In this document: positions 1 through 64,000 of the stretch, in pieces
How the letters are laid out: the number at the start of each line of letters is the position of its first letter
Numbering within the stretch: the stretch's first letter is position 1
IMG/VR virus record: IMGVR_UViG_3300042484_002457
Location: 145,544 to 209,543 of that record
Reading direction: 5' to 3' (one strand)
Length of the DNA stretch: 64,000 nucleotides
Translations under genes and position numbers: made by a program
Notes under the pieces: generated by a model
Seen by the model: the letters and a program-made list of their open reading frames with translations, nothing else
The model's database searches: none
Told to the model about the DNA's origin: nothing

Positions 1-48
1 AGTCATGGCAGCAATACAGCAACACTGCCCGTAATGTCAGTAGATCAC

Positions 49-77
49 TTGACACCAACGACTGTAAGTAGTATAAT
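49..77 (+). promoter_or_regulatory. sigma70-type promoter upstream of clpA
   Basis: TTGACA 49-54, 17 bp spacer, TATAAT 72-77; SD AAGGAG before ATG 102. Confidence 0.85.
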
Positions 78-101
78 AATCACTGTAACTCAAGGAGCTT
101 T

Positions 102-2366
102 ATGAATCCCACCGCCGAAATTGAACACATTGTTGAACAATCTGTAGCAATTGCTCAAACATTTCAACACGAATATGTCACAACCGAGCACCTGCTGCTG
201 GCCATGGTTCGATATGCACCATTTCGAAAAACACTGGAGAATTTTGGTGTAGAAATTGACATGCTGGATCAAGACCTAACCAGTTATCTGAGTGGGTTAC
301 AAAATCTTGTTAAAGAAAATTCAGATCTAACACCCAAAAAGACCACGGCTCTGGAGCGTATTTTTAATCGTGCCAATGTGCAGGTGATGTTTACCGGGCG
401 TAGACAAATGTCCCTGATTGATGTTTATCTTTCAATCATGGCTGAAGGCCACAGTCACGCACAGTACTATCTCATGAGATACGGTGTGAAGAAAGTGGAA
501 TTTGTGGAGTTCTGGCAAAAGAACTATTCTGCCCAGGCCAGTGCCACTGGCATGAGTGTGAATCAAGCCAATGACATTCTCAACGAGTACTGCGTTGATC
601 TCAGTGGTCGTGCTGCCAAGAACGAACTTGAGCCCATGATTGGTCGAGACACTGAACTACAGGAAATGGTCACTGTGCTGGCACGACGCTTCAAGGCCAA
701 CGTGCTCATGGTAGGCGATCCTGGCGTGGGCAAGACTGCCATCATTGAAGGCCTGGCCCAGGAAATTCAAGCCGGTCGTGTGCCTGAGTTTCTCAAGGGT
801 CACGAAGTATGGAGTTTGGAAATTGGCTCGCTGCTGGCAGGATCAAAGTATCGTGGTGATTTTGAGGAAAAGTTCAAGGCCGTGGTGTCAGCACTGGAAG
901 CCAAGAAAAACTGTATCTTGTTTGTGGACGAAGCGCACACCATGAAGGGTGCTGGTGCAGGATCTAGCTCTAGCCTGGACTTTGCCAACATGCTGAAGCC
1001 GGCTATTACCAAGGGCAGTTTAAAAATCATTGCGTCAACCACCTGGGAAGAGTATTACGAAAGCTTTGAAAAGGATCGTGCCCTGATGCGACGTTTCTAT
1101 CGTCTCAGCATTGACGAACCTGATGCTGCGACCACAGAAAAGATTCTTATTGGACTCAGTCCACGCCTGGAACAGTTCCACAATGTGTTGATTGACACTG
1201 AAGCTATTACTGCTGCTGTGGACTTGGCCAATCGCTACATTCATGATCGCAAGAACCCTGACAAAAGTATTGACTTGATTGATGCTGCTTGTGCTCGGGA
1301 ACGTGTGAAAGATGCAGGCTTGACAACCATCAACAAAGGCATGATTGAAGAACAGCTGAGCCGTGTGACCAGTGTGCCTGTAGACAAGTTACAGAACGAG
1401 CGCAGTGCCAAGATTGTGGAGCTAGAAGGCAATATCAAGCAACGGCTGTATGGACAGGATTCAGCTGTGGACACTGTGCTGGAACGTGTGTACATTAACT
1501 TTGCTGGTATTGGCAACGAGCGACGCCCCATGGCATCATTCCTGTTCTTGGGCCCCACAGGCACAGGCAAAACTGAATTGGCTCGACTGCTGGCCGACAA
1601 CTTGGACATGAAGCTGTTGAAATATGACATGAGCGAGTTCCAAGAGCGTCACAGTGTGAGTGGACTTATTGGTGCTCCCCCAGGTTACGTGGGCTTTGAA
1701 GACGGCAACATCGGCGGCGGCAAGCTGATTGCAGACATCAGCAAGAATCCTTTTTCAATTATCTTGTTTGACGAGATTGAAAAGGCACACCCTGACGTTG
1801 CCAACATCATGCTGCAAATGCTAGACGATGGTGTGCTGACCAGTTCAAATGGCAAGAAAGTCAGCTGCAAGAACACCATTATCATCATGACGTCTAACCT
1901 GGGCGCACGTGATAGTGAAAGCAATGCAATTGGCTTTGGATCACAAGAAAAAACTGGTGAGGACGATCGTGCACTCAAAGAGCACTTCCGCCCCGAACTG
2001 CGAAATCGTATTGATGCTATCTGCAAGTTTGGGCGCCTGGACCAACTGGCCATTAAAAAGATTGTGCTGAAGTTTGTGGCTGAATTGCAAACCAGTCTTG
2101 GCAACAAAAACATACGACTCACTGTGACCGAAGCCATGGTAGAACACTTGGCCGAAAAAGGTTATGATCCCAAGATGGGTGCGAGGCCTCTGGGTCGCAA
2201 GATTGACGAGTTACTGCGTGTGCCACTCAGCAAGCGTATCTTGTTTGATCGCCTGGACAACTGTGATATCACAGCTGACTTGGTGGAAGGTGGGGTCAAG
2301 TTTGATATTGCAACACACGAGACCAGCTTGCTAGACAGTGACGGAATTATTCGTTTCCCAGCATGA
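102..2366 (+). CDS. clpA: ClpA-like ATP-dependent Clp protease ATPase subunit
   Basis: Clp N-domain, two AAA+ modules (GDPGVGKT/FVDEAH; GPTGTGKT/LFDEIEK), IGF loop (NAIGFGS), GARPL motif, no ClpB middle domain. Confidence 0.9.
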   Translation: MNPTAEIEHIVEQSVAIAQTFQHEYVTTEHLLLAMVRYAPFRKTLENFGVEIDMLDQDLTSYLSGLQNLVKENSDLTPKKTTALERIFNRANVQVMFTGRRQMSLIDVYLSIMAEGHSHAQYYLMRYGVKKVEFVEFWQKNYSAQASATGMSVNQANDILNEYCVDLSGRAAKNELEPMIGRDTELQEMVTVLARRFKANVLMVGDPGVGKTAIIEGLAQEIQAGRVPEFLKGHEVWSLEIGSLLAGSKYRGDFEEKFKAVVSALEAKKNCILFVDEAHTMKGAGAGSSSSLDFANMLKPAITKGSLKIIASTTWEEYYESFEKDRALMRRFYRLSIDEPDAATTEKILIGLSPRLEQFHNVLIDTEAITAAVDLANRYIHDRKNPDKSIDLIDAACARERVKDAGLTTINKGMIEEQLSRVTSVPVDKLQNERSAKIVELEGNIKQRLYGQDSAVDTVLERVYINFAGIGNERRPMASFLFLGPTGTGKTELARLLADNLDMKLLKYDMSEFQERHSVSGLIGAPPGYVGFEDGNIGGGKLIADISKNPFSIILFDEIEKAHPDVANIMLQMLDDGVLTSSNGKKVSCKNTIIIMTSNLGARDSESNAIGFGSQEKTGEDDRALKEHFRPELRNRIDAICKFGRLDQLAIKKIVLKFVAELQTSLGNKNIRLTVTEAMVEHLAEKGYDPKMGARPLGRKIDELLRVPLSKRILFDRLDNCDITADLVEGGVKFDIATHETSLLDSDGIIRFPA

Positions 2367-3004
2367 CACTAGTATACCAACCACAGCCAAGAGACCGACT
2401 CTACTACGATCAGTATCAGTACTGCTTGACTTTTCAGCTCAGTCATTCTGGTCGCAGTCGCAGCCTGGACCCTGAAAAGATTCGCTCAGCTATTCATTTT
2501 GCCAATCTTTTGAAGTGGACCAATTCAAAAATCAGTGATGAACAAGAGAAAAATTTACTAGAGTGCGCCAAAATATTTAGAGAATGTAACCAGCCACACA
2601 AACGAATTGTGTATGCCAACTGGCAGTATGTTTATACCAATCATGAAAGTCTACTGGCACAATTGCACAGTCTTGACTTTGTAAAACATTCCAAACTCAC
2701 TGAAGCCGCAGTGACTCTGCCCCGGGATGTGGTAGTGCTTAAAAACAGCCAGTATCAGTTTAGAAGCTATTTCAGCAGTCGCTGGTTCAATCGAGAAGAA
2801 GTTGCTGCAATAAAGAACTTTCTGGTAAGCCGTGGCACTCAGTTTAGAACCACACTTGGTGTTCAGTCTCGATTAAATGGCCGATTCTTTTATCCCAACG
2901 ACTGGATGTTTGTGGATCACAATGACGAAAAAGATGCATTGTTGCTCAATCTTGTAGCAAGTCAGTGTATTAGAAAAACGCTGCCCATACAGATTGCTAA
3001 ATAA
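2363..3004 (+). CDS. hypothetical protein
   Basis: 213 aa ORF overlapping clpA stop (ATGA). Confidence 0.75.
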   Translation: MTLVYQPQPRDRLYYDQYQYCLTFQLSHSGRSRSLDPEKIRSAIHFANLLKWTNSKISDEQEKNLLECAKIFRECNQPHKRIVYANWQYVYTNHESLLAQLHSLDFVKHSKLTEAAVTLPRDVVVLKNSQYQFRSYFSSRWFNREEVAAIKNFLVSRGTQFRTTLGVQSRLNGRFFYPNDWMFVDHNDEKDALLLNLVASQCIRKTLPIQIAK

Positions 3005-3010
3005 TTTACT

Positions 3011-3178
3011 ATGGCAAAAATACACGAAGAAACAGTTGTGATCACACTGAGCAAGTTGATCAAAGAACGAGACACTGAAGAACAGTATCTTGCTACCAAT
3101 GACATCTGCGATGCATTGCAATCAGTAGCAGAAGAACTCCTGGGTCAAGGTGTATTGGTTGAAGTTGTGAGAGCATAA
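3011..3178 (+). CDS. small hypothetical protein (55 aa, MAKIHEETVVITLSKL...)
   Basis: ATG 3011 to TAA 3178 read by eye, fills gap, follows TAAATA 2998-3003, TAATG-coupled to next gene. Confidence 0.7.
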   Translation: MAKIHEETVVITLSKLIKERDTEEQYLATNDICDALQSVAEELLGQGVLVEVVRA

Positions 3179-3546
3179 TGACCCCCACAACACAAACCAT
3201 TCTGGGCACCACAATCTACGGTGAAGCTGCGGGCAACTACGACGGCAGCAGCCAGGATTGGTTCAGTGTGGCTCGCAAAGCTGCTGACTACTATCGTGGA
3301 TACGGTGGTGTTCAAACTGTGACAATATCAGTTGCTGGGTTTGAAGGCATCATGTACATCGAAGCCACTCTGGATTCTGACCCTGACTCTGCGGCCTGGT
3401 TTCCAACCTATACCTATGGTGACGGATCTAGCACACCTGTCACCGACTATCATCCTGCTACCATTACCGGAAACTTTACATGGATACGTGTAAGAGTTGA
3501 GGGATTTTCAGGTGGCACAATAAACTCAGTAACCATAACATACTAA
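3178..3546 (+). CDS. hypothetical beta-rich protein, possibly virion structural
   Basis: 122 aa ORF, G/T/S/Y-rich beta-sandwich-like composition, late operon. Confidence 0.65.
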   Translation: MTPTTQTILGTTIYGEAAGNYDGSSQDWFSVARKAADYYRGYGGVQTVTISVAGFEGIMYIEATLDSDPDSAAWFPTYTYGDGSSTPVTDYHPATITGNFTWIRVRVEGFSGGTINSVTITY

Positions 3547-3980
3547 TGAACCCTGACAAAATTTCTTTTGAATTTGATGTGGAGCGCACCCCTGCTGAGC
3601 CTGCCTTGGCTTTTCGTGTGCTGCATAACAATGTAGTGGTACACACCATGACGTCAGATCAAGAGTCTGTGAAATTTGACATTGACGACAGTAATGGCGT
3701 GCATCAAATAACATTTGAATTGCAGGGCAAGACCCAGGTTCATACTCATGTTGATGATCAAGGACAGATCACACAGGATGCAGTGATCAACATCAAAAAC
3801 ATCACAGTTGACGGGATTGAGGTTGGTCTTTTGATTTTTAATCATGCTGAATACACACATGACTTTAATGGCAATGGGCAACCAGTTGTTGAAAAATTTT
3901 ACGGTACCATGGGCTGTAATGGTTTGGCCACTGTGGAACTCACCACACCCATTTACCTGTGGCTTTTGGAAAACATGTAA
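3546..3980 (+). CDS. hypothetical protein
   Basis: 144 aa ORF TAATG-coupled to previous gene. Confidence 0.7.
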   Translation: MNPDKISFEFDVERTPAEPALAFRVLHNNVVVHTMTSDQESVKFDIDDSNGVHQITFELQGKTQVHTHVDDQGQITQDAVINIKNITVDGIEVGLLIFNHAEYTHDFNGNGQPVVEKFYGTMGCNGLATVELTTPIYLWLLENM

Positions 3981-3981
3981 G

Positions 3982-4650
3982 TTATCTCGACTTGCAATGG
4001 TCCCCGTGCCATCTACCAAAGTGTCCGGGAGCAAATGATTTTTGGCAGTATACACATGAGATTCGTTCAGAGTGAGCAAATGCGTATTTTTCTTTTTGCT
4101 CTGTGGTTCTATTCAACTGCTGCTGCCTGATTATTTCTCTACGTTCAGGAGTCATTTGATCAATAGTTTTTTGTCTCAGTATTTGTTTCAGCTCGTTACT
4201 AATTGGGCCACGCTTGTGTCCAGTATTGCCAGATGTTTTACCTCGGCGAGCAATAGCTGCTTGATGGTTTTTTCTAACCTCAGGATCGTGCATTGGGTTG
4301 TTTGTTTTTGTGTGTATTGATTTAATTCTACTATATTGCTGCCTTAATAACTCGTATGTTCTTCCAGTTATTTTGTGTCGTTGTTGATTCTGGTTTTCTA
4401 AATTCGCCATAGTCCAGGCAGCATAGATCATCTTTTCTTTGTGAGGGCTAACAACCATTTTAGTCAGTAACCAATGACAAACAAAGTGTTCTCGTGCAGT
4501 TAAATCCACCAAATTTTCTTTGAGATTTGACCCATCTAAACTTCGTGGTATAATATGATGTCGTTCTTTGTATTCTGTTAGAGATCTTGTTTTTGCTCGT
4601 TGAACAATGTTGTTATACCATGTGGTATATTTGTTGTCAATAAATATCAT
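3982..4650 (-). CDS. free-standing HNH homing endonuclease with basic NUMOD3-like C-terminus
   Basis: NKYTTWY...ERHHIIPRSLDGSN...NLVDLTAREHFVCHWLL HNH motif; C-terminal CxxC...HGDHC; start at MIFIDNKY after SD AAAGGAG. Confidence 0.85.
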   Translation of the reverse strand: MIFIDNKYTTWYNNIVQRAKTRSLTEYKERHHIIPRSLDGSNLKENLVDLTAREHFVCHWLLTKMVVSPHKEKMIYAAWTMANLENQNQQRHKITGRTYELLRQQYSRIKSIHTKTNNPMHDPEVRKNHQAAIARRGKTSGNTGHKRGPISNELKQILRQKTIDQMTPERREIIRQQQLNRTTEQKEKYAFAHSERISCVYCQKSFAPGHFGRWHGDHCKSR

Positions 4651-4720
4651 TGCTGGTGCTCCTTTCAAGCATTAGAGTAGTTGGATATGTCCAGTATCGC
4701 GAACTACACCTTTATTTATA
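4651..4720 (-). promoter_or_regulatory. structured endonuclease leader: TATAAATA late promoter, nested hairpin, SD
   Basis: Near-identical architecture to 23113-23180 with compensatory changes. Confidence 0.7.
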
Positions 4721-4745
4721 AATAAACGAACAAAGATTTAACTAA

Positions 4746-5807
4746 ATGGGCAAAACAATAGTGATTCAACCGGGTGGTTATCATCCCTTTCACGCGGGCC
4801 ATCTCGCGCTTTATCAAAGTGCACGCCGTGCTTTTCCTGATGCCGAAGTGTTTGTGGCCGCCACCAACGACACATCAACACGACCTTTTCCGTTTGCTGT
4901 GAAAGAAAAACTGGCCAAGTTGGCCGGAGTTGAGCCTGGACATTTTGTGCAGGTCAAGTCGCCATTTAGAGCTGAAGAAATCACCAGCAGATTCAATCCT
5001 GAACAAGACGTCCTGATTTTTGTGCGCAGCGAAAAAGACGAAAATAAACCTCCGCAAGCTGGCGGCGTTAAAAAAGATGGTGCACCTGCATACTTGCAAC
5101 GGCTGGAAGATGCGCAGAGGCTGGAACCATTTGCCCGGCATGCATACATGGCTTACTTGCCCACAGTGGAGTTTGGTCCCGGAATGACGTCAGCTACAGA
5201 GATTCGTGCAGCATGGCCCAAGCTGAATGAAAAGCGCAAGACAGCTCTTGTGATGAGCTTGTATCCTGACACACAGCGAAATCCAGCCTTGGCAGCAGTA
5301 GTGGTCAAGATGTTGGACACTGCCATTGGTAGCACAGTGGACGAAAATCAAGGCTGGGCTGCTACATACACCAATGAAGGTAACAAGAATAAAAATTACG
5401 AAGCTGATCCTGAACTAAAACAATCAAAACTATTTGCTAAACAGCATTATTCGCAACACACCAATGATCCTGATATGGCTTTTGACAAGTGGGTACAGCG
5501 CAGCCTCATGCACAGCAAGCAAGACGATGTACAGCAGGATCAAATATTAAAACGTCTAACACAAAAAGTGGACATTCTAGCACGTCGTCTACAACAAGCA
5601 CAGTTGCCCGTGGGCGAAAATGCTGGACAAATGGCCGGAACACCAGCTGTGGGTGGTATGTGGGCCGGTTATCAGCAGCGTGAAAATCAGCCCGTGGACG
5701 AAGACTACGTTGAAGAAAAATGGAGCGCAAAATACAAGAGCAGTATCAATTGTGCCAATCCTAAGGGATTTAGTCAACAAGCTCACTGTGCAGGTCGCAA
5801 AAAATAA
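4746..5807 (+). CDS. HxGH (cytidylyltransferase-like) nucleotidyltransferase with appended short modules
   Basis: QPGGYHPFHAGH at N-terminus; C-terminal KWSAKYKSSINCANPKGFSQQAHCAGRKK module after VxE linkers. Confidence 0.7.
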   Translation: MGKTIVIQPGGYHPFHAGHLALYQSARRAFPDAEVFVAATNDTSTRPFPFAVKEKLAKLAGVEPGHFVQVKSPFRAEEITSRFNPEQDVLIFVRSEKDENKPPQAGGVKKDGAPAYLQRLEDAQRLEPFARHAYMAYLPTVEFGPGMTSATEIRAAWPKLNEKRKTALVMSLYPDTQRNPALAAVVVKMLDTAIGSTVDENQGWAATYTNEGNKNKNYEADPELKQSKLFAKQHYSQHTNDPDMAFDKWVQRSLMHSKQDDVQQDQILKRLTQKVDILARRLQQAQLPVGENAGQMAGTPAVGGMWAGYQQRENQPVDEDYVEEKWSAKYKSSINCANPKGFSQQAHCAGRKK

Positions 5808-5855
5808 CACAGTCGTTTATAATCCGTAAATACTACATCTTATTACGGAGAAAAC

Positions 5856-6749
5856 ATGGCTGACGCCCAACCCACAACTACACCCCCAACAGATCCCAAC
5901 GCACAAGAACAAATGAACATTCAAGTTGATTTGGACTATTTGCGTACAACTCGTGTGCACATCTGTATGCCCTGCTATGGCGGCCAGCTTACAGAATCAA
6001 CATTCATGAGTTTTATCAAATGGGCCAACATGGCTCGTCAATTAAGCATTGACTGGACCGTGGAAACCATGACCAACGAGAGCTTGATTTCACGTGCTAG
6101 AAACACGCTCACTGCCAAGTTCTTGCACACCGAAGGCTCCACACACTTGATGTTTATTGACGCTGACATTGGCTGGGAACCCTGGCACTTGTTGGTGTTG
6201 TTGAACCGCAAGGTTGATGTAATTGGTGGACTTTACCCCATGAAGAGCATGCCCATCAAGTGGTGTGTAAACGGCATTCCCGGCAAAGAAGATGGCGAAG
6301 ACAATCTTGTAGAAGTCACCAAAACTGGCACAGGCTTCTTGTTGATCAAGCGCGAGGTGTTTGACAAGCTAGACGCACACCCTGCTGTGCGAGCCTTTGC
6401 TAATGACATTGGTTTGCCCCCTGAACTCAACAAGTACATGAAAACCTACTTTGACACTGCTGTGCGCGAAGGTCGTTACTACTCAGAAGACTGGACATTC
6501 TGCGAAAATTGGCGCGACATTGGTGGGCAAGTGTTTGTGGACAAACGTGTGTTGCTCAAGCACACAGGCACATATGTGTTTGACGCTACCACACAGGACA
6601 AACTGTACTTTGAACTTGATGCTATTGCCAAGGCCAATACACAAAAAATCACACAAATGGTACCGCAGGGTGGACACGAAGTTGCTGCGGACATTCTTGT
6701 CCCGGCAGCTGAACCTGAAGTGCTGGCCAGTTCTGACAACAGCAAATAA
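5856..6749 (+). CDS. GT-A fold glycosyltransferase-like protein
   Basis: ICMPCYGG, ESLISRARN, HLMFIDADIGW (DxD), GTGFLLIKR, YYSEDW motifs. Confidence 0.7.
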   Translation: MADAQPTTTPPTDPNAQEQMNIQVDLDYLRTTRVHICMPCYGGQLTESTFMSFIKWANMARQLSIDWTVETMTNESLISRARNTLTAKFLHTEGSTHLMFIDADIGWEPWHLLVLLNRKVDVIGGLYPMKSMPIKWCVNGIPGKEDGEDNLVEVTKTGTGFLLIKREVFDKLDAHPAVRAFANDIGLPPELNKYMKTYFDTAVREGRYYSEDWTFCENWRDIGGQVFVDKRVLLKHTGTYVFDATTQDKLYFELDAIAKANTQKITQMVPQGGHEVAADILVPAAEPEVLASSDNSK

Positions 6750-6765
6750 CAGCACAACAGCCACC

Positions 6766-6793
6766 AGCGCCGGTTCCGCCGGCGCTTTCATTT
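6766..6793 (+). terminator. intrinsic terminator
   Basis: AGCGCCGG-TTCCG-CCGGCGCT then TTCATTT. Confidence 0.7.
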
Positions 6794-6811
6794 GTCCGCT
6801 AAATACACATT

Positions 6812-9800
6812 ATGAATATCGAAGAGTTAGATTCCTTCAATCTTGCAGACGCTGTGAAGTTTCACAATCAGTTAAATCCCCGATTGTGGGATCAGCGTGA
6901 ACATCTCAAGCCTGATGTGCACGCCAAGCTCATGGAAATTGCTAGAGATTTCCAAGAGTTTCTGGGCGTTCCTGACCTTGAAGTCAAGGACATCACAGTA
7001 TCTGGCTCAAATGCTGCATACAATTACACACCGCACAGCGATGTAGATCTACACCTTGTGGTGGATATGCCTGACGCTAAAAACAGCGAAGTGTTTCGCG
7101 AGCTGTTTGACGCCAAGAAATTCCAGTACAACGCTGAACATGACATTCGTATTGGCGGCTATGATGTAGAACTGTATGTGCAAGATGCTGAACAAGAGCA
7201 TCACTCACAGGGCATTTACAGCCTGTTGCAAAACCGTTGGATCAGTGTGCCCAAGAGACGCAAACCTGATGTAGATGATATCAGTGTGAAAAGCAAATAC
7301 CAAGATGTGGGACACAGAATTGAAGCTGCTATCCGTGGCGGTGACGCTGCACAAATGGAAGATGTTTGGAACAAACTACGTGTGATGCGCAAGCAGGGTC
7401 TTGAGCGTGAAGGCGAGTTTGCCCCAGAAAACATTGTGTTCAAGATGCTGCGCAACAACGGCACCATTGGCAACCTCAAACAAGCAAGACAGGCTGTGCG
7501 TGATCGAGAGCTGAGTCTTGCTGAAGTCAACCGCCCCAAGCAACGTGTGCATTATGGCTTTGTAAGTGAAAGCCCCGATGGTGTAAATCCCAGTACCAAG
7601 ATGTTTCTTGAAGAAGATGATGCCGAAAGTCTTGTAACTGAATTTATTTTTACCACGGCTGACAAGCTGGGCATTAAACGTATACCAAAAATTCATATAC
7701 ACACCAATGATGACTGGAGCAGAGAAAACAACAGTTTTGGAATGTTTGTTCCTGACACATATGAACTGCATGTGAGTTTGATAAATCGCCATCCCATGGA
7801 TGTGATGCGCACCATTGCGCACGAACTAGCACATGTCCGTCAACACGAGATCAAGCCGGTCAAACCCGGTGATGGAGAAACTGGAAGTGATGTTGAAAAC
7901 GAAGCGCATGCCATAGCTGGTATTGTCATGCGAGACTTTGCCAGCAGCCATCCTGAATATTTTGAAAAGCCTGCTGTGAGCGAAAGCTCGGGATACATTC
8001 CTACCCGAGCACAGGCTCAAGATCCTCGCTTTAAAATGGCCCTGACTGTGGACATCAAGCCAGGACAAACTGGTAAGGAAGCCAACAAGCTGGCCTTGCA
8101 AACAGATGCACAAGGCCGTCCAGCACTGTTGATGAAAACAGCAAACCTGCGTGAAGGCCGGATGCCGCAGCCCAGCCAAGGGCAGGGCCAGTATAGAGAT
8201 TTAAACAAGCCCCTGGGTCCAGAAACACCTCCTACCATGCCCGCAGGCACTGTCAAGGTAGATGTGAGTGATGTGTATGACTGGTACAAGCTGGGCAGTC
8301 ATATCAGCAACCTCAAAGGTCTGGGCAAACACGACTTTGGCGCAGGACCTCCTAGTACTATCATCAGTTTTGGTGATGAGGAAACTGAACACAAGTACAT
8401 CCAAGACCTTGAAAAAACTGGACTCACTACCACAGATATTGACCCCAAGGATCCCAAGCAGCCTCCAGGAATGAAACGTCAAAAGACTGATCCCACCTAC
8501 AACGTGGCAGAAGATGACATTGTAGAAAGCCTGCGTCAAGAATTTGCTTTGCTGGAAGACGAGTACATCAGCGAAATCAAAATGACCGGAAAGAACCTGC
8601 GAGCCGAAGCTGCTCAAACAGGTGCGCAGGCTGGCATGGAATTTGAAATGATTGTGCCCAACGTTGAGACCGAAGAGCTAGACCCTGAATACGAACCAGA
8701 CTGGGATCAGGATCAGCGTACTAGAAGCTTCAGTGACATTCGAGACTTTTTCCACGATGGAGACTACAACGGTCGTCGCGAAGCAGACAACCTAATGGAA
8801 GAAATACAAAACGAGTATGAAGAATGGCAAGCAGAACAAACTGACGAAGCCTGGGCTCGAGATGGAGTAGATTACATGCGTGACTTTGTTGAAGTCAATG
8901 ACTTGTTTGATCGTGAAGAAGCTATAGACACTGCTCGAGACGAGGTCATTGACGCTAACCCTGACTTGCCACCTGAAAGCAAAGACTTCCAGGACCTGCT
9001 TCGTGCCAGACTCGATGAACTACAAGAACAGTTTGTGCTAGAATCGTTTGAAGATCAAGGCCGCATCTACAATGACGCATTGCAAGCGTTTGCAGAAGAG
9101 CAAAGAGACGAATACGACGAACGCAGTTTCTTGGATGACAAGTATCCCATGATGACAGATATTCAAAGCAACTTTGATATTTCATGGCCCCACTACTACA
9201 ACATCAACGATGGTCAAGACAGTGGAGAAGTGGATGTAGATCAAGTAGCTGATGAGTTTGGCTCATACATGGGCAAACCTGTGAATGCCAGCAGACAATA
9301 CCATGGCGGTCGTCGCGAAGCAGGAACCTATGTAGTAGAACCCGACGGCAGCTTAGAAGGTGACAACCCAGGTGATGGTGGCCTTGAGTTTGTTAGTCCG
9401 CCCATGCCCATAGATGAAATGATTTCAGACTTGAACAAGGTCAAGGCCTGGGCAGACAAGACTGGTTGCTATACCAACGACTCTACAGGCTTGCACATCA
9501 ATATCTCAGTGCCCAATTATTCAATTGACAAACTGGACTATGTAAAATTGGCCATCCTCATGGGCGACGAATACATTCTGGACTTGTTTGGTCGCTCAGG
9601 CAACACCTATGCCAAATCAGCCATGGGCAAGATCAAGTCAGCACTGAAACAAAAACCCGAAGCGTCAGCACAAATCATGGACTTGATGAAACAAGGACTG
9701 GACGGTGCTGCAACCAAGGCCATACACACAGGTATCACAGACAAGTACACGTCAATCAACACCAAGACTGGCTATATTGAATTCCGTAGCCCCGGTGGTG

Positions 9801-10933
9801 ACTGGCTGGACAGCAATTTTGACAAGATTGAAAACACCCTGTTGCGTTTTACTGTGGCCCTGAGTGCTGCTATCAATCCAGAAGCATACCGCAAAGAATA
9901 CTTGACCAAGCTGTACAAGTTGTTGTCCGAAGGCATGGCGGACAAGAGTGACGTAAACATTATTCAGTTGTTCTCCAACTACTCAGCTGGTGAACTGGAC
10001 AAAGCTGCTCTAATCCGTCAAGTGCGTCAAAAGCAACTGGCTCGCAATGTTGCCAAGGGCAAGGCCACAGGCAAGATGTGGTGGAATGTTTCTAGACCAG
10101 GATACATGGGCAGCATCGAAGTTGTTGCTAACAGCAAAGAAGAAGCCATTGATGTTGCATTACAGCCGAGCAATTATCCAAACTGGGCAAGTGCTAGAAA
10201 TACATTACAGGCTAAACCATTACGTCCATACCAAGAAAAGCCAAGCGCACCTGCACAACCTGCTGCGGACAATCAAGGCAACTGGGGTATCTGGTTGGAT
10301 GCTGCAGAACGCTTTGTCCGAATACCTCGCACCGAAACTGGTGGCGACGGGCAAGCCTTGCGTAGATTCTCTAGCCAAGCGGCTGCAATGGCGTTCTTGG
10401 AGCGAACTCGAGAAGAGAATCCACTAATGAGAAGAGACATCAGCATTCGCGAAATCCCTGCAGACTATCAGTGGCCACCCGTTGCACCGGCTGTTAACCG
10501 CAATACGCTGACACCAACCGGTCCTGGACCTTGGGAAGTGTTTAGAATCAGTGACGGGTCAAGTGTAGCAGAGCTGGGGCAGACCAACCGCATGAGTGCT
10601 GAAGTAGAAGCTCGCGGAGTGATTGATCAACGTGGCGAAGCACCTGAACTGTATGGAGTAAGAACTCGTCAGTCTGACGCAGCACAAGGTGGCACAGTTG
10701 ATGTAGGGGGAGAAACACCTGCAACAGCACCGCAGACACTGACTCGTCCCGGACAAGGCCAACAACAGTTCACAGGCACATGGCGAGTGTTAGATCCTGA
10801 AGACCGTGAGATCTATCGCTTTAGTGGTGTGGGCAACAACCAATCAGATGCCAATCGTGTGGCCCTGAACTGGATGCGTCAAAATCCTGGTCGCATGCAA
10901 GCAGGTGTCACAGTGGTCCCGGAGATGACCTAA
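6812..10933 (+). CDS. 1373 aa multidomain protein: Pol-beta-type nucleotidyltransferase + zincin (HExxH) + amidoligase (COOH-NH2 ligase) + tandem small C-terminal domains
   Basis: VSGSNAAYNYTPHSDVDLH (GS...DxD); IAHELAHVRQHE; GMEFEM, EPDGSL, GLEFVSPP, STGLHINIS, YIEFRSPGG. Confidence 0.75.
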   Translation: MNIEELDSFNLADAVKFHNQLNPRLWDQREHLKPDVHAKLMEIARDFQEFLGVPDLEVKDITVSGSNAAYNYTPHSDVDLHLVVDMPDAKNSEVFRELFDAKKFQYNAEHDIRIGGYDVELYVQDAEQEHHSQGIYSLLQNRWISVPKRRKPDVDDISVKSKYQDVGHRIEAAIRGGDAAQMEDVWNKLRVMRKQGLEREGEFAPENIVFKMLRNNGTIGNLKQARQAVRDRELSLAEVNRPKQRVHYGFVSESPDGVNPSTKMFLEEDDAESLVTEFIFTTADKLGIKRIPKIHIHTNDDWSRENNSFGMFVPDTYELHVSLINRHPMDVMRTIAHELAHVRQHEIKPVKPGDGETGSDVENEAHAIAGIVMRDFASSHPEYFEKPAVSESSGYIPTRAQAQDPRFKMALTVDIKPGQTGKEANKLALQTDAQGRPALLMKTANLREGRMPQPSQGQGQYRDLNKPLGPETPPTMPAGTVKVDVSDVYDWYKLGSHISNLKGLGKHDFGAGPPSTIISFGDEETEHKYIQDLEKTGLTTTDIDPKDPKQPPGMKRQKTDPTYNVAEDDIVESLRQEFALLEDEYISEIKMTGKNLRAEAAQTGAQAGMEFEMIVPNVETEELDPEYEPDWDQDQRTRSFSDIRDFFHDGDYNGRREADNLMEEIQNEYEEWQAEQTDEAWARDGVDYMRDFVEVNDLFDREEAIDTARDEVIDANPDLPPESKDFQDLLRARLDELQEQFVLESFEDQGRIYNDALQAFAEEQRDEYDERSFLDDKYPMMTDIQSNFDISWPHYYNINDGQDSGEVDVDQVADEFGSYMGKPVNASRQYHGGRREAGTYVVEPDGSLEGDNPGDGGLEFVSPPMPIDEMISDLNKVKAWADKTGCYTNDSTGLHINISVPNYSIDKLDYVKLAILMGDEYILDLFGRSGNTYAKSAMGKIKSALKQKPEASAQIMDLMKQGLDGAATKAIHTGITDKYTSINTKTGYIEFRSPGGDWLDSNFDKIENTLLRFTVALSAAINPEAYRKEYLTKLYKLLSEGMADKSDVNIIQLFSNYSAGELDKAALIRQVRQKQLARNVAKGKATGKMWWNVSRPGYMGSIEVVANSKEEAIDVALQPSNYPNWASARNTLQAKPLRPYQEKPSAPAQPAADNQGNWGIWLDAAERFVRIPRTETGGDGQALRRFSSQAAAMAFLERTREENPLMRRDISIREIPADYQWPPVAPAVNRNTLTPTGPGPWEVFRISDGSSVAELGQTNRMSAEVEARGVIDQRGEAPELYGVRTRQSDAAQGGTVDVGGETPATAPQTLTRPGQGQQQFTGTWRVLDPEDREIYRFSGVGNNQSDANRVALNWMRQNPGRMQAGVTVVPEMT

Positions 10934-11919
10934 TGAGAGCACAAGAATTTGTAACAGAACTGTTTGAGCCAGGCAAAAAGTGGCAGTGGAGTTTTACTGG
11001 CAGTGAAGAAGCAGTAGCAGTATTTCATGTTGGTGAAGTGCCTTACATGTTCCATGCATATGGCGCCGTCGGTGAATGGGAAGCAGAGTTCAAGCGGTAT
11101 GGTAACAAACTAGATCGATCGCAAAAGTTTGGACTAACTGGCACTGGTAACTCAGCAGAAGTCATGAGCACAGTGGTTGACATCATGCGAGCGTTCTTGG
11201 AAAAATACAAGGACAAGATACAAGTGCTGACATTCAGTGCCAAGGAAGATTCCCGTCAGGGTCTATATGCCCGAATGGTCAAACGACTGCTGCCCGACTG
11301 GACCATGAAACAATCCGGTGAGCACTTTGTTCTTGTGGCTCCCAAACAAGATGTCACAGAAACATGGGGTGTTGAAAAGTATCCTATTCCGCTGCCAATT
11401 GGGCAGTACCTTGCTGTTGGTAGTGATGAGTTTGCTCCGCCGGGCAACTATGCCAGTGCAGACGATCTTGTGGATGATGTGTACGACTTGATAGATGCAG
11501 GTGTTGAGCCCACAGTGGTTGCAGTTGATCCCAAGACTCTGTTGGCCACACAAGACTGGCTTAGTAACGAAGGCGGCGGCGATCCCTTGTTTGACGAGTA
11601 CCCGGACAAGCCTGTGATATACAAGAAGGCAGGCAAGCTGTACATCCTTGACGGGCATCACAGAACCACACGAGCTTGGAAAGCTGGTAGACCTATTTCA
11701 GTATACCTGTTTGGGGACGATCAACAAAACGAACTGGACGAAAACTTTGCAGATGGCCGAAACCCACAAGACAAAGGTGATTCAAAGCGTCACGGTATCA
11801 ATACCAAAGCATCAGTTAGTAGTCTACGCAAAACTGCCAAACAAGGCGGCCGCAAAGGACAACTGGCACACTGGCTGGCTAACATGAAGTCTGGTAGAGC
11901 AAAGGCCAAACGAAAATGA
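10933..11919 (+). CDS. modular protein with capsid-targeting-like N-terminus, central ParB/sulfiredoxin-like domain and basic tail
   Basis: MRAQEFVTE-LF start; LLATQDW...PVIYKK...YILDGHHR ParB-like core; tail after LDE. Confidence 0.7.
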   Translation: MRAQEFVTELFEPGKKWQWSFTGSEEAVAVFHVGEVPYMFHAYGAVGEWEAEFKRYGNKLDRSQKFGLTGTGNSAEVMSTVVDIMRAFLEKYKDKIQVLTFSAKEDSRQGLYARMVKRLLPDWTMKQSGEHFVLVAPKQDVTETWGVEKYPIPLPIGQYLAVGSDEFAPPGNYASADDLVDDVYDLIDAGVEPTVVAVDPKTLLATQDWLSNEGGGDPLFDEYPDKPVIYKKAGKLYILDGHHRTTRAWKAGRPISVYLFGDDQQNELDENFADGRNPQDKGDSKRHGINTKASVSSLRKTAKQGGRKGQLAHWLANMKSGRAKAKRK

Positions 11920-12377
11920 GCGCATATCGACTTGATCCTTTTTATGGCATTGGTGCTGTTTCCTTGAATGCAAACACCGCTAGAGCTCAGATAGAGCTGC
12001 GACCCAGTATGTTTTTGAATTTGGCACACAGACTTGATGCCAACAGTGAATGTGCACTCCGTATAATACCCTACATCAGAACCAGATTGCAGTCAAGAGG
12101 TATTGGATATCCAATACTGCACATTGCGCCGCCTTTGGAATGGCGTAATAACGATTTTTCCAAACCTTGTCAAGTTATTGAAAGCAACGGACGCCATCGT
12201 ATGCATGCAATTATGGAGGTTCAAGGCGATGAACCTATTCCAGTATTGTTGGTACCTTGGCAAGATATTACACAACAAGAGTTAAATACATGGCTACCTC
12301 GCATGCGTGAGCAAATGCTCAGTCAGGATGGCGAGTTGGTATCAGGTCAATTATGGGATCAAACACATGAGAGCTAA
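11916..12377 (+). CDS. hypothetical protein, ParB-like motif
   Basis: VIESNGRHRMHAI...PIPV resembles ParB-N (D/E)GxHR core. Confidence 0.55.
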   Translation: MSAYRLDPFYGIGAVSLNANTARAQIELRPSMFLNLAHRLDANSECALRIIPYIRTRLQSRGIGYPILHIAPPLEWRNNDFSKPCQVIESNGRHRMHAIMEVQGDEPIPVLLVPWQDITQQELNTWLPRMREQMLSQDGELVSGQLWDQTHES

Positions 12378-12567
12378 AGAGTTTGTTAATGAAAGTGTTG
12401 CGCCGGGCTTTCACGTGTATCAAGCACGAGTCAAAGTCAACAATCCTCTTTACTCTAACAGTATTGATGTTGCAGTGTTTGCCAAAGGTCCGGCTATGGC
12501 TCGCGCTCTGTTACAGGCACAGTACGGCAAAGATAGTGTTGTGACCAACGTTACACAAATTGCATAA
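12367..12567 (+). CDS. small protein with capsid-targeting-like N-terminus
   Basis: Internal ATG 12367 gives MRAKEFVNE-SVAP (66 aa); followed by CTGTGGC-GCAAA-GCCACAG hairpin. Confidence 0.7.
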   Translation: MRAKEFVNESVAPGFHVYQARVKVNNPLYSNSIDVAVFAKGPAMARALLQAQYGKDSVVTNVTQIA

Positions 12568-12601
12568 TTCTCTGTGGCGCAAAGCCACAGATACATAAGT
12601 G

Positions 12602-13441
12602 ATGATAGACATTGTTACTGTTGTTTTCCAAGAAGAAATTCCAATTTTAAAAGTACAAGCAGAGTCAGTTGCACGATACTGCCAAAATATTGGTATCCGT
12701 AATATCTATGTGGTAGTCAATGATGACGAAGACACCATACACAAAATTGATGCTGGTTGGTGGGGTGACTTGGCCAATCATGTGTTGGTAGTACCGCGTT
12801 CAGCGTTTAGCACACAGTTTATAGATAATGGTTGGGTCAGTCAGCAGGCTCTTAAATTGCTAGCGGCTGCTATGAGCCATAACACCTGGAGCATGGTACT
12901 AGATGCCAAAACAGTATTTGTGCGTGAGCTGCAACTGACTGATTTATTGGACTGTGATGGCCGTGCACGAGTAGGCACATTACCAGTGTTCCCAGTGTTT
13001 GAACCCACACGACTCATGATCAATGAGTTGTACAACATAGACATGAAAGATCAACTGGGGCCAGGCGGCGTGCCCTTTTTCTTTCAAAATGATGTAGTGC
13101 GACTCATGATTGCAGAAACAACATTCTTGGCCAAGAAAAGTTTTCCCATATGGTTTCAAGCAAAAGGACGCATCACTGAGTTTATGCTGTACTCAGGATA
13201 CTTGCAATATAGATTTGGCGGATACGATACATTTTACTCGTCTGACTCAGCATTTGGTGCAGTGAACATCAGCCATGGCGAAGTTGATCAATTCAACACC
13301 AAGCTCAAGCAAATGCAAGATCCACGTACTCTTACAGTGAGTATACATCGTGGCGCCTGGAGTCAACTCAGCGCAGACCAACGCCAAGAATATCAGTTTA
13401 GATTAATTGAAGCAGGCCTAATAGGAGCACACAGTTTATGA
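12602..13441 (+). CDS. GT-A-like glycan-related protein (paralog of 15785-16666)
   Basis: GWVSQQALKL, VLDAKTVF, TEFMLY motifs shared with 15785-16666. Confidence 0.55.
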   Translation: MIDIVTVVFQEEIPILKVQAESVARYCQNIGIRNIYVVVNDDEDTIHKIDAGWWGDLANHVLVVPRSAFSTQFIDNGWVSQQALKLLAAAMSHNTWSMVLDAKTVFVRELQLTDLLDCDGRARVGTLPVFPVFEPTRLMINELYNIDMKDQLGPGGVPFFFQNDVVRLMIAETTFLAKKSFPIWFQAKGRITEFMLYSGYLQYRFGGYDTFYSSDSAFGAVNISHGEVDQFNTKLKQMQDPRTLTVSIHRGAWSQLSADQRQEYQFRLIEAGLIGAHSL

Positions 13442-13950
13442 AAGCCCTGTGCTTGGTTGCACATCCCGACGACTGTGTTATATTTGCCTACAGCTATATT
13501 CATAACCATCCTGAACTGGATTGGACGATTGGCTATTTGACCTACACTGCTGACAGTGAACGTGGTGTTGAGTTATCAGCATTTTGGCAACGACGAAACA
13601 TACCTTGTGTGTTCCTTGGCTTTGTTGATGACTACCGAGATCAGGAGCAGCAACAATTGTTACAATGGTACGGTATTGATGCCATGGCCGAGTGTGCCAA
13701 TCTTGCCCGACAATACGACTTAGTTTTGACCCACGATGAACACGGTGATTACGGGCACATACATCATCAAGTGGTGCACGATGCAGTAAAACTCCATCCA
13801 CGTTTGATTACATTTGCCAAGCCTGGTCAAGGTACAACATACACAGTACCGCCAGGCACATACACTCTTGATGAATTGCCCATGCACGGTGAAATTGTTG
13901 CCAGCTTTCATAGCCATGAACACAAAAACAGTTACAAGGAATCAAAATGA
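13438..13950 (+). CDS. PIG-L/LmbE-family deacetylase-like protein
   Basis: LVAHPDDC and THDEHGDYGHIHHQ metal-binding motifs. Confidence 0.75.
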   Translation: MKALCLVAHPDDCVIFAYSYIHNHPELDWTIGYLTYTADSERGVELSAFWQRRNIPCVFLGFVDDYRDQEQQQLLQWYGIDAMAECANLARQYDLVLTHDEHGDYGHIHHQVVHDAVKLHPRLITFAKPGQGTTYTVPPGTYTLDELPMHGEIVASFHSHEHKNSYKESK

Positions 13951-14759
13951 AATTGATGGTAGCAGGATGCAGCTTTAGTGCTGTGAGTCAAAAGCATCCA
14001 GGCACAGCCTGGAGCGAAGTTCTAGCACAACGCCTGGGCTGGGACTTGGAAAATCTAGCACGCCAAGGATGCAGCAATGGCGGTATCCGCGTGCAGATTG
14101 AAGAAATTATTAGACAACGACCAGACTTTGCAATTGTGACTCCTACGTTTTGGGACCGGATGGAAATCCCTGCAACTGCTGCACCATTTGACTGGAAGAA
14201 AAGCACAGGCGGTTGGAATCCTGAAATTCAAAAACACCTACAGGATCGCACATTAAAAAATGGGTATAATCGTGCTGATGGTATCAACAATGTCAACTAT
14301 GGCAACAACAACTACAACATGATTTGCGAGACCATCTATACCTTGGCAGAGAACTTTAGTCACCCCTATCGGTCAGGCCTGATCAGCAAGGTATCACAAA
14401 ACGCAGTGCGTTACTACATTGATGCCATCTATGATTCAGAATGGAAGAAGCAACAAGACGAGTGGTTGATCAAAGAAGGTATATTTGAGCTGTATCATGC
14501 CGGCATAGACTTCTTGTTTGTGCCTGTACTGCTGTGGCCCTTTGATCCTGTACTGGGCCAACAACAGTGGCGCAACGTGATTACCACGGCTATACCTGAT
14601 CGCAATGTGATGTTCAATGAACCAGAATCAGTACTGCCCATTTGTGGCAACAATCCGTTTACGGGCGAAGATCCTGGATATCATAGCGGTGCACAAGGGC
14701 AAAAGATCATTGCTGAAAACTACTATCGCAGAATCACTCAAGACTTTGGGCTGACTTAA
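13947..14759 (+). CDS. SGNH-hydrolase-like protein
   Basis: N-terminal VAGCSFS, GCSNGGI, C-terminal DPGYH. Confidence 0.55.
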   Translation: MKLMVAGCSFSAVSQKHPGTAWSEVLAQRLGWDLENLARQGCSNGGIRVQIEEIIRQRPDFAIVTPTFWDRMEIPATAAPFDWKKSTGGWNPEIQKHLQDRTLKNGYNRADGINNVNYGNNNYNMICETIYTLAENFSHPYRSGLISKVSQNAVRYYIDAIYDSEWKKQQDEWLIKEGIFELYHAGIDFLFVPVLLWPFDPVLGQQQWRNVITTAIPDRNVMFNEPESVLPICGNNPFTGEDPGYHSGAQGQKIIAENYYRRITQDFGLT

Positions 14760-15804
14760 ACAACTGCTGCATTTGGTGCTTGACTTCAGGCACCATTTCC
14801 AGCAACCTGGCATGATTGTGATCCAGTACTGACTGCAATTGATTTTGCACAGCCACAGGATCTTGTTGGCTGAGATACACCACTTGCTGCATAGCAAGAT
14901 CAAACCGCTCAAAATCCAAGGGACTATTGTCGTAGCTTTCATCTATCACACTACCAAACGTTTGGAATCCTTGATCTCTCAAACGTTTTAAATGATGCTG
15001 ATTTCCGAACAGAACAAATATGCGTTTGGCAAACAAGGCTTTGATACTTTTTTCACTCATGAAGAATCCGCCACCAGTGCCTAGGGTTTCGGTCAAGATA
15101 CTATAGTATGTGCGTTGATAAATGCGTTCAGGTACAATAAAACTTATTTGATTGTTGATATTTTGCGCAACCTCCCACGCAGGATCAAGATGCGGACTCA
15201 CATAAGGATACAGCAAAGGTGTGTCTTTAAATATTTCAGCAAACTCTTGATTTTGATGATTGATCACACCACCTGGAAAACAATCACGATATGTAACAAT
15301 GCACTGATCCAACAAGTTGTTTTTTGCTAGACCCAGTATCACATAGTCTCTGTTGGGCCTGCGAGCACCTAGCAGTGCATCAAACATATAGTGCTTGTGG
15401 TCATTGCGTGTGTCCACAAAGGTATTTGTATCAACAAAGCGTTCAATGTAAAAATTGCGATACAACATTCGACCAGGATCTAACACATTGTTTTGATGGG
15501 TGCCGCCCAGTGCAATCAAGTAGTTGTTGATGCGATTATCACGACACCACTGTTCAATTTGCGGCTGCGAAAAATATTCAGGATCACTTATCAACACAAG
15601 ATCAAACTGGTCAAGTTGGATATTGGCAATTAATGCATCGTAACTAAAGATCCAGGCACAATTATAAAAGGGTCGTACTGCTGCTACACGATATGGTTGT
15701 GCTAGAGCTGTCTCTAAATCAGTTGTGGTTTGGTCAGGCGTAAAACCCCAGTCATGTGCACAGTTTACACTTTGCCAGCAGGGGTTATAAACTTTGAATT
15801 GCAT
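14734..15804 (-). CDS. putative glycosyltransferase-like protein
   Basis: 356 aa; YYSILTET...FMSEKSIK...LRDQGFQTF...IDESYD motif typical of phage glycan genes. Confidence 0.5.
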   Translation of the reverse strand: MQFKVYNPCWQSVNCAHDWGFTPDQTTTDLETALAQPYRVAAVRPFYNCAWIFSYDALIANIQLDQFDLVLISDPEYFSQPQIEQWCRDNRINNYLIALGGTHQNNVLDPGRMLYRNFYIERFVDTNTFVDTRNDHKHYMFDALLGARRPNRDYVILGLAKNNLLDQCIVTYRDCFPGGVINHQNQEFAEIFKDTPLLYPYVSPHLDPAWEVAQNINNQISFIVPERIYQRTYYSILTETLGTGGGFFMSEKSIKALFAKRIFVLFGNQHHLKRLRDQGFQTFGSVIDESYDNSPLDFERFDLAMQQVVYLSQQDPVAVQNQLQSVLDHNHARLLEMVPEVKHQMQQLFKSAQSLE

Positions 15805-16666
15805 GACATTTCTCTTTTACTTTGGCAAGGTGCCGATTAAAGTTGGCTATGGTCAAGGTGTCCCAATCCATTTGCATACTGAGACTGAGATCAGGTATGG
15901 CATCGCATATGGAATTGTGCGCGGAACCAAATCCAGCAATGTTGCTCAAGGTATTGTATTCGTAACGATGTTGTGCTTGGTATGTTACACTGCCCTGGGA
16001 CACTGCCCAGTTACCCAGTAGCTCGTATTCACTGAACCATTTGATAATGTTGCCTGTACCCCAAGGCGGAACTGTGGGCATCCCTGGTACCGCATCAATA
16101 ATTGCATCCAACCAGTGCTTGTTGGGCCAACGCTGTTGCAGATGTTCACGAAGTTTTACAAAATCTTTTTTTCTAACTGCACATAATTCAGTAACAAAGC
16201 AATGTGGTGATTGATGGCGCAACCCTGTGATGGCTTCAAACACCCCATTGTAACTGCCTTGGGTGGTGTTCATTAGTGACAACAAATTTAACTGATTGTT
16301 GGGATAGGGATTGTATGGCTCAAGCATAAATGTATCAGCATCGTGCATGAGAAAAACATCATGCTCCAATATGTCAAGATATGCTAACTTGATAGCTTGC
16401 TGGCGCAACCACCAGCCACGGTAGTCATCTGGAAACACCCAGTTGTTGACTTCAGGGTATTGTTTATATATTATGCTATCGTTAATGTATTCAAAGCGAC
16501 TGCTGTCAATATTGTATTTGTGCCAGACTGGCTCAAGTTCGTCCCGTGTCATTGGACTAGCAATCACTGTGGTATCAATACCTTTAAGGTTGTGATCCCA
16601 CTGCATAGCAAATGCTGCATGAGGCACACGATACTTGGCCAAAAACAAAACTCTTGCAACTGTCAT
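15785..16666 (-). CDS. GT-A-like glycan-related protein (paralog of 12602-13441)
   Basis: GWWLRQQAIKL, MHDADTF, FSEYELLG. Confidence 0.55.
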   Translation of the reverse strand: MTVARVLFLAKYRVPHAAFAMQWDHNLKGIDTTVIASPMTRDELEPVWHKYNIDSSRFEYINDSIIYKQYPEVNNWVFPDDYRGWWLRQQAIKLAYLDILEHDVFLMHDADTFMLEPYNPYPNNQLNLLSLMNTTQGSYNGVFEAITGLRHQSPHCFVTELCAVRKKDFVKLREHLQQRWPNKHWLDAIIDAVPGMPTVPPWGTGNIIKWFSEYELLGNWAVSQGSVTYQAQHRYEYNTLSNIAGFGSAHNSICDAIPDLSLSMQMDWDTLTIANFNRHLAKVKEKCHAIQSL

Positions 16667-17661
16667 GTTTGATTACAACTGTTGACACAGGCATATAACC
16701 TGCCTGTGGAAATACTAGTGTTTTGCCAAGATGCTTCCACCTGATCAAACCACTCCATACAATGCTCTAGACTATGCTCAAGAGCATTGTTTTCACGAAC
16801 CATGTCAGTTAATTGGCTGTTTCCTGGATGTGTCATTTGTCCAGGATAGAATCCCAAATAGCAACAGGGATAAACAGATCCATCGGCGGCCAAATATATT
16901 TCTCTATTGACTTTGTGTTGACATCTCAAATTCAATTGCTCAGTATCTTTTTGTAGTTGTATTGTTTTGGCATCAAACCATGTGACATGACTGTGAAGCA
17001 AAGCGTCAATAGGTGGCGGTGTTGATGCAGGGCCCAACCAATGCGAAAAGGTGCCATCTCGGGCATACACTGGCCCTGCATCGCGGCCATCATAGATGTT
17101 TTCAAACCGCGCAAACCCCCACTCCTGGGCCAATCTTTTGCATTCAGCTTCTTGGTGACGATTGTGATCAAACGGTACAAATCTCCAAAGTGCTTGCCCC
17201 CCAGCATTGATATAGGCACGAGCATTTTCTGTTACTCGATTCCAATCTGTATCTTGACGGTACAGTGCGTGGGTGTCAGCAAGGCCGTCCAGAGCAAAGC
17301 CTATAGTGACCAAGGGATGGGCCATCTGTGCCCACCAATCAGGGGTTCTTGCTCCCCCATTGGTGTTGATGTTTACTTGTATGCCCTGACTGCTCAACCA
17401 CTGCACAATTTCTGCTCCGTCTCGGGCCAGTGCAAAATCTCCAAGATTGCCGTTGAAATTTACAGCATAGTTGGAATTGAGTTTTAGTTGGGGTATCAAG
17501 GGCTCAATAATATGTTTAAACTCAGGTAGCCTAAGCTCGCATGTGGGATATCCTGAGTTGTAATCTACCCCGCGGTAGTTTCTTGGGCACATTGGACACC
17601 TGGCATTACACCGTGTTGTGAGTTCAACATGAACACGACGTATATCGCTAACTTTCAGCAT
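16663..17661 (-). CDS. radical SAM protein with SPASM/twitch-type C-terminus
   Basis: ELTTRCNARCPMCPR (CxxxCxxC); C-terminal C...DGSVYPCC; start at MLKV. Confidence 0.85.
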   Translation of the reverse strand: MLKVSDIRRVHVELTTRCNARCPMCPRNYRGVDYNSGYPTCELRLPEFKHIIEPLIPQLKLNSNYAVNFNGNLGDFALARDGAEIVQWLSSQGIQVNINTNGGARTPDWWAQMAHPLVTIGFALDGLADTHALYRQDTDWNRVTENARAYINAGGQALWRFVPFDHNRHQEAECKRLAQEWGFARFENIYDGRDAGPVYARDGTFSHWLGPASTPPPIDALLHSHVTWFDAKTIQLQKDTEQLNLRCQHKVNREIYLAADGSVYPCCYLGFYPGQMTHPGNSQLTDMVRENNALEHSLEHCMEWFDQVEASWQNTSISTGRLYACVNSCNQT

Positions 17662-17665
17662 TGGA

Positions 17666-17693
17666 TATTTATAGGCATACATTTTGCTAAATA
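17666..17693. promoter_or_regulatory. divergent pair of T4-like late promoters
   Basis: TATAAATA on minus strand (17673-17666) and TAAATA on plus strand (17688-17693). Confidence 0.6.
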
Positions 17694-17698
17694 TTATT

Positions 17699-18001
17699 AT
17701 GCAAGCTGAATTTATTATTGCCGTGGTAGATGTTTATTGCAAATGGACTGGCGAGCACCCACGCTATCGCTGCTATGTTAATGATGAGCTATTTGCCGAG
17801 CGCACATGGATATGGCACAACGAGTACCTTGAAGAAGAATTTCAAATTCAAGCGCCACCAGGTAACTATAAAATCAGATACGAGCTGGTTGATCCAGCCA
17901 ATGCCAAGTTAAAAATTCGCAATGTTAGAGTGTGTGTGGGTCCAGCAGTGGTAGACCCAAATGGCATAGTTCAAATATACACGCCGGAGAAACCACAATG
18001 A
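17699..18001 (+). CDS. hypothetical protein
   Basis: ATG 17699, 100 aa, beta-rich. Confidence 0.7.
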   Translation: MQAEFIIAVVDVYCKWTGEHPRYRCYVNDELFAERTWIWHNEYLEEEFQIQAPPGNYKIRYELVDPANAKLKIRNVRVCVGPAVVDPNGIVQIYTPEKPQ

Positions 18002-18201
18002 GACTGCGGGAAATTACTGAAAACGTCAGCACTGTAGCAGGATCTTTTGCTCCAGTCGTTATGCCCATGGGCACTGTGTCAAGAAACGGCGGAGGCTTGC
18101 TTTCAGGTAAATATACAACTGATCCTACGCCTAACACGCCCAAGGAATACAAAAGGAACAAAAATGCTCGCGGACGCTTTAAAAACTCTCCTGGCAACTG
18201 A
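17998..18201 (+). CDS. small protein with capsid-targeting-like N-terminus
   Basis: Internal ATG 17998 gives MRLREITE-NVST (67 aa). Confidence 0.65.
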   Translation: MRLREITENVSTVAGSFAPVVMPMGTVSRNGGGLLSGKYTTDPTPNTPKEYKRNKNARGRFKNSPGN

Positions 18202-18607
18202 ATACGCATTCGTAATCAAGGCCCAGCTATTTCACTGGAATGTGGAGGGTCCAGACTTTGCTCAACTGCACAAGTTCTTTGGCAAGATCTACGACGAAGT
18301 GTACGAAAATTCTATAGATCAAACCGCAGAGTTTATCCGCATTTTAGATGACTACACTCCTGGCAGCTTTGAACGTTTTGGTGAGCTGTCTACAATTTCT
18401 GGCCAAACCAAGATTCCGCGTGCTCGACTCATGATTGAAGAGTTGTATGCCAACAACGATCAAATGATAGACTTACTGAACAAAACATTCCAAATTGCTG
18501 AACAAGAAAATCAGCAAGGCATCATGGACTTCCTGGCCGCTCGCATTGACGCACACGGCAAGCACGGTTGGATGTTGAGAAGTTTTTTGAAAGACGCTAG
18601 AGCATGA
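18164..18607 (+). CDS. dps: Dps-family ferritin-like DNA protection protein
   Basis: FHWNVEGPDFAQLHKFF...D..AE ferroxidase motif; SD AAAGGA before ATG 18164; 147 aa. Confidence 0.9.
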   Translation: MLADALKTLLATEYAFVIKAQLFHWNVEGPDFAQLHKFFGKIYDEVYENSIDQTAEFIRILDDYTPGSFERFGELSTISGQTKIPRARLMIEELYANNDQMIDLLNKTFQIAEQENQQGIMDFLAARIDAHGKHGWMLRSFLKDARA

Positions 18608-19341
18608 GTTCATCAGACATTAGAGATATACTAAGCCGACTGTCATCACTGGAGGAGTCTCAATTGACTCCAACTTCGGTTCGGCACGGATTAAATCCAC
18701 AACAGAAAAAAGCAGGGCAACTACCTGCACTGTTCAAACCCAAGGATATAAGTCCCACACTTACAAAGAAACCCTATCAAAAGCATCCCATGGACGGCAA
18801 GCTGGTTGGCGACAGTGTAGAGCCAAAAAAGAATCCGCTTGAAGAAGCCATGCAAGAAGTTGAAGAAGACATGCTCAGCAAGGTCAAATCAACTTTTGTT
18901 GATTATCTTGAGCAATTAGAAGATAAAAACAAAATTGACAGTCGCTTGGTGCGCAAAGCCAAGGCTGAACTCAACATTGATGACGATCCACAAACTGAAG
19001 AAGTTGATGGCGGCGCAACCTGGGACGCTGATGTGGCCCCCCCAAGTGATCCTGGTGATACAGAAACTGCACACGGGCTGGAAGATCATATAGCCGCTGC
19101 GGTGAGTCAGCCAGCAGCACCTGTTGCAACCATGGAAATGGTTGCACAATTTGAAGGTCACGATGGTATCCCGTTTGAATGCTGGGGCGACAACGATCAA
19201 GGATACGAAATACGACGCCAAGACAAAGCATTACCCACACGCTTTAAATCGCCAGGCGAGGCAGAAGTAGCAGTAAAGTTGTTTCAACAAAGAAGAAAGA
19301 AGCAACAGGACTTGAGTCAAGATTATATAGAAGAACGCTGA
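18604..19341 (+). CDS. hypothetical acidic modular protein
   Basis: 245 aa, coupled to dps; LxE/VxE linkers. Confidence 0.7.
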   Translation: MSSSDIRDILSRLSSLEESQLTPTSVRHGLNPQQKKAGQLPALFKPKDISPTLTKKPYQKHPMDGKLVGDSVEPKKNPLEEAMQEVEEDMLSKVKSTFVDYLEQLEDKNKIDSRLVRKAKAELNIDDDPQTEEVDGGATWDADVAPPSDPGDTETAHGLEDHIAAAVSQPAAPVATMEMVAQFEGHDGIPFECWGDNDQGYEIRRQDKALPTRFKSPGEAEVAVKLFQQRRKKQQDLSQDYIEER

Positions 19342-19342
19342 T

Positions 19343-22048
19343 ATGTACATTACACAACTATTACCACAACAAACGTCTAGCATTCGTAGACTAGACGAAA
19401 GTGTCCTATTAGAAGATCCAGTATACCGCAAGTTCAAGACTGTGGGTCGTTACATTGCTGAACGCCGCATGAGCGAAAAAGAAATTCTACAAGTATTTGC
19501 AGACGCCGAAGCAGGCATGACTGACAAAGCTACCGGAGCCAACCGTACTATGTTAGGCCGTGGCAAAGATACCACCATGGACTTTGCTGGCGGTGTAAAA
19601 GACGCAGTGTCTAGTGTACTCAACAGCATACAGAATTCAGTTCCTGTTGCCGCAGTAGATGTTGCTTATGACCAAGCCACTGACGCTTTGGCCAATATGG
19701 CTGGCGGACAAAAAGGCAAAGTCATGCAGGCCATCAAAGGCTATCGCAACTTGGTCAAACAGTATCCTAAAACAGCAGGCTTTGCCAAAGCAGCCTTGGT
19801 TGCTATCGCTGGTCTAGCCACAGGCGGTGCAGGGTTGCCTGCTATTGCAGGTTTGACCTATGCACTGGATTCGGCTATCCGTGGAGATAAACTATCCAGC
19901 GTTCTTGGCAAAGGTGCTGGCGCTACTGCTGTTACTTGGGGCGGTCAACAAGTGGCCGGTGCTTTGGGCGGTGGAGATGCTGCTACTCCTGATTCAAATT
20001 CTCAAGGTCCAAATGTTGATGATAGAATTGATGCTGCTAGAGCAAGAGTTGACGCAGCCAATTCCAAATTAGGAATAGACGGGTCTGCACAGAACTACGA
20101 TGTTACAGGTAATGTCAGTCAGGCTGCCGGAGTTGATACACCTTTGCCACAAGGTGCCACAGTAAGATGCCCGTTGGGATCATGCAATGGTGATGCATGG
20201 CAAGTGAAGCCTGGCGAAACTTTTAGCGATATTGCACAACAAATTGGTGTGCCACCAGAAGAGCTAGTTAAACTGAATCCTGGGCTTGCTGGACCTGGCG
20301 GCACTTATACTGTGATGAAAGGTGACCAACTGGGATTTATTGCTCAAGCGCAAGGAACAACACCCGAAGCAATTCGCGCAGCAAATCCAGATATTAATTT
20401 TTCCAAGGCATTGCAGCAAGGACAAGAAATCAATTTACCTGCTGCTGGTACTCCTGGTCAAGGCAGTGTGTGGGCAGATTACAAGGGCGGCATGTATGGA
20501 GACAAAGCAGCCGCGCAAACAGCAGGTTCTGGCACAGGATCTGTTGGACCAACAAATCTTGGACCAAATTTTAATCCGGACAATGTTCCTGCAGGTTGGA
20601 CAATGAAACAAGCACCTAGTCCAATAGACACAACTGCTGGAACTACTCAACGTTATATTCCACAGTCTGATGGTACTTGGATTGATGCTAGCACGGGCAA
20701 AGTTGCAGATGCTGCTAAACTACAAGCATCGCAGGACGCTGTGAGAAATGCGTTGCGCACAGGATTTAAAGAATCTATCAAGTTTAAAACACTGCCAGTT
20801 GACAAATTAATTGATCACAAACTCACTGTAATGTCTTGGGCACTAAATGAAAGTGTAGGCAAACCACAAGGTCAAAGCGTACAGCTGACCACTGCTGGTA
20901 CCTACACAGTGTTTGAAAACGTTGACCGATATCGCAAGGCCGTCATGGAACTCAAAGGTGTGCCAGGCAGCACACGCCCAGCTCAATATCGACCAGACAT
21001 GTCCGGCGGCGCCGGCGTGAAATCCAAGCCAGGGATTGTTGGCAAAGGCCTTAACTGGTTAGACAAAACTGCAGGCAAAGTAGGCGGAGCACTGAGCAAT
21101 TTTGGACATCAGTTTACTACTAACGTCACAAAAGAAAAACTCAAGATGAACTGGCACCAGGCCGGCAAGCCCAGTGATTCAGATCAATTGGCTGCTTGGT
21201 TAGCCAAACAAGGTGTGCCACAAGACGTTGTTACCAGTGTGTATAGCAAGATGGGTATTCCTGTTAGTGCGCCAAGTCCAGTCCCAACACCTGAGCCTGC
21301 GCCAATGGATACTAATCCCGCACCAACACCGTCTCCAACACCTGTATCGATAAATCGTTCAGGCATTGGAAGAATAGCAGGATCAACTGAAGTTGCGTCA
21401 GGCTTGATAAATCCCAAAACTAAAAAACCATACACTTATCAAGAACTCAGAGCCATGGGCAGCGAACCAGAGACTGCACCAACTACTCCAACTACGCCAA
21501 GTACAACACCAACAGTTGCCCCAGTAGGTTACAACGCCAAGAACGTTATGAACCTGCCAGGCATGGAAAAATATGCCAAGCAGCCTGCAGCGCCGGCCAA
21601 GACAGCCAACTTTGGCGTACCCAATGCATACAGCAAAACTACTACCACAGTTAAACCCATGGCTGGGGTACCTGGTGCCAAGACTGCTACACCAGCAGCA
21701 CCTGTTGCACCAGCAGCACCTGCAGCGCCTGGCGTACCAGCAGCACCTACAATGAAAATTGGTGGCCAGGCCTTGAATCCAAAGAATCCCGCCGATAAAA
21801 AGATCATTGACAAAGTACAAGCACAGGCTGAAAAAGTAGCAGAAGCTCTTGAAATACCTGTGTCCAAAATGCTAGACCTAGTTGAGACAAAAGAAGATGT
21901 GCGCCAGATTAAAAATTTCATTGATCAGACCTTTGTAAAATATGGTATGATAGGCGAAAGTGCATTTGTTGTTCGTAACAAATTGATTGAGCACGTGACA
22001 CATGTTGGCGCACAACGCCGTAGAGAGTTTGCCCGCAAGAACAGCTGA
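19343..22048 (+). CDS. 901 aa LysM-domain protein with Gly/Ala-rich hydrophobic helices and Pro-rich linkers
   Basis: Two LysM repeats (WQVKPGETFSDIA...LNPGL; YTVMKGDQLGFIA...ANPDI...QEINLP); GFAKAALVAIAGLATGGAGLPAIAGLTYAL. Confidence 0.75.
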   Translation: MYITQLLPQQTSSIRRLDESVLLEDPVYRKFKTVGRYIAERRMSEKEILQVFADAEAGMTDKATGANRTMLGRGKDTTMDFAGGVKDAVSSVLNSIQNSVPVAAVDVAYDQATDALANMAGGQKGKVMQAIKGYRNLVKQYPKTAGFAKAALVAIAGLATGGAGLPAIAGLTYALDSAIRGDKLSSVLGKGAGATAVTWGGQQVAGALGGGDAATPDSNSQGPNVDDRIDAARARVDAANSKLGIDGSAQNYDVTGNVSQAAGVDTPLPQGATVRCPLGSCNGDAWQVKPGETFSDIAQQIGVPPEELVKLNPGLAGPGGTYTVMKGDQLGFIAQAQGTTPEAIRAANPDINFSKALQQGQEINLPAAGTPGQGSVWADYKGGMYGDKAAAQTAGSGTGSVGPTNLGPNFNPDNVPAGWTMKQAPSPIDTTAGTTQRYIPQSDGTWIDASTGKVADAAKLQASQDAVRNALRTGFKESIKFKTLPVDKLIDHKLTVMSWALNESVGKPQGQSVQLTTAGTYTVFENVDRYRKAVMELKGVPGSTRPAQYRPDMSGGAGVKSKPGIVGKGLNWLDKTAGKVGGALSNFGHQFTTNVTKEKLKMNWHQAGKPSDSDQLAAWLAKQGVPQDVVTSVYSKMGIPVSAPSPVPTPEPAPMDTNPAPTPSPTPVSINRSGIGRIAGSTEVASGLINPKTKKPYTYQELRAMGSEPETAPTTPTTPSTTPTVAPVGYNAKNVMNLPGMEKYAKQPAAPAKTANFGVPNAYSKTTTTVKPMAGVPGAKTATPAAPVAPAAPAAPGVPAAPTMKIGGQALNPKNPADKKIIDKVQAQAEKVAEALEIPVSKMLDLVETKEDVRQIKNFIDQTFVKYGMIGESAFVVRNKLIEHVTHVGAQRRREFARKNS

Positions 22049-22049
22049 A

Positions 22050-22143
22050 CACACCTTAGGACCGGTACTTGTTACCGTAAGTGTGAGGCGGCTGCTGCCT
22101 TGGAATTGAACGATTCGCTACCTAGTAAATTCCTAAAACGAGC
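22050..22143 (+). ncRNA. candidate structured RNA motif (three hairpins)
   Basis: ACAC-TTA/TAA-GTGT with inner GGTA/TACC; AGGC/GCCT; GGAATT/AATTCC in non-coding gap. Confidence 0.4.
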
Positions 22144-22155
22144 ATATACATCCCG

Positions 22156-22192
22156 CAGCGGCTTGACCAAGGCCGCTGTTTTCATTTATACT
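22156..22192 (+). terminator. intrinsic terminator overlapping a sigma70 promoter
   Basis: CAGCGGC/GCCGCTG then TTTTCATTT; TTGACC 22163-22168 in the loop, TATACT 22187-22192. Confidence 0.65.
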
Positions 22193-22215
22193 AGTACTTT
22201 ACAACAGGAGGTCCT

Positions 22216-22476
22216 ATGTCGGACAAAACTTTTAACGGCGATCAAAAAATCAAACTGATAACTATCATCAATGAGGGCATGGCAGTCATGCACGAAATTG
22301 AAACACTGCAAGGTGGCCTCAATGACACCATCAAAGCTGTGGCCGAAGAACTGGAAGTCAAGCCAGCTATTCTCAAGAAGGCAATCAAACTTGCACACAA
22401 AGCTGAATTTGGCAAAGAGAAACAAGACCACGAAACTCTAGAAACTATTCTTGAAACAGTGGGGCGCACATTGTAA
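22216..22476 (+). CDS. small helical dsDNA-binding protein (T4 DsbA / GapR-like)
   Basis: 86 aa, IKAVAEELEVKPAILKKAIKLAHK pattern, SD AGGAGG, next to DNA polymerase. Confidence 0.55.
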   Translation: MSDKTFNGDQKIKLITIINEGMAVMHEIETLQGGLNDTIKAVAEELEVKPAILKKAIKLAHKAEFGKEKQDHETLETILETVGRTL

Positions 22477-23112
22477 TTAATTTTTAGAAGCAGCTCTTCT
22501 CTGGTGTGCTAGTCTCATACGTTCTTTGGTCTCCGCAGAATGCGTTTTTCCTAGCATGCCCGACACTTTAGGTTTTTTACTGTATGTCTCTCTAAGAGAC
22601 TCTTTAATTTTCTTTTTTGTTTCTTCCGATCGCATCGATTTGCTACGCGAATTTCCAATTAGTGATTTACTAATTTTTTCCTTAGTTTCATCACTGGTTA
22701 TTTGCAAGGCTCGTTTATTGCGAATTTTTTGTTTGATTTTCTCAGATAGCATTTTGCCTGTTTGAGCAAGACGAATACTATTCTTGTGTTCTTCACTAAG
22801 TGATTCGCACTTGAATCGATTTTTTCCGTGAAAACAAGATCGATTCAATAGTAAATTGCTACCCCAGTTTTCAAATATCAATTGCTGTTCAAAATCGTAT
22901 GCATCATTGCCAGTATAAAACTCTGCAATAATATACCATACATAATCATCAAAGTTGTTAGAAACAATAAGGGATGATGTTTTATAATACATAAAATCTA
23001 CATTAGATGGTAATGTGTTGGCTTCTCTGTAGCCGATATAAAATTCTTTTGATTCTTTATGAATGCACATATAAACATACGGCATTGCCTTCGTTGATGG
23101 ATAAGTATTCAT
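22477..23112 (-). CDS. GIY-YIG-type homing endonuclease with NUMOD3 repeats
   Basis: YVYMCIH...FYIGYR; repeated (L/H)SEE.K.KI and GKTHSAETKERM motifs; start MNTYP after SD AAAAGGAG. Confidence 0.8.
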   Translation of the reverse strand: MNTYPSTKAMPYVYMCIHKESKEFYIGYREANTLPSNVDFMYYKTSSLIVSNNFDDYVWYIIAEFYTGNDAYDFEQQLIFENWGSNLLLNRSCFHGKNRFKCESLSEEHKNSIRLAQTGKMLSEKIKQKIRNKRALQITSDETKEKISKSLIGNSRSKSMRSEETKKKIKESLRETYSKKPKVSGMLGKTHSAETKERMRLAHQRRAASKN

Positions 23113-23180
23113 GCTGATTGCTCCTTTTAGCATTAGAGCCGGTGGATGCGTCCAACATCGCGACTGGCAACTTTATTTAT
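23113..23180 (-). promoter_or_regulatory. structured endonuclease leader (second copy)
   Basis: ATAAATA late promoter, nested hairpin, CTCTAATGC spacer, SD; homologous to 4651-4720. Confidence 0.7.
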
Positions 23181-23242
23181 CTTTTAAATTGTATTTAGAC
23201 TGCGTTTAGTTTATACTCTTAACTTAATATTGGAGAATTATC

Positions 23243-25906
23243 ATTAGCTACGTAGACAGTTTATTTGATCGTGAGCACGATCGCATTCATGTTGTTGAGC
23301 GCCGTGATGGTGTTCGCAAATATCAAGAATACCCGGCCAATTATGTTTTTTATTACGACGACCCACGTGGCAAGTTCAAAAGCATTTATAGTACGCCAGT
23401 ATCAAGATTCAGCACACGCAACAACAAAGAGTTTCGCAAAGAAGTTCGCATGCATTCCGGCAAGCAACTTTACGAAAGCGACATCAACCCTATCTTTAGG
23501 TGCTTGGAAGAAAACTACAAAGATGTCGATGCTCCAGAACTGCACACAGCATTTTTCGACATTGAAGTAGATTTTGATAAAGTTCGGGGTTTTAGTCCTG
23601 TTGAAGATCCATTCAATCCTATCACTGCAATTTCTGTTTATCTAGATTGGTTGGATCAGTTAATAACCTTGGCGGTGCCGCCCAAGGGCCTGAGTTGGGA
23701 AACTGCGCAAGATTTGGTCAAAGAATTTGATAATACTATTCTGTTTGATAACGAAGCAGACATGATCAAAACTTTTCTTGATCTCATTGACGATGCAGAC
23801 GTACTGTCAGGTTGGAACTCGGAAGGTTATGACATTCCGTACACTGTAAACAGAACCATACGTATTCTCAGCAAAGACGATACTCGTAAGTTTTGTTTAT
23901 GGGGGCAGTTGCCCAAGAAGCGCATGTTCGAACGCTTTGGTGCTGAACAAGAAACTTATGACTTGGTGGGCCGTGTTCACATGGACTATATGCAGTTGTA
24001 CCGCAAGTACACTTATGAAGAACGGCACAGCTACAGCTTGGACGCCATTGCTGAATACGAGCTAGGTGAACGCAAAACACAGTTTGAAGGTACACTGGAT
24101 TCCTTGTATAATCAACACTTCAAGACATTTATTGAATACAACCGTCAAGATACCTTGTTGTTAAACAAGCTGGACAAGAAATTGCGATTCCTGGAACTGG
24201 CCAGCGAACTGGCACATGCCAACACTGTGCTACTACAGACCACCATGGGCGCTGTGGCAGTTACCGAACAGGCCATTATCAACGAAGCACACGAACGTGG
24301 CATGGTTGTGCCCAATCGCAAACAGCGACTGGACAGTGAAGACACACAAGCAGCTGGAGCATATGTTGCATATCCCAAAAAAGGCATGCACGAGTGGGTG
24401 GGATCAGTAGACATTAACTCACTGTATCCGTCGGCCATTCGAGCCATGAACATGGGCCCCGAGACTGTGATTGGACAGTTGCGACCCATCATGACTGACA
24501 GGTATATTGCAGACAAAATGGCCAAGAACCGTGGCAACTTTGCTGACGCCTGGGAAGGCTTGTTTGGATCGCTTGAATACACTGCTGTGATGGAACAGAA
24601 TCGTGGCACTGAAATCATCATCGACTGGGAGTCAGGCCAAGAAACCAAGCACAGTGCCGCTGAAGTTTGGAACTTGATGTTTGACAGTAACCAGCCTTGG
24701 ATTTTGACTGCAAACGGTACTATTCTAAGTTTTGAGAAACGAGGTATCATTCCTGGTTTGCTGGAGCGTTGGTATAGTGAACGTAAAGAAATGCAGGCCA
24801 AGAAAAAAGATGCCACTGATCCCAAAGAGATTGCGTTCTGGGACAAGCGACAACTGGTCAAAAAGATTAACTTGAACAGCTTGTATGGTGCTATTTTGAA
24901 TCCAGGTTGCAGATTCTTTGACAAACGCATTGGACAGTCAACCACACTCACTGGTCGAGCAATTGCTAGACACATGGATGCTTACATCAATGAATGTGTA
25001 ACTGGCAAGTACGACCACCTGGGCGAAGCAGTGATTTATGGTGACACAGACTCATGCTATTTCTCAGCCTGGCCGGTGCTACAGAAGGAAGTTGAACAAG
25101 GACGTATGGAGTGGAGCAAGGAAACTTGTATTGCACTGTATGATTCAATTGCAGACCAAGTCAACGAAAGCTTTCCTACATTCATGGAACAGGCATTTCA
25201 TTGTCCCAGAGACATGGGCTCATTGATCAAGTGTGGTCGAGAAATGGTTGCAGATCGCAGTTTGTTTATCACAAAGAAACGCTATGCCGTAAACATCATT
25301 GATCTAGAAGGCAAACGACTAGATGTCAATGGCAAGATTGGCAAGACCAAGGCCACTGGCTTGGACTTGAAACGTAGTGATACACCCAAAGTTATTCAAG
25401 ACTTCTTGTTGGAAATTCTAAATAGTCTGTTGGCAGGCGCTGACAAAGATACTATTGTAGAAAAAATTCGTGAGTTCAAATACAAGTTTATGGAACGCCC
25501 GGGTTGGGAAAAAGGCTCACCCAAGCGTGTGAACAACTTGACCAAGTACGCTGCTGACGAAGCACGTGAAGGCAAAGCAAACATGCCTGGTCATGTGCGA
25601 GCAGCACTGAACTGGAACAACCTGCGTAGAATGAACTCGGACAACTACAGTATGCAGATTGTGGATGGTATGAAAACCATTGTGTGCAAGCTCAAGAGCA
25701 ATGCACTGGGCTGGACGTCAATTGGTTATCCCACAGATGAACAACGTTTGCCTGCTTGGTTTACAGAATTGCCGTTTGATAACGACCTCATGGAAGCCAC
25801 TGTTGTGGACAAAAAAGTTGACAACTTGTTGGGTGTACTAGAATGGGATCTAGCCTCAGCAACCAATACTGAAAATACATTTACATCATTGTTTAGCTTT
25901 GAATGA
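23243..25906 (+). CDS. family B DNA polymerase with 3'-5' exonuclease, probable non-canonical ATT start
   Basis: FDIE, SGWNSEGYDIPY, YNRQD exo motifs; DINSLYPS, KINLNSLYG, YGDTDS, KKRY; open frame continues 69 codons upstream of ATG 23450 to GGAG-N7-ATT AGC TAC GTA GAC. Confidence 0.9.
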   Translation: MSYVDSLFDREHDRIHVVERRDGVRKYQEYPANYVFYYDDPRGKFKSIYSTPVSRFSTRNNKEFRKEVRMHSGKQLYESDINPIFRCLEENYKDVDAPELHTAFFDIEVDFDKVRGFSPVEDPFNPITAISVYLDWLDQLITLAVPPKGLSWETAQDLVKEFDNTILFDNEADMIKTFLDLIDDADVLSGWNSEGYDIPYTVNRTIRILSKDDTRKFCLWGQLPKKRMFERFGAEQETYDLVGRVHMDYMQLYRKYTYEERHSYSLDAIAEYELGERKTQFEGTLDSLYNQHFKTFIEYNRQDTLLLNKLDKKLRFLELASELAHANTVLLQTTMGAVAVTEQAIINEAHERGMVVPNRKQRLDSEDTQAAGAYVAYPKKGMHEWVGSVDINSLYPSAIRAMNMGPETVIGQLRPIMTDRYIADKMAKNRGNFADAWEGLFGSLEYTAVMEQNRGTEIIIDWESGQETKHSAAEVWNLMFDSNQPWILTANGTILSFEKRGIIPGLLERWYSERKEMQAKKKDATDPKEIAFWDKRQLVKKINLNSLYGAILNPGCRFFDKRIGQSTTLTGRAIARHMDAYINECVTGKYDHLGEAVIYGDTDSCYFSAWPVLQKEVEQGRMEWSKETCIALYDSIADQVNESFPTFMEQAFHCPRDMGSLIKCGREMVADRSLFITKKRYAVNIIDLEGKRLDVNGKIGKTKATGLDLKRSDTPKVIQDFLLEILNSLLAGADKDTIVEKIREFKYKFMERPGWEKGSPKRVNNLTKYAADEAREGKANMPGHVRAALNWNNLRRMNSDNYSMQIVDGMKTIVCKLKSNALGWTSIGYPTDEQRLPAWFTELPFDNDLMEATVVDKKVDNLLGVLEWDLASATNTENTFTSLFSFE

Positions 25907-26847
25907 AATTAAGTGAAATAGTTGCATATCTAAACTTGCTGGACACCCTGGACGTTGAGGCCGAGGGTGCCGAAACTCTGCGTCGTTTACAAGCAATTGC
26001 TCATGTGATTGAGACTAATCAGATACAGATAAAAAGTCATACCAAGGACATGAAAGACAGTATTGATTCCATCAACTACTATGTTGGTAAATTTTCAGAA
26101 TCAATGCAACAACTCAAACAAGAACTAAAACAACAGGTTGCAGAACAAGAACCCAGTTACTTGCATGACAGTTACAGGGTGTTTGAACATGAAATGGTAT
26201 TTGAGAACAACGATTACATTCTCAACCGTAGGCTCAAGATTGACGATGACAGCAATATTTTGTTAAGAACAAAACTAAGAAATTTGTCTGATTGGCGGTT
26301 GCCTGGTTTAATTTTTAGACCAGGACTTGAAGACTTTGTTGAAGACCTAGTGCCACTTGATCCATTGTACCTGGTGGACCAACACCAAGATCTATTGGCG
26401 CCGTCAGTTCGCAAGTTTACCCCCGAATATCAACGACGGCTTCGCGAATATGTAGTTGATGACAGACAACCCAACGCCATATTAGAAAAACTGCCCAACA
26501 ACCAATTTGGCTTTGTGTTTGCCTACAACTATTTTAATTACAAGCCCTTGGAAATTCTAAATAGGTATATTGCAGAACTTGCTGTAAAACTGAGACCAGG
26601 TGGAACACTGTTGATGACCTATAACAATTGTGATCAAGCACAGGGCGTGGGTCTTGCTGAACGGGCCTGGATGATGTATCAGCCTCAACGCTTGGTTGTT
26701 GCACAGGTTGAACAGTCGGGACTAGAAGTTGCTGGTGCCTATGATGGACCTGGCGACATAAGCTGGCTGGAAATACGCAAGCCTGGCAATATTGAAACAC
26801 TTCGTGGTGGCCAGACTCTGGCCAAAATTGTTGCACTTTCGCAATAA
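25903..26847 (+). CDS. class I SAM-dependent methyltransferase-like protein
   Basis: GFVFAYNYFNY...LRPGGTLLMTY C-terminal Rossmann motifs; motif I weak. Confidence 0.5.
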   Translation: MKLSEIVAYLNLLDTLDVEAEGAETLRRLQAIAHVIETNQIQIKSHTKDMKDSIDSINYYVGKFSESMQQLKQELKQQVAEQEPSYLHDSYRVFEHEMVFENNDYILNRRLKIDDDSNILLRTKLRNLSDWRLPGLIFRPGLEDFVEDLVPLDPLYLVDQHQDLLAPSVRKFTPEYQRRLREYVVDDRQPNAILEKLPNNQFGFVFAYNYFNYKPLEILNRYIAELAVKLRPGGTLLMTYNNCDQAQGVGLAERAWMMYQPQRLVVAQVEQSGLEVAGAYDGPGDISWLEIRKPGNIETLRGGQTLAKIVALSQ

Positions 26848-26876
26848 AATCTATATAATGTATACAAGGAGCACTT

Positions 26877-27599
26877 ATGAGAGATCATCTTTTAGATTTA
26901 GTAGAACACACTTTTGACCTTGGTTGTATTGACCTAGTTAAAATTACCGGCGACGATACCAGTACACAAATTGCCGGCCTGGCCGAAGATTTAAGTGTGG
27001 TAATTCAAGCCAACTTCCACAATCCTGTGGCAGACTTTATTGGCACATTTGGCATGCCAAACTTGGCCAAACTCAAGACCTTGCTTAATCTGCAAGAGTA
27101 CAAAGAACATGCCAAGCTTACCATTACACGCAAAGTCACAGGCGAACCTGATGGTATCAATTTTGAAAACAAAGCTGGCGACTTTAAAAACAACTACAGA
27201 TTCATGGCCAGTGAGATTGTAAACGACAAACTCAAAACTGCCAAGTTCAAAGGTGTTAACTGGCACATTGAATTTGAGCCCACAAACGCCAGTATCCAAA
27301 GACTCAAGTGGCAAATGAGCGCCAACACTGAAGAGCCTAACTTTCAAGCCAAGACTGAAAACGGTGATCTCAAGTTCTTCTTTGGTGATCACTCAACTCA
27401 TGCTGGTAACTTTGTGTTCCAAGCTGGTGTTACAGGACAGTTGAAACGTGCATGGTCGTGGCCAGCAGCTCAGGTTGCTAGCATCCTGAGCCTTACAGGT
27501 GACAAAGTTGTGCGCATCAGCGACGACGGTGCTGCACAGATCACAGTGGATTCTGGCTTGGCCGTGTACAACTACATCTTACCAGCACAAAGCAAGTAA
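26877..27599 (+). CDS. DNA sliding clamp (gp45/PCNA-like)
   Basis: 240 aa alpha/beta repeat pattern, ends ...YNYILPA, adjacent to PolB. Confidence 0.6.
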   Translation: MRDHLLDLVEHTFDLGCIDLVKITGDDTSTQIAGLAEDLSVVIQANFHNPVADFIGTFGMPNLAKLKTLLNLQEYKEHAKLTITRKVTGEPDGINFENKAGDFKNNYRFMASEIVNDKLKTAKFKGVNWHIEFEPTNASIQRLKWQMSANTEEPNFQAKTENGDLKFFFGDHSTHAGNFVFQAGVTGQLKRAWSWPAAQVASILSLTGDKVVRISDDGAAQITVDSGLAVYNYILPAQSK

Positions 27600-29233
27600 T
27601 GAGCGAACCAATCAGTCAAGATGATCTCACAGCCAAGCAGTTGACCTATGCTGTGTTCCTTCCGGCTATAAGTGGTTTCTATGCTACATTTGTGGGCCGC
27701 CAAAGAAATGAACCGTATGTGGATCCTGCAAGATTTCCACAGGGTCTTAAGGATATGGAACAGCTTAACTGGCTCAACTCTAGCAAGGCCCTGTTTCCTT
27801 ATCGATGGAGCCTCTACTCAGGCGGTCATGCCAACTTGGATCTCTCAAAGCAGGATTGGTCAGAGGACATGGTACGAAGTCGGGAGCCTGGGAATTTTAT
27901 ACTGGGAGACTCGGGCGGCTTTCAGATTGCCAAGGGACTATGGGAAGGTGACTGGAAAGCCAACTCAGGTTGTGCCAAGGCACAGAAAAAACGAGACGGT
28001 GTCCTAAAGTGGTTGGATAACATTGCTGATTACGGCATGATTCTTGATATTCCCACCTGGGTTATTCATGACAAGAAGTCTAGCCAGGCTTGCGGAATTT
28101 CTACCTTGGATCAAGCATTTGAAGCCACCAAGTTCAACAACGAATATTTCATTGCCAATCGCCGAGGCAAAGAAAATGGCGGTGCCAAATTCCTAAACGT
28201 GTTACAAGGTGATAATCATACCTCAGCAGAGATTTGGTATCAAGAGATGAAGAAATTTTGTGATCCTGCTCAATACCCTGGACGTCACTTTGATGGTTGG
28301 GCCATGGGCGGACAGAACATGTGCGATGTACACCTGGTGTTGAAACGCCTGGTGGCATTGCGTTATGATAACTTGCTGCAAGAAGGTGTGCATGATTGGA
28401 TGCACTTTTTGGGAACCAGCAAGCTAGAGTGGGCAGTTCTCTTAACTGTTATTCAACGAGCCGTAAGGAAATATGTCAATCCAGCGTTTACCATCTCTTT
28501 TGATTGCGCCAGCCCATTCCTCGCAACAGCGAACGGACAGGTCTACTATGAAAATGTCTTCCCGCAAGACGGCAAATGGTCGTATCGCATGGCTCCTTCA
28601 GCCGATGACAAAAAATACTCCACTGACACACGAAAGTGGAATACAGGAGTAATTGCTGATGGTATCTATCCGCGTTGGCAAGATAGTCCCATAAGTGATA
28701 TGTTGACCATGAAGGATGTTTGCATCTACAAAGATGGTATACCCAAGGCTGGTGTTACTATTACCGAAGAAAATTTTAAAGATCCTGCGCTATACGATGT
28801 ATTGCCAGATCAAAACAAAAATGGTAAATGGGGCAAAACAAGCTGGGATAGTTTTAGCTATGCCTTGCTCATGGGTCACAATGTGTACATGCACTTGACT
28901 GCTGTGCAAGAAGCCAATCGACGTTTTGATGCAGGAGAGCATCCTGCCATGATGCGTCGAGATGGTGGCAATTATGAGTATTTTGAACACATTGTAGAAG
29001 CCATTTTTGCTGCACCAGATAGGCAAACTGCTGATGCCATAATTGAACAATACAGTTCATACTGGATGCAAATTGTGGGCACACGCGGATTCAAAGGCAA
29101 AAAAGCCATGAATGCACGTACACAGTTCAACGCACTGTTTGATTTAGAAGAAACTGCGGTTGAAGACGAATTGGATGATAGTGTACAATTAGACAACAAC
29201 AAACTTGATCAACTAGAACAGGACCAGCAATGA
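27599..29233 (+). CDS. guanine transglycosylase superfamily protein (TGT/DpdA-like)
   Basis: LGDSGGFQI, MILDIP, LNVLQG, GWAMGG, MHFLG, SFDCAS, MGHNV motifs in TGT order; no CxCxxC zinc site. Confidence 0.8.
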   Translation: MSEPISQDDLTAKQLTYAVFLPAISGFYATFVGRQRNEPYVDPARFPQGLKDMEQLNWLNSSKALFPYRWSLYSGGHANLDLSKQDWSEDMVRSREPGNFILGDSGGFQIAKGLWEGDWKANSGCAKAQKKRDGVLKWLDNIADYGMILDIPTWVIHDKKSSQACGISTLDQAFEATKFNNEYFIANRRGKENGGAKFLNVLQGDNHTSAEIWYQEMKKFCDPAQYPGRHFDGWAMGGQNMCDVHLVLKRLVALRYDNLLQEGVHDWMHFLGTSKLEWAVLLTVIQRAVRKYVNPAFTISFDCASPFLATANGQVYYENVFPQDGKWSYRMAPSADDKKYSTDTRKWNTGVIADGIYPRWQDSPISDMLTMKDVCIYKDGIPKAGVTITEENFKDPALYDVLPDQNKNGKWGKTSWDSFSYALLMGHNVYMHLTAVQEANRRFDAGEHPAMMRRDGGNYEYFEHIVEAIFAAPDRQTADAIIEQYSSYWMQIVGTRGFKGKKAMNARTQFNALFDLEETAVEDELDDSVQLDNNKLDQLEQDQQ

Positions 29234-29757
29234 ATCGAGAAGGTCATGACAACGTCAACTTTTTTGTGGGAACAGAAGTTGAGCGTACACCAGCATTTGG
29301 AAAGCGCACACTATTTGTGGTAGGAGTGCAACCGGTTGCAGAAATTCAAGACTGGCTGGATGACTTAAACAGCTACGAAGATCAATCCAAGCACGTCAAG
29401 CATATCTTCTTTGGTGCCAATCACAGTTTTTGCCCAGACAACAACTCAGAATGGGCACAATGGGAAGGCATGATTGGGCACTTTCTTAAAAAAGGTCACA
29501 TGTGCAGTCTTGATATTCCTGTCAAGTGTGTGGAAGAATTTAACGATTCGGGCTTGTGCGAGTATCGTAACTTTGTTCCGCAGATTCGAGTAAGCATTCC
29601 GTATGTGCGGCTATGGAACTACAACACCATGATCAAGATTGACGACAACAATTTTGATGCAACCAACCCAGGAGTGTGGACTCACAGTTTGCACAGCCTG
29701 ATGTCAAGACGAACATTCACTGACTGGGATCAGTACAACGAGGACAAACCTGTATGA
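29230..29757 (+). CDS. hypothetical protein coupled to the TGT-like gene
   Basis: 175 aa, ATGA overlaps on both sides. Confidence 0.75.
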   Translation: MNREGHDNVNFFVGTEVERTPAFGKRTLFVVGVQPVAEIQDWLDDLNSYEDQSKHVKHIFFGANHSFCPDNNSEWAQWEGMIGHFLKKGHMCSLDIPVKCVEEFNDSGLCEYRNFVPQIRVSIPYVRLWNYNTMIKIDDNNFDATNPGVWTHSLHSLMSRRTFTDWDQYNEDKPV

Positions 29758-30182
29758 ATCAACAACAAAGAGAAACCGTGGAAAGAATTAAAAGTGCAGC
29801 AAAACGACAAATCTGGGTCACCTTTCAACGTGCCGGATTTCATCGTTATCCAGCAGCTAGCGAAGATCCAAAATTAAGTGACGTAAGCTATCTTGGATCT
29901 CGGCATAGACACCTGTTTAAATTTAAGGTAGAGATTGAAATTTTTCATAACGATCGTGAGTTAGAATTCCATCAGGTCCTAAATTATTGCGAATCTCTTT
30001 ACAAAGACACCCATCTCGAAATAGATTACAAAAGTGTTGAAATGCTTGCAGATGATCTGTATCTACAATTAGCCAGTAGATATCCAGGAAGATTCATGTC
30101 CATTGAAGTAAGTGAAGACGGCGAGTGCGGATGTAGGATTGAATACAAAACTCAACAACCAAATTTGATGGTCAAGATTTAA
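29754..30182 (+). CDS. T-fold QueD/PTPS-like protein (divergent)
   Basis: GFHRYP, HRHLF, KSVEMLADDL, EVSEDGECG pattern. Confidence 0.55.
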   Translation: MNQQQRETVERIKSAAKRQIWVTFQRAGFHRYPAASEDPKLSDVSYLGSRHRHLFKFKVEIEIFHNDRELEFHQVLNYCESLYKDTHLEIDYKSVEMLADDLYLQLASRYPGRFMSIEVSEDGECGCRIEYKTQQPNLMVKI

Positions 30183-30225
30183 GATTGATATGGAATATAT
30201 GCTAAATATCCGTAGAGGAAATGCT

Positions 30226-30942
30226 ATGAAATATTATGTGTATATACTATCTGACCCAAGAAACAACGTTCCTTTTTATATAGGTAAGGGCAAAGGCAAA
30301 AGATCTATGTCCCACCTTAAGGAAACAAAAGAAACTACAATCAACATTAGAAAATATAATAAGATACAATCAATTTTCAGTGAAGGTCTGACACCCTTGA
30401 TTTCTTACTATGCCACTGACTTGTCTGAGCAAGATGCTTATGAATTAGAAGCTTCTCTTATTAAACAATACGGACGCAAAGATTACGATGCTAACGGAAT
30501 CTTACTTAACATTTGTGAAAACAATCGCCCTCCTGGGCACGATAATTTTTTAACCAACAACCCTGGATTGAGGATGAAAGGGAAAACGTATGAGGAGATC
30601 TACGGTGAAGAAAAAGCCAAACAGTTAAAACTTCAAAGAACATTATCTTCTTCTGTAAGAGAAGTTACACAAGAGACTAAAGACAGAATGAAAGAATCTG
30701 CCCTTGTCAAGATGGCTAATGGATACAAAATGCCGTCAAGAAAAGGAAAGAGAGATTCTGAAGAGACACGTTTGAAAAAATCTTTGGCACACAGAGGCAA
30801 AATTAAGCCGTCGATGAGCGAAGAGACAAAGAAAAAAATTTCAGACACAAAGCGAAAAAATAGTAAAAAATTTTTAAACATTCAATATTTAAGGAAGTAC
30901 CATGGCCAAGCCTACATTCAAACCCAACCAGCGCCTGACTGA
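30226..30942 (+). CDS. GIY-YIG homing endonuclease with NUMOD3-like basic C-terminus
   Basis: YYVYILSDPRNNVPFYIGKGKGKR..H, E..LI..YGR, LLN; own TAAATA promoter 30203-30208. Confidence 0.85.
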   Translation: MKYYVYILSDPRNNVPFYIGKGKGKRSMSHLKETKETTINIRKYNKIQSIFSEGLTPLISYYATDLSEQDAYELEASLIKQYGRKDYDANGILLNICENNRPPGHDNFLTNNPGLRMKGKTYEEIYGEEKAKQLKLQRTLSSSVREVTQETKDRMKESALVKMANGYKMPSRKGKRDSEETRLKKSLAHRGKIKPSMSEETKKKISDTKRKNSKKFLNIQYLRKYHGQAYIQTQPAPD

Positions 30943-31129
30943 GATCTTTGAAGATCTTGAAGTGTTCTTGGAATTCTGCCAAGACTTTGGGTATCGTTAC
31001 AACGAGAGCGATCTCTACAACTTCAAGAGCTATGCTTGGCAACAGTTTACCAAGCATAGCACCGGCAAGAACGCCAAGAACATGTGGAGTGAAGACGCTC
31101 GACGCTTTGCAGGATACCGTCCAGCATGA
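30902..31129 (+). CDS. hypothetical protein
   Basis: 75 aa, SD AAGGAAG, overlaps endonuclease 3' end. Confidence 0.7.
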   Translation: MAKPTFKPNQRLTEIFEDLEVFLEFCQDFGYRYNESDLYNFKSYAWQQFTKHSTGKNAKNMWSEDARRFAGYRPA

Positions 31130-31380
31130 GCGCCGCTCGAGAGAAAGACCAAGCGGACTTTGATCTCGAGCGATTCGTTGACATGTTCGACGAGGCCCTG
31201 ACCAGTCAGGATCCGCGAGTGATTGAAACGCTACGCAATCTCTTGATGATGGTAACACTAACACGACCGGAAACTCGCGAGGAACACGGTCGTAGGTCTG
31301 GACCGCTGAGAAGATTGTTTGAGGACGTGAACGATCTAAATAGAAGCATGAGTCGCATGCAGGAAGAAGTTTTACTATAA
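31126..31380 (+). CDS. hypothetical protein
   Basis: 84 aa, ATGA-coupled. Confidence 0.65.
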   Translation: MSAAREKDQADFDLERFVDMFDEALTSQDPRVIETLRNLLMMVTLTRPETREEHGRRSGPLRRLFEDVNDLNRSMSRMQEEVLL

Positions 31381-31398
31381 TCAAACAAAGGAAGTTTT

Positions 31399-32613
31399 AT
31401 GCGAAAGTTAATTTATATGGGACTCGAACAACTGGAGTCAAGATACACACTACAGCTAACTGAGTGGAATCGACGGGTATTTGATCGTCGAGGGCTCGAT
31501 GTTGTCTATGTCCCTGGGCTAAACATTGATAATACTAAACAGATTTCTGTTGGACAAGTTTTAGATGCTCATGGTCGAAGTTATTTTTCTATGAGCCAGA
31601 TGATGAACTTAGTTCAGATGATGCGTAATGGAGAAATTACAAACGAAGATGTAGTGTATTTCGAGGACATGTTTACTCCTGGCTTCGAAAGTCTTGGTTA
31701 CATCATGAATCAGATTCCCCGCGAGCAGTGCCCACGCATCTATGTTCGCTGTCTAGCACAAGCTATTGATCCTGATGACTTTGTGCATGTTTGGGGCATG
31801 GCTCGATGGATGAACTTGTATGAACAAATGGTCAATGAGATGGTGGTTTTCTCGGGGGGTGCAGTATTGGCAACCAATGAGGAAATGGTCGCGCACATGC
31901 GCATCGCTGGATGGACTGCTCCAATCTACAACATTTCTGGGTTGGCATTTGGAAAAACAGAAGTACTGGAGCGGATCGGTGGGAAAGAAAACATCCGGCC
32001 GTTTGATTCGCGTCCGCGGAGGGTGGGTTTCGCAGCTAGGTTCGACCAAGAGAAACAGCCTGGTTTTTTCATGGACCTTATTGAAATGTACGGTGAGCTC
32101 ACCAATGAACCATGTGAGTTTGCAATTTTCAGTGGGGGGCCACTCAGGTCTAATAATCCAGAGTACGTGGAGAGAGCCCGCCGCATGGAATCCAAAGGCA
32201 AACTCCAGATTTACGAAAATCTAAACAAGAATCAGTATTATGATTTACTTAACAATACTCGTGTTCTCTTTAATTGTGCTCTTCAAGACTGGGTATCTAA
32301 CACTGTATCCGAAGCCGACACTGTGGGGTGCAATGTTCTTTACCCTGCATATCGTAGCTTTCCTGAAACTTTTGCAAATGATCCTAACCGACTATATGTT
32401 CCTTGGAGCATAGATGACGCTTATCATAAGATACAAAATTTATTGCGAGAACCGCATCACAACATGGGTCTCATCTCGGATTGGAACAACGCCACTATTG
32501 ACCGTATTGTTGATATTATTACTGGTCGAGGTGAGCAATGGAATCGGGCGGGCAATCGATATCGTGACCACGTTGCTCACGAAAAATATCAAGTTGTAAA
32601 GATTGAGGAATGA
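31399..32613 (+). CDS. GT-B (GT4-like) glycosyltransferase
   Basis: GFAARFDQEKQP, RVLFNCALQDWVSNTVSEA..GCNVLYP (ExF/E-x7-E-like) C-terminal GT-B domain. Confidence 0.7.
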   Translation: MRKLIYMGLEQLESRYTLQLTEWNRRVFDRRGLDVVYVPGLNIDNTKQISVGQVLDAHGRSYFSMSQMMNLVQMMRNGEITNEDVVYFEDMFTPGFESLGYIMNQIPREQCPRIYVRCLAQAIDPDDFVHVWGMARWMNLYEQMVNEMVVFSGGAVLATNEEMVAHMRIAGWTAPIYNISGLAFGKTEVLERIGGKENIRPFDSRPRRVGFAARFDQEKQPGFFMDLIEMYGELTNEPCEFAIFSGGPLRSNNPEYVERARRMESKGKLQIYENLNKNQYYDLLNNTRVLFNCALQDWVSNTVSEADTVGCNVLYPAYRSFPETFANDPNRLYVPWSIDDAYHKIQNLLREPHHNMGLISDWNNATIDRIVDIITGRGEQWNRAGNRYRDHVAHEKYQVVKIEE

Positions 32614-33554
32614 GCACCGTAGTTGTAACAGGAGCTTCTGGATATATTGGAGGGCAATGTGCTCTCCAATTGCACGATGCTGGCCACCAGGTGGTTGGCA
32701 TTGATCGCAGGCCGCTGCCTTTGCAGTTGAAGGGCATGATACAGTTTGTGCAGGCTGACTTTGACAGTGACGAGTCGTTTAGAAAAATCATTGAGCTAAG
32801 ACCCAGTGCCATAATTCACTGTGCCGGTACTAGTCTTGTGGGACCAAGCATCCGGCATCCATCAGACTACTACAACAACAACGTGGTCAAGACCTTGCAC
32901 CTGTTGGGTATAATTGTGTCAGCTGTGCCCCGGACTAGATTTATTTTTAGTAGCAGTGCAGCCACATACGGAGTTCCCGCAGCCAGCTTGCCCTGCCAAG
33001 AAACTGATGCGCTAAAGCCTATCAGTCCATACGGTGAAAGCAAGCAGATGGTAGAACAAATCCTTAAATCATACCATCGTGCTTACAATTTAGACTATGT
33101 GGCATTTCGTTATTTCAATGCTTGCGGGGCTGATCCACAACAACGACATGGGCAAGAGCCTGGTGCCACACACATTATTGCTCGTGTGCTAGAAAGCATT
33201 AGAGACCAACAGGAGTTTACGTTGTATGGTAACGATTACGATACACGAGACGGGACTTGTGTTCGCGACTATGTTCATGTTGGTGATATTGCGCAGGCAC
33301 ATGTTGCAGCCCTGTCTAATAAAATTCCTGCGGGCATCTACAATCTCGGATCTAGCACTGGAACCAGCAACCAAGAAATAATTGCTGCGGCTGAACGTAT
33401 CACTGGGCAAAAGGTCCAGCTGCATCACAGTGCTAGGCGCGAGGGTGATCCTGACGTGTTAGTAGCTGATGCTGCTCGGTTTAATCAGCTGGTACACTGG
33501 CAACGTTTTGATCTAGATCACATGATTCAACATGCATGGAACTGGTATGTTTGA
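32610..33554 (+). CDS. galE: UDP-glucose 4-epimerase-like extended SDR
   Basis: VTGASGYIGG, HCAG, SSSAATYG, YGESK, RYFNACGAD, RDYVHV, RREGD. Confidence 0.85.
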   Translation: MSTVVVTGASGYIGGQCALQLHDAGHQVVGIDRRPLPLQLKGMIQFVQADFDSDESFRKIIELRPSAIIHCAGTSLVGPSIRHPSDYYNNNVVKTLHLLGIIVSAVPRTRFIFSSSAATYGVPAASLPCQETDALKPISPYGESKQMVEQILKSYHRAYNLDYVAFRYFNACGADPQQRHGQEPGATHIIARVLESIRDQQEFTLYGNDYDTRDGTCVRDYVHVGDIAQAHVAALSNKIPAGIYNLGSSTGTSNQEIIAAAERITGQKVQLHHSARREGDPDVLVADAARFNQLVHWQRFDLDHMIQHAWNWYV

Positions 33555-34134
33555 TAAAATTTTAAAATTTGAACAAGAGCTAGCAGAGTTTACAGGTGCG
33601 CCCTATGCCATCATGACTGACTGCTGCACTCATGCCATAGAATTGTGCCTGCGTCATGAACGAGTGCAAGAAGTTGTAATGACTCCTTACACCTACTTGA
33701 GCATTCCTATGACCATGCACAAGTTGGACATTCGTTACTACTATCGAGAAGAAGAGTGGACTGGAGAATATCAGTTTCATGGCACACGCATCTGGGATTC
33801 AGCACGTAGACTGGAACCCAACATGTATCGAACTGGACAAATGCAATGCTTGAGTTTTGGGCATGACAAGCCTTTACACATAGGCCGTGGTGGTGCTATA
33901 CTACTAGATAACGAGTCAGCATATCGTCGACTAATTCGTATGAGGTACGATGGTCGCGATCTAAATATATCGCCCTGGGCAACACAAAAGGAATTTGAGG
34001 TTGGATATCATTACAAGCCCACTCCCGAAGAAGCTGTGCAAGGACTTGCACAGCTGGAAGGTTTGCGTGAGTTTTGTGCTCCTCCGCGAGCAGTTGTGTA
34101 TCCAGATTTAAGAACCATCACTATCAAGAACTAA
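33547..34134 (+). CDS. DegT/DnrJ-family PLP aminotransferase-like protein, short
   Basis: FEQELAEFTGAPYAI, CTHAIELCL, WDSA, LSFGHDKPLHIGRGGAIL; only 195 aa. Confidence 0.7.
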   Translation: MFDKILKFEQELAEFTGAPYAIMTDCCTHAIELCLRHERVQEVVMTPYTYLSIPMTMHKLDIRYYYREEEWTGEYQFHGTRIWDSARRLEPNMYRTGQMQCLSFGHDKPLHIGRGGAILLDNESAYRRLIRMRYDGRDLNISPWATQKEFEVGYHYKPTPEEAVQGLAQLEGLREFCAPPRAVVYPDLRTITIKN

Positions 34135-34135
34135 T

Positions 34136-34837
34136 ATGACAGATACAAGCAAACACCTATCACAAGCAATCCGCGAGCGTATGAAATCCGACGGCAAGAG
34201 ATTCTGGGCCGGGGACAACATTAGTGAATACATCAAACCAGAAGAACGCAGACTGCTAATCGACGAGGCTGCAGAAGCATTTGAAGTAGTACTGGACCGA
34301 CTACTGATTGATCGAGAAACAGATCCCAACTCAAAGGGCACAGCCCGTAGGTTGGCCAAAATGTACTACAATGAAATAATGGCAGGTAGATATGAACAAG
34401 CACCAGATGCAACAGCATTTCCAAACGATTCGCAGGACCGCTACGAAGGTATGCTCGTGGTTCGCAGTGAACTTCGTAGTATGTGTAGTCATCATCACCA
34501 ACCCGTTGCTGGGGTTGCTTATATTGGCATTATTGCGGCAGAGAAATTAATTGGCCTCAGCAAGTACACCCGAATCGCACAGTGGTGCGCCCGCCGTGGT
34601 ACACTACAAGAAGAACTATGTAATGACATTGCTCGCGAGATTAGCAAGGCTACTGAATCAGAAAACGTAGCAGTATATGTGCAGGCAATTCATGGTTGTT
34701 GTGAGAATCGTGGTATTATGGCTCACAGTAGTCTTACACAGACCACAGTTCTTAGAGGCGCTTTCAAAGAAGATCAAAGTGTCAAGAAAGAGTTCTTTGA
34801 CAACATCAAGTTGCAGCAGGACTTTGCACCACGTTAA
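34136..34837 (+). CDS. folE: GTP cyclohydrolase I
   Basis: TARRLAKM, SMCSHHHQP, GLSKYTR, QEEL, HGCCENRG. Confidence 0.95.
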   Translation: MTDTSKHLSQAIRERMKSDGKRFWAGDNISEYIKPEERRLLIDEAAEAFEVVLDRLLIDRETDPNSKGTARRLAKMYYNEIMAGRYEQAPDATAFPNDSQDRYEGMLVVRSELRSMCSHHHQPVAGVAYIGIIAAEKLIGLSKYTRIAQWCARRGTLQEELCNDIAREISKATESENVAVYVQAIHGCCENRGIMAHSSLTQTTVLRGAFKEDQSVKKEFFDNIKLQQDFAPR

Positions 34838-34879
34838 ATTTATCTAACTAAATATAATTTCAATCAAGATGATACACTA

Positions 34880-35698
34880 ATGTTTTTAGCGTTAGAACAA
34901 GATTTACCCAACAATAAAATTATTCCATTGCCCCAGTTTAACAATCAAGTCAGCATTGTTAACACTGAGCAATACCGCCTTATATCCAACATTTGTCCGC
35001 ATCAGAACTCCAAAATTGCAAAATCTGCTACGGAGCATTTGCGCTGCCCTTATCATGGCATGACATTTGACTGTCAGGGCAAAGGTACCAACAACAACTA
35101 TGAATTGAAAACATGGGACACCTATCGAACACAGACCATGTTGTTTGATAAGCCTGTTGACCATTTTCCAATTGCAACGCATAACATGACCTTGGTTGAA
35201 CATCGACAAGATTATGTGAATGCATCAACGCACGTTATCATGGATGTGTTTCTTGATATTGATCATATACCTGTTGCGCATCAAGGTGTATATGACCAGG
35301 TGGGTATTCATAGCGTGGACAATGTATCGTGGACCATATTTGAGAATGGAAGCATACAATATGTACCAGCACAAGATACTGATCACATACTTGAGTCAGA
35401 CAAGATCTACAATCTTGGTGCAGTATGGATGGCTGTTTATCCCGGTAGCATGATTGAGTGGCAGCCTGGTGCATTGTTTGTAACCGTTGCATGCAAACGC
35501 GGTTTGGGCAGTGCTGTACAAGTCTACAAGTATCGGGATACCAGGTACGATCAGAACAGTTGGGATCTTAATGAACAAGTATGGGAACTGGCTTGGTCAC
35601 AAGATCGAGCACTGGCAGAAGGTATCTGCTTGCTGGCAGAAAACAACCTAGACGATTTAAAAAAACATTACAGAAACTGGATCAATCATGCTGTGTAA
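34880..35698 (+). CDS. Rieske [2Fe-2S] non-heme iron oxygenase-like protein
   Basis: NICPHQ and RCPYHGMTFD Rieske motifs; DVFLDIDHIPVAH mononuclear iron motif; TAAATA promoter upstream. Confidence 0.8.
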   Translation: MFLALEQDLPNNKIIPLPQFNNQVSIVNTEQYRLISNICPHQNSKIAKSATEHLRCPYHGMTFDCQGKGTNNNYELKTWDTYRTQTMLFDKPVDHFPIATHNMTLVEHRQDYVNASTHVIMDVFLDIDHIPVAHQGVYDQVGIHSVDNVSWTIFENGSIQYVPAQDTDHILESDKIYNLGAVWMAVYPGSMIEWQPGALFVTVACKRGLGSAVQVYKYRDTRYDQNSWDLNEQVWELAWSQDRALAEGICLLAENNLDDLKKHYRNWINHAV

Positions 35699-36551
35699 AG
35701 ATAACTGGATTGAGATGTCCTGGGACGGATTGCCTGCTAGACAAGGTCCTGAGAACCTGTCAGTCAATATCAATCGCAAGGCCAAAGAGCTTTTGCCCTT
35801 TGACACTGCTTGCAGTCGCGTAGCAGAAGAAATATATAGCACACATAAAAATTTATACATTGCCATGAGTGGCGGCAGTGACAGTGAAAACGTTGCCAAC
35901 ACGTTTTTACGCATGGGTATTCCGTTTACCCCAATCATGATAACATACGATGTAACTCGCCACAATGATCAAAAATTAGAAATGTGGTGGGCGCAACAAT
36001 GGTGCAAAAAACACAACATAGAACCTCTTGTAGTTGATGTGGGTAATTATGCCAACAGTAAAACAGAAAAACAATATACTTCAATTGTTAAACCGCGACT
36101 TGGCAATGGCACAGTAACTCATGGACTAATCTTAGACACTGTACAACAACTAAACGGGCATATAGTATCTGGTTTCCAACTTGAATACTATCCTGACCAC
36201 GAACAGATGGAATACCTAACACCAGTGCTGGGAAACTACAATGGCTTTGTAATGGAAGAAGCTGACCTCTATGTAGAAACCTTGGTGCCAAATCAACATC
36301 CCTGGGCGTTTTATTATTGGAACGCCGAAGTCATGGCCAGTTTTGTGTCAGAGTGGGATACTAATCTTACTATGCAGGAAAACAAAGCCAAAATTTACGG
36401 CACTGTGCATAGACCAAAATTTGTTTACCATCAAGATGTGTTTGAACCAACCATTAAAAAAATTCGAGACCGATGTAAACAGCATTGGGGAACCAGAGAT
36501 TGTGCATTGTTGGGCTCTAGAGAACAACTACTTGCACAATTACTTGGGTAA
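35688..36551 (+). CDS. PP-loop (N-type ATP pyrophosphatase) family protein
   Basis: IAMSGGSDSENVA; lacks QueC C-terminal zinc cysteines. Confidence 0.65.
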   Translation: MLCKDNWIEMSWDGLPARQGPENLSVNINRKAKELLPFDTACSRVAEEIYSTHKNLYIAMSGGSDSENVANTFLRMGIPFTPIMITYDVTRHNDQKLEMWWAQQWCKKHNIEPLVVDVGNYANSKTEKQYTSIVKPRLGNGTVTHGLILDTVQQLNGHIVSGFQLEYYPDHEQMEYLTPVLGNYNGFVMEEADLYVETLVPNQHPWAFYYWNAEVMASFVSEWDTNLTMQENKAKIYGTVHRPKFVYHQDVFEPTIKKIRDRCKQHWGTRDCALLGSREQLLAQLLG

Positions 36552-36563
36552 ATAGTTCTTTAC

Positions 36564-36626
36564 AGCGGTCTTCGGTCATCATCCCGCTATACAAACTCTG
36601 CTGCCTATGCTACAATAACATAGGAG
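36564..36626 (+). promoter_or_regulatory. candidate preQ1-I-like riboswitch plus SD-sequestering hairpin upstream of queD
   Basis: AGCGG/CCGCT stem, loop ending in C, tail ATACAAACT; CCTATG/CATAGG hairpin covers AGGAG. Confidence 0.4.
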
Positions 36627-36632
36627 AATAAC

Positions 36633-37130
36633 ATGCAACCAGTAGTTTACAAATACACAAGTACTAAAGAATATCACGATGCGTTTCCGTGTGCTTATCG
36701 ACAATGGCGGGCCGACAGCCATTGCAATCTAATTCACGGATACAGCTTCTCAATGAAGTTCTATTTTGGCACCAACGATCTTGATGTTCGCAATTGGGCA
36801 GCTGATTACGGTGGCCTCAAGGAACTAAAGAAAATATTAGAAGACCAATTTGATCATACACTGATCGTGGCACAAGATGACCCTGAACTAGAAACCTTCA
36901 AGCTTTTACAAGAGCGCAAGATGGCCAAGATTGTTGTGTTGCCAAAGCTGGGCTGCGAAGGACTGGCTGACCAACTGTACAAGTTTGTGAACGGCATCTA
37001 TATTCCTGAAAACTGGGGACCTGGAGAAGCCGAACGCTTGTGGTGCTATCGTGTGGAAGTTCGCGAAACACAGGCAAACATGGCTTTCCGTGAAGGCCAC
37101 CGTGAATGGAACGAAGATTTATTTGCCTAA
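36633..37130 (+). CDS. queD: 6-carboxy-5,6,7,8-tetrahydropterin synthase
   Basis: FPCAYRQW...HCNLIHGYS, DYGGLK, FDHT, GCEGLA, VEVRET. Confidence 0.85.
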   Translation: MQPVVYKYTSTKEYHDAFPCAYRQWRADSHCNLIHGYSFSMKFYFGTNDLDVRNWAADYGGLKELKKILEDQFDHTLIVAQDDPELETFKLLQERKMAKIVVLPKLGCEGLADQLYKFVNGIYIPENWGPGEAERLWCYRVEVRETQANMAFREGHREWNEDLFA

Positions 37131-37131
37131 T

Positions 37132-37986
37132 ATGGAACAAACAGTACAAGAACCCAAATTTGACATTGCAATATTGCTGGCCACACGTGGTCGCACAGAC
37201 TCGGTAAGTCGCAGTATTCGCAGCCTAGTTGACCTTGCTGACAACATCAAAAGTGTACAAATCATGTTTGCTTTTGACAAGGATGACAGTGTGGGCCCGT
37301 CACACTTTTTGACAGACATCAAACCCATGTTGGATCAGGCTGGTGTATCATACACTGCCATGAACTTTGAACCCATGGGTTATGTGAACTTGCACAAGTA
37401 CAACAATGCCATGGCCGCAAGGACCAACAGCCGATGGTTGGTTATCTGGAATGACGACGCTGTGATGCAGACCAAGGGCTGGGACAGCAAGATCATGGGT
37501 TATCATGAGCAATTCAAGTTGCTGGCATTTCGCACACACAATCTGCATCCGTATAGTATTTTTCCAATTGTGCCAAGAAAGTGGTATGACTTGTTGGGTT
37601 ACATCAGTCCGCACCCCACACAGGATGGTTGGGTAAGTCAACAAGCATATCTGTTGGACATATATGAGCGCATTGACGTAGATGTATTGCACGACCGCTA
37701 TGACTTGACTGGCAACAACAACGACGAAACATTCCGCAATCGCCCCATGCTAGAAGGCAAACCCAACGATCCCAATGATTTTCACAGTGAGAACATGATT
37801 GATTTACGGCACCGTGATGCTGCAAAACTGGCTACATGGATGCGGGGACAAAGTATCAGTACCAAGTTCTTTGAAGCGGTGTTTGCCGGAACACAAGACC
37901 CCTGGGAAAAACTAGCCCAGAACGATGTGAATCAGTTAATGGTACAATTTGCCAACCCACACAAGCACTTCTCTGACAGTAAATAA
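37132..37986 (+). CDS. GT-A (GT2-like) glycosyltransferase
   Basis: ILLATRGR, FAFDKDD, VIWNDDA (DxD-like), FPIV; start MEQTVQ. Confidence 0.65.
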   Translation: MEQTVQEPKFDIAILLATRGRTDSVSRSIRSLVDLADNIKSVQIMFAFDKDDSVGPSHFLTDIKPMLDQAGVSYTAMNFEPMGYVNLHKYNNAMAARTNSRWLVIWNDDAVMQTKGWDSKIMGYHEQFKLLAFRTHNLHPYSIFPIVPRKWYDLLGYISPHPTQDGWVSQQAYLLDIYERIDVDVLHDRYDLTGNNNDETFRNRPMLEGKPNDPNDFHSENMIDLRHRDAAKLATWMRGQSISTKFFEAVFAGTQDPWEKLAQNDVNQLMVQFANPHKHFSDSK

Positions 37987-37989
37987 CAA

Positions 37990-39990
37990 ATGAAAAACAA
38001 AATTGCCTGGGTTCAACCCAACTTTCAGCAAGGTCCCAAAGAGTTTAATGCTTATTATCTTCCTTACTCTGCAGGTGTAGTATGGAGTTACAGTCTAGCT
38101 GATCCAGCCATACGTGAACGATTTGAAGCCACTGACTGGATCTGGCGCCGAGATGCACTGGAGCCAACAGCACAACGCCTGGCACTCAATAACATTGTGA
38201 CTTTCAGTACCTATGTATGGAATCACCGCTATAACTATGAGTTGGCCCGCCGAATCAAAGAAATCAATCCCACGGTATTGACTGTGTTCGGGGGTCCTGA
38301 GCCGGCAATAACTGACCCAGATCTGTTTCGCAAAGAACCTTTCATGGACCTGGTGATCTGTTACGAAGGCGAAATCACATTCAAAAGAGTGCTGGAACAC
38401 TTTGAAACTGCTGACTGGGAATCGGTGCCAGGACTGTTGATCAATCGCAACGGTGAGGCTGTGAAAACCCAAGACGCTGAACGTATTGAAAGTCTTGAGC
38501 AGGTAGCTAGTCCTTACTTGTCGGGCATATTTGATCAAATGATGGCGGACCATCCTGAAGTAACATGGCAAGGCACCCTGGAAACCAATCGTGGTTGTCC
38601 GTTTGCCTGTACTTTTTGTGACTGGGGTAGTCTAACTTACAACAAGGTCAAGCAGTTTGAACTCACTCGAGTGTTCCACGAACTTGAATGGATGGCCCAA
38701 CGCAACTTCGATTGGATCTCAATCACCGATGCCAACTTTGGCATGTTTCCCGAACGTGATGGCATGATTGCAGACAAGATCATTGAGATGCAGGAAAAGT
38801 ACGGATCACCGCGCACCTTCTCAGTGGCCTGGGCCAAGAATCAAAAGAAGGAAGTGATTGACATTGTGAAAAAACTGCTGGATGCTCGAGGCTTCAATCA
38901 AGGTCTCACGCTGAGTGTACAGAGTCTTGACTTGGATGTGCTGGAAAATATTCGCAGAAAAAACATGGAAATGAACAAACTAAACGAAGTGTTTGAACTG
39001 TGTGATCAACGCAATATTCCTGCCTATACCGAGCTGATCCTTGGCTTGCCCGGGGAAACGTTAGAGACCTGGAAGAAAAATTTCTATGCATTGTATGATC
39101 TAAATCAGCACACTGGTATCACTGTGTTCCAAGCCCAGCTGTTGGAAAATGCTGAGATGAATCTACTACAGAAAAAACTGTTCAAGATCACTAGCCAACC
39201 AGTTACCGATTACTTTGCTGGCTCATACAGTGTGGAACACATTGAAGAAAGCATTGACGTTATAACTGGCACCAAAGACATGCCCACCCCTGTGATGTTG
39301 GATGCACAGATTTTTTCGTGGTTCCAAACTACTATGCACATCAATGGATTTGCTACTATAGTGGCCAGGTTTATCAACAAGTATCTAGGCATCAGTTACC
39401 ACAACTACTATGAAGACCTGTTTGCATATGCCATGACTCATGACTGGTTGAAGAAAGAAGCAGACGAAGCTAGAACGTATTTTTCTAACTGGATGGATAC
39501 TGGCCGGATCAACCATCCCAAGATTGGTGTGGAGATTCATGGTTGGAACATCATACATCGTACATCAATGAACATGCACCAAGAAGACCGTGTGGATGAC
39601 TTGTATGATTTCTTGGAAACTTTCTTAGAGCGTTACAACTTGCCCAAAAATCTATTAGCCAGCCTCATGCGTCTCCAACGCAGTTACTACATCAAGTATG
39701 ATGACAGAAATGCCTATCCCATGAATTTGACTCTAGACTATAATATTTGGGAATACCTCAGTTTTAACCGACCCTTGGTCAATGAACCCACAGTGTATCG
39801 TTTGGATTTTCCTGAAGACAAGACCATGAGCCTCAATAGATTTTTGGAATTGTTTTATTTTGCTCGACGTCGCAACTTTGGCAAAGCCACAGTTGATTTA
39901 GTAGGCAAAGTTGACAGCAAAGCAAGTCAGCGCGGCAAAGGTGCTGCCAAGGCACAAGGTTCATTCTCAATCAAACAACTAGCAGCCTAA
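37990..39990 (+). CDS. cobalamin-binding radical SAM enzyme (class B methyltransferase-like)
   Basis: N-terminal B12-binding domain (YLPYSAG, FSTYVWN, VFGGPE, YEGE) then ETNRGCPFACTFCDW, TDANFG, ELILGLPGET. Confidence 0.85.
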   Translation: MKNKIAWVQPNFQQGPKEFNAYYLPYSAGVVWSYSLADPAIRERFEATDWIWRRDALEPTAQRLALNNIVTFSTYVWNHRYNYELARRIKEINPTVLTVFGGPEPAITDPDLFRKEPFMDLVICYEGEITFKRVLEHFETADWESVPGLLINRNGEAVKTQDAERIESLEQVASPYLSGIFDQMMADHPEVTWQGTLETNRGCPFACTFCDWGSLTYNKVKQFELTRVFHELEWMAQRNFDWISITDANFGMFPERDGMIADKIIEMQEKYGSPRTFSVAWAKNQKKEVIDIVKKLLDARGFNQGLTLSVQSLDLDVLENIRRKNMEMNKLNEVFELCDQRNIPAYTELILGLPGETLETWKKNFYALYDLNQHTGITVFQAQLLENAEMNLLQKKLFKITSQPVTDYFAGSYSVEHIEESIDVITGTKDMPTPVMLDAQIFSWFQTTMHINGFATIVARFINKYLGISYHNYYEDLFAYAMTHDWLKKEADEARTYFSNWMDTGRINHPKIGVEIHGWNIIHRTSMNMHQEDRVDDLYDFLETFLERYNLPKNLLASLMRLQRSYYIKYDDRNAYPMNLTLDYNIWEYLSFNRPLVNEPTVYRLDFPEDKTMSLNRFLELFYFARRRNFGKATVDLVGKVDSKASQRGKGAAKAQGSFSIKQLAA

Positions 39991-40670
39991 TGAAGAGACT
40001 GTTCACTTTTGGGTGTAGCTTCACTAACTACAGATGGAGCACCTGGGCTGACTGTCTAGCACCCGAATTTGACTACTTTGAAAATTGGGGTCAGAGCGGC
40101 GGTGGCAACGGCTATATCATGAACTCAGTGATGGAAGCCGATCAACGCAATCGATTTGGTCCAAATGACACTGTGGTTGTGTGCTGGACCAGTCACACGC
40201 GAGATGATCGATATGCCAATCGAAAGTGGCAGACTTTGGGAAATATTTTTACTTGCCCCATATACGATCCTGCGTATTTGAAAACTCATGTTGATGATCG
40301 TGGTTACATGATACGTGATCTTGCGTATGTCAAGGCTGTAAAAACTTTATTGGAATCTCGGCCTGGACTGACCTGGAGATTTATCAGCATGACCACCTGG
40401 GGGTCAGTATCATTTTATAGTGACGCTGTTGAGCTGTATAAAGATTGTGTTGATATTATTTCCAAAGGCTACGATCAAGTGCTTTACCCCAACGGCTGGC
40501 CCAATCGAGAAGATCCACACCCTAGCCCTGCTGAGCATTTGGCCTATTTGGATGCAGTATTGCCTGGTTGGGTTACAAAACAATCTACTCGTGTTATAAT
40601 GCATGATGAAAGCGTCAATCTAAATAAAGATCCCCGTAAGTCGGGTATGGCAAAAGTAACAAGACTATGA
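39990..40670 (+). CDS. SGNH-hydrolase-like protein
   Basis: FTFGCSFT, GQSGGGN, EDPHPS. Confidence 0.55.
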   Translation: MKRLFTFGCSFTNYRWSTWADCLAPEFDYFENWGQSGGGNGYIMNSVMEADQRNRFGPNDTVVVCWTSHTRDDRYANRKWQTLGNIFTCPIYDPAYLKTHVDDRGYMIRDLAYVKAVKTLLESRPGLTWRFISMTTWGSVSFYSDAVELYKDCVDIISKGYDQVLYPNGWPNREDPHPSPAEHLAYLDAVLPGWVTKQSTRVIMHDESVNLNKDPRKSGMAKVTRL

Positions 40671-40942
40671 CACCACAACACAAAGAGATTCTAGATATCA
40701 CACAAGAAGAGTGTGCTGAGGTAATTGTTGCCGTCAGCAAAATTAACCGTTTTGGTCTAGACAATGTCAAGCCTGGCAAACCATTGACCAATAGGCAACA
40801 CCTGGCAGAAGAACTAGGGGACTTGCAGGCCATGATTGATTTGTGCACTGACTTCGACCTTGTGAGTCGCGAGGAGGTGCTTGCTGCTGCCAGCAACAAG
40901 ATTACCAAACTAAAACAGTGGTCAAACATTTTTAAGGACTAA
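40667..40942 (+). CDS. MazG-like nucleotide pyrophosphohydrolase
   Basis: QEECAEV...LAEELGDL (ExxE...EExxD). Confidence 0.75.
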   Translation: MTPQHKEILDITQEECAEVIVAVSKINRFGLDNVKPGKPLTNRQHLAEELGDLQAMIDLCTDFDLVSREEVLAAASNKITKLKQWSNIFKD

Positions 40943-40943
40943 C

Positions 40944-41789
40944 ATGAAATTAAAAGTAAGTGAACTATTTTATTCTGCACAAGGCGAAGGCCGCTATGTA
41001 GGCGTTCCTTCAATTTTCCTCCGCACATTTGGTTGTAACTTCACCTGTTCAGGCTTTGGTTGTAAGCCTGGAGAAAAAAGCACAGGTGCTGACGAAGTTG
41101 CCAAGACTGTGCATTTATACAAGACTTTTGAAGAACTGCCATTAGTAGATACTGGCTGCGACAGCTATGCTAGTTGGCATCCAGACTTCAAACATCTAAG
41201 CCCCACATACACTCCTGAAGAACTTGTGGAAAAGATGGCAGCATTGTTGCCTAACAATAACTGGCAACAACCCAACGGCAACCCTGTACACTTGGTTATC
41301 ACTGGTGGCGAGCCATTGCTGGGCTGGCAGCGAGCATATCCTGAGTTGTTGGACCTGTTGCACGAACGTGGTTTGCGACACATTACATTTGAAACCAATG
41401 GTACTCAAGAACTCACACGTGACTTCAAACAGTATCTGGCAAACTGGCACGGTGAGATCACATTCTCAGTAAGCCCCAAGCTGAGTGTATCAGGTGAGAC
41501 TTGGGCAGATGCAATCAAGCCAGATATTGTATGGGATTACGAAACACATGGCATCACTTACTTGAAGTTTGTGGTAGACAAGATTGAAGACTTCGACGAG
41601 CTGGATCGTGCTGTGGATGAGTATCGACTGCGTGGTTTCAGTGGCCCCGTGTTCGTGATGCCAGTGGGCGGTGTGGTTAGCGTATATGACAGCAATAGAA
41701 TTCATGTTGCAGACGAAGCACTCAAACGCGGTTACTGGTATACCCCAAGATTGCATGTGGATCTTTGGGGCAATGGCTGGGGGAAATAA
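40944..41789 (+). CDS. queE: 7-carboxy-7-deazaguanine synthase (radical SAM)
   Basis: ELFYSAQGEG, FLRTFGCNFTC..., VITGGEPL, FETNGT, SVSPKL, LKFVV, PRLHVDLWG; long insert before third Cys. Confidence 0.9.
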   Translation: MKLKVSELFYSAQGEGRYVGVPSIFLRTFGCNFTCSGFGCKPGEKSTGADEVAKTVHLYKTFEELPLVDTGCDSYASWHPDFKHLSPTYTPEELVEKMAALLPNNNWQQPNGNPVHLVITGGEPLLGWQRAYPELLDLLHERGLRHITFETNGTQELTRDFKQYLANWHGEITFSVSPKLSVSGETWADAIKPDIVWDYETHGITYLKFVVDKIEDFDELDRAVDEYRLRGFSGPVFVMPVGGVVSVYDSNRIHVADEALKRGYWYTPRLHVDLWGNGWGK

Positions 41790-41790
41790 C

Positions 41791-42498
41791 ATGTTTGATT
41801 GTGTACTGGTTAATGGTGACAGCTATTCTGCAAAGAACAGCTCGACTCATGTTTACAGCGATTTTTTAAAAAAAGAGCTAGACTTACCAGTACACAACAT
41901 AGCAGCAATTGGTGCAAACAATCAAAGAATTATAAGAAGTACGATAGAAAAAGCACTAGAGTTAAAATATCAAGGTAACATGCCATTGATATTGATTGGT
42001 TGGAGTTTTATTCGGCGTATAGAAGTTTGGTATTATGGCAACAAACCTGGAGTGTTAAATCGAATTCCAGATTCTCTAGTAGGTAACGAACATAAAAATC
42101 CAAAGTTTGTTACACTCGATGTGTTGTTGAAGGAGAACGAAGCTACCTTAGAACAGAAATGTTTAATCAACAACGACATGTTTGTACACTCACAATTGAC
42201 TAATTTTTATACCAGTCTTTTTATGCTTGCAAACACCTTAGAAGCATTGGGGCTTGAATATCGATTTTTTTCTGCTGCTAAAAACACTGAGATCCCAGTA
42301 AATAGTTTTCCCTACATTGAATCTTTACAACAAGTGCAATGGTGTATTAACAATAAGAATTTTTATCAGTTGCATAATTTTTGTGTGCTAGATTGGGCCA
42401 AAGACAATGATCCTAATGCTCATCAAGTCACTGGGCATCTAAGTACAGAAGGGCACAAAAAGTTTGCAAAATTTTTACAAGGTATTATATATGTTTGA
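41791..42498 (+). CDS. SGNH-hydrolase-like protein
   Basis: VNGDSYS, GANNQRI, TGHLSTEGH; start MFDCV. Confidence 0.55.
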   Translation: MFDCVLVNGDSYSAKNSSTHVYSDFLKKELDLPVHNIAAIGANNQRIIRSTIEKALELKYQGNMPLILIGWSFIRRIEVWYYGNKPGVLNRIPDSLVGNEHKNPKFVTLDVLLKENEATLEQKCLINNDMFVHSQLTNFYTSLFMLANTLEALGLEYRFFSAAKNTEIPVNSFPYIESLQQVQWCINNKNFYQLHNFCVLDWAKDNDPNAHQVTGHLSTEGHKKFAKFLQGIIYV

Positions 42499-42883
42499 TT
42501 GGTTTAAGAAAAAGCCCAAAGCAACAGCAGAGCCAAAGCCTGCTAAAGAGCCCCGCGTCAAGGCACCTGTCAAGACTGACAAGGACATTGCTACAGAAAA
42601 CAAAGAGCCTTATGTGGCCATGATCCGCATGGACATTGATCCCAACAATTTGCACCAAGGTGCATTTGAACTGGACTGGAACGATATTTTTGTAGCAAGG
42701 CTGGTCAAGGCTGGCTACATGATGAAGCCTGAAGATACTGATGCTGAAATTGTAGATCGCTGGTTCCAGAACGTGTGCAGACATGTTGTGATGGAAACAT
42801 GGGAACAAGAACAAGCCATGCGCAAATCAGGCGTATGGGTCAAGAGCACCGACATTGGTGGCGGACGAAGTGAGGTATCATGA
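42491..42883 (+). CDS. hypothetical protein
   Basis: 130 aa from MFDWFKK, coupled overlaps. Confidence 0.7.
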   Translation: MFDWFKKKPKATAEPKPAKEPRVKAPVKTDKDIATENKEPYVAMIRMDIDPNNLHQGAFELDWNDIFVARLVKAGYMMKPEDTDAEIVDRWFQNVCRHVVMETWEQEQAMRKSGVWVKSTDIGGGRSEVS

Positions 42884-43371
42884 TTTTTAACCATATTAAA
42901 GAACTCAAAGCACAAGGCAAACGAATTGGCATCACATTCAGTCAATTTGACATGCTGCATGCTGGACACATTGCCATGTTAGCCGAAGCTAAAAACCACT
43001 GCGACTATCTTATTGCAGGGCTACAAACTGACGCCAGCATTGATCGTCCGGGCATTAAAAATGCTCCAGTACAAAGCATTGTGGAGAGACAGATACAATT
43101 GAGTGCCTGTAGATTTGTAGACGAGATTGTGGTGTACACTACAGAGCGAGACTTGATTGACTTGATTCTTACCTTGCCCATTGATGTACGCATCCTGGGC
43201 CAAGAGTACGAAGACACAAATTTTACTGGACGCAACGAAGGCACCGGCCTGGGAATAGAGCATGTGTTCAACAGCAGAGATCACTCGTTCTCCAGCAGCA
43301 GCTTACGCAAACGTGCAGCAGCAGCCGAAGCTGAAAAGGAACTCTCAAATGGAACCAATAACGCCGCCTAA
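42880..43371 (+). CDS. cytidylyltransferase (TagD/RfaE-like)
   Basis: GITFSQFDMLHAGHI, VGL..D, ER, VDEIV, G..Y, RDHSFSSS. Confidence 0.85.
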   Translation: MIFNHIKELKAQGKRIGITFSQFDMLHAGHIAMLAEAKNHCDYLIAGLQTDASIDRPGIKNAPVQSIVERQIQLSACRFVDEIVVYTTERDLIDLILTLPIDVRILGQEYEDTNFTGRNEGTGLGIEHVFNSRDHSFSSSSLRKRAAAAEAEKELSNGTNNAA

Positions 43372-43588
43372 GACTTTCAAGGTCTATACTCTGATCAAGC
43401 AAACAGGCTTGAACATGACCTATGTGTACGGTACAGGCGCCAACATTACATTTGGGCCAGGTTTTTATCAATCAAAAGATGAAGCTGAGCAGTATCGTAC
43501 CCTAGAAGTTCTCAAAGACACTGCTAATCCAAAATCCAACTATCTTGTGTTTGAACTTGAAGTTCCTAATCCTGCATATCACGAATGA
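43349..43588 (+). CDS. hypothetical protein
   Basis: 79 aa from MEPITPP, SD AAGGA. Confidence 0.6.
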   Translation: MEPITPPKTFKVYTLIKQTGLNMTYVYGTGANITFGPGFYQSKDEAEQYRTLEVLKDTANPKSNYLVFELEVPNPAYHE

Positions 43589-44355
43589 TATTGTACGTAA
43601 ACGGCGATAGTCATGCCGCAGCCGCTGAAGCTGCGGTGCCACATGCTTGGGCACAAGATGACGAATTTCTTTGGGGTATGGGCTGCCAGGCGCATCCTGC
43701 CAATGTTCGTGTGAGTTTTGGTTGTGAGTTAGCCAATCATTTGTTTGCTATCCTGGATCTGGATGCACAAGCTGGCGGTAGTAACGCTCGAATCATGCGT
43801 ACCACTCGTGCCTGGATTGAACGCAATCGTGGCAATTTAGATGATACTTTTATGTTGATACAGTGGAGCACCTGGGAGCGTGAGGAATGGTTCTATGACG
43901 ATGAATGGTGGCAAGTAAATGCTTCTGGCATTGATCAGGTGCCACCCGAGTTGGAACAACGTTACAAACAGTTTGTGGTTGATGTAGATTGGCCCAGTTG
44001 TACACGTCAAGCCCATGAAGAAATCTGGAACTTTCACCAGGAGCTGGAGCAACAGAATATTCGTCATTTGTTCTTTAGTGCAAACAGTCACTTTGCCATG
44101 CCAGTGCTAAATTCTCAAAATCTCATGGAACCGGTTATCTTACCCCAAGACCAAAAGGACTGGGGCGCCAGCTACCTAGGACCATATGATGCTGCACAGA
44201 CCTACAACAGTGTGCTAAAAAACAACGGATTTGAGTACAAAAATCCTTCAAGTTACCATTTTGGTGCGGATGCCCATTGCTTTTGGGCTGAATACCTGTT
44301 ACAATACATTAAACGTAACCAACTATTAAGACCACATGAAATACCTGCTGATTGA
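43585..44355 (+). CDS. SGNH-hydrolase-like protein
   Basis: YVNGDSHA, GGSNARI, YHFGADAH. Confidence 0.55.
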   Translation: MILYVNGDSHAAAAEAAVPHAWAQDDEFLWGMGCQAHPANVRVSFGCELANHLFAILDLDAQAGGSNARIMRTTRAWIERNRGNLDDTFMLIQWSTWEREEWFYDDEWWQVNASGIDQVPPELEQRYKQFVVDVDWPSCTRQAHEEIWNFHQELEQQNIRHLFFSANSHFAMPVLNSQNLMEPVILPQDQKDWGASYLGPYDAAQTYNSVLKNNGFEYKNPSSYHFGADAHCFWAEYLLQYIKRNQLLRPHEIPAD

Positions 44356-45412
44356 TACTAGCAACATGTTTTTCCGTGCACGCCACCAAGCACATCGTGC
44401 TAGTGACACATGGACCAAACTGGGCTTTGCATTGCATCTTACTTTTATGAGTGCAAACAAAGTGGCTCGCAGATTTGGTGCCGATCATGTGGTTTTCGCA
44501 CTGGAAGGTCGTAGCTGGCGCAAAGATGCCTACAAGCCCTACAAGGCCAATCGTGCTGTGGCACGTGGTGCCATGACAGAAACTGAAGCAGAAGAAGACA
44601 AGCTGTTCTGGGAAACCTATGATGAGATGACCAAATATTTGTCTGCAAAAACAAATTGCAGTGTTATCCGTTGTGCCACAGCCGAAGCTGATGACATCAT
44701 TGCTCGTTGGATCGCACTGCACCCCCAAGATGAAAATGTTATTGTCAGCTCTGATTCAGACTTTGTGCAATTGGTTGCACCCAATGTGCAACTCTACAAT
44801 GGCATAAATGATCACTTGTTCAGTGTTGATGGTGTTACTGACGACAAAGGACGCAAGTTGAGTTTTACTGTTGAAAGCAACAGCAAGATCAAGGTTGGCA
44901 AGGCCAATAGTGATTTTGAATCTCCTACTGATTATCAAAAGTGGGTGCTGTTCTTGAAGTGCATGCGCGGCGATCCTGGTGACAATGTGTTTAGTGCCTA
45001 TCCTGGTGTGCGTATAAAAGGCACAAAAAACAGTGTGGGTTTGACCGAAGCGTTTGAAGATCGCGATCGTCGCGGCTACAACTGGAACAACCTCATGCTG
45101 CAACGTTGGACCGATCATGAAAGTGCCGAGCACCGAGTGCTTGACGACTATGAACGCAATCGCACACTAATTGATCTTACTGCGCAACCTGATGACATCA
45201 AGCTGGCTGTGGACACTGCTATTGCAGAACAAATTTCACACAAAGATATTGGACAGGTGGGTGCACACTTTCTAAAATTTTGCGGAAAGTACGAACTCAA
45301 CAAACTCAGTGACCATGCTGAACAAATTGGTCGCTGGCTCAATATAACTTACAAGGGAGTTTTAGATGATCTTAGCCAAGCCCGTGGTAGCGAATCAGTA
45401 TTGGATTCTTAA
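44336..45412 (+). CDS. rnh: T4-type RNase H / 5'-3' exonuclease (FEN superfamily)
   Basis: IDTSN, LEGRSWRK..YKPYKANR, EADDII, SSDSDFVQL, GDPGDNV. Confidence 0.9.
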   Translation: MKYLLIDTSNMFFRARHQAHRASDTWTKLGFALHLTFMSANKVARRFGADHVVFALEGRSWRKDAYKPYKANRAVARGAMTETEAEEDKLFWETYDEMTKYLSAKTNCSVIRCATAEADDIIARWIALHPQDENVIVSSDSDFVQLVAPNVQLYNGINDHLFSVDGVTDDKGRKLSFTVESNSKIKVGKANSDFESPTDYQKWVLFLKCMRGDPGDNVFSAYPGVRIKGTKNSVGLTEAFEDRDRRGYNWNNLMLQRWTDHESAEHRVLDDYERNRTLIDLTAQPDDIKLAVDTAIAEQISHKDIGQVGAHFLKFCGKYELNKLSDHAEQIGRWLNITYKGVLDDLSQARGSESVLDS

Positions 45413-45809
45413 AAAAGACGATCGCAAAATTGGTCAAGTAGAAGCTGTTGAAGATGGCTATACTGTAAAAATTCTCGATCGAGTTGCCAGATACAAAACC
45501 ATCAAGATGGCCGGCCGTGAAGCCAACATTGAATTTGAAAAGCCAGAAAAAACAAAAACAGTACCACGCAATCTAGTGCATGGTTACGAAGTAGCTGGCC
45601 GTGTGTATAACCCACTGTGGAATGTGCAACTCCGGTTGCCACTGTTTACCAAAGATGCCAAAAGCAAGAGTTGGTATGCTGCTGGATGGTACCGTGTGAA
45701 ACAACACCGTACCTGGAAAGTCATGCAAAATCCCAAGTTAATTACACTGCAACGCTATCAGTATCAAGGACCATTTCATACCAAGGAACAAACCAATGAA
45801 TCCGTTTAG
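45366..45809 (+). CDS. hypothetical protein
   Basis: 147 aa ORF in operon. Confidence 0.7.
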   Translation: MILAKPVVANQYWILKKDDRKIGQVEAVEDGYTVKILDRVARYKTIKMAGREANIEFEKPEKTKTVPRNLVHGYEVAGRVYNPLWNVQLRLPLFTKDAKSKSWYAAGWYRVKQHRTWKVMQNPKLITLQRYQYQGPFHTKEQTNESV

Positions 45810-46152
45810 GGACCAAGAAAAATTTATGCGGGCTTGCGACCAAAGTGTCACAGGAGATCAAGCACAGTTTGATATGTATATGGCATTAATCGATGAGGAA
45901 TACAAAGAACTTAAAGATGCTCCAGATGATGTTGAAACACTAGACGCTCTTATTGACATCTTAGTTGTTACTATTGGTGCTATCCACAGTGCTGGATGGG
46001 ATGCTGAGGGGGCCTGGAAAGAAGTCATGAGTACAAACTTTGCCAAGATTGATCGAGAAACAGGCAAGGTTCGCAAGCGTGAAGATGGCAAGGTACTCAA
46101 GCCTGTGGGCTGGACACCACCAGACCTTGAACCTTATGTTAATAAATCATGA
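45796..46152 (+). CDS. MazG-like/dUTPase-like all-alpha NTP pyrophosphohydrolase
   Basis: LIDEEYKEL...LDALIDILVV, VMSTNFAK, RKREDGKVLKP. Confidence 0.7.
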   Translation: MNPFRDQEKFMRACDQSVTGDQAQFDMYMALIDEEYKELKDAPDDVETLDALIDILVVTIGAIHSAGWDAEGAWKEVMSTNFAKIDRETGKVRKREDGKVLKPVGWTPPDLEPYVNKS

Positions 46153-46367
46153 GCTTGCATATAAATCGTTTTGTTGACAGTATCAAAGCACACGAGTCTC
46201 GTGGGCAACGCGAATTCACCATGACCTTGCGTGACGCCAAAGACCTGCATGCCGACATCACCAAGCTGTTGTTGACGCTGGAAACCATGCGATCCAGCGT
46301 CAACACATCTACTGAAGAACAAGTTATCACAGTTGAACTCAGTGGCGGAAGCTTTAAAACCACGTAG
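46149..46367 (+). CDS. hypothetical protein
   Basis: 72 aa, coupled. Confidence 0.65.
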   Translation: MSLHINRFVDSIKAHESRGQREFTMTLRDAKDLHADITKLLLTLETMRSSVNTSTEEQVITVELSGGSFKTT

Positions 46368-46392
46368 TTTTTGGCATAAATAAACTACGGAG
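46363..46392 (+). promoter_or_regulatory. hairpin with late promoter in loop and SD at stem base
   Basis: CGTAGTTT-(TTGGCATAAAT)-AAACTACG, GGAG 46389-46392. Confidence 0.65.
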
Positions 46393-46398
46393 ATTACG

Positions 46399-46959
46399 AT
46401 GAATGCCATCAAGCCAACTTGGTTATACATAAAACAGCACAATGTTACTGGGTTAAAATACTTTGGTAAAACTACTCAACAGGATCCTTGCAAATACAAA
46501 GGGTCCGGTATTCGATGGACCAGGCATTTAAAAAAGCACGGGAATGATGTAACTACGTTGTGGTGTCAATTGTTTGACGACAAAACAGAATTAGTCAACT
46601 TTGCTACAAAATTTAGTCAAGAAAATCAAATTGTTGTGTCCGAGCAATGGGCTAATGTTCGGTCCGAAGATGGTCTAATGGGCGGCGATACTGGCATATC
46701 AATCGAAGGTCGTAAAATAATTAGTGAAAAATCTAAAAATTTCAGGCACACCGAAGAAACAAAATTACGGATCAAAGAGGCTCGAGCAAAACAAACAAAT
46801 CTTCGTACAGGGCAAAAGCATTCTCCCGAAACCATAGAAAAAATTAAGGCTGCTCGCGCCCTACAAATAATGCCAACGGGACAAAAACTGTCCGACGAGA
46901 CAAGAAAAAAGATTTCTGAGTCTCAAAAAATTAGAATGGCAAAAAGGAAAATATCGTGA
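46399..46959 (+). CDS. GIY-YIG homing endonuclease with NUMOD3 repeats
   Basis: WLYIKQHNVTGLKYFGKT...YKGSG..W..H; HTEETK, HSPETI, LSDETR repeats. Confidence 0.85.
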   Translation: MNAIKPTWLYIKQHNVTGLKYFGKTTQQDPCKYKGSGIRWTRHLKKHGNDVTTLWCQLFDDKTELVNFATKFSQENQIVVSEQWANVRSEDGLMGGDTGISIEGRKIISEKSKNFRHTEETKLRIKEARAKQTNLRTGQKHSPETIEKIKAARALQIMPTGQKLSDETRKKISESQKIRMAKRKIS

Positions 46960-47243
46960 GTCGTCCCAAACCACAAGTGCTGATTGAGCACACAAACAAA
47001 CAAACCTACAAGACCGAGCAAGTGCTGGCATCTGAGGGAGTGTGGGCGGTGTTCTACGACTCAAAACCCATCAATCTCAAAACATCTAATTTGTTGACGC
47101 AGTACCCGGGACCCAAATACAAGAAGGTTTCGTTCTCAAATAAGGGACACGCAATCAACCTAGCCCGAAAACTCAATGCCCAGTTCAAGACAGATAAGTT
47201 TACGGTTGTTCTAATGACTGCTGGAACCCAGATATTTCCTTGA
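46956..47243 (+). CDS. hypothetical protein
   Basis: 95 aa, GTG start coupled to endonuclease stop. Confidence 0.7.
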   Translation: MSRPKPQVLIEHTNKQTYKTEQVLASEGVWAVFYDSKPINLKTSNLLTQYPGPKYKKVSFSNKGHAINLARKLNAQFKTDKFTVVLMTAGTQIFP

Positions 47244-47955
47244 GTTTACAGTTATTACCGTGCCATCTAGCAAACATAGCAACGGTAGTTTCTCTTCCGC
47301 AATGCTCGCAAGTTTTTCTAGGATGAACTATTCCAAGTTTTGATTGTCGCATCTTTTCTTTTGTTTCGTTGGATCTCTTTAGATTTAGGCCTAACAATGT
47401 TGCCGACGTTTTTTCTTTTGTTAGTTGATTAGGGATTCGAAGTTTCCCTACTTCAGACAGTCGTTCTCTAGTCTGTTTAGAGTGTGTCTTGCCCTTCATT
47501 GGACTGGTCCTACCTTTAAAATTTTCTATATGTTCTTCTGTATAAGACCACTTTCGTCTAGATTCTGACATCTTCTTTCGTGTTTTTTCTGTATGCTTCT
47601 TACCAAAAAAACTATTGTTTGATCCGCGGGTCGTTTCACTTAGATATTGTGCTCGCTCACGCTTTATCAGAGCATATATTTTGGAGTTGATGCAGCGTCC
47701 TTTATGATCGTTAGCAAGTCGCAGTGCTGCATTTACCATTTTTGCCTTATCTTGTCCTTCGGTCATTTTGGTCAAAAGCATATGACAAATAAAGTGTTCT
47801 CTAGGGGTTAGCCTAGCAATATTTTGTAATAGGTTTGTGCCGCCTAGCGATTTAGGAATGATGTGATGGCGCTCAAATCCTTCTGTAAGGTGTCTAGATT
47901 TTGCGTTCTCTATTATGAGATTATACCATTTGGAATATTTGTTAATTAAATACAT
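47200..47955 (-). CDS. HNH homing endonuclease with NUMOD3 repeats
   Basis: NKYSKWY...ERHHIIPKSLGG...LTPREHFICH; FFGKKHTEKT, MKGKTHSKQT; C-terminal CEHC; TATAAATA on minus strand 47984-47977. Confidence 0.85.
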   Translation of the reverse strand: MYLINKYSKWYNLIIENAKSRHLTEGFERHHIIPKSLGGTNLLQNIARLTPREHFICHMLLTKMTEGQDKAKMVNAALRLANDHKGRCINSKIYALIKRERAQYLSETTRGSNNSFFGKKHTEKTRKKMSESRRKWSYTEEHIENFKGRTSPMKGKTHSKQTRERLSEVGKLRIPNQLTKEKTSATLLGLNLKRSNETKEKMRQSKLGIVHPRKTCEHCGRETTVAMFARWHGNNCKLKEISGFQQSLEQP

Positions 47956-47987
47956 ACGAGGTTCCTTAAACATACTTATTTATACAA

Positions 47988-48338
47988 ATGTCAAGTAAAC
48001 TAGACCTCACTAAAAAACTAACTGCCCAGTCTGATATATGGACGGTGGAAGATGCTATGCAATACTGGTGGCAAAATCCCAATGGCGGCTGGCGACTAAC
48101 CTATGATGGGTTTAAAGCGTTTGAACAATACAATCTTGAGCATTGGGACTTTGAGGTGCCTGTATCTGTGCAAGCCACACCTGGCATACTGCTCACGCTG
48201 GATCGAAAACTTACTACACCGTACTATTTCAAACTAGGTAAAAAACCTTTACTGTGTTTCTTTGACAGCAAGTACGCAACCATGTACGCATTATATAATG
48301 ATTTCAAACGGTTTGTTGCAAGTTTACAACACTATTAA
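47988..48338 (+). CDS. hypothetical protein
   Basis: 116 aa ORF. Confidence 0.7.
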   Translation: MSSKLDLTKKLTAQSDIWTVEDAMQYWWQNPNGGWRLTYDGFKAFEQYNLEHWDFEVPVSVQATPGILLTLDRKLTTPYYFKLGKKPLLCFFDSKYATMYALYNDFKRFVASLQHY

Positions 48339-48343
48339 AACGG

Positions 48344-48372
48344 TTGACCAAAAATTCAAAATCGCTTATACT
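48344..48372 (+). promoter_or_regulatory. sigma70-type early promoter
   Basis: TTGACC-17-TATACT. Confidence 0.75.
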
Positions 48373-48413
48373 GTAATTGTAGTAGTTGATAACCCAAGCG
48401 AAAGGAGCCCAAG

Positions 48414-48605
48414 ATGGCAGAAGTCAAACTTTCCGGACTGTATAAAGTCACAGTGACAGAATACGATTGCGGTGCTCAACGTGTTGACCCCGGCGACACT
48501 CGCTTCTACTCCACACTGGAAGAAGCCCAGGCCTACAAGGCACACTGGGAAACAGGCGGTAGTCGTGAGTGCTATTGGCGTGCTAGTATTGAAAAAGTAA
48601 GCTAA
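48414..48605 (+). CDS. hypothetical early protein
   Basis: 63 aa, SD AAAGGAG. Confidence 0.75.
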   Translation: MAEVKLSGLYKVTVTEYDCGAQRVDPGDTRFYSTLEEAQAYKAHWETGGSRECYWRASIEKVS

Positions 48606-48658
48606 AAGTAGTACATTTTACCCCACAAAAAGTAGTACTTTTTCGTGTGCAAAAACGG

Positions 48659-48687
48659 TTGACTCAAAATGCCCAATTTGCTATAAT
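48659..48687 (+). promoter_or_regulatory. sigma70-type early promoter (leaderless transcript)
   Basis: TTGACT-17-TATAAT, ATG 6 nt downstream. Confidence 0.75.
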
Positions 48688-48693
48688 ATACAC

Positions 48694-49032
48694 ATGAACA
48701 CAAAAACAGTAGCCCGTAAAAAGCGTACAGATCGTACTCATGTAATCTACATGATCGAGTCGGGTTCAGACTTTTACATTGGTGTTACTGCCAAGACCGC
48801 TTCAACTGTGAAGCTGAGTGTTATGACTCGGTGCCGCAAGCACCTGTATCGCTCGCGTAGCGAAGACAAGTCGTGGATGTTGTACCAAGTTCTGCGTGAG
48901 CGCGGTGTTGGTGCTTTTACTGTTCGCGTCTTGGACGTGGTGCGTGGCAAAACTGATGCACACGCCGCAGAGCGTGAGTTGATACGCAACCTTCGTCCCA
49001 ACTTGAACACCGACATGCGCGGAGTTGTTTAA
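48694..49032 (+). CDS. minimal stand-alone GIY-YIG nuclease
   Basis: HVIYMI...FYIGVT...R..KH...E..LI...P.LN; no appended DNA-binding domain. Confidence 0.7.
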   Translation: MNTKTVARKKRTDRTHVIYMIESGSDFYIGVTAKTASTVKLSVMTRCRKHLYRSRSEDKSWMLYQVLRERGVGAFTVRVLDVVRGKTDAHAAERELIRNLRPNLNTDMRGVV

Positions 49033-49036
49033 GTGT

Positions 49037-49065
49037 TTGACCAAATAATCCCAAACTGTTATAAT
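49037..49065 (+). promoter_or_regulatory. sigma70-type early promoter
   Basis: TTGACC-17-TATAAT. Confidence 0.75.
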
Positions 49066-49089
49066 AAGACTTAATTGAAAGGAACACAC

Positions 49090-49263
49090 ATGGCTGGCAA
49101 AGCAACATCAATTTATCTTAGCATTGTTCCCAAAGGTGATTTCAAAGCGGTGTTCAGAAAGACATTCTTTGAAGCCAAGGCCTACAATGAATACATCCGG
49201 TCTGAAGAGTTCAAGACTCAGTGGCCCGAAAGCGAGTACACTGTTATAAAAGAAACATACTGA
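49090..49263 (+). CDS. hypothetical early protein
   Basis: 57 aa from MAGKATS, SD AAAGGA. Confidence 0.7.
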   Translation: MAGKATSIYLSIVPKGDFKAVFRKTFFEAKAYNEYIRSEEFKTQWPESEYTVIKETY

Positions 49264-49318
49264 CTGCACAGTGACTGGCCAAATTGACGCCAGAAGAAAA
49301 GAAAGTATTGGGATTAAA

Positions 49319-49534
49319 ATGACAAAATTCGTACACATCGTTCAAGTCCACCCTGTAGAACTGGGCAAGCCCAACCTGCATAAGGTTGTTGCCGAGAATG
49401 AATTTGAAAACAAGGCCGATGCTGATTGGTGGATTGAAACTTACAACCTTCGTGGCGCAACTAATCGACATGGCGATAATACTAAGGCAGTCTACTACGG
49501 CTGTGTCAACGATCTAACCGGAGAACTGGTATGA
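49319..49534 (+). CDS. hypothetical early protein
   Basis: 71 aa from MTKFVH. Confidence 0.65.
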   Translation: MTKFVHIVQVHPVELGKPNLHKVVAENEFENKADADWWIETYNLRGATNRHGDNTKAVYYGCVNDLTGELV

Positions 49535-49782
49535 AAATCATTAAATGCTGGGATATTCAAACTTGGGACGGGGGTGATCGTCACAACCACAAGTATTATG
49601 TAGCAACCAAAGAAGCTGCCGATGCCTGGAAGGCAAAGCACAAGTATGATGAAGTCTATGAAAAAGAATTTGTTATCCTTGACAGTTTGGATGAATTGAC
49701 AGAGTACGAAAACGGTGAACTCCGCAAACGGGCCCTGGCTAAACTGTCAGAAGCAGAAAAGAAAGTATTGGGGCTAAAATGA
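49531..49782 (+). CDS. hypothetical early protein
   Basis: 83 aa, ATGA-coupled. Confidence 0.7.
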   Translation: MKIIKCWDIQTWDGGDRHNHKYYVATKEAADAWKAKHKYDEVYEKEFVILDSLDELTEYENGELRKRALAKLSEAEKKVLGLK

Positions 49783-49964
49783 ACATCCAAACCGTAGCAA
49801 CCAATCTGCGTAAAACAATCGCCGGCAAGGAAGAACTGTTGGCTGATCTTAAAGGACGGCGTATTCCACCCGAAGTATCAATTCATTACCTTGAAATCAA
49901 CATTGACGAACTCAAGCGAGTCTTGCAGGATGTGGAACAGTGTATTGAAAAGGTGGAAGTATGA
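49779..49964 (+). CDS. hypothetical early protein
   Basis: 61 aa, ATGA-coupled. Confidence 0.65.
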   Translation: MNIQTVATNLRKTIAGKEELLADLKGRRIPPEVSIHYLEINIDELKRVLQDVEQCIEKVEV

Positions 49965-50710
49965 GCATTATCACAGCATACAAATCAGACGCTGACGGCA
50001 AGATTTTTGAAGACAAATCAAAGTATGTTGCCCACCTACGCACCCTGGCCCGACATCGTAATGCTCAACGTCGACTGCAAATTGCCGAAGCTGCCAAAGA
50101 CGCTGCCTGGGCCGAACTGTACGAGCGTGAGCAAAGCATCAATGACTGGTGCCAAATGGTGATAGATAACCAGCACCTGTTCTGGGCCGAAGCTGCCGCA
50201 GGCGATCCATACGACTGGGACTGCGTTGGCAAAAAGATCAGTCGACGCAAAGATGCTCAGGTTGTGCCTGTGCCACGTGTTCTGAAGATTACGAATAACC
50301 TGCGCTGGAGCGACAGTGTCAGCAACAGTCACTCATGCCCTGTGGGCGGTGTGCAATGCTTCAGCAGCTACGAAGCCCGAGACGGTCGCCCGCGTGGCTA
50401 CCCAGGTTGGACTGGACGCATTGAGTGGCTGGTTGAATGGCCCAAGGAACTGGACAGTTACTACCTTGGCAGTGACTTGTTTAGCCGTGGTACGTTCCAC
50501 TCAGGTCGACAACGTGCTCACACTGGCACCGGAGGCGGGGGCGGCGGACACTTCAACAAAGAGTTTGACACCTGGTGCCAGCGTCCCGGATACGATTTCC
50601 GTATCTATGCCTCGGATTGGCCGGGCTTGGCTCGTTACTATGAGAAGCGCAAGATGTGGGCTGCACTCAGCAACCGTCAGACCACACTCAGCAACCGGGA
50701 TTTTGCATGA
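49961..50710 (+). CDS. hypothetical early protein
   Basis: 249 aa, ATGA-coupled. Confidence 0.75.
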   Translation: MSIITAYKSDADGKIFEDKSKYVAHLRTLARHRNAQRRLQIAEAAKDAAWAELYEREQSINDWCQMVIDNQHLFWAEAAAGDPYDWDCVGKKISRRKDAQVVPVPRVLKITNNLRWSDSVSNSHSCPVGGVQCFSSYEARDGRPRGYPGWTGRIEWLVEWPKELDSYYLGSDLFSRGTFHSGRQRAHTGTGGGGGGHFNKEFDTWCQRPGYDFRIYASDWPGLARYYEKRKMWAALSNRQTTLSNRDFA

Positions 50711-50976
50711 ACAAACGATTAAGAGAACTTGCTGAACAGGCTACTAGTATTGTAGAAATGGTTGGCCCACAAGGTTATGCCAGCAGTTATGCCAACTTTG
50801 ATAGAGAAAAGTTCGCTCAACTGCTGGTAAGCGATGTGCTTCGAGAAGTCGACACCCGTGCATACGTTTCTGGTGACCGTGCCTGGAGCGATGAAGTAGA
50901 TCGCCCCTGGATTGAACTGGAGTACGGCTTTGGCCAGCTAGCCGATGCACAACGTCAAGCAGGAAAGATCAAATGA
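50707..50976 (+). CDS. hypothetical early protein
   Basis: 89 aa from MNKRLRELA. Confidence 0.65.
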   Translation: MNKRLRELAEQATSIVEMVGPQGYASSYANFDREKFAQLLVSDVLREVDTRAYVSGDRAWSDEVDRPWIELEYGFGQLADAQRQAGKIK

Positions 50977-51086
50977 CCTATATTGCCAACTACAACAACA
51001 CCATTCAGTTGCCTTGGGAGCCGGGCTTGTTGGAATGGTTGCAAACACGCTATCCACACTCCAGTTACAGGATTGTGACACAATGA
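50973..51086 (+). CDS. small hypothetical protein (37 aa)
   Basis: MTYIANYNNTIQLPWEPG..., ATGA overlaps both sides. Confidence 0.55.
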   Translation: MTYIANYNNTIQLPWEPGLLEWLQTRYPHSSYRIVTQ

Positions 51087-51280
51087 AACCTGAAACAGAC
51101 ACAATACTGGGCTATGCCCAACTGCCCGATGGTGGGTGGGAACCAATCCTGCCTGCTGAGCCGGGCTACATTTACACCCAGGCTTTCATACTTTGTCAGC
51201 AGTGCCAAACTGCTATCCGCCCACAAGGTGGTCCCAGCTATAACTCACTTTGCCCCACTTGTTATGAACAAAATACCTAA
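51083..51280 (+). CDS. small zinc-ribbon-like protein
   Basis: 65 aa from MKPETD; CQQC...CPTC. Confidence 0.55.
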   Translation: MKPETDTILGYAQLPDGGWEPILPAEPGYIYTQAFILCQQCQTAIRPQGGPSYNSLCPTCYEQNT

Positions 51281-51581
51281 TCGATTCCGTCCCAGCTCTA
51301 GCATGGACACTAGAACTATCATGAAGATGCGCCGAGTGCATGGTCGTACAGACAGCTACAACTGGCAACGCCGTGTTGAGTGGTATCCTGCGGGGTTCCG
51401 ACTCAATCGCAAGACCATCTTCAAGCAGTTTGGTCAACTTCATTATCTTGCTTGTCACAGTCCCGAACCTGTTCAAAAGAAGTGGAAACATGCGTACGAT
51501 ACTTTCCATGCTCGACATTTTGGCTCATTCAACGCAAGTATGCGATATCTCAACAACTGGAGCTGTCACGCATGGTTGTAA
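51264..51581 (+). CDS. hypothetical protein
   Basis: 105 aa from MNKIPNR. Confidence 0.6.
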   Translation: MNKIPNRFRPSSSMDTRTIMKMRRVHGRTDSYNWQRRVEWYPAGFRLNRKTIFKQFGQLHYLACHSPEPVQKKWKHAYDTFHARHFGSFNASMRYLNNWSCHAWL

Positions 51582-51644
51582 AAACAAAACCTCCGATCCA
51601 ACATTCGGATCTGTTTGGTCAACCCTTGGATGACATATTTACGA

Positions 51645-51673
51645 TTGACCAACTAAGAAAGTTATCGTATAAT
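51645..51673 (+). promoter_or_regulatory. sigma70-type promoter for tRNA pair
   Basis: TTGACC-17-TATAAT. Confidence 0.75.
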
Positions 51674-51686
51674 AAGTAAATTAAAC

Positions 51687-51760
51687 GCCTTGCAAGTTCT
51701 ACAGGGGAACAGCCGACTCATAATCGGTCGGGGTGGGAGCATTACCCACGCGAGGTACCA
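51687..51760 (+). tRNA. tRNA with CAT anticodon (Met elongator or Ile2)
   Basis: GCCTTGC/GCGAGGT acceptor, GCCGA-CTCATAA-TCGGT arm, atypical T-loop AGCATTA, CCA. Confidence 0.8.
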
Positions 51761-51766
51761 AACATT

Positions 51767-51841
51767 CTGGCGTTCGTATAATGGATAATACAGGGGATTT
51801 CTACTCCCTAAATAGCGGTTCGATTCCGTTACGCTGGACCA
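51767..51841 (+). tRNA. tRNA-Arg(TCT)
   Basis: CTGGCGT/ACGCTGG, GGGGA-TTTCTAC-TCCCT, GGTTCGATTCC, CCA. Confidence 0.9.
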
Positions 51842-51854
51842 AACTACTACAAAA

Positions 51855-52412
51855 ATGAATAGCAGTACTGATCGTCGCACTTTTCAGCTCAAGTCTTACA
51901 TCCAACGATGCAAGGACGATGGCAAAGAACCACAGGAAGAATATATGAAACTGTATCAAGACGAGGCTGACCGCGCCCGGGAAAATGAAGCCAGCGAGGA
52001 GTGGAAAAAATACAATCTAGAACACGACCTGCGTAGTACTAGTTGGATCTGCGACAAAGTCAAGTCACGCGAAGAGTATGCTCAAAACATCTATGCTGCC
52101 TTGTGCAACAACAAATTTGTGAAAAATGATGTTTGGCCCTTGCTCCAGGAACAACGCTGGTCATGCTCGTGGCGCTATGCCGGGGGCATTGTGGCTGACA
52201 TGCTCGAACAAGGTGATTACATTGACTGGTACTGTTCGGGCATCCGCGGCAGCGTCACACAAGAAGATTTCAAGGACATGACCCCTGAACAAATTGAAAA
52301 ACATCAGTGGATGAACAAGCATTTTGTGGGAGAAAGCTATGTTACTGATGAAGTACAAGAAGATCTGTTCAAGCTGGGCTGGATAGTAGTGGACAAGGAC
52401 CAAGACCATTGA
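51855..52412 (+). CDS. hypothetical protein
   Basis: 185 aa; YAQNIYAALCNN, WSCSWRYAGG, DYIDWYCSG. Confidence 0.75.
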   Translation: MNSSTDRRTFQLKSYIQRCKDDGKEPQEEYMKLYQDEADRARENEASEEWKKYNLEHDLRSTSWICDKVKSREEYAQNIYAALCNNKFVKNDVWPLLQEQRWSCSWRYAGGIVADMLEQGDYIDWYCSGIRGSVTQEDFKDMTPEQIEKHQWMNKHFVGESYVTDEVQEDLFKLGWIVVDKDQDH

Positions 52413-53686
52413 CTTATACTCTCAACGACAAAGATCGGTATGGCTACTACACTGTAGGCAACCAAAAAACCTACAGCAAGTTAGAAGCCATTGAATTTTA
52501 CGGCCAAAGCCGGCAGCCTATTCAGTGGCATTACAATACCCAAGTGTATGGCCAATTCAACTGGGGCCAGGACCCCCCGGGCAATTTAGAATTTTGGTAC
52601 CGTGCTAGAGCTGAACAGATTCGCAACGACTATGACTATATTGTGTTGTGGTATTCTGGCGGTGCTGACTCGTCCAATATACTCAATACTTTTGTAAAAA
52701 ACAATATCTTTGTTGATGAAATTGCGCAGTATACCACAGTAGATGGTACTCAAAACAAGCAAGATTACCTCAATGGCGAAATATATGCTACTGCTATACC
52801 ACAGACACAGACACTGTTAGAAAACAATCCGTTGTACAAAAACACAGTGCACAGAGTCATCGACATAACTGACCTCAATGCAAAGTTAATGACTGTAAGC
52901 GACAATCGATGGGACTTTTTCTATCACGTCAATCAATACTACTCATTCAGTGCGTTGAGTCGCAGTTACATAAGAGAAACTGTGTCTGCGTATCGTGAAT
53001 TGATCGAATCGGGCAAAAAAGTTTGTTTTGTATGGGGAGTGGAAAAACCTGATGTGTTCCAACAAAATAATCAATATTATTTACGTTTTGGCGATGGGCA
53101 GGATCATGCCGTAACTGCTCTTGCTCAGCAGCTGAATCGACCAGGAGAATACGATGAATTTTTTTATTGGGCACCAGACATGCCCGCATTACCGGCAAAA
53201 CAAGCTCATATCATATGCAGGTACTTAAACAATCTTACTGCCACAGATGTTGATGGTATTCATGTGCTAGATAATCACGGATACGAGGATACAGTTTACG
53301 GCACCACTTGCCCTGATCCTTATCTAACCAAGCCTTTGATCAAAATCACTAGATCAGGTCGTCCCTATGCTCTAAGCATGCGAGGCTTGCACAGGCTGAT
53401 ATATCCCGACTGGAATCCTAATTTAATTGTTGCCGGCAAACCTCATGGCCATATGTTTGCTCTTAAAGATACCTGGTTGCTTTGCAACTCGGCACCTGAT
53501 TGTGGACAACGATACTACACCAATGGGGTACCGGCACTGCGACAAAAAGTAAAACAAATTGACCCTAATCTTTGGCGGGAATACAAATTTGATCCCAAGC
53601 GAGCTCCATATATCGGCGGGGTGCATCGTTTTTACAATAACTATTGCTTGGGCAACGTAACAGCATTTGATCATGATAAAAATTGA
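52409..53686 (+). CDS. PP-loop family protein (paralog 1)
   Basis: GYYTVG, W.YN..VY, RAEQIRNDYDYIVLWYSGGADS, VDEI, EFFYWAP; TTG start. Confidence 0.7.
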   Translation: MTYTLNDKDRYGYYTVGNQKTYSKLEAIEFYGQSRQPIQWHYNTQVYGQFNWGQDPPGNLEFWYRARAEQIRNDYDYIVLWYSGGADSSNILNTFVKNNIFVDEIAQYTTVDGTQNKQDYLNGEIYATAIPQTQTLLENNPLYKNTVHRVIDITDLNAKLMTVSDNRWDFFYHVNQYYSFSALSRSYIRETVSAYRELIESGKKVCFVWGVEKPDVFQQNNQYYLRFGDGQDHAVTALAQQLNRPGEYDEFFYWAPDMPALPAKQAHIICRYLNNLTATDVDGIHVLDNHGYEDTVYGTTCPDPYLTKPLIKITRSGRPYALSMRGLHRLIYPDWNPNLIVAGKPHGHMFALKDTWLLCNSAPDCGQRYYTNGVPALRQKVKQIDPNLWREYKFDPKRAPYIGGVHRFYNNYCLGNVTAFDHDKN

Positions 53687-54857
53687 AAACAACCCCAAAT
53701 TGGGATTTTACACAGTAGGCCAAGAGAAATTTTTCAGCAAGCCCATGGCCTTGATGGAAGCGACAAAAACCAACCAGTTTCCCAAATGGAACTTTAATGA
53801 CGAAGTGTTTGGCACAATTAACTGGCACGATGAGCCTTCCCCTCATATAAATGAGCTATATCGTATTAGAGCACAACAGTTGCGCAACAAGTACGATTAT
53901 ATTCGTTTAGAGTTTAGTGGTGGCTCAGACTCAACTACTGTGTTGTACAGTTTTGTAAATAACAACATTCACATTGATGAAGTGGTTTTTCGTTATCCCA
54001 AGACTGGTGAAAAAAATGTCAACGATGACCCGTTCAACTACAAATGCGAGAACACTTTAAGTGAGGCAAAGTACGCGGCATTTCCAATTCTGAATTGGTT
54101 AACAACAGCTTCTCCACGTACTAAGATTACGTTGCATGACTATAGCGAAGACATGCTCAATAGTTCTTACGATGAATCTTGGGTATATCGTTCTAAAGAT
54201 TATTTTCAGCCCGGACACAGTTTCAAGCATTCTAAAATAGGGCACCATGATCACAAATTGCAAGCAGACTCAGGACGTAATATTTGTATCTTATATGGAG
54301 TAGACAAACCTAAAATTTGTATCAAGGATAGCAAGTGGTATGCGTACTTCATTGACATTATTGCCAATCACTCAGTAACTGATGCTGGAGAGTACAGCAA
54401 TCTTACTACTGAGTATTTTTATTGGAGTCCGGACTTGCCCGAAATGCTTGTAAAACAAGCCCACGTGCTCCGACGTTGGTTTGATCTCCCAGAGAATCGA
54501 ATGTTGCAGTATGTTTGCAGATGGCCCAACTACAGTTACACTCATCGCAATGCGTATGAATCTATTTTGAAACCGTTGATTTATCCTGACTACGATCCTG
54601 CTACGTTTCAAACCAACAAGGCCTCAAACAGTTTTTACAATGAAATGGATTTTTGGTTTTACCAAAACTTCAAAGAAACTCAGCAGTTTAAGATTTGGCG
54701 TGCTGGACTTGACCACCTAATAAATAGCATTGATCCCAAATATTTCAACTACGAAATGAAACAACCTGTGGGCTTTGTGGGATTTATCAGCCCATTCTAT
54801 TATCTTGGTGATGCTAGTTACACAGACACTGGCATCAACTCACACTTTAAATTCTAA
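53673..54857 (+). CDS. PP-loop family protein (paralog 2)
   Basis: GFYTVG, RAQQLRNKYDYIRLEFSGGSDS, IDEV, EYFYWSP. Confidence 0.7.
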   Translation: MIKIENNPKLGFYTVGQEKFFSKPMALMEATKTNQFPKWNFNDEVFGTINWHDEPSPHINELYRIRAQQLRNKYDYIRLEFSGGSDSTTVLYSFVNNNIHIDEVVFRYPKTGEKNVNDDPFNYKCENTLSEAKYAAFPILNWLTTASPRTKITLHDYSEDMLNSSYDESWVYRSKDYFQPGHSFKHSKIGHHDHKLQADSGRNICILYGVDKPKICIKDSKWYAYFIDIIANHSVTDAGEYSNLTTEYFYWSPDLPEMLVKQAHVLRRWFDLPENRMLQYVCRWPNYSYTHRNAYESILKPLIYPDYDPATFQTNKASNSFYNEMDFWFYQNFKETQQFKIWRAGLDHLINSIDPKYFNYEMKQPVGFVGFISPFYYLGDASYTDTGINSHFKF

Positions 54858-54864
54858 GGACCAT

Positions 54865-55773
54865 ATGAAAAAACTTTTAACTATATTATTATTGACATTG
54901 TCGTTGACTGCACACAGTCGAGAAAACGTTACAATTGCTTATAGTTGGGCCGCAAGCGATCCTGCCGCAAACTTTGATCGTGCGATCATCAACGAAGCCA
55001 ACCGTATTCAAGATCGATTTACATTTATTTTTGAAGCAAAGCCAGGCGCTGGTGGCACAGTTGCCGCAAACTTTGCGTTAACTAATGCAAACACAGTACT
55101 AGCAACCAGTTCTGCATTTTTTATTCGTCCCAATTTTTATCCAAACGACAGTCACGACGTTGGTGCCTTTAGAGAGATTATGCCCAAGTGTGTGGTCCCT
55201 GCATTGATCACCAGTGTAAAATACAATCGTTGGCAAGATGTTCCGCATGATCGTTACTTGACCATTGGAGTGAGTGGCTTGGGCACTACTACTCATTTGA
55301 TTGCTGAACAGTTGCGGTTAAAGTACCCAGATATACAAGTAATTCCATTCAAGAGCACTAGCGAAAGTTTAGTAAATATGCTCGCAGGACAAATTGATTT
55401 GTCAGTTAATTTTATTGGTGACGTTGAAAGTTGGGCTCGAGAAAATCACACAAAGAAAACTGTAAATCTATTAGGTGTAACTGGTACACAAACATTTGAA
55501 AATGTTCCTACTTTAATTAGTCAGGGGTTTAGTCCTAACTTGGCGTTTATGAGCCCGCCGCACCAGTACTTGGTTTCTGCCCGCATAGATCAAGGGCGTT
55601 TTCAAGAATTGCGTAGCATTCTTGCAAAGGCTGCAGATACTCCAAGAGTACGTGCGGCTTATTACATTGATCGTTGCCAACCTATAACTATCAAGGATAC
55701 CCAACTAGACCAATACTACCAAGATCAAATTATCAAGTGGAAAAAATTTAGTGCTGGAGTTAAAATTAATTAA
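54865..55773 (+). CDS. Bug/TctC-family periplasmic solute-binding protein
   Basis: Signal peptide MKKLLTILLLTLSLTAHS; KPGAGGTVAA, GVSGLGTTTHL, IPFKS...MLAGQID. Confidence 0.8.
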   Translation: MKKLLTILLLTLSLTAHSRENVTIAYSWAASDPAANFDRAIINEANRIQDRFTFIFEAKPGAGGTVAANFALTNANTVLATSSAFFIRPNFYPNDSHDVGAFREIMPKCVVPALITSVKYNRWQDVPHDRYLTIGVSGLGTTTHLIAEQLRLKYPDIQVIPFKSTSESLVNMLAGQIDLSVNFIGDVESWARENHTKKTVNLLGVTGTQTFENVPTLISQGFSPNLAFMSPPHQYLVSARIDQGRFQELRSILAKAADTPRVRAAYYIDRCQPITIKDTQLDQYYQDQIIKWKKFSAGVKIN

Positions 55774-55782
55774 GGAATCGTT

Positions 55783-56370
55783 ATGCAACCTTGGACTTAT
55801 ATTGTTTTAAAAGATTTCCCGCTGCCGCCTCGCGATCTACTAGAGCAAATTGATCTATCGCTTACTCCCGAAGTAAACAACACAGGCTATTTGCAAACCG
55901 AACCACTGATCAACTGGAATGGATATTCTGGTCCAGCGGCTCTGAATGTACGTGTATTGTTTAATAACGACTATACTGAATGGTTGAAAAAACATGTTAC
56001 TACTGAATTTGAAAATGCAAGTTTAAATTATGTTACAGGGCCGCCACAAATAAAAACCACAGCACCGCATCGAGATTTTACTCGAGACTACGTGTTAATC
56101 TACAATGTAGATACCGGGGGCGATGATGTTAAATTACAATTTTGGAGGGAAACTGGACACGAAGTTGTTCGCGAGCCCGGTGCGGCTTGCGGGCGCAGAG
56201 CTGATCTTGAACTGTTAGATACGGTATCGGGTCCACCAAATTGCTGGTATCTAACAAATGCTACTATTTTACACAGTACTGATAATATGGTTAGACAGCG
56301 TGTAAATTTACAAGTTAGTTTTAAGCAAGGCAACAAATTTGTAGAAAATATTATAAATCAGCATAAATAA
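55783..56370 (+). CDS. 2OG-Fe(II) oxygenase-like protein
   Basis: APHRD...HS..N..R (HxD...H) in beta-rich context. Confidence 0.5.
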   Translation: MQPWTYIVLKDFPLPPRDLLEQIDLSLTPEVNNTGYLQTEPLINWNGYSGPAALNVRVLFNNDYTEWLKKHVTTEFENASLNYVTGPPQIKTTAPHRDFTRDYVLIYNVDTGGDDVKLQFWRETGHEVVREPGAACGRRADLELLDTVSGPPNCWYLTNATILHSTDNMVRQRVNLQVSFKQGNKFVENIINQHK

Positions 56371-56375
56371 CAATA

Positions 56376-56461
56376 GCAACGCCAGCAGATGCTGACGTCG
56401 GATTATAAGGACGCATGGGATTGTCCCTTTACTAGATGTCATCTAGAACGCCCACCGTAGC
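56376..56461 (+). promoter_or_regulatory. structured 5' leader of dctP-like gene
   Basis: After ATAAATA; GCAACG/CGTAGC closing stem with CAGCA/TGCTG, GGGA/TCCC, CTAGAT/ATCTAG hairpins. Confidence 0.45.
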
Positions 56462-56497
56462 AGACAACTGCAAGCAAAACTCACACAAGGAAAAAAC

Positions 56498-57448
56498 ATG
56501 CAACCTAAATTAGTAAAATGGGTTTTGGCGCACGAGCCCATTGATATTTTTATCAAAGCCGCCGAAAAATTTACCGAAGTCATTGACAAGTTGGCCCCAG
56601 GTCAACTCAAAATAGAAGTTATGACTCTGAGCGAGTACGCAAATCGATACAACAACGGCAAAAAAATTACCAAGCACGATTTATTGCAATTAATGGAAGA
56701 CGATCTCATTGAGATGAGCCAGACATACAGTTATGTGTTAGGTAACAAATACGCACCTGACATGCATGTTGTAGACATGCCTTTTTTATTTCGTGACCAT
56801 GATCATGCTGCCAACGTATTTGAGGGCAAAATTGGTGCTAAGTTGTTAGACAGCTACGGTCATAATAGCAACTTACAAGGTTTAGCGTTTACATATTCGG
56901 GCGGTTTTAGAAATATTCCGTTTAGCAAAAATGTTGCAACACTAAACGACTTGGCCGGAGCTCGTGTGCGGGTGACTTCCAATCCAATTTGCGAAGCAAT
57001 TTTTGAAAGTATTGGTGCTACTCCGGTTACGTTTGATATTGAAGATTTGGCTGATCGCATGGAAGATGGAACTGTAGAAGGCGGCGAAAGCTCGTGGCCA
57101 CGCATTTATGCTTGCCGTCAAAACGAAGTAAGTAATGTAATTTTTGACACCGAACACAATCTGTTGACCACTAATATCATTGCCAACAAACAATGGATGC
57201 AAGGCTTGCCGGTTGAGTTACAAGCCAAAATTAAACAAGCCGCAATTGAAGCGGCACGCCATGAGCGTGACATTAGTGTTGCAGATGTCGAGCGTGTGGG
57301 ATCTCTTGCTCGTGCTGATGGCATTCGTGTTATCAAGTTTTCTGAAGAAGATCAAACTCACTTTAAGAAAGCAACAGAATCAGTTTACACCAAGTTTGAA
57401 GACTACTTTACACCAGGGTTGGTTGACAGCATTCGCACTTTACAGTAA
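56498..57448 (+). CDS. dctP: TRAP transporter DctP-family solute-binding protein, no signal peptide
   Basis: DMPFLFRD..HA, GFRNI, DLAGARVRV, VEGGES, H.L..NII.ANK.W..LP. Confidence 0.85.
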   Translation: MQPKLVKWVLAHEPIDIFIKAAEKFTEVIDKLAPGQLKIEVMTLSEYANRYNNGKKITKHDLLQLMEDDLIEMSQTYSYVLGNKYAPDMHVVDMPFLFRDHDHAANVFEGKIGAKLLDSYGHNSNLQGLAFTYSGGFRNIPFSKNVATLNDLAGARVRVTSNPICEAIFESIGATPVTFDIEDLADRMEDGTVEGGESSWPRIYACRQNEVSNVIFDTEHNLLTTNIIANKQWMQGLPVELQAKIKQAAIEAARHERDISVADVERVGSLARADGIRVIKFSEEDQTHFKKATESVYTKFEDYFTPGLVDSIRTLQ

Positions 57449-57467
57449 ACTACAGTTTATTGCTGTA

Positions 57468-57725
57468 TGAAGCAAAGAGAAAAGGATCCAAGACCCGGGG
57501 GCAGTTCCCGGCATCTCCACCTAAGTGTATGTTGTATATTTAGGTGGGGATGACATAGATATCGATTGGGTCAAGAGTAACAGAGTGGACAGCTCGGCAA
57601 TGTGAAAGCCGTAGGATTGGGGTCTCCCGGTCGTAGAAGCAAAAAACGTAAATGCAAACGACGAACAGTTCGCTTTAGCCGCCTAAACTCGGCTTAGGGT
57701 AGGAAATACCTCGTAACAGAAACCC
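57468..57725 (+). ncRNA. ssrA: circularly permuted (two-piece) tmRNA, tag ANDEQFALAA
   Basis: T-arm and acceptor 3' strand CATCTCC-ACC (57512-57521) precede 5' strand GGGGATG (57546-57552) with G3.U70; intervening hairpin; resume GCA 57654 to TAA 57686; 5' boundary approximate. Confidence 0.9.
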
Positions 57726-57727
57726 CC

Positions 57728-57755
57728 AAAAAGGGGCTTGGCCCCTTTTTCTTTT
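57728..57755 (+). terminator. intrinsic (bidirectional) terminator
   Basis: AAAAAGGGGC-TTG-GCCCCTTTTT. Confidence 0.85.
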
Positions 57756-57801
57756 TACACCTCTAGTAGAAATAAGTATGTGCCTGTATAGAAATCATCA
57801 A

Positions 57802-58683
57802 ATGAAAAAAATATTATTATCTTTGTTGGCAACGATTTGTGTGTCAGCATCTGCTGACACTGTTCCAACAGATTTTTCAGTCATTGCTCGACTACCAACC
57901 GGAGTATTACCCACACTGTGCCGCAGTGTTTTTGCGGCATACGCTCGGGAATACAAGAGCAACGTCAACATTGTTATCAAGCCCGGAGCTGATGGCATTT
58001 TGGCAGTAGAAGATGTGACGTCGTCGGATAAATTTACTGTGCTCTGTGCTTCATCAACTGAGCTGGTTTTTAACTTTTTTGAATACCCCCAACATGTAAA
58101 GATACACAGCGACCTACAACCGACAAATATTTTATCCACAACCATAGTGTCTTTTACATCTAGTCCCACAAGCAAGTATCAAAATCTAGTTGAATTGATT
58201 GCTGACAAAAAATCTATCACTGTGGGCTTTGCTGGCAGTGCTCACGGGTTCATTGCTAAAAAAATGTTCAACGAAAAACAACTGGTGCTAGTTCCTTTTA
58301 AAGCAGCACAACAGGCAATTCCGTCATTGCTAGACGGAACTCTTGATGTGTATCTGTCTGGCGGCGCATTTGAAGAACTGCACCGAGATGGCAAGCTTAA
58401 ACCAATGGGACATCTGCATGGTCGACCAACATCATTGGGTCCAGCACTGGATCAACATTTTTCCGAGGCATTAAAATTTCCTTCATTTGTTGCTCTGGCA
58501 ATTAGCAAAAAAACATCACCAGATGTTGCAAGAGAATTTAGCCGGCGCATTGCATTGATCATGAAAACACCCGAAGTACAACAAACAATTCAAGATCTCA
58601 ATGGTAACTATACGCCCAACACCCTACAACAGGCCACTGTGTTTGTAGAAAAAATAAAAACTGACGCTAAGAAAAGTTATTGA
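57802..58683 (+). CDS. Bug/TctC-family periplasmic solute-binding protein
   Basis: Signal peptide MKKILLSLLATICVSASA; KPGADGILA, GFAGSAH, VPFKAA...LLDGTLD. Confidence 0.75.
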   Translation: MKKILLSLLATICVSASADTVPTDFSVIARLPTGVLPTLCRSVFAAYAREYKSNVNIVIKPGADGILAVEDVTSSDKFTVLCASSTELVFNFFEYPQHVKIHSDLQPTNILSTTIVSFTSSPTSKYQNLVELIADKKSITVGFAGSAHGFIAKKMFNEKQLVLVPFKAAQQAIPSLLDGTLDVYLSGGAFEELHRDGKLKPMGHLHGRPTSLGPALDQHFSEALKFPSFVALAISKKTSPDVAREFSRRIALIMKTPEVQQTIQDLNGNYTPNTLQQATVFVEKIKTDAKKSY

Positions 58684-59822
58684 TGTTTGATTTTCAAAAT
58701 TTCGAAGACGGACCAAGGCCTACCCGACACGGATTTTACTGTGTAGGGGACAAAAAATTTTACTACAAAGCAAGTGCGTTAGTACATGCATCAACACAAA
58801 AATTGCCAGTGACCTGGGAGTTCAACAATGATGTATTTGCTGAGCAGGTGGCCAAACCAAGGTTGCCAATATCACTGCCAGAGCTGTATCGATTGCGATG
58901 CCAGCAAATAAGAGATCAGTATGACTATGTTATATTGGCCTACAGTGGAGGTGCCGACAGCAATACTATACTCCGGTCATTCCTTGACAACAACGTCAGA
59001 CTGGATGAAGTTTGGTTCGATCAACCGTTTGAGTTTATTGAAAAAAGCAACTATACTCCTACATTATCAACTGATCCTAGAAATCTAGTCAGTGAGTGGT
59101 TTTTTGTTGTCAAGCCAGACTTTGAACAACTGCAAGTATCAAATCCAGAAATAAAAATACACGTATCAGACGCATGTAAAGATCCCAGCATCGAAGACTA
59201 CGAAGATACTTTTCAGCATACATTTGCTTATACCTACAATGGCATCAAACGTTGGAGGTACATGAAAAATTACATTGAAAAATTACAAGAGCGCCACAAG
59301 AAAGTATGTGTTATTTTAGGAACTGACAAGTGCATTACTTTTTATCACCAAGGCAGCTATGGATTTTCTTTTAAGGACAGTCCCACAAATATCAAACACT
59401 CGTTTATTGAATATTTTTACTGGACACCTAGCATGCCAGAAATTGCAGTTCAGCAGGCCTACGAAGTTTGGGATCAGCTGCAACACAATACCAAGTTACT
59501 GGTACAAAAAAAGATGAGTCTCAAAAAAGACCCCAATGATTATATCCGTCGAGATCAGTACGATCAATTTATCAAATCAGTAATCTATCCAACCTGGGAC
59601 CCGAACAGACATCAAGTCGACAAGATGACAATATTTTTAGGCAAAGGCTTCAGTGTATTTGTTGATCGATGGTCGCAAGAACGTTTCTATCAAAGTTGGG
59701 CCAGCAACGTTCAACATACTTTTAAATCCATAGATCCTGCGATGTACACAAACGGGCGAGATCCAACAGATGATTTTAAATCGTTTGCGGTGAACTACAC
59801 GCTTGGTAAAAATTCCACATAA
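58683..59822 (+). CDS. PP-loop family protein (paralog 3)
   Basis: GFYCVG, RCQQIRDQYDYVILAYSGGADS, LDEV, EYFYWTP. Confidence 0.7.
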   Translation: MFDFQNFEDGPRPTRHGFYCVGDKKFYYKASALVHASTQKLPVTWEFNNDVFAEQVAKPRLPISLPELYRLRCQQIRDQYDYVILAYSGGADSNTILRSFLDNNVRLDEVWFDQPFEFIEKSNYTPTLSTDPRNLVSEWFFVVKPDFEQLQVSNPEIKIHVSDACKDPSIEDYEDTFQHTFAYTYNGIKRWRYMKNYIEKLQERHKKVCVILGTDKCITFYHQGSYGFSFKDSPTNIKHSFIEYFYWTPSMPEIAVQQAYEVWDQLQHNTKLLVQKKMSLKKDPNDYIRRDQYDQFIKSVIYPTWDPNRHQVDKMTIFLGKGFSVFVDRWSQERFYQSWASNVQHTFKSIDPAMYTNGRDPTDDFKSFAVNYTLGKNST

Positions 59823-59836
59823 AACCATCGTTTTCG

Positions 59837-59866
59837 TTGACTGAACCAACACTTGTACTATATACT
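59837..59866 (+). promoter_or_regulatory. sigma70-type promoter for porin
   Basis: TTGACT...TATACT; 5' hairpin AGTATGG/CCATACT; SD AAAAGGA. Confidence 0.6.
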
Positions 59867-59910
59867 TGAGTATGGGCATTTTGTACCATACTTTCAAAAG
59901 GAAATTTTAA

Positions 59911-60792
59911 ATGAAGAAAATTATAATTACAGCCGCTTTGTTGGCTACTTGCGCCCTGGCTTCTGCTCAGACCACTATGTACGGTCGTGTCAACGCCACT
60001 GTTGACAGCACTAAAACTGGTGCTATTCGTGCAGACAGCATTGTCAATGACATCAGTCACATTGGCTTCAGCGTCAAAGAAGACCTCGGAGGCGGATTGT
60101 CAGCTCGTGCTGTGATCGAAACCTCTGTGGCCACCCAAGACCCCACCACTGGTGGCAACACTCAATTGGGCAACCGCCAAAGCACAGTTGGCTTGGCCAG
60201 CAAGTTAGGCAGCATTGATGTTGGCCGCAACGTGCATGGTTTGTTTACCACAGCTGGACAAGGCGACGCTTTTGGTGCATTGTATGGCAGCATCGCTGGA
60301 GATGTTCATGACCTGCGTGGTCTGCGACTCAGCAACGGCGTGTTCGCTCGTGTCAACGGCCCATTGGGTACTACCTTGGGTGCTGATCGTACCTACACCG
60401 CTGCAGGCACAGAAACCACTGTTTACAGTGCAACTGGCAAATTAGGCCCTGTCAACGCTGGCGTGGCTCAATTTGAGCAAGGTGCCGAGAAATCAACTGT
60501 GGTCAGTGCCAGCACCAAGCTTGGCAACACTGGCGTGTTCTACAGCTACAGTGACAACCAAGGTGCTGTTGCTGCCAGAGGCAACCTAGTGGGCGTGAGC
60601 CAGAAAGTCGGTGCTTACACTGTGAAAGCTAGCTACGGTGATACCAACACAGCCGTCAAGGCTTACAACGTTGGCGCTGAGTATGCTCTCAGCAAGCGCA
60701 CTGACGTATTGGTCAGCTATCGCAACGTTGACAAGACTGGCACTGCCAATGACATCAAGCAAGTTGGCGTAGGTGTTACACATCGCTTCTGA
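59911..60792 (+). CDS. Gram-negative (betaproteobacterial-type) outer-membrane porin
   Basis: Signal peptide; TMYGRV, SHIGFSVKEDLGGGLSA, YALSKRT, C-terminal VGVTHRF. Confidence 0.9.
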   Translation: MKKIIITAALLATCALASAQTTMYGRVNATVDSTKTGAIRADSIVNDISHIGFSVKEDLGGGLSARAVIETSVATQDPTTGGNTQLGNRQSTVGLASKLGSIDVGRNVHGLFTTAGQGDAFGALYGSIAGDVHDLRGLRLSNGVFARVNGPLGTTLGADRTYTAAGTETTVYSATGKLGPVNAGVAQFEQGAEKSTVVSASTKLGNTGVFYSYSDNQGAVAARGNLVGVSQKVGAYTVKASYGDTNTAVKAYNVGAEYALSKRTDVLVSYRNVDKTGTANDIKQVGVGVTHRF

Positions 60793-60808
60793 TCCAAGCA
60801 ATGTAATC

Positions 60809-60835
60809 AAAAGGCACCAAATTGGTGCCTTTTTT
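60809..60835 (+). terminator. intrinsic terminator
   Basis: AAAAGGCACC-AAATT-GGTGCCTTTTTT. Confidence 0.85.
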
Positions 60836-60836
60836 G

Positions 60837-60865
60837 TTGACTTTTATTTCCAAGGCATATATACT
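60837..60865 (+). promoter_or_regulatory. sigma70-type promoter
   Basis: TTGACT-17-TATACT. Confidence 0.7.
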
Positions 60866-60871
60866 AACACT

Positions 60872-60967
60872 ATGATGCAAAACATCCTGTTCACGTTAGC
60901 CAGCATACTGTCATTGAGCAATGACCTCTATGCCTACGAGCGTGAAGATTCAGGAGGTCTTTGTTGA
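60872..60967 (+). CDS. possible leaderless 31 aa peptide
   Basis: MMQNILFTLASILSLSNDLYAYEREDSGGLC between own promoter and terminator. Confidence 0.4.
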   Translation: MMQNILFTLASILSLSNDLYAYEREDSGGLC

Positions 60968-60999
60968 ACTAGTATTACTTTAGTATTACATCAACAAAG

Positions 61000-61028
61000 A
61001 CCCTGCAACTAGCAGGGTTTTCCTTTTT
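61000..61028 (+). terminator. intrinsic terminator
   Basis: ACCCTGC-AACTA-GCAGGGT then T-rich run. Confidence 0.8.
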
Positions 61029-61032
61029 GTAG

Positions 61033-61061
61033 TTGACCAGTATTGCACTCAGTGTTATACT
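61033..61061 (+). promoter_or_regulatory. sigma70-type promoter
   Basis: TTGACC-17-TATACT. Confidence 0.75.
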
Positions 61062-61129
61062 AGTGGCTTAGTTGGGAAAGACGACAACTGCTCCGGAAAC
61101 GGTAGCACTGCTAAGAGACACAGCAGCAG

Positions 61130-61158
61130 TTGACAGATATTTCCAACAGTGTTATAAT
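61130..61158 (+). promoter_or_regulatory. sigma70-type promoter for tRNA operon
   Basis: TTGACA-17-TATAAT. Confidence 0.85.
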
Positions 61159-61243
61159 AAACACTTGCAGCAAACGATCGAGTAGCTGTGTAGAATTCCT
61201 TAAAAATTTACTTTTGTATAGTGATCCAGATTTAATTCTGGAC

Positions 61244-61332
61244 ACTATATGCAAACGCACTAGATCCCTTTTAGCATACGTTCGCCCGGCGCTCTTGTGT
61301 GTTAGATCCCTTTTAGTGCGTTTGCATATAGT
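61244..61332 (+). repeat. perfect 19 bp inverted repeat enclosing a 14 nt direct repeat
   Basis: ACTATATGCAAACGCACTA 61244-61262 / TAGTGCGTTTGCATATAGT 61314-61332; TAGATCCCTTTTAG at 61261 and 61303. Confidence 0.9.
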
Positions 61333-61341
61333 TGAAACTAT

Positions 61342-61426
61342 GCTCGAGTGGTGAAATCGGTAGACACAAGAGACTTAAAATCTCTCGCTGCAAGGTGTGC
61401 CGGTTCGATTCCGGCCTCGAGCACCA
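61342..61426 (+). tRNA. tRNA-Leu(TAA)
   Basis: GCTCGAG/CTCGAGC, AGAGA-CTTAAAA-TCTCT, long V arm, CCA. Confidence 0.95.
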
Positions 61427-61431
61427 AACAT

Positions 61432-61508
61432 GCCCTGGTGACGGAATTGGTATACGTGTTGGTCTTAGAAGCCAAATTTTGGGAGTTCGAGTCTCCCCTG
61501 GGGCACCA
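61432..61508 (+). tRNA. tRNA-Leu(TAG), short variable loop
   Basis: GCCCTGG/CTGGGGC, TTGGT-CTTAGAA-GCCAA, V loop ATTTT, CCA. Confidence 0.9.
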
Positions 61509-61517
61509 AGATACTAA

Positions 61518-61723
61518 GATGATACTTAGTAAGATGAGTAGATGGAAACCGACCCGGGAGAGACTTCCCGGGCTTCAGCAGCATCTGAGGTGGCTGACGA
61601 ACGATAGGCAAAGTCGGTCCAGTAGGGGTAAGAAAAGTATCATCAGCGGAAAGAGCTGCTGGAGGACAGAAGTTTGGGCACATCCTCGGAGGGGGTGGTT
61701 AGTCTTAACGCCGTGTAATCCTC
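61518..61723 (+). ncRNA. candidate structured ncRNA within tRNA cluster
   Basis: GATGATACTT/AAGTATCATC, ACCGAC/GTCGGT, CCCGGGA/TCCCGGG helices. Confidence 0.5.
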
Positions 61724-61734
61724 TAAGAATTTAT

Positions 61735-61809
61735 ACTGGGTTCGTCTATCGGTTAGGACAGCTGGTTTTCAACCAGCCAAGACGGGTTCGATTCCCGTAC
61801 CCAGTACCA
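61735..61809 (+). tRNA. tRNA-Glu(TTC)
   Basis: ACTGGGT/ACCCAGT, GCTGG-TTTTCAA-CCAGC, CCA. Confidence 0.9.
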
Positions 61810-61873
61810 AGTTTATGAGTTCGTCTAGAAACCGGTAAATTGTAGTTTGGTCTACAAGCTCGTAATTAATTTT

Positions 61874-61948
61874 GCCATAGTAGTCCTCGGGGAGGGCAAC
61901 GGATTGTCTATCCGTACCAGGTGGGTTCGAGTCCCATCTATGGCGCCA
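61874..61948 (+). tRNA. tRNA-Asp(GTC)
   Basis: GCCATAG/CTATGGC, ACGGA-TTGTCTA-TCCGT, G73, CCA. Confidence 0.9.
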
Positions 61949-61954
61949 ATATAT

Positions 61955-61994
61955 TCGAACTCTGCTAAATACTATGGTATTAGATGGAGTTCGA
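61955..61994 (+). promoter_or_regulatory. SD-sequestering hairpin with late promoter in the loop
   Basis: TCGAACTC 61955-61962 / GAGTTCGA 61987-61994 covers GGAG; TAAATA 61966-61971. Confidence 0.75.
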
Positions 61995-61995
61995 T

Positions 61996-62472
61996 ATGAA
62001 AAAAGTTTGTCCCAAATGCGGCACATTACATGAAAAGAATGGTAATTTTTGCTCAAGAAGTTGTGCAAATTCCAGGTCCTGGACTGTTGATGCAAAGCAG
62101 AAAAAAAGTAAAGCATTGAAGAAATTCATTGCAGAAAACCCAATCTGGGAGGAGCAGCGCCTTGCTGCTATGCCCAAAATGATTGAAAATTTGAAACAAA
62201 CTTTGCTTGAAAAAAACAACCTTAGGTTTTCTGAAGGAAAAATAACAAGCAGAGAAGCCATTAAGAAACAACTAATTGCATTACACGGAGAAATCTGTAG
62301 CGTATGCAGTCTTAGTGCTCATTGGCATGGGCACTTCTTATCGTTGCATGTTGATCATGTTGATGGTAATAGTAAAAATAATATGCCAGATAACGTTAGA
62401 CTACTGTGCCCAAATTGTCATAGTCAGACTGATACGTATGCTGGAAAGAAGCATAGAAAGATTAAGATCTAA
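61996..62472 (+). CDS. HNH endonuclease inserted in tRNA cluster
   Basis: CPKC...FCSRSCAN; CSVC...LHVDHVDGN..NN...NVRLLCPNCH. Confidence 0.9.
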   Translation: MKKVCPKCGTLHEKNGNFCSRSCANSRSWTVDAKQKKSKALKKFIAENPIWEEQRLAAMPKMIENLKQTLLEKNNLRFSEGKITSREAIKKQLIALHGEICSVCSLSAHWHGHFLSLHVDHVDGNSKNNMPDNVRLLCPNCHSQTDTYAGKKHRKIKI

Positions 62473-62562
62473 ATTAGATCCACCAGTTTTATAGGAGAGT
62501 CGCTGCGAAGCGAATTCTTAAACGACCCGTAGAACTCCCGGGCGTCCTGTAGTTAGTATTTT

Positions 62563-62648
62563 GGAGTCGTAGGAAAATTGGTAACCCCAGTGGACTGTAA
62601 ATCCGCCGCCCTAGTGCATTGCTGGTTCAACTCCAGCCGGCTCCACCA
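62563..62648 (+). tRNA. tRNA-Tyr(GTA)
   Basis: GGAGTCG/CGGCTCC, GTGGA-CTGTAAA-TCCGC, long V arm, CCA. Confidence 0.95.
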
Positions 62649-62653
62649 ATTTA

Positions 62654-62729
62654 GGTCTTAAAGTGTTCATGGACGCACGATGGCTTGTCACGCCATAAGA
62701 GTGGGGATCGTTACCCCCTAAGACCGCCA
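62654..62729 (+). tRNA. tRNA-Asp(GTC), second copy
   Basis: GGTCTTA/TAAGACC, ATGGC-TTGTCAC-GCCAT, T-loop ATCGTTA, CCA. Confidence 0.9.
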
Positions 62730-62732
62730 AGT

Positions 62733-62942
62733 TTTGAAAGTGTCAGCAAGTGAAGTCACGTTATGCAGTATTCTTCGAAGGTACTGAGTAATAGAAGGCA
62801 AGCGGGTTCGACTCCCGACCGATCGGAAGATCGGTGTAGCATGGTTACCACGCTGGATGAATCCCAAGTGACGTACCGAACCCCGTCCGGACTTGTTAAA
62901 TCGGGTGAATGGTGCCTATAACAGGGTGGCACTACTTTCAAA
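62733..62942 (+). ncRNA. candidate ~210 nt structured RNA with a T-arm-like element
   Basis: TTTGAAAGT/ACTTTCAAA closing stem, GTCAC/GTGAC, CAGTA/TACTG, CGGG-TTCGACT-CCCG, CCGATC-GGAA-GATCGG. Confidence 0.55.
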
Positions 62943-62951
62943 TTCAACAAT

Positions 62952-63029
62952 GGGCTGTGACTGTGTAAATGGCTAACAGCAACCAGTAACTCTGGTTGGT
63001 CAGCGGTTCGACTCCGCTACAGTCCACCA
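62952..63029 (+). tRNA. non-canonical tRNA: Ala-type acceptor (G3.U70) with AAC anticodon
   Basis: GGGCTGT/ACAGTCC-ACCA; AACCA-GTAACTC-TGGTT; AGCGG-TTCGACT-CCGCT. Confidence 0.75.
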
Positions 63030-63035
63030 ATTTTT

Positions 63036-63110
63036 GTCGCATTAGACTTCTGGTGAGGTCATCACCCTTTCAAGGTGACCAGACGGGATCGTAACCCGTA
63101 TGCGACTCCA
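63036..63110 (+). tRNA. tRNA-Glu(TTC), second copy
   Basis: GTCGCAT/ATGCGAC, TCACC-CTTTCAA-GGTGA, T-loop ATCGTAA, U73, CCA. Confidence 0.9.
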
Positions 63111-63196
63111 TTGATAAACACACTCACAGATCCGCCCGAGTAGTAAGGGAGACAGCGACTAACCGTTGAAGGACTGTTTAAAAGTGTGTTTTTCAA
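63111..63196 (+). ncRNA. candidate small multibranch RNA
   Basis: AAACACACT/AGTGTGTTT closing stem, ACAG/CTGT, TCC/GGA, CCC/GGG, CAGCG/CGTTG. Confidence 0.45.
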
Positions 63197-63197
63197 T

Positions 63198-63298
63198 GGG
63201 AGTGTTGCTAATACTGGCCTAAGGGCGAGATTTATATCCTCGTAAGCACCGTCTAGATAAGGCGGCGAATGTGGGTTCAATTCCCACCACTCCTACCA
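63198..63298 (+). tRNA. non-canonical tRNA with TAT (Ile) anticodon and long variable arm
   Basis: GGGAGTG/CACTCCT-ACCA; CGAG-ATTTATATC-CTCG; V arm CCGTCT/AGGCGG; GTGGG-TTCAATT-CCCAC. Confidence 0.75.
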
Positions 63299-63304
63299 AT
63301 TAAA

Positions 63305-63485
63305 CTGATCAGCCTGCGTCTAAAACTCAATGACGATGGGCCCAACTACCGGGGACACCTGTTACTCCACTGCCTCTGGGGATTAAGTTACCAGACTGCT
63401 AGTCACAGTTGTGCTATGTTGGTGGAAGGAAGTGAGCGCAGAGATGCGTTCAGCACCTTTAAACGCAGGGTAGTAGGCGGATCAG
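63305..63485 (+). ncRNA. candidate ~180 nt structured RNA
   Basis: CTGATC/GATCAG and CCTGCGTCTAAA/TTTAAACGCAGG closing helices; GAGCGCA-GAGA-TGCGTTC. Confidence 0.5.
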
Positions 63486-63500
63486 TTTATCCAAAACTGT

Positions 63501-63529
63501 TTGACAAGCAAAGAAGTTTGTCTTACAAT
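63501..63529 (+). promoter_or_regulatory. sigma70-type promoter
   Basis: TTGACA-17-TACAAT. Confidence 0.8.
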
Positions 63530-63537
63530 AGATACTT

Positions 63538-63659
63538 ACTTGATATTGTTGAGCACATTAGGAGTTTGTCTGGGAACCAGTAGAGTAATCTATCCAGAAC
63601 GGAGCAACGTGGGCAAGTTGGTTCTTGCTACGCCGACAGTGTGTTCAACAATATGAAGT
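63538..63659 (+). ncRNA. candidate ~120 nt structured RNA with its own promoter
   Basis: 15 bp ATATTGTTGAGCACA/TGTGTTCAACAATAT stem; TAGA-GTAA-TCTA; GCAAG/CTTGC. Confidence 0.55.
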
Positions 63660-63675
63660 TTGGTAAAATTAGTTG

Positions 63676-63704
63676 TTGACAAGTTCAGCAGTTGATGTTA
63701 CAAT
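63676..63704 (+). promoter_or_regulatory. sigma70-type promoter
   Basis: TTGACA-17-TACAAT. Confidence 0.8.
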
Positions 63705-63709
63705 AAGAT

Positions 63710-64000
63710 TCCGGGGCAGTTTAATGTCCTACTAGGCAGCTTGCTGTCTAGTGAAGAATAACTGTGGTGACACAGCCAAAGGAGGTATGCCTACATAACT
63801 CCGCCAGCAATGGTTCGTTTAGACAAGCCTGCTCAGATCCGCGAGGATCCCTTCACTGATAAGACCGGTGGAGGTAACAATGACGCTGGATGTTGTGGAA
63901 AGAATTAGTGGCTCAAGCGCCTGCAAGGGTAACGCAAGTCATTAGAGAGTAACAGGTGGTGCTGACCTCACAACAAAACCAGTCCAGTTAATTGGTATGA
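63710..64000 (+). ncRNA. 5' part of a large structured ncRNA (truncated by window end)
   Basis: No ORF of 60 aa or more; ACTAGGCAG/CTGTCTAGT, CTGTG-GTGA-CACAG, GATCC-GCGA-GGATC, CCT-GCAA-GGG GNRA hairpins. Confidence 0.6.

What the first reader, a model, noticed from the sequence alone, without database searches (positions are those of the whole stretch)
6812..10933. Candidate capsid-packaged effector polyprotein: NTase + zincin + amidoligase separated by protease-type xxE sites
Seen: a Pol-beta-type NTase (GS...DxD), a HExxH metallopeptidase, two short modules, a COOH-NH2 ligase (amidoligase) and four small W-initiated C-terminal domains in one ORF; boundaries coincide with LAE, VSE, LEE, VSE, LRE, VAE/IVE/ISE. 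Established: the T4 prohead protease gp21 cleaves after E in (I/L)xE and matures injected internal proteins such as Alt; phage amidoligases are predicted peptide-ligating/cell-wall or protein-modifying enzymes. Inference: a polyprotein cut inside the head into several enzymes injected with the DNA (nucleotidylation, proteolysis, peptide ligation), a modular host-takeover or anti-defence payload system. Such tripeptides are common by chance, so the claim rests on their placement.
Basis: partly seen in the sequence, partly recalled or inferred. Interest (0 to 1): 0.85.

Follow-up and report, generated by a model that had tools for sequence, protein, structure and literature searches.

The report
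Capsid-cut effector polyprotein of jumbo phage
A giant phage gene encodes several enzymes joined by short sites of the kind that the phage T4 head protease cuts, and comparison with relatives indicates the pieces are loaded into the virus head for delivery into the host.

Summary
The ORF (6812-10933, +, 1373 aa) is real. It holds a Pol-beta NTase, a HExxH zincin, two small modules, an amidoligase and four small alpha/beta domains.

Hydrophobic-x-Glu tripeptides sit at the module junctions. P3 and Glu are at least 88% conserved across 119 homologues while P2 varies. Modules are gained and lost exactly after these Glu residues.

The phage is a T4-core jumbo myovirus, with DNA polymerase 47-52% identical to Atu_ph07 and Phosso. 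Genes just downstream begin MRAQEFVTE and MRAKEFVNE (MRAQEFIAE in relatives). This closely matches the T4 IPII/IPIII capsid-targeting sequence MKTYQEFIAE.

Four module families occur either as separate genes led by this sequence or inside polyproteins after h-x-E. In three the first residues after Glu are the same; in the amidoligase the aligned position is conserved.

The free-standing amidoligase homologue, Atu_ph07 gp196, was detected in virions by mass spectrometry.

Some relatives carry Sec- or Tat-type signal peptides directly after a junction.

It is a phage polyvalent protein that appears to be processed by a gp21-type prohead protease rather than by its own zincin.

Cleavage, packaging of this protein and a gp21 gene on this contig were not shown.

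The parts
6766..6805 (+). Terminator-like hairpin (6766-6786) followed by GCTAAATA (6798-6805), 6 nt before the ATG. The polyprotein probably starts its own transcription unit; the TAAATA core resembles the T4 late promoter TATAAATA.
   Evidence: Promoter function was not tested.
6812..10933 (+). Polyprotein ORF, 1373 aa.
   Evidence: More than 1500 homologues of 1080-2006 aa on metagenomic jumbo-phage contigs.
6812..6826 (+). Alt-like N-terminal pentapeptide MNIEE|L. The family consensus is MN(I/L/T/F)xE|LD.
   Evidence: E5 is 99% and L6 100% conserved. T4 Alt begins MELITE|LFD and is cut at ITE-6 (PMC5694885).
6827..7525 (+). Module 1: Pol-beta nucleotidyltransferase plus helical domain (aa 6-238), ending at LAE238.
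   Evidence: The free-standing cyanophage homologue S-CRM01 g125 ends at ...KSLSL, aligned to ELSLAE238.
7526..7618 (+). Disordered linker (aa 239-269). A 67-aa insert occurs here in some homologues.
   Evidence: pLDDT below 50.
7619..7984 (+). Module 2: zincin metallopeptidase (aa 270-391; HELAH 337-341, E362), ending at VSE391.
   Evidence: Glu391 is conserved in 120 of 120 sequences; P3 is L, V, I or M.
7985..8155 (+). Module 3: short conserved module (aa 392-448, SSGYIPT...), ending at LRE448.
8156..8512 (+). Module 4: small alpha/beta module (aa 449-567) of unknown function, ending at VAE567. It is absent from about 30 of 119 homologues.
   Evidence: The protein atlas search gave no lead.
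8513..8575 (+). Linker resembling a capsid-targeting sequence (aa 568-588): DDIVE|SLRQEFALLE|DEYISE|.
   Evidence: It aligns with the N-terminal targeting sequences MRLREFIVE|TPEMLDE| and MRFKEFVIE|TPQLLDE| of free-standing amidoligase genes in L241 and L260. Glu588 is conserved in 120 of 120.
8576..10066 (+). Module 5: amidoligase (COOH-NH2 ligase, glutamine-synthetase-like fold; aa 589-1085), starting IKMT.
   Evidence: Homologue Atu_ph07 gp196 starts MRWQDISSKKLTE|LKMN and is virion-associated by MS.
10067..10237 (+). Small domain W1 (aa 1086-1142), ending at YQE1142.
   Evidence: Many homologue insertions begin exactly after E1142.
10238..10453 (+). Small domain W2 (aa 1143-1214), ending at IRE1214.
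10454..10930 (+). Small domains W3 and W4 (aa 1215-1373). No conserved h-x-E lies between them.
   Evidence: W3 and W4 are weakly homologous (E=6e-4).
10933..11919 (+). Second, smaller polyprotein (328 aa) whose start overlaps the stop of the first. It reads MRAQEFVTE| + DUF6934-like module + VTE| + ParB_N-like module (DGHHR) + LDE| + basic tail NFADG...
   Evidence: The tail equals the separate 68-aa gene MRASEFVTE|NFADGK of relatives.
11916..12377 (+). 153-aa protein with a GRHR motif, possibly ParB/Srx-like. No targeting sequence; its membership in the cluster is uncertain.
   Evidence: no family match.
12367..12567 (+). 66-aa protein starting MRAKEFVNE|S, resembling a T4 internal protein.
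   Evidence: Orthologues in relatives start MRAQEFIAE|S and MRAQEFIVE|G.

Best explanation
The gene encodes a phage polyvalent protein built as beads on a string: NTase, zincin, two small modules, amidoligase and small C-terminal domains.

The beads are joined by linkers that carry (L/I/V/Y)-x-Glu sites. This is the specificity known for the T4 gp21 family of prohead serine proteases.

The gene heads an expanded internal-protein locus of a T4-core jumbo phage. Its neighbours carry near-copies of the T4 IPII/IPIII capsid-targeting sequence. The polyprotein itself has a T4 Alt-like N-terminus and an internal relic of the targeting sequence.

Proposed mechanism, in order:
1. The polyprotein is made late and incorporated into the prohead core.
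2. The prohead protease cuts it after the junction Glu residues into separate enzymes.
3. These stay in the head and enter the cell with the DNA.
4. There they modify host or defence components by nucleotidylation, proteolysis and amide ligation.

In some relatives, cleavage exposes Sec or Tat signal peptides, so those modules would be re-exported to the periplasm.

Shown here: the architecture, the conservation and placement of the sites, module exchange exactly at the sites, the targeting-sequence cluster, and the virion presence of a homologue.

Inferred: cleavage itself, packaging and injection of this protein, the identity of the protease in this phage, and the targets.
For: 1. Junction sites are conserved at P3 and P1 with P2 free. 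The pooled logo has P3 as L 48%, V 18%, I 17%, Y 6%. Linker enrichment gives p=0.002 and p=0.0015.

2. In the N-terminal half, insertions and deletions in 119 homologues start and end right after the junction Glu. Flanking HSPs overlap on the duplicated motif.

3. T4 IPII and IPIII begin MKTYQEFIAE|A. Window ORFs 10933 and 12367 begin MRAQEFVTE| and MRAKEFVNE|, and they are the only two such ORFs in 64 kb. Relatives have MRAQEFIAE|.

4. Such ORFs number 108 in 1.58 Mb of polyprotein loci against 2 in 1.35 Mb of gp21 loci. They lie on the same strand and almost all lie 0-11 kb downstream of the amidoligase start.

5. Four module families exist both led by the targeting sequence and led by h-x-E. 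AFDQPY, YRDRLLQYVK and NFADG keep identical first residues after Glu. The amidoligase keeps the aligned position: |VSM or |VVM when free-standing, |IKM in the polyprotein.

6. Atu_ph07 gp196 and RsoM2USA_26, the free-standing amidoligases, carry short propeptides ending LTE|LKM and LSE|LKM, aligned to ISE|IKM. gp196 was found in virions with 14 peptides and 30% coverage (PMC6102473 supplement). These phages lack a detectable homologue of the zincin module.

7. Signal-peptide-like segments in homologues begin 0-5 residues after h-x-E. One passes the NCBIfam TAT_signal_seq cut-off (18.2 against 16.7 bits).

8. The clade is T4-core: DNA polymerase is 47-52% identical to Phosso and Atu_ph07. Atu_ph07 gp204 is a PF03420 gp21 protease. 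These proteases themselves carry invariant LTE7 and LVE19.

9. T4 gp21 cuts Alt at ITE-6 and LTE-619, and the internal proteins after residue 10 of the targeting sequence (PMC5694885 and PMC9026906).
Against: - No gp21 or major capsid gene was found on this contig. The window, 22 kb upstream, and +/-10 kb around 78 related polyprotein genes hold none.
- The gene neighbourhood is chaperones, sugar and nucleotide enzymes and replication genes, not head genes.
- The polyprotein lacks an IP-type targeting sequence at its own N-terminus.
- An apparently active zincin lies inside the protein and could be the processing enzyme.
- P1' is Pro at the YQE1142 site.
- No conserved site separates W3 from W4.
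- No protein-level data exist for this protein.
Confidence: 0.7

Rival explanations
1. Self-processing polyvalent protein. The embedded zincin cuts the polyprotein (and neighbouring proteins in trans) at the h-x-E sites, before packaging, in the head or after injection. This is the general model of Iyer et al. 2017 for polyvalent proteins.
For: The HExxH...E site is intact and invariant, and the fold is minigluzincin-like. The zincin peptidase is the hub domain of polyvalent proteins and is proposed there to release their domains (PMC5512222).
Against: The same h-x-E sites occur in proteins and phages without this zincin: ORF 10933, Atu_ph07 gp196 and RsoM2USA_26. The sites match T4 gp21 specificity, and the neighbouring N-termini match the T4 targeting sequence. 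From general knowledge, zincins usually read P1' rather than P3 and P1, and P1' is variable here.
Confidence: 0.15
2. Packaged and cut, but not an injected effector set. The fragments would serve inside the head or during assembly, for example as core or scaffold components, DNA-condensing basic proteins, or enzymes that modify capsid proteins or DNA.
For: T4 core proteins gp22, gp67 and gp68 are also cut into several pieces. The cluster includes very basic small proteins. DnaJ and ClpB-like chaperone genes lie just upstream.
Against: The domain types (NTase, zincin, GNAT, NUDIX, ParB-like, deaminase, M48) are those of conflict effectors (PMC5512222). Sec and Tat signal peptides on released modules only make sense in a living cell. 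Module content turns over rapidly between relatives.
Confidence: 0.08
3. Unpackaged cytoplasmic multi-enzyme protein. The conserved h-x-E tripeptides would be linker features unrelated to proteolysis.
For: The gene neighbourhood is non-structural, and there are no direct protein data for this gene.
Against: This does not explain several results. Modules are exchanged exactly after Glu. Mature N-termini are identical in targeting-sequence-led and fused forms. Signal peptides lie internally. A homologue is found in virions.
Confidence: 0.05

Closest known systems
T4 internal proteins IPI/IPII/IPIII and Alt (capsid-targeting sequence plus gp21 processing)
   Same: N-terminal targeting peptides ending in (I/V/L)-x-Glu: MKTYQEFIAE in T4 against MRAQEFIAE, MRAQEFVTE and MRAKEFVNE here. 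The polyprotein has an Alt-like MxxI-x-E|L start. Cargo is small basic proteins and an enzyme. The locus lies outside the head-gene cluster and is variable.
   Different: Here many cargo modules are fused into polyproteins of 1100-2000 aa with internal sites, and relics of the targeting sequence serve as linkers. The enzymes differ (NTase, zincin, amidoligase rather than an ADP-ribosyltransferase). The host phage is an uncultured jumbo phage.
Phage-type polyvalent proteins (Iyer, Burroughs, Anand, de Souza, Aravind 2017, PMC5512222)
   Same: Several unrelated catalytic domains lie in one phage polypeptide. A zincin peptidase and a Pol-beta NTase are present. ParB-like, GNAT, NUDIX and deaminase domains occur in relatives and neighbours. 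Delivery with the DNA is predicted.
   Different: That paper proposes processing by the embedded zincin. It has no text match for the amidoligase, gp21 or signal peptides, and none in its main text for prohead proteases or cleavage sites (those two terms occur only in its reference list). Its NTases are mainly from firmicute conjugative elements.
Ejection and inner-body proteins of phiKZ-like giant phages (phiKZ, 201phi2-1, SPN3US)
   Same: Many head-internal proteins are cut by a gp21-related prohead protease after Glu (S/A/G-x-E or A-x-E), sometimes at several sites, and are ejected into the cell (PMC5694885).
   Different: P3 is small in those phages and hydrophobic here, as in T4. The lineage is different (no T4-type targeting sequence). 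No comparable string of unrelated enzymes was found in the papers read.
Agrobacterium phage Atu_ph07 gp196 (AUZ94978.1) and Ralstonia phage RsoM2USA_26
   Same: Homologous amidoligase (30% identity; Foldseek E=2e-13 for gp196) with an N-terminal L-x-E|LKM aligned to ISE|IKM. gp196 is a virion protein by MS.
   Different: Free-standing proteins of 500-523 aa, not part of a polyprotein.
Phage P1 DarB/DdrB head proteins
   Same: Large multidomain anti-restriction proteins carried in the head, one of them processed before or during packaging (PMC5512222).
   Different: Unrelated phage lineage, domains and targeting route.

Membership tests
Phage polyvalent proteins (Iyer et al. 2017) | Two or more functionally unrelated globular domains in one polypeptide of a phage or conjugative element | tested here: met
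   NTase, zincin and amidoligase plus at least 6 further modules. Phage origin is shown.
Phage polyvalent proteins (Iyer et al. 2017) | Zincin-like metallopeptidase hub domain (HExxH plus a downstream Glu) | tested here: met
   H337, E338, H341 and E362 are invariant. Foldseek finds abylysin and jannalysin.
Phage polyvalent proteins (Iyer et al. 2017) | Delivered into the recipient cell together with the DNA | not testable with these tools
   Only indirect: a homologue is in Atu_ph07 virions, and targeting-sequence-bearing genes cluster with it.
T4-type gp21-processed head-internal proteins (IPs, Alt) | N-terminal capsid-targeting or propeptide sequence ending in (L/I)-x-Glu | tested here: inconclusive
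   The polyprotein has only an Alt-like MNIEE|L start and an internal SLRQEFALLE. The neighbours 10933 and 12367 fully meet the feature.
T4-type gp21-processed head-internal proteins (IPs, Alt) | Accessible (L/I)-x-Glu sites at the positions to be cut | tested here: met
   Sites are conserved in low-pLDDT linkers.
T4-type gp21-processed head-internal proteins (IPs, Alt) | A gp21-family prohead protease (PF03420) encoded by the same phage | not tested
   It lies outside the window. It was not found in 22 kb upstream or in +/-10 kb of 78 related loci. It is present in the nearest cultured relatives.
T4-type gp21-processed head-internal proteins (IPs, Alt) | Mature fragments present in virions | not testable with these tools
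   Only the homologue Atu_ph07 gp196 has MS evidence.
Amidoligase_2 (PF12224; glutamine-synthetase-like COOH-NH2 ligases) | Profile match above the curated cut-off, and a GS/YbdK-like fold | tested here: met
   26.1 bits against a cut-off of 22. Foldseek finds glutamine synthetases and YbdK, weakly (E about 0.01). BFVD 'Amidoligase enzyme' entries match at E down to 4e-39.
Pol-beta superfamily nucleotidyltransferases | G-S ... D-x-D ... acidic catalytic signature on the Pol-beta fold | tested here: met
   The motif is invariant. The fold matches AadA, ANT(9), CdnE and MNT. The Pfam score is below the cut-off (17.7 against 21).

The most novel reading that the evidence does not exclude
T4-core jumbo phages may use the capsid-targeting sequence plus h-x-Glu as a universal connector. 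Any effector cassette could then be a separate gene or be spliced in frame into a polyprotein, and the prohead protease would release it with the same mature N-terminus either way.

Cleavage in the head would also uncover Sec or Tat signal peptides. Some injected modules would then be re-exported by the host's own translocons to the periplasm. That would be a two-step delivery route for phage effectors: capsid to cytoplasm to periplasm.
Probability: 0.35. Interest if true: 0.85.

Novelty: new variant of a known kind. Interest (0 to 1): 0.72.

Why it matters
Which proteins phages inject with their DNA, and how these are chosen and matured, is known for only a few model phages.

This locus gives a sequence rule: a T4-like targeting peptide plus h-x-Glu junctions. 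The rule marks a large, fast-evolving set of candidate injected enzymes in abundant uncultured jumbo phages. There are more than 1500 polyprotein homologues and dozens of cassette types.

It also offers an alternative to the standing idea that polyvalent proteins cut themselves with their own zincin. That alternative can be tested directly in cultured relatives such as Atu_ph07.

The modules are candidates for host take-over or anti-defence functions. The connector rule could serve as a natural design for loading foreign proteins into T4-like capsids.

Tried and rejected
- **Finding gp21 or the capsid gene on the same contig.** I matched contig lengths among gp21 homologues. I ran three IMG/VR scans with gp21 queries and two with the polyprotein, but the best-80 lists shared no contig. 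blastn between gp21 loci and polyprotein loci gave nothing. tblastn of gp21 and portal against 78 polyprotein loci gave nothing. Two walking steps upstream on the contig showed only replication-type genes.
- **Near-identical DNA in cultured phages:** none.
- **Protein atlas searches for module 4 and W4:** scores of 0.72 or less, no lead.
- **HMM comparison of the four W domains with each other and with the 66-aa proteins:** only W3-W4 were related, and weakly. 'Four copies of one repeat' is therefore not shown.
- **NCBIfam on the three enzyme modules and on ORFs 10933 and 11916, and a PDB sequence search on ORF 10933:** nothing significant. The ParB-like label for ORF 10933 rests on similarity to a homologue's module that scores below the Pfam cut-off.
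- **T4 late promoter TATAAATA:** 4 matches against 1.4 expected, none directly before the polyprotein. The GCTAAATA element before the ATG is only a lead.
- **Window ORFs with no PHROG match** are listed.

Full report
**1. The object**

The window is the last 64 kb of a 209,543-bp metagenomic contig, JGI 3300042484 Ga0453661_0000005, also held as IMGVR_UViG_3300042484_002457.

It is phage DNA. It carries a T4-type family B DNA polymerase, an exonuclease, homing endonucleases, genes for 7-deazaguanine synthesis and eight tRNAs. The polymerase is 52% identical to Sinorhizobium phage Phosso, 47% to Agrobacterium phage Atu_ph07 and 43-44% to Rak2-like jumbo phages. These are the 'group 2.2' jumbo phages with a gp23-type capsid (PMC7824862).

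The ORF named in the finding is exactly there: 6812..10933, + strand, 1373 aa.

**2. Domains**

| Part | Residues | Evidence |
|---|---|---|
| NTase plus helical domain | 14-240 | G65-S66, D77-x-D79, E120 invariant; PHROG 36119 at E=6e-47; Foldseek to AadA, ANT(9), CdnE, MNT; Pfam below cut-off |
| Zincin | 270-388 | H337-E-x-x-H341 and E362 invariant; Foldseek to abylysin and jannalysin |
| Short module | 399-436 | |
| Alpha/beta module | 473-563 | |
| Amidoligase | 589-1083 | PF12224 above its cut-off; glutamine-synthetase/YbdK fold; phage 'amidoligase' entries in BFVD including Atu_ph07 gp196 |
| Four small beta-beta-alpha-beta domains | 1089-1372 | |

Domain limits come from AlphaFold models built on family alignments.

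**3. Do the xxE sites lie at the boundaries by more than chance?**

In the query alone, 8 of 23 [ILVM]xE sites fall in interdomain linkers that hold 10.9% of residues (p=0.002). Glu as such is not enriched there (13 of 112).

Across 119 homologues, 15 positions keep both a hydrophobic P3 and Glu in at least 85% of sequences. Eight of these lie in interdomain zones covering 17% of residues (p=0.0015).

At these sites P2 is free. At E391, for example, Glu is conserved in 120 of 120 sequences, P3 is L, V, I or M, and P2 is A, E, F, Q or T. The pooled logo is (L 48%, V 18%, I 17%, Y 6%)-x-E.

VSE253 and LEE268 are not.

The homologues range from 1080 to 2006 aa because modules come and go. In the N-terminal half the breakpoints fall exactly on the junction Glu residues: 238, 391, 448, 567 and 572, plus E1142 after the first small domain. 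Each inserted module brings its own h-x-E at its end, so the two flanking BLAST segments overlap on the duplicated motif.

Inserted modules include a ParB_N-like domain, an M48 peptidase and cytidine deaminases.

After E1214 the junctions are less regular. No conserved site separates the last two small domains.

**4.

(a) *T4-type targeting sequences next door.* T4 IPII and IPIII begin MKTYQEFIAE|A (read from NC_000866). This 10-residue capsid-targeting sequence directs proteins into the prohead core and is cut off by gp21. Residues 8 and 10 govern the processing (PMC9026906).
- In the window, exactly two ORFs start with such a sequence, and both lie just after the polyprotein: 10933-11919 (MRAQEFVTE|L) and 12367-12567 (MRAKEFVNE|S).
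- In two syntenic relatives the downstream genes start MRAQEFVTE|, MRASEFVTE|, MRAQEFIAE| and MRAQEFIVE|.
- Over 78 polyprotein loci there are 108 such ORFs (6.85 per 100 kb). They lie on the same strand and almost all lie 0-11 kb downstream of the amidoligase start. In 156 gp21 loci there are 2 (0.15 per 100 kb).

(b) *The same module in two forms.* Four module families occur either as a separate gene led by the targeting sequence or inside a polyprotein after h-x-E.

| Led by the targeting sequence (own gene) | Led by h-x-E (inside a polyprotein) |
|---|---|
| MRAHEFIAE\|AFDQPYKGKWEKSEYGD | ...YNVSE\|AFDQPYPIKWEKSEYGD |
| MRANEFLIE\|YRDRLLQYVKSLLPTWPEYV | ...SLNE\|YRDRLLQYVKSLLPTWPEYV |
| MRASEFVTE\|NFADGK | ...ELDE\|NFADGR (tail of window ORF 10933) |
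| MRLREFIVE\|TPEMLDE\|VSM... (free-standing amidoligase) | IVE\|SLRQEFALLE\|DEYISE\|IKM... (this polyprotein) |

In the first three rows the residues after Glu are identical. In the amidoligase row the aligned position is conserved and the residues are similar. The internal SLRQEFALLE is therefore a retained targeting sequence.

ORF 10933 is itself a small polyprotein. Its two modules are homologous to modules embedded in other phages' large polyproteins, with the junctions aligned.

(c) *An Alt-like N-terminus.* The family N-terminus is MN(I/L/T/F)xE|LD. It resembles T4 Alt, MELITE|LFD, which gp21 cuts at ITE-6 and LTE-619 (PMC5694885).

(d) *A homologue in virions.* The free-standing amidoligases Atu_ph07 gp196 and RsoM2USA_26 start MRWQDISSKKLTE|LKM and MKLIQKLSE|LKM. 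These align with ISE|IKM of the polyprotein. gp196 (57.94 kDa) was identified in purified Atu_ph07 virions with 14 peptides and 30.2% coverage (PMC6102473 supplement). Atu_ph07 encodes a PF03420 gp21 protease, gp204.

(e) *The NTase module boundary.* The free-standing NTase of cyanophage S-CRM01 ends two residues before the position of E238.

(f) *Signal peptides after junctions.* In relatives, every signal-peptide-like segment starts 0-5 residues after an h-x-E site. An example is LEE|GMVKNAGAAIALAAAMAMTPAQA-QQ. One segment, IAE|IDRRGVLKALGAG..., precedes an M48 peptidase and passes the NCBIfam twin-arginine signal cut-off. A signal peptide works only at a free N-terminus, so this argues independently for cleavage. 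It also argues that the released modules meet a living cell's export machinery.

**5. Mechanism and rivals**

The polyprotein enters the prohead, a gp21-type protease cuts it after the junction Glu residues, and the enzymes travel with the DNA. I put this at about 0.7.

The main rival is self-processing by the embedded zincin, the general model for polyvalent proteins (PMC5512222). Three points count against it:
- The same sites occur in proteins and phages that lack this zincin.
- The sites match gp21 specificity.
- The adjoining N-termini match the T4 targeting sequence.

It is not excluded. Two weaker rivals are a purely structural or assembly role, and no packaging at all.

**6. What remains unshown**

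No protein-level data exist for this gene. I could not find gp21 or capsid genes on this contig, and the polyprotein is never within 10 kb of head genes in 78 loci. The substrates of the three enzymes are unknown.

One speculation, from fold similarity only: an MNT/ANT-like NTase might AMPylate host defence toxins or small molecules.

**7. Comparison and novelty**

This is a member of the phage polyvalent proteins in architecture. In delivery logic it belongs with the T4 internal-protein and Alt system.

I did not find three features described in the papers searched:
- strings of unrelated enzymes joined by prohead-protease sites;
- relics of the targeting sequence used as linkers, with free exchange between gene form and fused form;
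- internal signal peptides unmasked by cleavage.

I rate it a new variant of a known kind, with interest about 0.7.

Noticed in passing
window 34136-34837, 36633-37130, 40944-41789 (also 16663-17682 on the - strand): GTP cyclohydrolase I, QueD-like and QueE-like genes, plus another radical-SAM protein. This looks like a 7-deazaguanine (preQ0-type) pathway, probably for modifying the phage DNA. No transglycosylase (DpdA/Tgt) was identified among the ORFs scanned.
   Followed up: no
window 102-2366; L001:2462-3223 (just upstream of the window): The phage encodes a ClpB/ClpA-like double AAA+ chaperone (754 aa) and a DnaJ co-chaperone. They are syntenic with the polyprotein locus in all three related contigs examined.
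   Followed up: partly
P0102 aa 604-870; P0005 aa 415-530; P0009, P0086 and P0115 (homologues, not the window): Sec-type and Tat-type signal peptides lie inside polyproteins, each starting right after an h-x-E junction. One precedes an M48 peptidase. This suggests that some injected modules are re-exported to the periplasm.
   Followed up: partly
window 2997, 6798, 17687 and 61965 (+ strand): The motif GCTAAATA lies 4-11 nt before an ATG in four places, including the polyprotein start. It may be a T4-late-like promoter core (TAAATA). The canonical TATAAATA occurs at 4717, before ORF 4746.
   Followed up: partly
alignment A3 (gp21 homologues of Atu_ph07-like phages): The prohead proteases of this clade have invariant L5-x-E7 and E19 (LVE) near their own N-terminus. 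This fits the autocleavage proposed for T4 gp21.
   Followed up: no
window 51767-63110: Eight tRNA genes (Arg, Leu x2, Glu x2, Asp x2, Tyr) are interspersed with small ORFs at the end of the contig.
   Followed up: no
window 22477-23133 (-) and 30190-30942 (+): Two homing-endonuclease-like genes flank the DNA polymerase region. In Atu_ph07 the polymerase is annotated in two pieces, whereas here it is one 818-aa ORF.
   Followed up: no
window 19343-22048: A 901-aa protein with two LysM repeats and no other recognised domain.
   Followed up: no
L233:13480-14484; L010:15333-16139; L195:17875-19545: Other cargo led by the targeting sequence in related loci includes a GNAT acetyltransferase, a NUDIX hydrolase (replacing the ParB-like module after VTE|) and DUF6321 proteins. 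A DUF6321 protein is also encoded about 7 kb upstream of the polyprotein (about 400 bp before the start of the window) on this contig.
   Followed up: partly
L005:7130-8122 (Atu_ph07 gp195): In Atu_ph07 the virion amidoligase gp196 lies next to a gene annotated as a nucleotidyltransferase (T4 GC1542-like), close to the portal gene. This NTase-amidoligase pairing echoes the polyprotein.
   Followed up: no

Follow-up and report, generated by a model that had tools for sequence, protein, structure and literature searches.

In phage T4, the internal proteins IPI to IPIII carry a capsid-targeting sequence (CTS), and Alt and gp24 carry propeptides (Mullaney & Black 1996; reviewed in PMC9026906, PMC3012670 and PMC5694885). 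In the T4 record (NC_000866), IPII and IPIII begin with MKTYQEFIAE, IPI with MKTFKEF, Alt with MELITELFDE and gp24 with MAKINELLRE. Residues 4 and 7 of the CTS act in targeting and residues 8 and 10 direct processing by gp21, the prohead protease, which cuts after L/I-x-E (PMC9026906). Alt is cut at ITE-6 and at LTE-619, and thus has propeptides at both ends (PMC5694885).

The stretch of DNA analysed here (the window, 64,000 nt) lies at the end of a viral contig of 209.5 kb, whose estimated completeness is 58%. T4-type replication genes are present on the contig, and the closest relatives of the phage measure 300–356 kb. The window comes from a giant phage of the T4 superfamily that is uncultured and has a genome of roughly 360 kb. 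A sequence-only reading of the window had pointed out T4 CTS-like N-termini on three proteins, which it took to be internal head proteins. The three N-termini proved to be real (a slash marks the predicted cut):

10933–10959, + strand: leader 1, MRAQEFVTE, predicted cut after E9 (VTE/LF; compare ITE/LF in T4 Alt)
12367–12567, + strand: 66-aa protein with leader 2, MRAKEFVNE (12367–12393), predicted cut VNE/S
17998–18201, + strand: 67-aa protein with leader 3, MRLREITE (17998–18021), predicted cut ITE/N

Leader 1 opens a 328-aa ORF (10933–11919) with the N-terminus MRAQEFVTELFEPG. The 66-aa ORF runs from the ATG at 12367 to a stop ending at 12567 and begins with MRAKEFVNESVAPG, and the 67-aa ORF, from the ATG at 17998 to the stop at 18201, begins with MRLREITENVST. 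A ribosome site, GGAG or GGGA, lies 8–12 nt 5′ of each of the three ATGs. All three are short leaders resembling MKTYQEFIAE, a likeness confirmed on the T4 record itself for IPII, IPIII and Alt. Leader 3 is one residue shorter, with Glu at position 8 and not 9. At P3, ITE lies within the published gp21 consensus, whereas VTE and VNE, with Val, lie outside it; Val is the commonest class at P3 of the junctions in this clade.

The strict pattern M[RK]xxE[FILVM]xxE has only three matches in a translation of the 209.5-kb contig in all six frames, two of them leader gene starts. A looser pattern, M[RK]xx[ED][FILVM]xxE, gave 5, 7 and 5 matches in the contig and two relatives, compared with a mean of 0.4–0.7 for 1680 permutations of its residue classes. 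The six-residue core was found at 2.1–3.4% of called gene starts but at 0.2–0.5% of internal Met residues, and was thus 5–10 times commoner at gene starts. In 2.0 Mb of related viral contigs, 273 unique leader-type N-termini (167 non-redundant) were collected, with the consensus M-[RK]-[AIL]-x-[ED]-[FLI]-[ILV]-x-E, again 5–10-fold over internal Met or permuted patterns. Positions outside the search pattern were also strongly biased, namely position 3 (A, I or L), position 7 (I, L or V in 95 of 167) and position 9 (Glu in 66 of 167), and the residue after the leader's Glu was mostly S, A, G or N. The motif and its enrichment are established, as is its spread over unrelated cargos: the leader is common to more than 150 unrelated protein families. 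By eye, the cargos include HAD-like, nucleotidyltransferase, SGNH-like, LysM and peptidoglycan-binding proteins, and NUDIX proteins were recognised from precomputed Pfam matches. When proteins were picked by their C-terminal module alone, 74 of 149 began with a leader.

The three genes are neighbours and two of their leaders are nearly identical, as would be expected if they were diverged paralogues with a common N-terminus, or if the likeness were due to shared ancestry or chance. Beyond the leader, the three proteins show no mutual relationship, their bodies belonging to different families. This, together with the number of unrelated families that share the leader and the permutation and internal-Met controls, which exclude chance, left such an origin unsupported when tested, and we consider it very improbable.

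Another explanation places the signal in the nucleic acid, as an A-rich, stop–start-coupled initiation site that also forms a short and conserved border of cassettes for module shuffling by recombination and has no role in protein targeting. The codon of Arg-2 is AGA in 65 of 80 leaders, compared with 23% genome-wide, and part of the signal at positions 1–2 may therefore reflect translation initiation or coupling. Stop–start overlaps (ATGA or TAATG) are present at 10933 and 17998, the leader genes occur in tandem arrays (for example, nine consecutive genes in the related contig L069), and their modules are clearly shuffled. T4-type phages are said to shuffle genes at short conserved sequences. 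Synonymous codons at leader positions 3, 5, 6 and 9, however, vary roughly as they do genome-wide, and what is conserved is a series of amino-acid classes (hydrophobic at 6–7, Glu at 9). The peptide is also kept where leader copies have become internal in fusions, such as NEFSITE/LFEP, and its [VIL]-x-E ending recurs at internal junctions far from start codons (see below). We consider an explanation by initiation and shuffling alone to be quite unlikely.

The junctions in question are seen in the 328-aa protein, which consists of the following modules behind its leader:

10960–11361, + strand: carrier N-domain, residues 10–143, DUF6934-like, ending in DVTE143 (Pfam DUF6934, E 1.7e-5, just under the cut-off)
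11362–11742, + strand: ParB/Srx-like module, residues 144–270, with a DGHHR motif and ending in LDE270 (sub-threshold Pfam, weak fold matches)
11743–11916, + strand: NFADG module, C-terminal, 56–58 aa, very basic, three-helix (2204 cluster representatives)

The sequence-only reading had divided this protein into an unknown N-domain and a ParB/Srx-like domain. The former can now be described as a DUF6934-like carrier, possibly of GNAT-like fold, as suggested by a model with low pLDDT and weak fold matches; in homologues its fusion partners are NUDIX, nucleotidyltransferase, deaminase, GNAT and chitinase-type domains. The latter assignment is tentative: in addition to the DGHHR motif, Foldseek matched residues 144–270 to Srx (probability 0.96, TM 0.52) and ParB (probability 0.84–0.91), with E values >0.001, and Atlas look-alikes were ParB_N and Srx, but the Pfam match to ParBc_2 (E 0.003) was below the cut-off. 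The NFADG module had no Pfam, PDB or fold match. Among homologues, the junction before the ParB-like module reads [VIL]-x-E in 43 of 43 distinct contexts, and that before NFADG reads [LVI]-x-E in 87 of 96, compared with a background frequency of 17%. One gene of the relative G001 encodes a leader followed by the module alone; in the window protein, the module is fused behind LDE. Another element, AGATSAG, is preceded by [LIVM]-x-E in 19 of 19 contexts, one of which is in the major capsid protein (MCP) of the relative G002, close to where gp23 is cut in T4. The rule of [VIL]-x-E at junctions is established.

A protease of the appropriate kind is encoded by close relatives. Peptidase_S77 (gp21) was matched above the Pfam cut-off in four of five large relatives (G001, G002, G003 and G005), including the closest; the G001 counterpart of the target protein is 82% identical. 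In G001 and G002, the genes for portal, core, protease, scaffold and MCP follow the T4 order, and the G001 MCP is homologous to gp23 (E 6e-44). The 209.5-kb contig itself gave no gp21 or gp23 match, and because it is estimated to be 58% complete, the head module presumably lies off the contig.

The gene directly upstream of the first leader gene, whose stop overlaps the ATG at 10933, provides a connection to a phage with a known virion proteome:

6812–10933, + strand: 1373-aa polyvalent protein with a nucleotidyltransferase-like N-terminus, an HExxH motif (by eye) and an amidoligase (Pfam, PHROG)

Amidoligase_2 was above the Pfam cut-off and NTP_transf_2 was weak; phrog_36119 and phrog_2443 were also matched. 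Residues 754–1044 match AUZ94978.1, which is gp196 of phage Atu_ph07, and both gp196 and gp199 are contained in the Atu_ph07 virion proteome (PMC6102473, Table S5). The amidoligase homologue gp196 begins with the leader-like MRWQDISSKKLTE, and gp199, a 77-aa protein whose gene adjoins the portal gene, with the leader-like MKLTELFNPLTE. Two leader-like proteins are thus located in the virion of a cultured relative. The cultured relatives Atu_ph07, GAP32 and Vibrio phage 2.275.O have almost no matches to the strict DNA pattern, so this proteomic support comes from looser look-alikes.

The leader and [VIL]-x-E could also be read by other machinery, such as a phage Lon-like or ClpXP-like system acting on a degron or translocation tag, or a zincin-type peptidase of a polyvalent protein, and the proteins might then act in the infected cell and not in the virion. 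A Lon-like protease is encoded at 102–2366 of the window, and candidate ClpP- and ClpX-like N-termini are found elsewhere in the contig. For polyvalent proteins, processing by metallopeptidase domains has been proposed (Iyer et al., PMC5512222), and for head proteins, translocation by ClpX or BCS1-type ATPases (Iyer et al., PMC7824862). The motif, however, agrees well with the specificity of gp21 and with the T4 CTS, and no degron is known to match it nearly as well. The [LIVM]-x-E in front of AGATSAG in the G002 MCP and the leader-like proteins of Atu_ph07 virions also speak against such machinery; we consider it unlikely.

As a whole, the gp21-type protease of the clade, the presence of the leader on so many families, the [VIL]-x-E at leader ends and module junctions, and the look-alikes in Atu_ph07 virions support a T4-type CTS or propeptide. 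The three N-termini are probably leaders of this kind, on internal or ejected proteins that would be packaged and then cut by the prohead protease, and the internal-head assignment of the sequence-only reading is supported in part. That the three proteins are encapsidated, cut and injected, and what the cargos do, we infer from the comparisons above. Late in infection, the leader would bring its protein into the prohead's scaffolding core, where a gp21-type protease would cut after the Glu of [VIL]-x-E and remove the leader. The 328-aa protein would additionally be cut at VTE143 and LDE270, separating its modules into a free DUF6934-like domain, a ParB/Srx-like putative nuclease or NTPase, and the small basic NFADG module, which we guess binds DNA. 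The cleaved products would leave the head with the DNA at infection.

Late expression would suit such a course, and the neighbourhood of the leader genes contains a candidate promoter along with further genes of possible relevance:

4717–4724, + strand: TATAAATA, the consensus of T4 late promoters, 29 nt 5′ of the gene at 4746
11916–12377, + strand: 153-aa ParB/Srx-like protein with a GRHR motif, without a leader in the window phage (Atlas look-alikes ParB_N and sulfiredoxin)
17699–18001, + strand: 100-aa gene, always 5′ of the third leader gene (synteny in 8 distinct related contigs)
18604–22048, + strand: two syntenic downstream genes, 245 aa and 901 aa (synteny for the 245-aa gene, weak PHROG matches)

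The gene at 4746 opens a series of + strand genes that continues through the leader genes, and TATAAATA at 4717 is a putative late promoter of this series. The consensus showed no overall enrichment in the window; exact copies are few, and of the 31 in three genomes, 27 are followed by a gene start within 150 nt, with G001 head genes among these.

The ParB-like core that the sequence-only reading saw again in 11916–12377 agrees with ParB/Srx look-alikes found by language model and by structure, and the ORF contains NGRHR, but profile comparison (hhalign) with residues 144–270 of the 328-aa protein was not significant. Its homologues in L057 and L069 begin with MRATEFITE, and in L025 the domain forms the C-terminus of a polyvalent protein; the ORF has apparently lost its leader in the window phage. 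In the family of the 12367 protein (61–74 aa), the leader is variable and the body is conserved from VAPGFHVY onward. The family of the 17998 protein (65–70 aa) is likewise conserved with varying leaders (MRAHEIME, MKMRDIME, MRANEFILE and MRAAEFVKE), and the TGA stop of the 100-aa gene overlaps its ATG (ATGA). Of the downstream pair, the 245-aa product begins with MSSSDIRDILSRLSSLEE and the 901-aa protein has a LysM/transglycosylase-like stretch. The pair gave weak PHROG matches to endolysin and transglycosylase families, and no cultured homologues were found; the two may be further virion or ejection proteins, their membership being uncertain.

In related phages, thousands of modular proteins carry the leader and protease-type junctions, which suggests that the repertoire of host-injected proteins is large and undescribed. 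We tentatively extend this to an uncultured clade of T4-superfamily giant phages, mostly from freshwater metagenomes, with combinatorial cargo: it is possible, although we would not count on it, that more than 2000 distinct leader-bearing proteins are built of interchangeable modules (enzymes, the DUF6934-like carrier and the basic NFADG module among them) with a prohead-protease site between every module, that one gene yields several free products, in the head or injected, and that sequence alone suffices to tell which proteins are injected. If the leader and [VIL]-x-E work as in T4, host-delivered proteins would become predictable in thousands of uncultured genomes. Candidates would include nuclease-like ParB/Srx proteins, NUDIX hydrolases, nucleotidyltransferases, deaminases, wall-degrading enzymes and perhaps superoxide dismutase, a large unexplored pool of possible early-acting counter-defence and takeover effectors. 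The T4 CTS principle, so far a matter of a few small T-even proteins, would then extend to polyprotein-like delivery, and the short tags and junctions would offer new means of putting foreign proteins into phage heads.

Among known systems, the phiKZ-like giant phages (phiKZ, 201phi2-1 and SPN3US) also have many head-internal proteins cut after Glu by a gp21-related protease, with propeptides thought to target proteins to the prohead. Those propeptides, however, exceed 100 residues, share no common short leader, are cut at S/A/G-x-E and belong to another phage lineage. Polyvalent proteins of phages and conjugative elements (Iyer et al. 2017, PMC5512222) are similar multidomain effectors that mix ParB/Srx, nucleotidyltransferase, NUDIX, peptidase and similar domains, with packaging and injection predicted for them too. 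The 1373-aa neighbour belongs here and, judged by domain architecture only, both it and the 328-aa protein combine at least two disparate effector domains, the latter having DUF6934-like, ParB-like and NFADG parts to which homologues add NUDIX, deaminase and lysozyme-type domains. The parts of that paper considered here deduce packaging from gene context and from fusions to MuF or portal proteins, and make no mention of a T4-type leader at the N-terminus, of [VIL]-x-E at junctions or of NFADG. The similarity to T4 extends further: tags of about 10 residues at the N-termini of otherwise unrelated proteins, with a Q/x-E-F-[IV]-x-E core that ends in the hydrophobic-x-Glu motif of the prohead protease; a gp21-type protease and T4-ordered head module in the clade; tagged genes in variable clusters; and, in Alt, a precedent for an enzyme between N- and C-terminal cleavage sites. 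Unlike the T4 CTS, the leaders of the window are one or two residues shorter, commonly have Val at P3 and have Arg for Lys at position 2. The conserved basic C-terminal module of the clade is without a T4 counterpart, the C-terminal tail of Alt being unrelated. The clade's tag is also found on cargos that are much more numerous and much larger, enzymes and polyvalent proteins among them, and the same motif divides modules within proteins, giving a polyprotein-like architecture at the sequence level.

The sequence-only reading had reported three N-termini resembling the capsid-targeting sequence (CTS) of phage T4, and all three were present as described. The 328-aa ORF 10933–11919 begins MRAQEFVTELFEPG, the 66-aa ORF from the ATG at 12367 begins MRAKEFVNESVAPG and the 67-aa ORF from the ATG at 17998 begins MRLREITENVST; GGAG or GGGA lies 8–12 nt upstream of each ATG. 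The T4 sequences quoted there also agreed with the T4 record, in which IPII and IPIII begin MKTYQEFIAE, IPI MKTFKEF, Alt MELITELFDE and gp24 MAKINELLRE. When the whole contig was scanned in six frames, the strict leader motif had three matches, two of which were these gene starts. A looser motif matched 5, 7 and 5 times in the contig and two relatives, against a mean of 0.4–0.7 for 1680 permutations of the same residue classes, and the six-residue core was enriched 5–10-fold at called gene starts relative to internal methionines. The leader motif is not a product of chance.

The window (bases 145,544–209,543) is part of a single linear viral contig of 209,543 bp, whose record rates it as 58% complete, implying a genome of about 360 kb. 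The contig encodes T4-type replication proteins (a gp32-like SSB, UvsX and gp43 DNA polymerase), and its DNA polymerase places it nearest, among cultured phages, to Phosso, Atu_ph07 and the Rak2-like group, giant members of the T4 superfamily, at 43–52% identity. Neither DNA nor target proteins were shared with any cultured phage among 50,697 records, and tblastn and megablast searches of these records with the region and the 328-, 245- and 901-aa proteins returned nothing useful; most leader-region proteins have no cultured homologue. Eight tRNA genes (Arg-TCT, Leu-TAA, Leu-TAG, two Glu-TTC, two Asp-GTC and Tyr-GTA) lie at 51767–63110.

Relatives of the 328-aa protein were sought in viral contigs, and most of the 429 stretches recovered matched only its last ~60 residues, at 90–98% identity. 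Nearly all ORFs with this C-terminal piece began MR[AILV]x[ED][FLI]..E, whatever the middle, and some proteins of 64–68 aa consisted of leader and C-terminal piece and nothing else. In 2.0 Mb of related sequence, a loose seed was fitted by 273 unique N-termini, or 167 after redundancy was removed. At positions that the seed did not select, these 167 were strongly biased, towards A, I or L at position 3, I, L or V at position 7 (95 cases) and Glu at position 9 (66 cases); S, A, G or N usually followed the Glu. The tagged proteins are mutually unrelated. Their genes stand in tandem arrays (nine consecutive in one related locus, L069), within a conserved order of nucleotidyltransferase gene, 297-aa gene, polyvalent protein (the 1373-aa product of 6812–10933) and leader genes. 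The three N-termini represent a small, visible part of a far wider pattern. A strict leader DNA pattern had two matches in Phosso and none in Atu_ph07, GAP32 or Vibrio phage 2.275.O, and the dense expansion of leaders is confined to the uncultured clade. The polyvalent protein itself begins MNIEELDSF, which was set aside as a leader because it lies inside a domain conserved with cyanophage proteins from residue 1.

The C-terminal piece, which we call NFADG, has the following place in the window:

11743–11916, NFADG module: 56–58 aa, very basic, three predicted helices

This module is 90–98% identical over hundreds of viral contigs. It was found in 2204 representatives of 50%-identity clusters, usually at the C-terminus of unrelated cargos. 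Each of the three large genomes examined has a single copy, and stand-alone genes occur in four related loci (L027, L029, L037 and L054). Among the best 149 of the 2204 representatives, picked regardless of their N-termini, 74 had a leader start, and many of the leaderless ones were apparently 5′-truncated or had the variant M[IL]Lx[ED][LMF]F. The modelled three helices have a pLDDT of 73. DNA binding by NFADG, putatively suggested by charge and helicity, is a guess, because the module had no Pfam match even at E 5, no PDB profile match, and nothing significant by Foldseek in PDB and AFDB clusters except one uncharacterised homologue.

Homologues of the 328-aa protein (2884 at E ≤ 0.001) divide it into four parts: the leader, a DUF6934-like carrier (residues 10–143), a ParB/Srx-like module (144–270) and NFADG (271–328). 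In homologues these parts are freely combined with NUDIX, nucleotidyltransferase, deaminase, GNAT and chitinase-type domains. The junctions follow a rule. [VIL]-x-E preceded the ParB-like module in all 43 distinct contexts, and [LVI]-x-E preceded NFADG in 87 of 96 contexts (17% expected); the commonest linker was QGVAE. In the window phage NFADG is fused behind LDE, and in the large uncultured relative G001 a 68-aa gene of its own encodes it behind a leader, MRASEFVTE|NFADG. Some fusions retain an internal leader copy, NEFSITE|LFEP. An AGATSAG-type element was preceded by [LIVM]-x-E in 19 of 19 contexts, one of which is the major capsid protein (MCP) of a second relative, G002 (80655, minus strand), near the position of the T4 gp23 cut.

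This element, AGATSAG(N)V in its fuller form, is common to the predicted mature MCP N-terminus (G002) and many small leader-bearing proteins (loci L055, L067, L076, L083, L078 and others), with a looser form, STVAGSFAPVV, in the 17998 family. Derivation of the 17998 protein from the MCP N-arm was not established, the BLASTP similarity being non-significant (E 0.11). Elsewhere on the contig (locus L008, contig positions 130847–134014 and 141940–143118), proteins of 1055 and 392 aa have multiple copies of a QGVAE|G linker of the module-junction type and the leader-like N-termini MLLNHLFEN and MKFKDFRTEE; both may be polyproteins that the prohead protease processes. At contig positions 108977–109525 (L006/L007), a protein resembling Fe/Mn superoxide dismutase by eye has a 20-residue N-terminal extension, MKLRDTISLVE|A, and may be a packaged enzyme of that kind.

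The most likely explanation, to which we give a moderate degree of belief, is that the leaders are T4-type capsid-targeting tags which a prohead protease of the gp21 type removes, and that this protease would also separate the modules of fusion proteins inside the head. The predicted cuts would create new N-termini at L10, T144 and N271 of the 10933 protein, S10 of the 12367 protein and N9 of the 17998 protein. The three leader proteins would then be internal or ejected head proteins; their packaging, cleavage, ejection and cargo activities are what we infer from the pattern. One main rival makes the leader a translational or recombinational signal. Among leader genes of all related loci, 65 of the 80 Arg-2 codons are AGA, a codon with a 23% share genome-wide. 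This bias fits A-rich initiation regions and ATGA/TAATG stop-start overlaps, as at 10933 and 17998, as well as ATGA stop-start coupling in tandem arrays, so a signal of this type may explain part of positions 1–2. It cannot explain the hydrophobic-x-Glu rule at internal junctions, however, and apart from Arg-2 the synonymous codons at conserved leader positions vary about as they do genome-wide, which argues for a function at the protein level.

The other main rival makes the leader a tag for another phage protease or an unfoldase. The window encodes a Lon-like ATP-dependent protease (102–2366; phrog_4871, E 8e-238), and other parts of the contig have ClpP- and ClpX-like N-termini; these proteins are alternative candidates for leader recognition.

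As for gp21 itself, a protease of this type (Peptidase_S77) was found above the Pfam cut-off in four of five large relatives, including the closest, G001 (protease at L091, 1447–2076), which has an ortholog 82% identical to the 10933 protein. In G001 and G002 the genes for portal, small core protein, acidic core protein, protease, scaffold and MCP follow the T4 order, and homology to T4 gp23 was found for the G001 MCP (E 6e-44). Pfam matches to gp21 and gp23 were absent from the window's contig, which is uninformative because that contig is incomplete.

Orthologues of 12367, 17699, 17998 and 18604 lie side by side in a related locus, L061, and the intervening 12599–17682, with glycosyltransferase-like, PIG-L-like and radical-SAM-like genes (read by eye) on both strands, is therefore a sugar-modification/radical-SAM-type insertion into an old leader-gene block. 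ORF 11916–12377 has no leader in the window phage, its homologues in loci L057 and L069 begin MRATEFITE, and in L025 the same domain forms the C-terminus of the polyvalent protein; leaders are thus gained, lost and internalised. A Dps/ferritin-like gene (18164–18607; Pfam Ferritin, E 2e-20) lies within the conserved block, flanked by the genes of the 67-aa leader protein and the 245-aa protein.

The AlphaFold model of the 328-aa protein was mediocre (mean pLDDT 60), and better at residues 160–265 and in NFADG. Foldseek matched residues 144–270 to sulfiredoxin and ParB with high probability but E > 0.001, and also returned GNAT-like matches, presumably from the N-domain; Pfam ParBc_2 was sub-threshold, atlas look-alikes included ParB_N clusters, and a profile search of PDB sequences gave only spurious levansucrase matches. 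The further proposal that ParB-like cores recur in 11916–12377 is plausible, since its atlas look-alikes by features and structure are ParB_N and sulfiredoxin, but is not proven, because hhalign against the ParB-like module was non-significant (probability 1.3%).

Residues 754–1044 of the polyvalent protein match an Atu_ph07 protein whose gene lies two away from the portal gene. Its size and place in the gene order identify it as gp196 (57.94 kDa), which was detected in the Atu_ph07 virion proteome with 14 peptides and 30% coverage (PMC6102473 Table S5). The same proteome lists gp199, a 77-aa protein adjoining the portal (PMC6102473 Table S5). gp196 begins MRWQDISSKKLTE and gp199 begins MKLTELFNPLTE; the G001 protein at the corresponding position begins MILNEFFNKE, 13 nt behind a TATAAATA. 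The Atu_ph07 (locus L126) NUDIX proteins gp238 and gp303 are represented by single peptides (PMC6102473 Table S5), and in the uncultured clade few cargos are joined to the carrier domain more often than NUDIX. An exact TATAAATA stands in the window 29 nt 5′ of the first gene in the string that holds the leader genes. It belongs to a palindromic TATTTATAAATA (4713–4724), with the T4 late-promoter consensus on both strands, between a minus-strand gene (3982–4650) and the plus-strand string. As a putative late promoter this placement is no more than suggestive, since the window shows no overall enrichment of the consensus.

The searchable literature yielded no account of this leader system in giant phages; the underlying principle is already known from classical T4 biology. 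T4 gp21 cleaves after L/I-x-E, and the first 10 residues of IPIII are enough for head incorporation, with CTS residues 4 and 7 acting in targeting and residues 8 and 10 in processing (PMC9026906). Alt is trimmed at ITE-6, removing six residues, and at LTE-619, removing 63 (PMC5694885). Its C-terminal tail, with the 63-aa propeptide, is acidic, whereas NFADG is basic, and the two have no visible similarity. At the N-terminus the correspondence is close. With an offset of one residue, the leaders keep the Phe of T4 position 7, the branched hydrophobic residue of position 8 and the Glu of position 10, and ITE|LFD of T4 Alt is paralleled by VTE|LFE of the 10933 protein.

What the first reader, a model, noticed from the sequence alone, without database searches (positions are those of the whole stretch)
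23225..23452. DNA polymerase appears to start at a non-canonical AUU codon
Seen: in-frame TAA at 23225-23227, then GGAG (23232-23235), 7 nt, ATT AGC TAC GTA GAC... and 69 sense codons (SYVDSLFDREHDRIHVVERRDG...YPANYVFYYDDPRGK) before the first ATG; no in-frame ATG/GTG/TTG. Established: AUU initiation of infC and pcnB limits expression and responds to IF3 level. Inference: polymerase dosage is throttled or coupled to host IF3 availability.
Basis: partly seen in the sequence, partly recalled or inferred. Interest (0 to 1): 0.6.

Follow-up and report, generated by a model that had tools for sequence, protein, structure and literature searches.

The report
Phage DNA polymerase starting at AUU
In one lineage of a lake jumbo phage, the only DNA polymerase gene found really does begin with the weak start codon ATT instead of ATG; the change is recent and came in with a recombinant DNA patch carrying a selfish homing-endonuclease gene, so it does not look like an old regulatory design.

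Summary
TAA 23225-27, GGAG 23232-35, then 7 nt, then ATT 23243-45 open an 887-codon family-B (T4/RB69 gp43-like) DNA polymerase. The first canonical start is ATG 23450, which is codon 70. The initiator Met of 80 close metagenomic relatives (71 ATG, 9 TTG) and of cultured phages Phosso, Atu_ph07 and GAP32 aligns exactly on this ATT. Codons 2-69 are under coding constraint and map onto the N-terminal domain of RB69 gp43.

The ATT is not an assembly error. Four other JGI assemblies carry it, and Logan contigs from three lake runs span it unchanged.

The ATT is unique to this lineage. It lies inside a 1,174-bp patch (22090-23263) bounded by flanks 100% and 99.96% identical to a sister contig that has ATG. 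The patch carries a divergently oriented GIY-YIG/NUMOD3 homing endonuclease gene. It also replaces a conserved structured leader, with covarying helices, that the relatives have.

Best reading: translation starts at AUU. The codon is a recent, tolerated allele linked to the endonuclease patch. Weaker, IF3-sensitive initiation is a plausible consequence by analogy with E. coli. An evolved IF3-coupled throttle is not supported by conservation.

The parts
23243..25906 (+). Family-B DNA polymerase CDS read from ATT (887 aa plus stop), T4/RB69 gp43-like
   Evidence: Pfam DNA_pol_B_exo1 and DNA_pol_B match. It aligns to RB69 gp43 from residue 5 to RB69 residue 13, E 3e-59. It is 51% identical to the Phosso polymerase and 45% to Atu_ph07 over the full length. 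It is the only PolB on the contig.
23243..23245 (+). ATT, the inferred initiation codon
   Evidence: It aligns with Met1 of Phosso (MSYVD), Atu_ph07 (MPFVD), GAP32 (MYVD) and 80 IMG/VR relatives, 71 ATG and 9 TTG. The same ATT is in L087, L088, L118 and L119 and in Logan contigs of runs X1, X2 and X12.
23237..23242 (+). Two further in-frame near-cognate codons (ATT 23237, ATC 23240) just upstream; possible alternative or additional start points
   Evidence: Read from the sequence. ATC 23240 lies 4 nt after GGAG, the same spacing as GGAG-N4-ATG in most relatives.
23232..23235 (+). Shine-Dalgarno core GGAG, 7 nt before the ATT
   Evidence: Read from the sequence. Only 20 of 200 confident genes on the contig have GGAG upstream, against a background of 3.2%, with spacing mostly 5-7 nt. 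The relatives' polymerase genes also carry GGAG.
23225..23227 (+). In-frame TAA that closes the frame upstream
23450..23452 (+). First canonical in-frame start (ATG, codon 70). It is internal, not the real start, although the public gene call uses it.
   Evidence: ORF list. The JGI gene calls give the truncated 818-aa product. There is no GGAG before it. Residues 1-69 are conserved and belong to the RB69-like N-terminal domain.
22090..23263 (.). Recombinant patch of 1,174 bp that differs from sister contig L007, between flanks of 100% (21716-22089) and 99.96% (23264-25794) identity. It contains the ATT and the first 7 polymerase codons.
   Evidence: blastn and alignments. Loose ends at 23262 in runs X1 and X12 show that the SYIDA-type allele co-occurs in the same samples.
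22477..23133 (-). Free-standing homing endonuclease gene (218-aa ORF): GIY-YIG-like nuclease domain plus NUMOD3 DNA-binding repeats, divergent from the polymerase
   Evidence: NUMOD3 matches at E 1.3e-6 and PHROG 314 'homing endonuclease' at 2.6e-14. Pfam GIY-YIG is sub-threshold at 18 bits, with 7 of 13 family members hitting GIY-YIG. In the AF2 model the N-domain has pLDDT 81-94, and the top 12 Foldseek hits are all GIY-YIG domains, led by I-TevI 1mk0 (prob 0.98). All 80 relatives lack it.
22216..22476 (+). dsbA-like small DNA-binding/transcription regulator gene, the conserved upstream neighbour of the polymerase; inside the patch (80% nt identity to L007)
   Evidence: phrog_12534 and phrog_639 match, with a weak Pfam Phage_DsbA hit. 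It is present upstream of the polymerase in all relatives and in Phosso, Atu_ph07 and the Vibrio phage.
23134..23242 (.). Divergent intergenic region of 109 nt: an AU-rich, unstructured polymerase leader that replaces the relatives' conserved structured leader
   Evidence: The fold gives z = -0.17. The initiation region has MFE -2.6 against a median of -8.8 kcal/mol and is 75% AU against 47%. The half next to the HEG is homologous to the L092 cassette.
23266..23283 (+). Perfect 7-bp inverted repeat inside polymerase codons 8-14, immediately right of the patch junction
   Evidence: Scan and alignment. Its function is unknown.

Best explanation
The gene is the only family-B replicative DNA polymerase found on this jumbo-phage contig. 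In this lineage it has no canonical start codon. Translation must begin at AUU 23243, or possibly one or two codons earlier at AUC 23240 or AUU 23237. Initiator fMet-tRNA would pair with the near-cognate codon, positioned by the GGAG 7 nt upstream in an AU-rich, unstructured leader. The ATT is a recent, lineage-specific derived state. It lies in a 1.17-kb recombinant patch (22090-23263) carrying a divergently oriented GIY-YIG/NUMOD3 homing endonuclease gene. The patch also overwrote the first 7 polymerase codons and the conserved structured leader seen in relatives. What is shown: the position of the start, the reality of the ATT, its uniqueness, the patch boundaries and the nature of the inserted gene. 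What is inferred: the ATT spread by linkage to the selfish endonuclease cassette (or by recombination at this hypervariable site) rather than by selection for a weak start. Also inferred: it lowers polymerase synthesis and makes it IF3-sensitive, and this is tolerated, perhaps because the leader's own SD-occluding structure was lost at the same time.
For: Start position. Met1 of Phosso, Atu_ph07 and GAP32 and of 80 relatives at 82-87% aa identity (71 ATG, 9 TTG) aligns on the ATT. Codons 2-69 are constrained and match RB69 gp43 residues 13 onward. No upstream ORF in any frame enters the gene.

Reality of the ATT. L087 and L088 have identical ATT and differ from the window by 1 base in 12.7 and 14.6 kb. 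L118 and L119, from two further JGI assemblies, also have it. Logan contigs of X1 (22300-23433), X2 and X12 span it with 0 differences, and 24 lake-water runs hold the stretch.

Uniqueness. None of the 80 relatives and none of the cultured homologues has a non-canonical start. The pattern GGAG-N4-ATH plus the common N-terminus gives only chance hits in the viral and metagenome collections.

Patch. L007 is 100% identical at 21716-22089 and 99.96% at 23264-25794, but divergent in between.

Endonuclease identity..

Lost leader. In the relatives 99.5% of cells are paired, 22 cells carry double changes against 2.7 in shuffles (0/500), and the slid controls collapse. The window's leader is unstructured.

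Background. AUU initiates at roughly 0.1-3% of AUG in vivo in E. coli (10.1101/063800), about 5% in one phage-gene construct and 42-75% uncompeted in vitro, and IF3 discriminates against it (PMC5499595). Free-standing Seg endonucleases sit between conserved genes and co-convert flanking DNA (PMC2988022).
Against: There is no direct evidence of translation: no RNA runs, Ribo-seq or peptides. The contig is only about 58% complete, so a second polymerase, a phage IF3 or a special tRNA could lie off-contig. The ATT carriers are nearly clonal, so persistence under selection cannot be measured from sequence. The Logan data are contigs, which drop rare variants, so a minority ATG sub-population on the endonuclease-bearing allele cannot be excluded. 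That the endonuclease drove the exchange is inferred: the same intergenic site holds unrelated accessory genes in about 28 relatives, so general recombination at a hypervariable site would also fit. No donor of the patch was found. The E. coli figures for AUU efficiency may not apply to the unknown host, and SD use in this phage is low.
Confidence: 0.72

Rival explanations
1. Adaptive throttle. The AUU was selected to keep polymerase synthesis low or tied to host IF3 activity, possibly as compensation for the loss of the conserved SD-occluding leader when the endonuclease patch arrived.
For: IF3 discriminates against AUU, and AUU limits infC and pcnB expression (PMC5499595; 10.1101/063800). 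T4 and RB69 polymerases repress their own translation through a leader hairpin overlapping the RBS (PMC3014915). The relatives here have a covarying structured leader whose third helix pairs with the first two Gs of the SD, and the window has lost it. The SD-start spacing changed from 4 to 7 nt, and three AUH codons stand in tandem.
Against: The AUU is not conserved: 1 lineage against 80 relatives and 3 cultured homologues. A related endonuclease cassette at the same site in L092 keeps ATG without any SD. Seven relatives with other leaders keep ATG or TTG. Local SD/start accessibility is the same as the relatives' median. Nothing shows that the relatives' leader is an operator bound by the polymerase.
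Confidence: 0.15
2. Null or crippled allele. The start-codon change inactivates the polymerase gene, and the lineage is transient or survives by complementation from co-infecting ATG-allele phages.
For: AUU can be 30- to 1000-fold weaker than AUG in vivo (10.1101/063800). An ATG allele with an identical gene body co-occurs in the same samples (L007; loose ends at 23262). The ATT carriers are nearly clonal, so the allele is young.
Against: The allele was assembled independently in at least 5 JGI metagenomes and is held by 24 runs released 2020-2024, at contig depths of 4-12 similar to the flanking DNA. The reading frame is fully intact over 887 codons, with 1 difference from L007 in 2,531 nt. 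Environmental co-infection rates make obligate complementation unlikely (this last point is inference).
Confidence: 0.07
3. Translation starts at the first ATG (23450), giving an 818-aa N-terminally truncated polymerase, as the public gene call has it.
For: It is the first canonical start, and JGI gene callers chose it.
Against: There is no SD before 23450. The 69 skipped codons are constrained, align with RB69 gp43 residues 13-80 of the N-terminal domain and are present in every homologue. The upstream stop/SD/AUH layout matches the homologues' start exactly.
Confidence: 0.03
4. Sequencing or assembly artefact: the true base is G (ATG), or the junction is chimeric.
For: It is a single-base difference from ATG in a metagenomic assembly. 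A sharp identity break lies 21 nt into the gene.
Against: Four further independent assemblies have the same ATT and the same junction. Logan contigs from three runs cross both the ATT and the junction with 0 differences, and no alternative base is reported at 23243-23245.
Confidence: 0.01

Closest known systems
E. coli infC (IF3) AUU start codon
   Same: The AUU stands at the position of the initiator codon behind an SD, and initiation there is expected to be discriminated against by IF3.
   Different: The infC AUU/AUC is conserved across bacteria and is the sensor of an autoregulatory loop (PMC5499595). Here the AUU is confined to one near-clonal lineage, the gene product has no link to IF3, and no feedback is evident.
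E. coli pcnB (poly(A) polymerase I) AUU start
   Same: A weak start on an enzyme gene, with the simple effect of limiting translation (cited in PMC5499595 and 10.1101/063800).
   Different: For pcnB the low expression is the established purpose. Here a low level is only inferred, and the codon looks like a recent hitch-hiker.
T4/RB69 gp43 DNA polymerase and its translational operator
   Same: Same polymerase family (E 3e-59 to RB69 gp43). The relatives of the window carry a conserved structured leader abutting or overlapping the SD, analogous to the gp43 operator hairpin next to the RBS (PMC3014915).
   Different: The leader sequences are unrelated to the T4 operator, and binding by the polymerase is untested. 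The window lineage lacks the leader altogether.
T4 Seg-type free-standing GIY-YIG homing endonucleases (e.g. SegG beside gene 32) and I-TevI
   Same: GIY-YIG nuclease plus NUMOD3 DNA-binding module, intergenic position next to an essential replication gene, sporadic distribution, and a sharply bounded tract of foreign flanking sequence, as in co-conversion (PMC2988022; PMC10448857).
   Different: Activity and target site are unknown. The gene is divergently oriented. The nuclease domain is divergent (Pfam sub-threshold). The tract includes the neighbour's start codon, which it left non-canonical.

Membership tests
Genes initiated at AUU (infC/pcnB type) | No canonical start in frame between the upstream stop and the conserved N-terminus | tested here: met
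Genes initiated at AUU (infC/pcnB type) | The AUU occupies the position of the homologues' initiator Met, behind an SD at working distance | tested here: met
   (84 homologues). GGAG lies 7 nt upstream, and the genome's spacing mode is 5-7 nt.
Genes initiated at AUU (infC/pcnB type) | The protein's N-terminus is (f)Met decoded at AUU | not testable with these tools
   This needs N-terminal MS or initiation-site Ribo-seq. No RNA runs hold the stretch.
Regulatory AUU (infC-like, IF3-sensing) | The non-canonical start is conserved across orthologues | tested here: not met
   80 of 80 relatives and 3 cultured homologues have ATG or TTG. No other ATH alleles exist.
Regulatory AUU (infC-like, IF3-sensing) | Expression responds to IF3 level | not testable with these tools
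   This needs a reporter assay. No IF3 gene is on the contig, which is about 58% complete.
Family B DNA polymerase (T4/RB69 gp43-like) | Exonuclease and polymerase domains with catalytic motifs | tested here: met
   PF03104 and PF00136 are above cut-off. The alignment to RB69 gp43 covers residues 5-832 in two stretches. The translation shows Exo I FDIE, motif A D-x-x-SLYPS and motif C YGDTDS.
Free-standing GIY-YIG homing endonuclease (Seg/I-TevI type) | GIY-YIG catalytic domain | tested here: inconclusive
   Pfam gives 18 bits against a cut-off of 22.6, and 7 of 13 relatives hit it weakly. The top 12 Foldseek hits are all GIY-YIG domains, with I-TevI 1mk0 at prob 0.98 and TM 0.62, but E is only 0.07. 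PDB sequence searches found nothing.
Free-standing GIY-YIG homing endonuclease (Seg/I-TevI type) | NUMOD-type DNA-binding module | tested here: met
   NUMOD3 scores 28.7-32.8 bits against a cut-off of 20.4. PHROG 314 'homing endonuclease' matches at 2.6e-14.
Free-standing GIY-YIG homing endonuclease (Seg/I-TevI type) | Intergenic, sporadic among close relatives, and flanked by a sharply bounded foreign tract | tested here: met
   It is absent from 80 relatives. The patch has 100% and 99.96% flanks. A related cassette sits at the same site in distant L092.
Free-standing GIY-YIG homing endonuclease (Seg/I-TevI type) | Site-specific cleavage of the endonuclease-less allele | not testable with these tools
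   This needs an in vitro cleavage assay on the L007-type sequence.
gp43-type translational operator | Conserved RNA structure next to or overlapping the RBS of the polymerase gene | tested here: not met
   It is present in the relatives but absent from the window, whose leader is unstructured at z = -0.17. Binding by the polymerase is untestable here.

The most novel reading that the evidence does not exclude
A natural rewiring of replicative-polymerase dosage control. Invasion by a homing-endonuclease cassette deleted a conserved SD-occluding leader, a candidate autoregulatory operator, and the AUU start was then fixed as a compensatory down-tuning. This would make synthesis of an essential phage polymerase depend on the host's IF3-mediated start-codon fidelity.
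Probability: 0.15. Interest if true: 0.6.

Novelty: new member of a known kind. Interest (0 to 1): 0.4.

Why it matters
There are three reasons. First, it is a clean, multiply assembled case of an essential phage replication gene running on an AUU start. Automatic gene callers miss it, and the public call is truncated by 69 residues, so such starts are probably under-counted in phage metagenomes. Second, the co-occurring sister allele has an identical gene body but ATG and a structured leader. That provides a natural matched pair for measuring what an AUU start and the loss of a leader cost a phage in the wild. Third, it shows a concrete collateral effect of homing-endonuclease-associated exchange: the neighbour's translation initiation region, start codon included, was replaced.

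Tried and rejected
- Megablast of the region against cultured phages found nothing. Only the protein-level search worked.
- The search for a donor of the patch failed. The window's 26-mer from the polymerase 5' end has 0 hits in metagenome contigs, and the start-context pattern found only the two near-identical ATT carriers in viral contigs.
- Endonuclease relatives are at most 63% identical and mostly in other contexts. Only L092 shares the site, and it has ATG.
- The other inserts at the dsbA-polymerase site in relatives are not recognisable endonucleases. The idea that this site is a dedicated homing hot spot was therefore dropped in favour of 'hypervariable site'.
- No phage-encoded IF3, initiator tRNA, Ile tRNA or second PolB is on the contig. 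The contig is about 58% complete, so this is weak evidence.
- Compensation through a more accessible SD and start was not seen: local unpaired probability is 0.61, equal to the relatives' median.
- Upstream ORFs or frameshift entry were rejected. The 5-codon TTG mini-ORF 23230-23247, whose TAG overlaps the ATT, has no SD, so termination-reinitiation is considered unlikely.
- A genome-wide habit of non-canonical starts, or another genetic code, was rejected.
- PDB sequence searches with the endonuclease alone and with its family profile returned nothing.
- Two literature searches failed on term format and were re-run.
Full report
WHAT IS THERE. The window lies on a 209.5-kb IMG/VR virus contig judged about 58% complete. 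Its nearest cultured relatives are jumbo phages: Sinorhizobium phage Phosso, Agrobacterium phage Atu_ph07 and the Rak2/GAP32 group. At the flagged site the sequence reads TAA (23225-27), TAT, TGG, AGA, ATT, ATC, ATT (23243-45), AGC, TAC, GTA, GAC. GGAG lies at 23232-35, 7 nt before ATT 23243. The frame stays open to 25906, and its first ATG, GTG or TTG is ATG 23450. The product has the two family-B polymerase domains. It aligns to RB69 gp43 from its residue 5 to RB69 residue 13 with E 3e-59. It is the only PolB on the contig.

WHERE TRANSLATION MUST START. Phosso begins ATG-MSYVDAIH, Atu_ph07 MPFVDAYN and GAP32 MYVDGYMD. In each case the Met aligns on ATT 23243. Eighty IMG/VR relatives (82-87% aa identity) all match from that codon, carrying ATG (71) or TTG (9) followed by SY[IV]D. 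Codons 2-69 show third-position diversity of 0.41 against 0.12 and 0.08 at positions 1 and 2, and 2051 synonymous against 625 nonsynonymous differences. They are therefore coding and constrained. A start at ATG 23450 (codon 70) would delete most of the RB69-like N-terminal domain, and that ATG has no SD. No ORF in another frame runs into the gene. The only one nearby is a 5-codon TTG mini-ORF (23230-23247) without an SD. The polymerase has the longest 'startless' leader of 289 ORF-genes on the contig, so this is not a genome-wide habit or a different genetic code. ATC 23240 lies 4 nt after GGAG, the spacing the relatives use, and ATT 23237 is also in frame. They cannot be excluded as co-used starts, but homology favours 23243.

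IS THE ATT REAL? Yes. Two other IMG/VR contigs from different assemblies (L087, L088) differ from the window by 1 base in 12.7 and 14.6 kb and carry the same ATT. Two further JGI assemblies (L118, L119) do too, with 0 differences in 1,800 nt. Twenty-four lake-water metagenome runs hold the stretch. Logan contigs from X1 (22300-23433), X2 and X12 cross the ATT with no differences, and no alternative base is listed at 23243-45. These are contigs, not raw reads, so rare variants would not show. The public gene calls use ATG 23450 and give a product truncated to 818 aa.

HOW IT AROSE. Contig L007 is 100% identical to the window at 21716-22089 and 99.96% identical at 23264-25794. The 1,174 bp between these stretches differ. 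In the first seven polymerase codons the window differs from L007, and from the other relatives aligned, even at synonymous sites. From TTTGATCGTGAG onward the window and L007 are identical. Loose ends at 23262 in runs X1 and X12 show the SYIDA-type allele co-occurring with the same gene body. Within the patch, a 218-aa ORF (22477-23133, minus strand) sits divergent from the polymerase. It has NUMOD3 repeats and matches PHROG 314 'homing endonuclease'. Its N-terminal domain is weakly GIY-YIG by Pfam. When modelled, its 12 best structural matches are all GIY-YIG domains, with the I-TevI catalytic domain first. None of the 80 relatives has this gene. In about 50 of them the dsbA-like gene and the polymerase are 64-76 nt apart. 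In about 28 the gap holds unrelated accessory ORFs. A distant pair (L092: endonuclease 52%, polymerase 65% identity) has the same divergent layout and a homologous cassette-proximal intergenic sequence, but its polymerase starts with ATG. So the ATT is not a property of the cassette family. It is specific to this near-clonal lineage. A scan for GGAG-N4-ATH followed by the common N-terminus found only chance matches in both large collections.

WHAT WAS LOST. In 73 relatives the roughly 62 nt before the start are conserved and structured. One 4-bp hairpin has compensatory changes at three pairs. There is also a GGC/GCC helix, and a third helix whose pair 48-57 covaries (GC 47, AU 6) and which pairs with the first two Gs of the SD. 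Overall 99.5% of cells are paired, and 22 cells carry double changes against 2.7 in shuffles (0/500). Slid controls collapse. The helices are short and the sequences are related, so this is good but not conclusive evidence. It resembles in principle the T4/RB69 gp43 operator, a hairpin next to the RBS through which the polymerase represses its own translation (PMC3014915). The sequences are unrelated, however, and binding is untested. The window's leader is 75% AU and unstructured (z = -0.17, MFE -2.6 against a median of -8.8 kcal/mol), although the local accessibility of the SD and start equals the relatives' median.

HOW IT MOST LIKELY WORKS. Shown: the polymerase ORF in this lineage can only open at an AUH codon behind GGAG, the allele is real and widespread in one lake system, and it lies in a recombinant patch with a homing-endonuclease gene. 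Established background: initiator tRNA can start at AUU. IF3 discriminates against it. In E. coli the in vivo yields are about 0.1-3% of AUG (10.1101/063800), with about 5% for one phage-gene construct and 42-75% uncompeted in vitro (PMC5499595). Free-standing Seg endonucleases co-convert flanking DNA and can displace a neighbour's expression signals (PMC2988022; see also PMC10448857). Inferred: the ATT travelled with the patch, or arose on it, and persists because a replicative polymerase is needed in small amounts, or because the loss of the SD-occluding leader offsets the weak codon. As an evolved device it fails the conservation test that infC passes.

LIMITS. There is no expression data. 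The host is unknown, and only 10% of confident genes have GGAG upstream, so the E. coli numbers may not transfer. The contig is incomplete, so the lack of an IF3 gene, of an initiator or Ile tRNA and of a second PolB is weak evidence. The direction of the exchange between the window-type and L007-type alleles is not determined, and no donor was found.

VERDICT. The regulatory interpretation is only partly supported. This is a new example of a known kind of start codon with an instructive origin, and its interest is moderate.

Noticed in passing
L007-L086, about 62 nt upstream of each polymerase start (alignment A2): The relatives share a conserved structured polymerase leader: a 4-bp hairpin with compensatory changes at 3 pairs, a GGC/GCC helix, and a covarying helix that pairs with the first two Gs of the SD. 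Together the last two could form a small pseudoknot. This is a candidate translational operator or regulator, and the window lacks it.
   Followed up: partly
window 22477-23242 and the corresponding gap in L007-L086: The interval between the dsbA-like gene and the polymerase is hypervariable. It is 64-76 nt in about 50 relatives. In about 28 it holds inserts of 0.8-1.75 kb with unrelated plus-strand ORFs of 204-365 aa, including a hexapeptide-repeat transferase-like one. In L034, L054, L070 and L083 the upstream ORF overlaps the polymerase start by 4 nt (ATGA or TTGA), which suggests translational coupling.
   Followed up: partly
L006:858-1511 (-) = G000:C1 about 52381-53034; also G000:C1 about 68614-69231 and about 20475-20807: The contig carries at least one more intact GIY-YIG/NUMOD3 endonuclease gene (217 aa). 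Its 5' end and upstream 37 nt are 89% identical to those of the polymerase-adjacent gene, which suggests a shared 5' control element. Weaker NUMOD3-like matches occur at two further places.
   Followed up: partly
window 23266-23283: A perfect 7-bp inverted repeat (GATCGTG..CACGATC) lies inside polymerase codons 8-14, immediately right of the recombination junction, and also appears in the other relatives aligned, though weakened in L022. Its function is unknown; it could be RNA structure, a recombination site or a nuclease site.
   Followed up: no
window 51767-63110 (G000:C1 197310-208653): A cluster of 8 tRNA genes (Arg-TCT, Leu-TAA, Leu-TAG, Glu-TTC x2, Asp-GTC x2, Tyr-GTA). No Met, fMet or Ile tRNA is on the contig.
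   Followed up: partly
window 19343-22048 (+), 22155-22179: A 901-aa protein with two LysM domains lies upstream. It is followed by a terminator-like hairpin with a T-run and then a promoter-like site before the dsbA-like gene.
   Followed up: no
L118/L119 gene calls; L003 (Vibrio phage 2.275.O) 1369-4368; L002 (Atu_ph07) 1501-4470: Three annotation issues in public records. JGI calls the window-type polymerase as a truncated 818-aa product. The Vibrio phage polymerase is annotated from a GTG 43 codons upstream of the homologous Met (MYIDAMF). The Atu_ph07 polymerase is annotated as two adjacent CDSs.
   Followed up: partly
whole contig G000: SD use is low. GGAG is upstream of only 20 of 200 confident genes, and any SD core of 48 of 200. 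The polymerase gene keeps GGAG in the window and in nearly all relatives. This may say something about the unknown host's mode of initiation.
   Followed up: no
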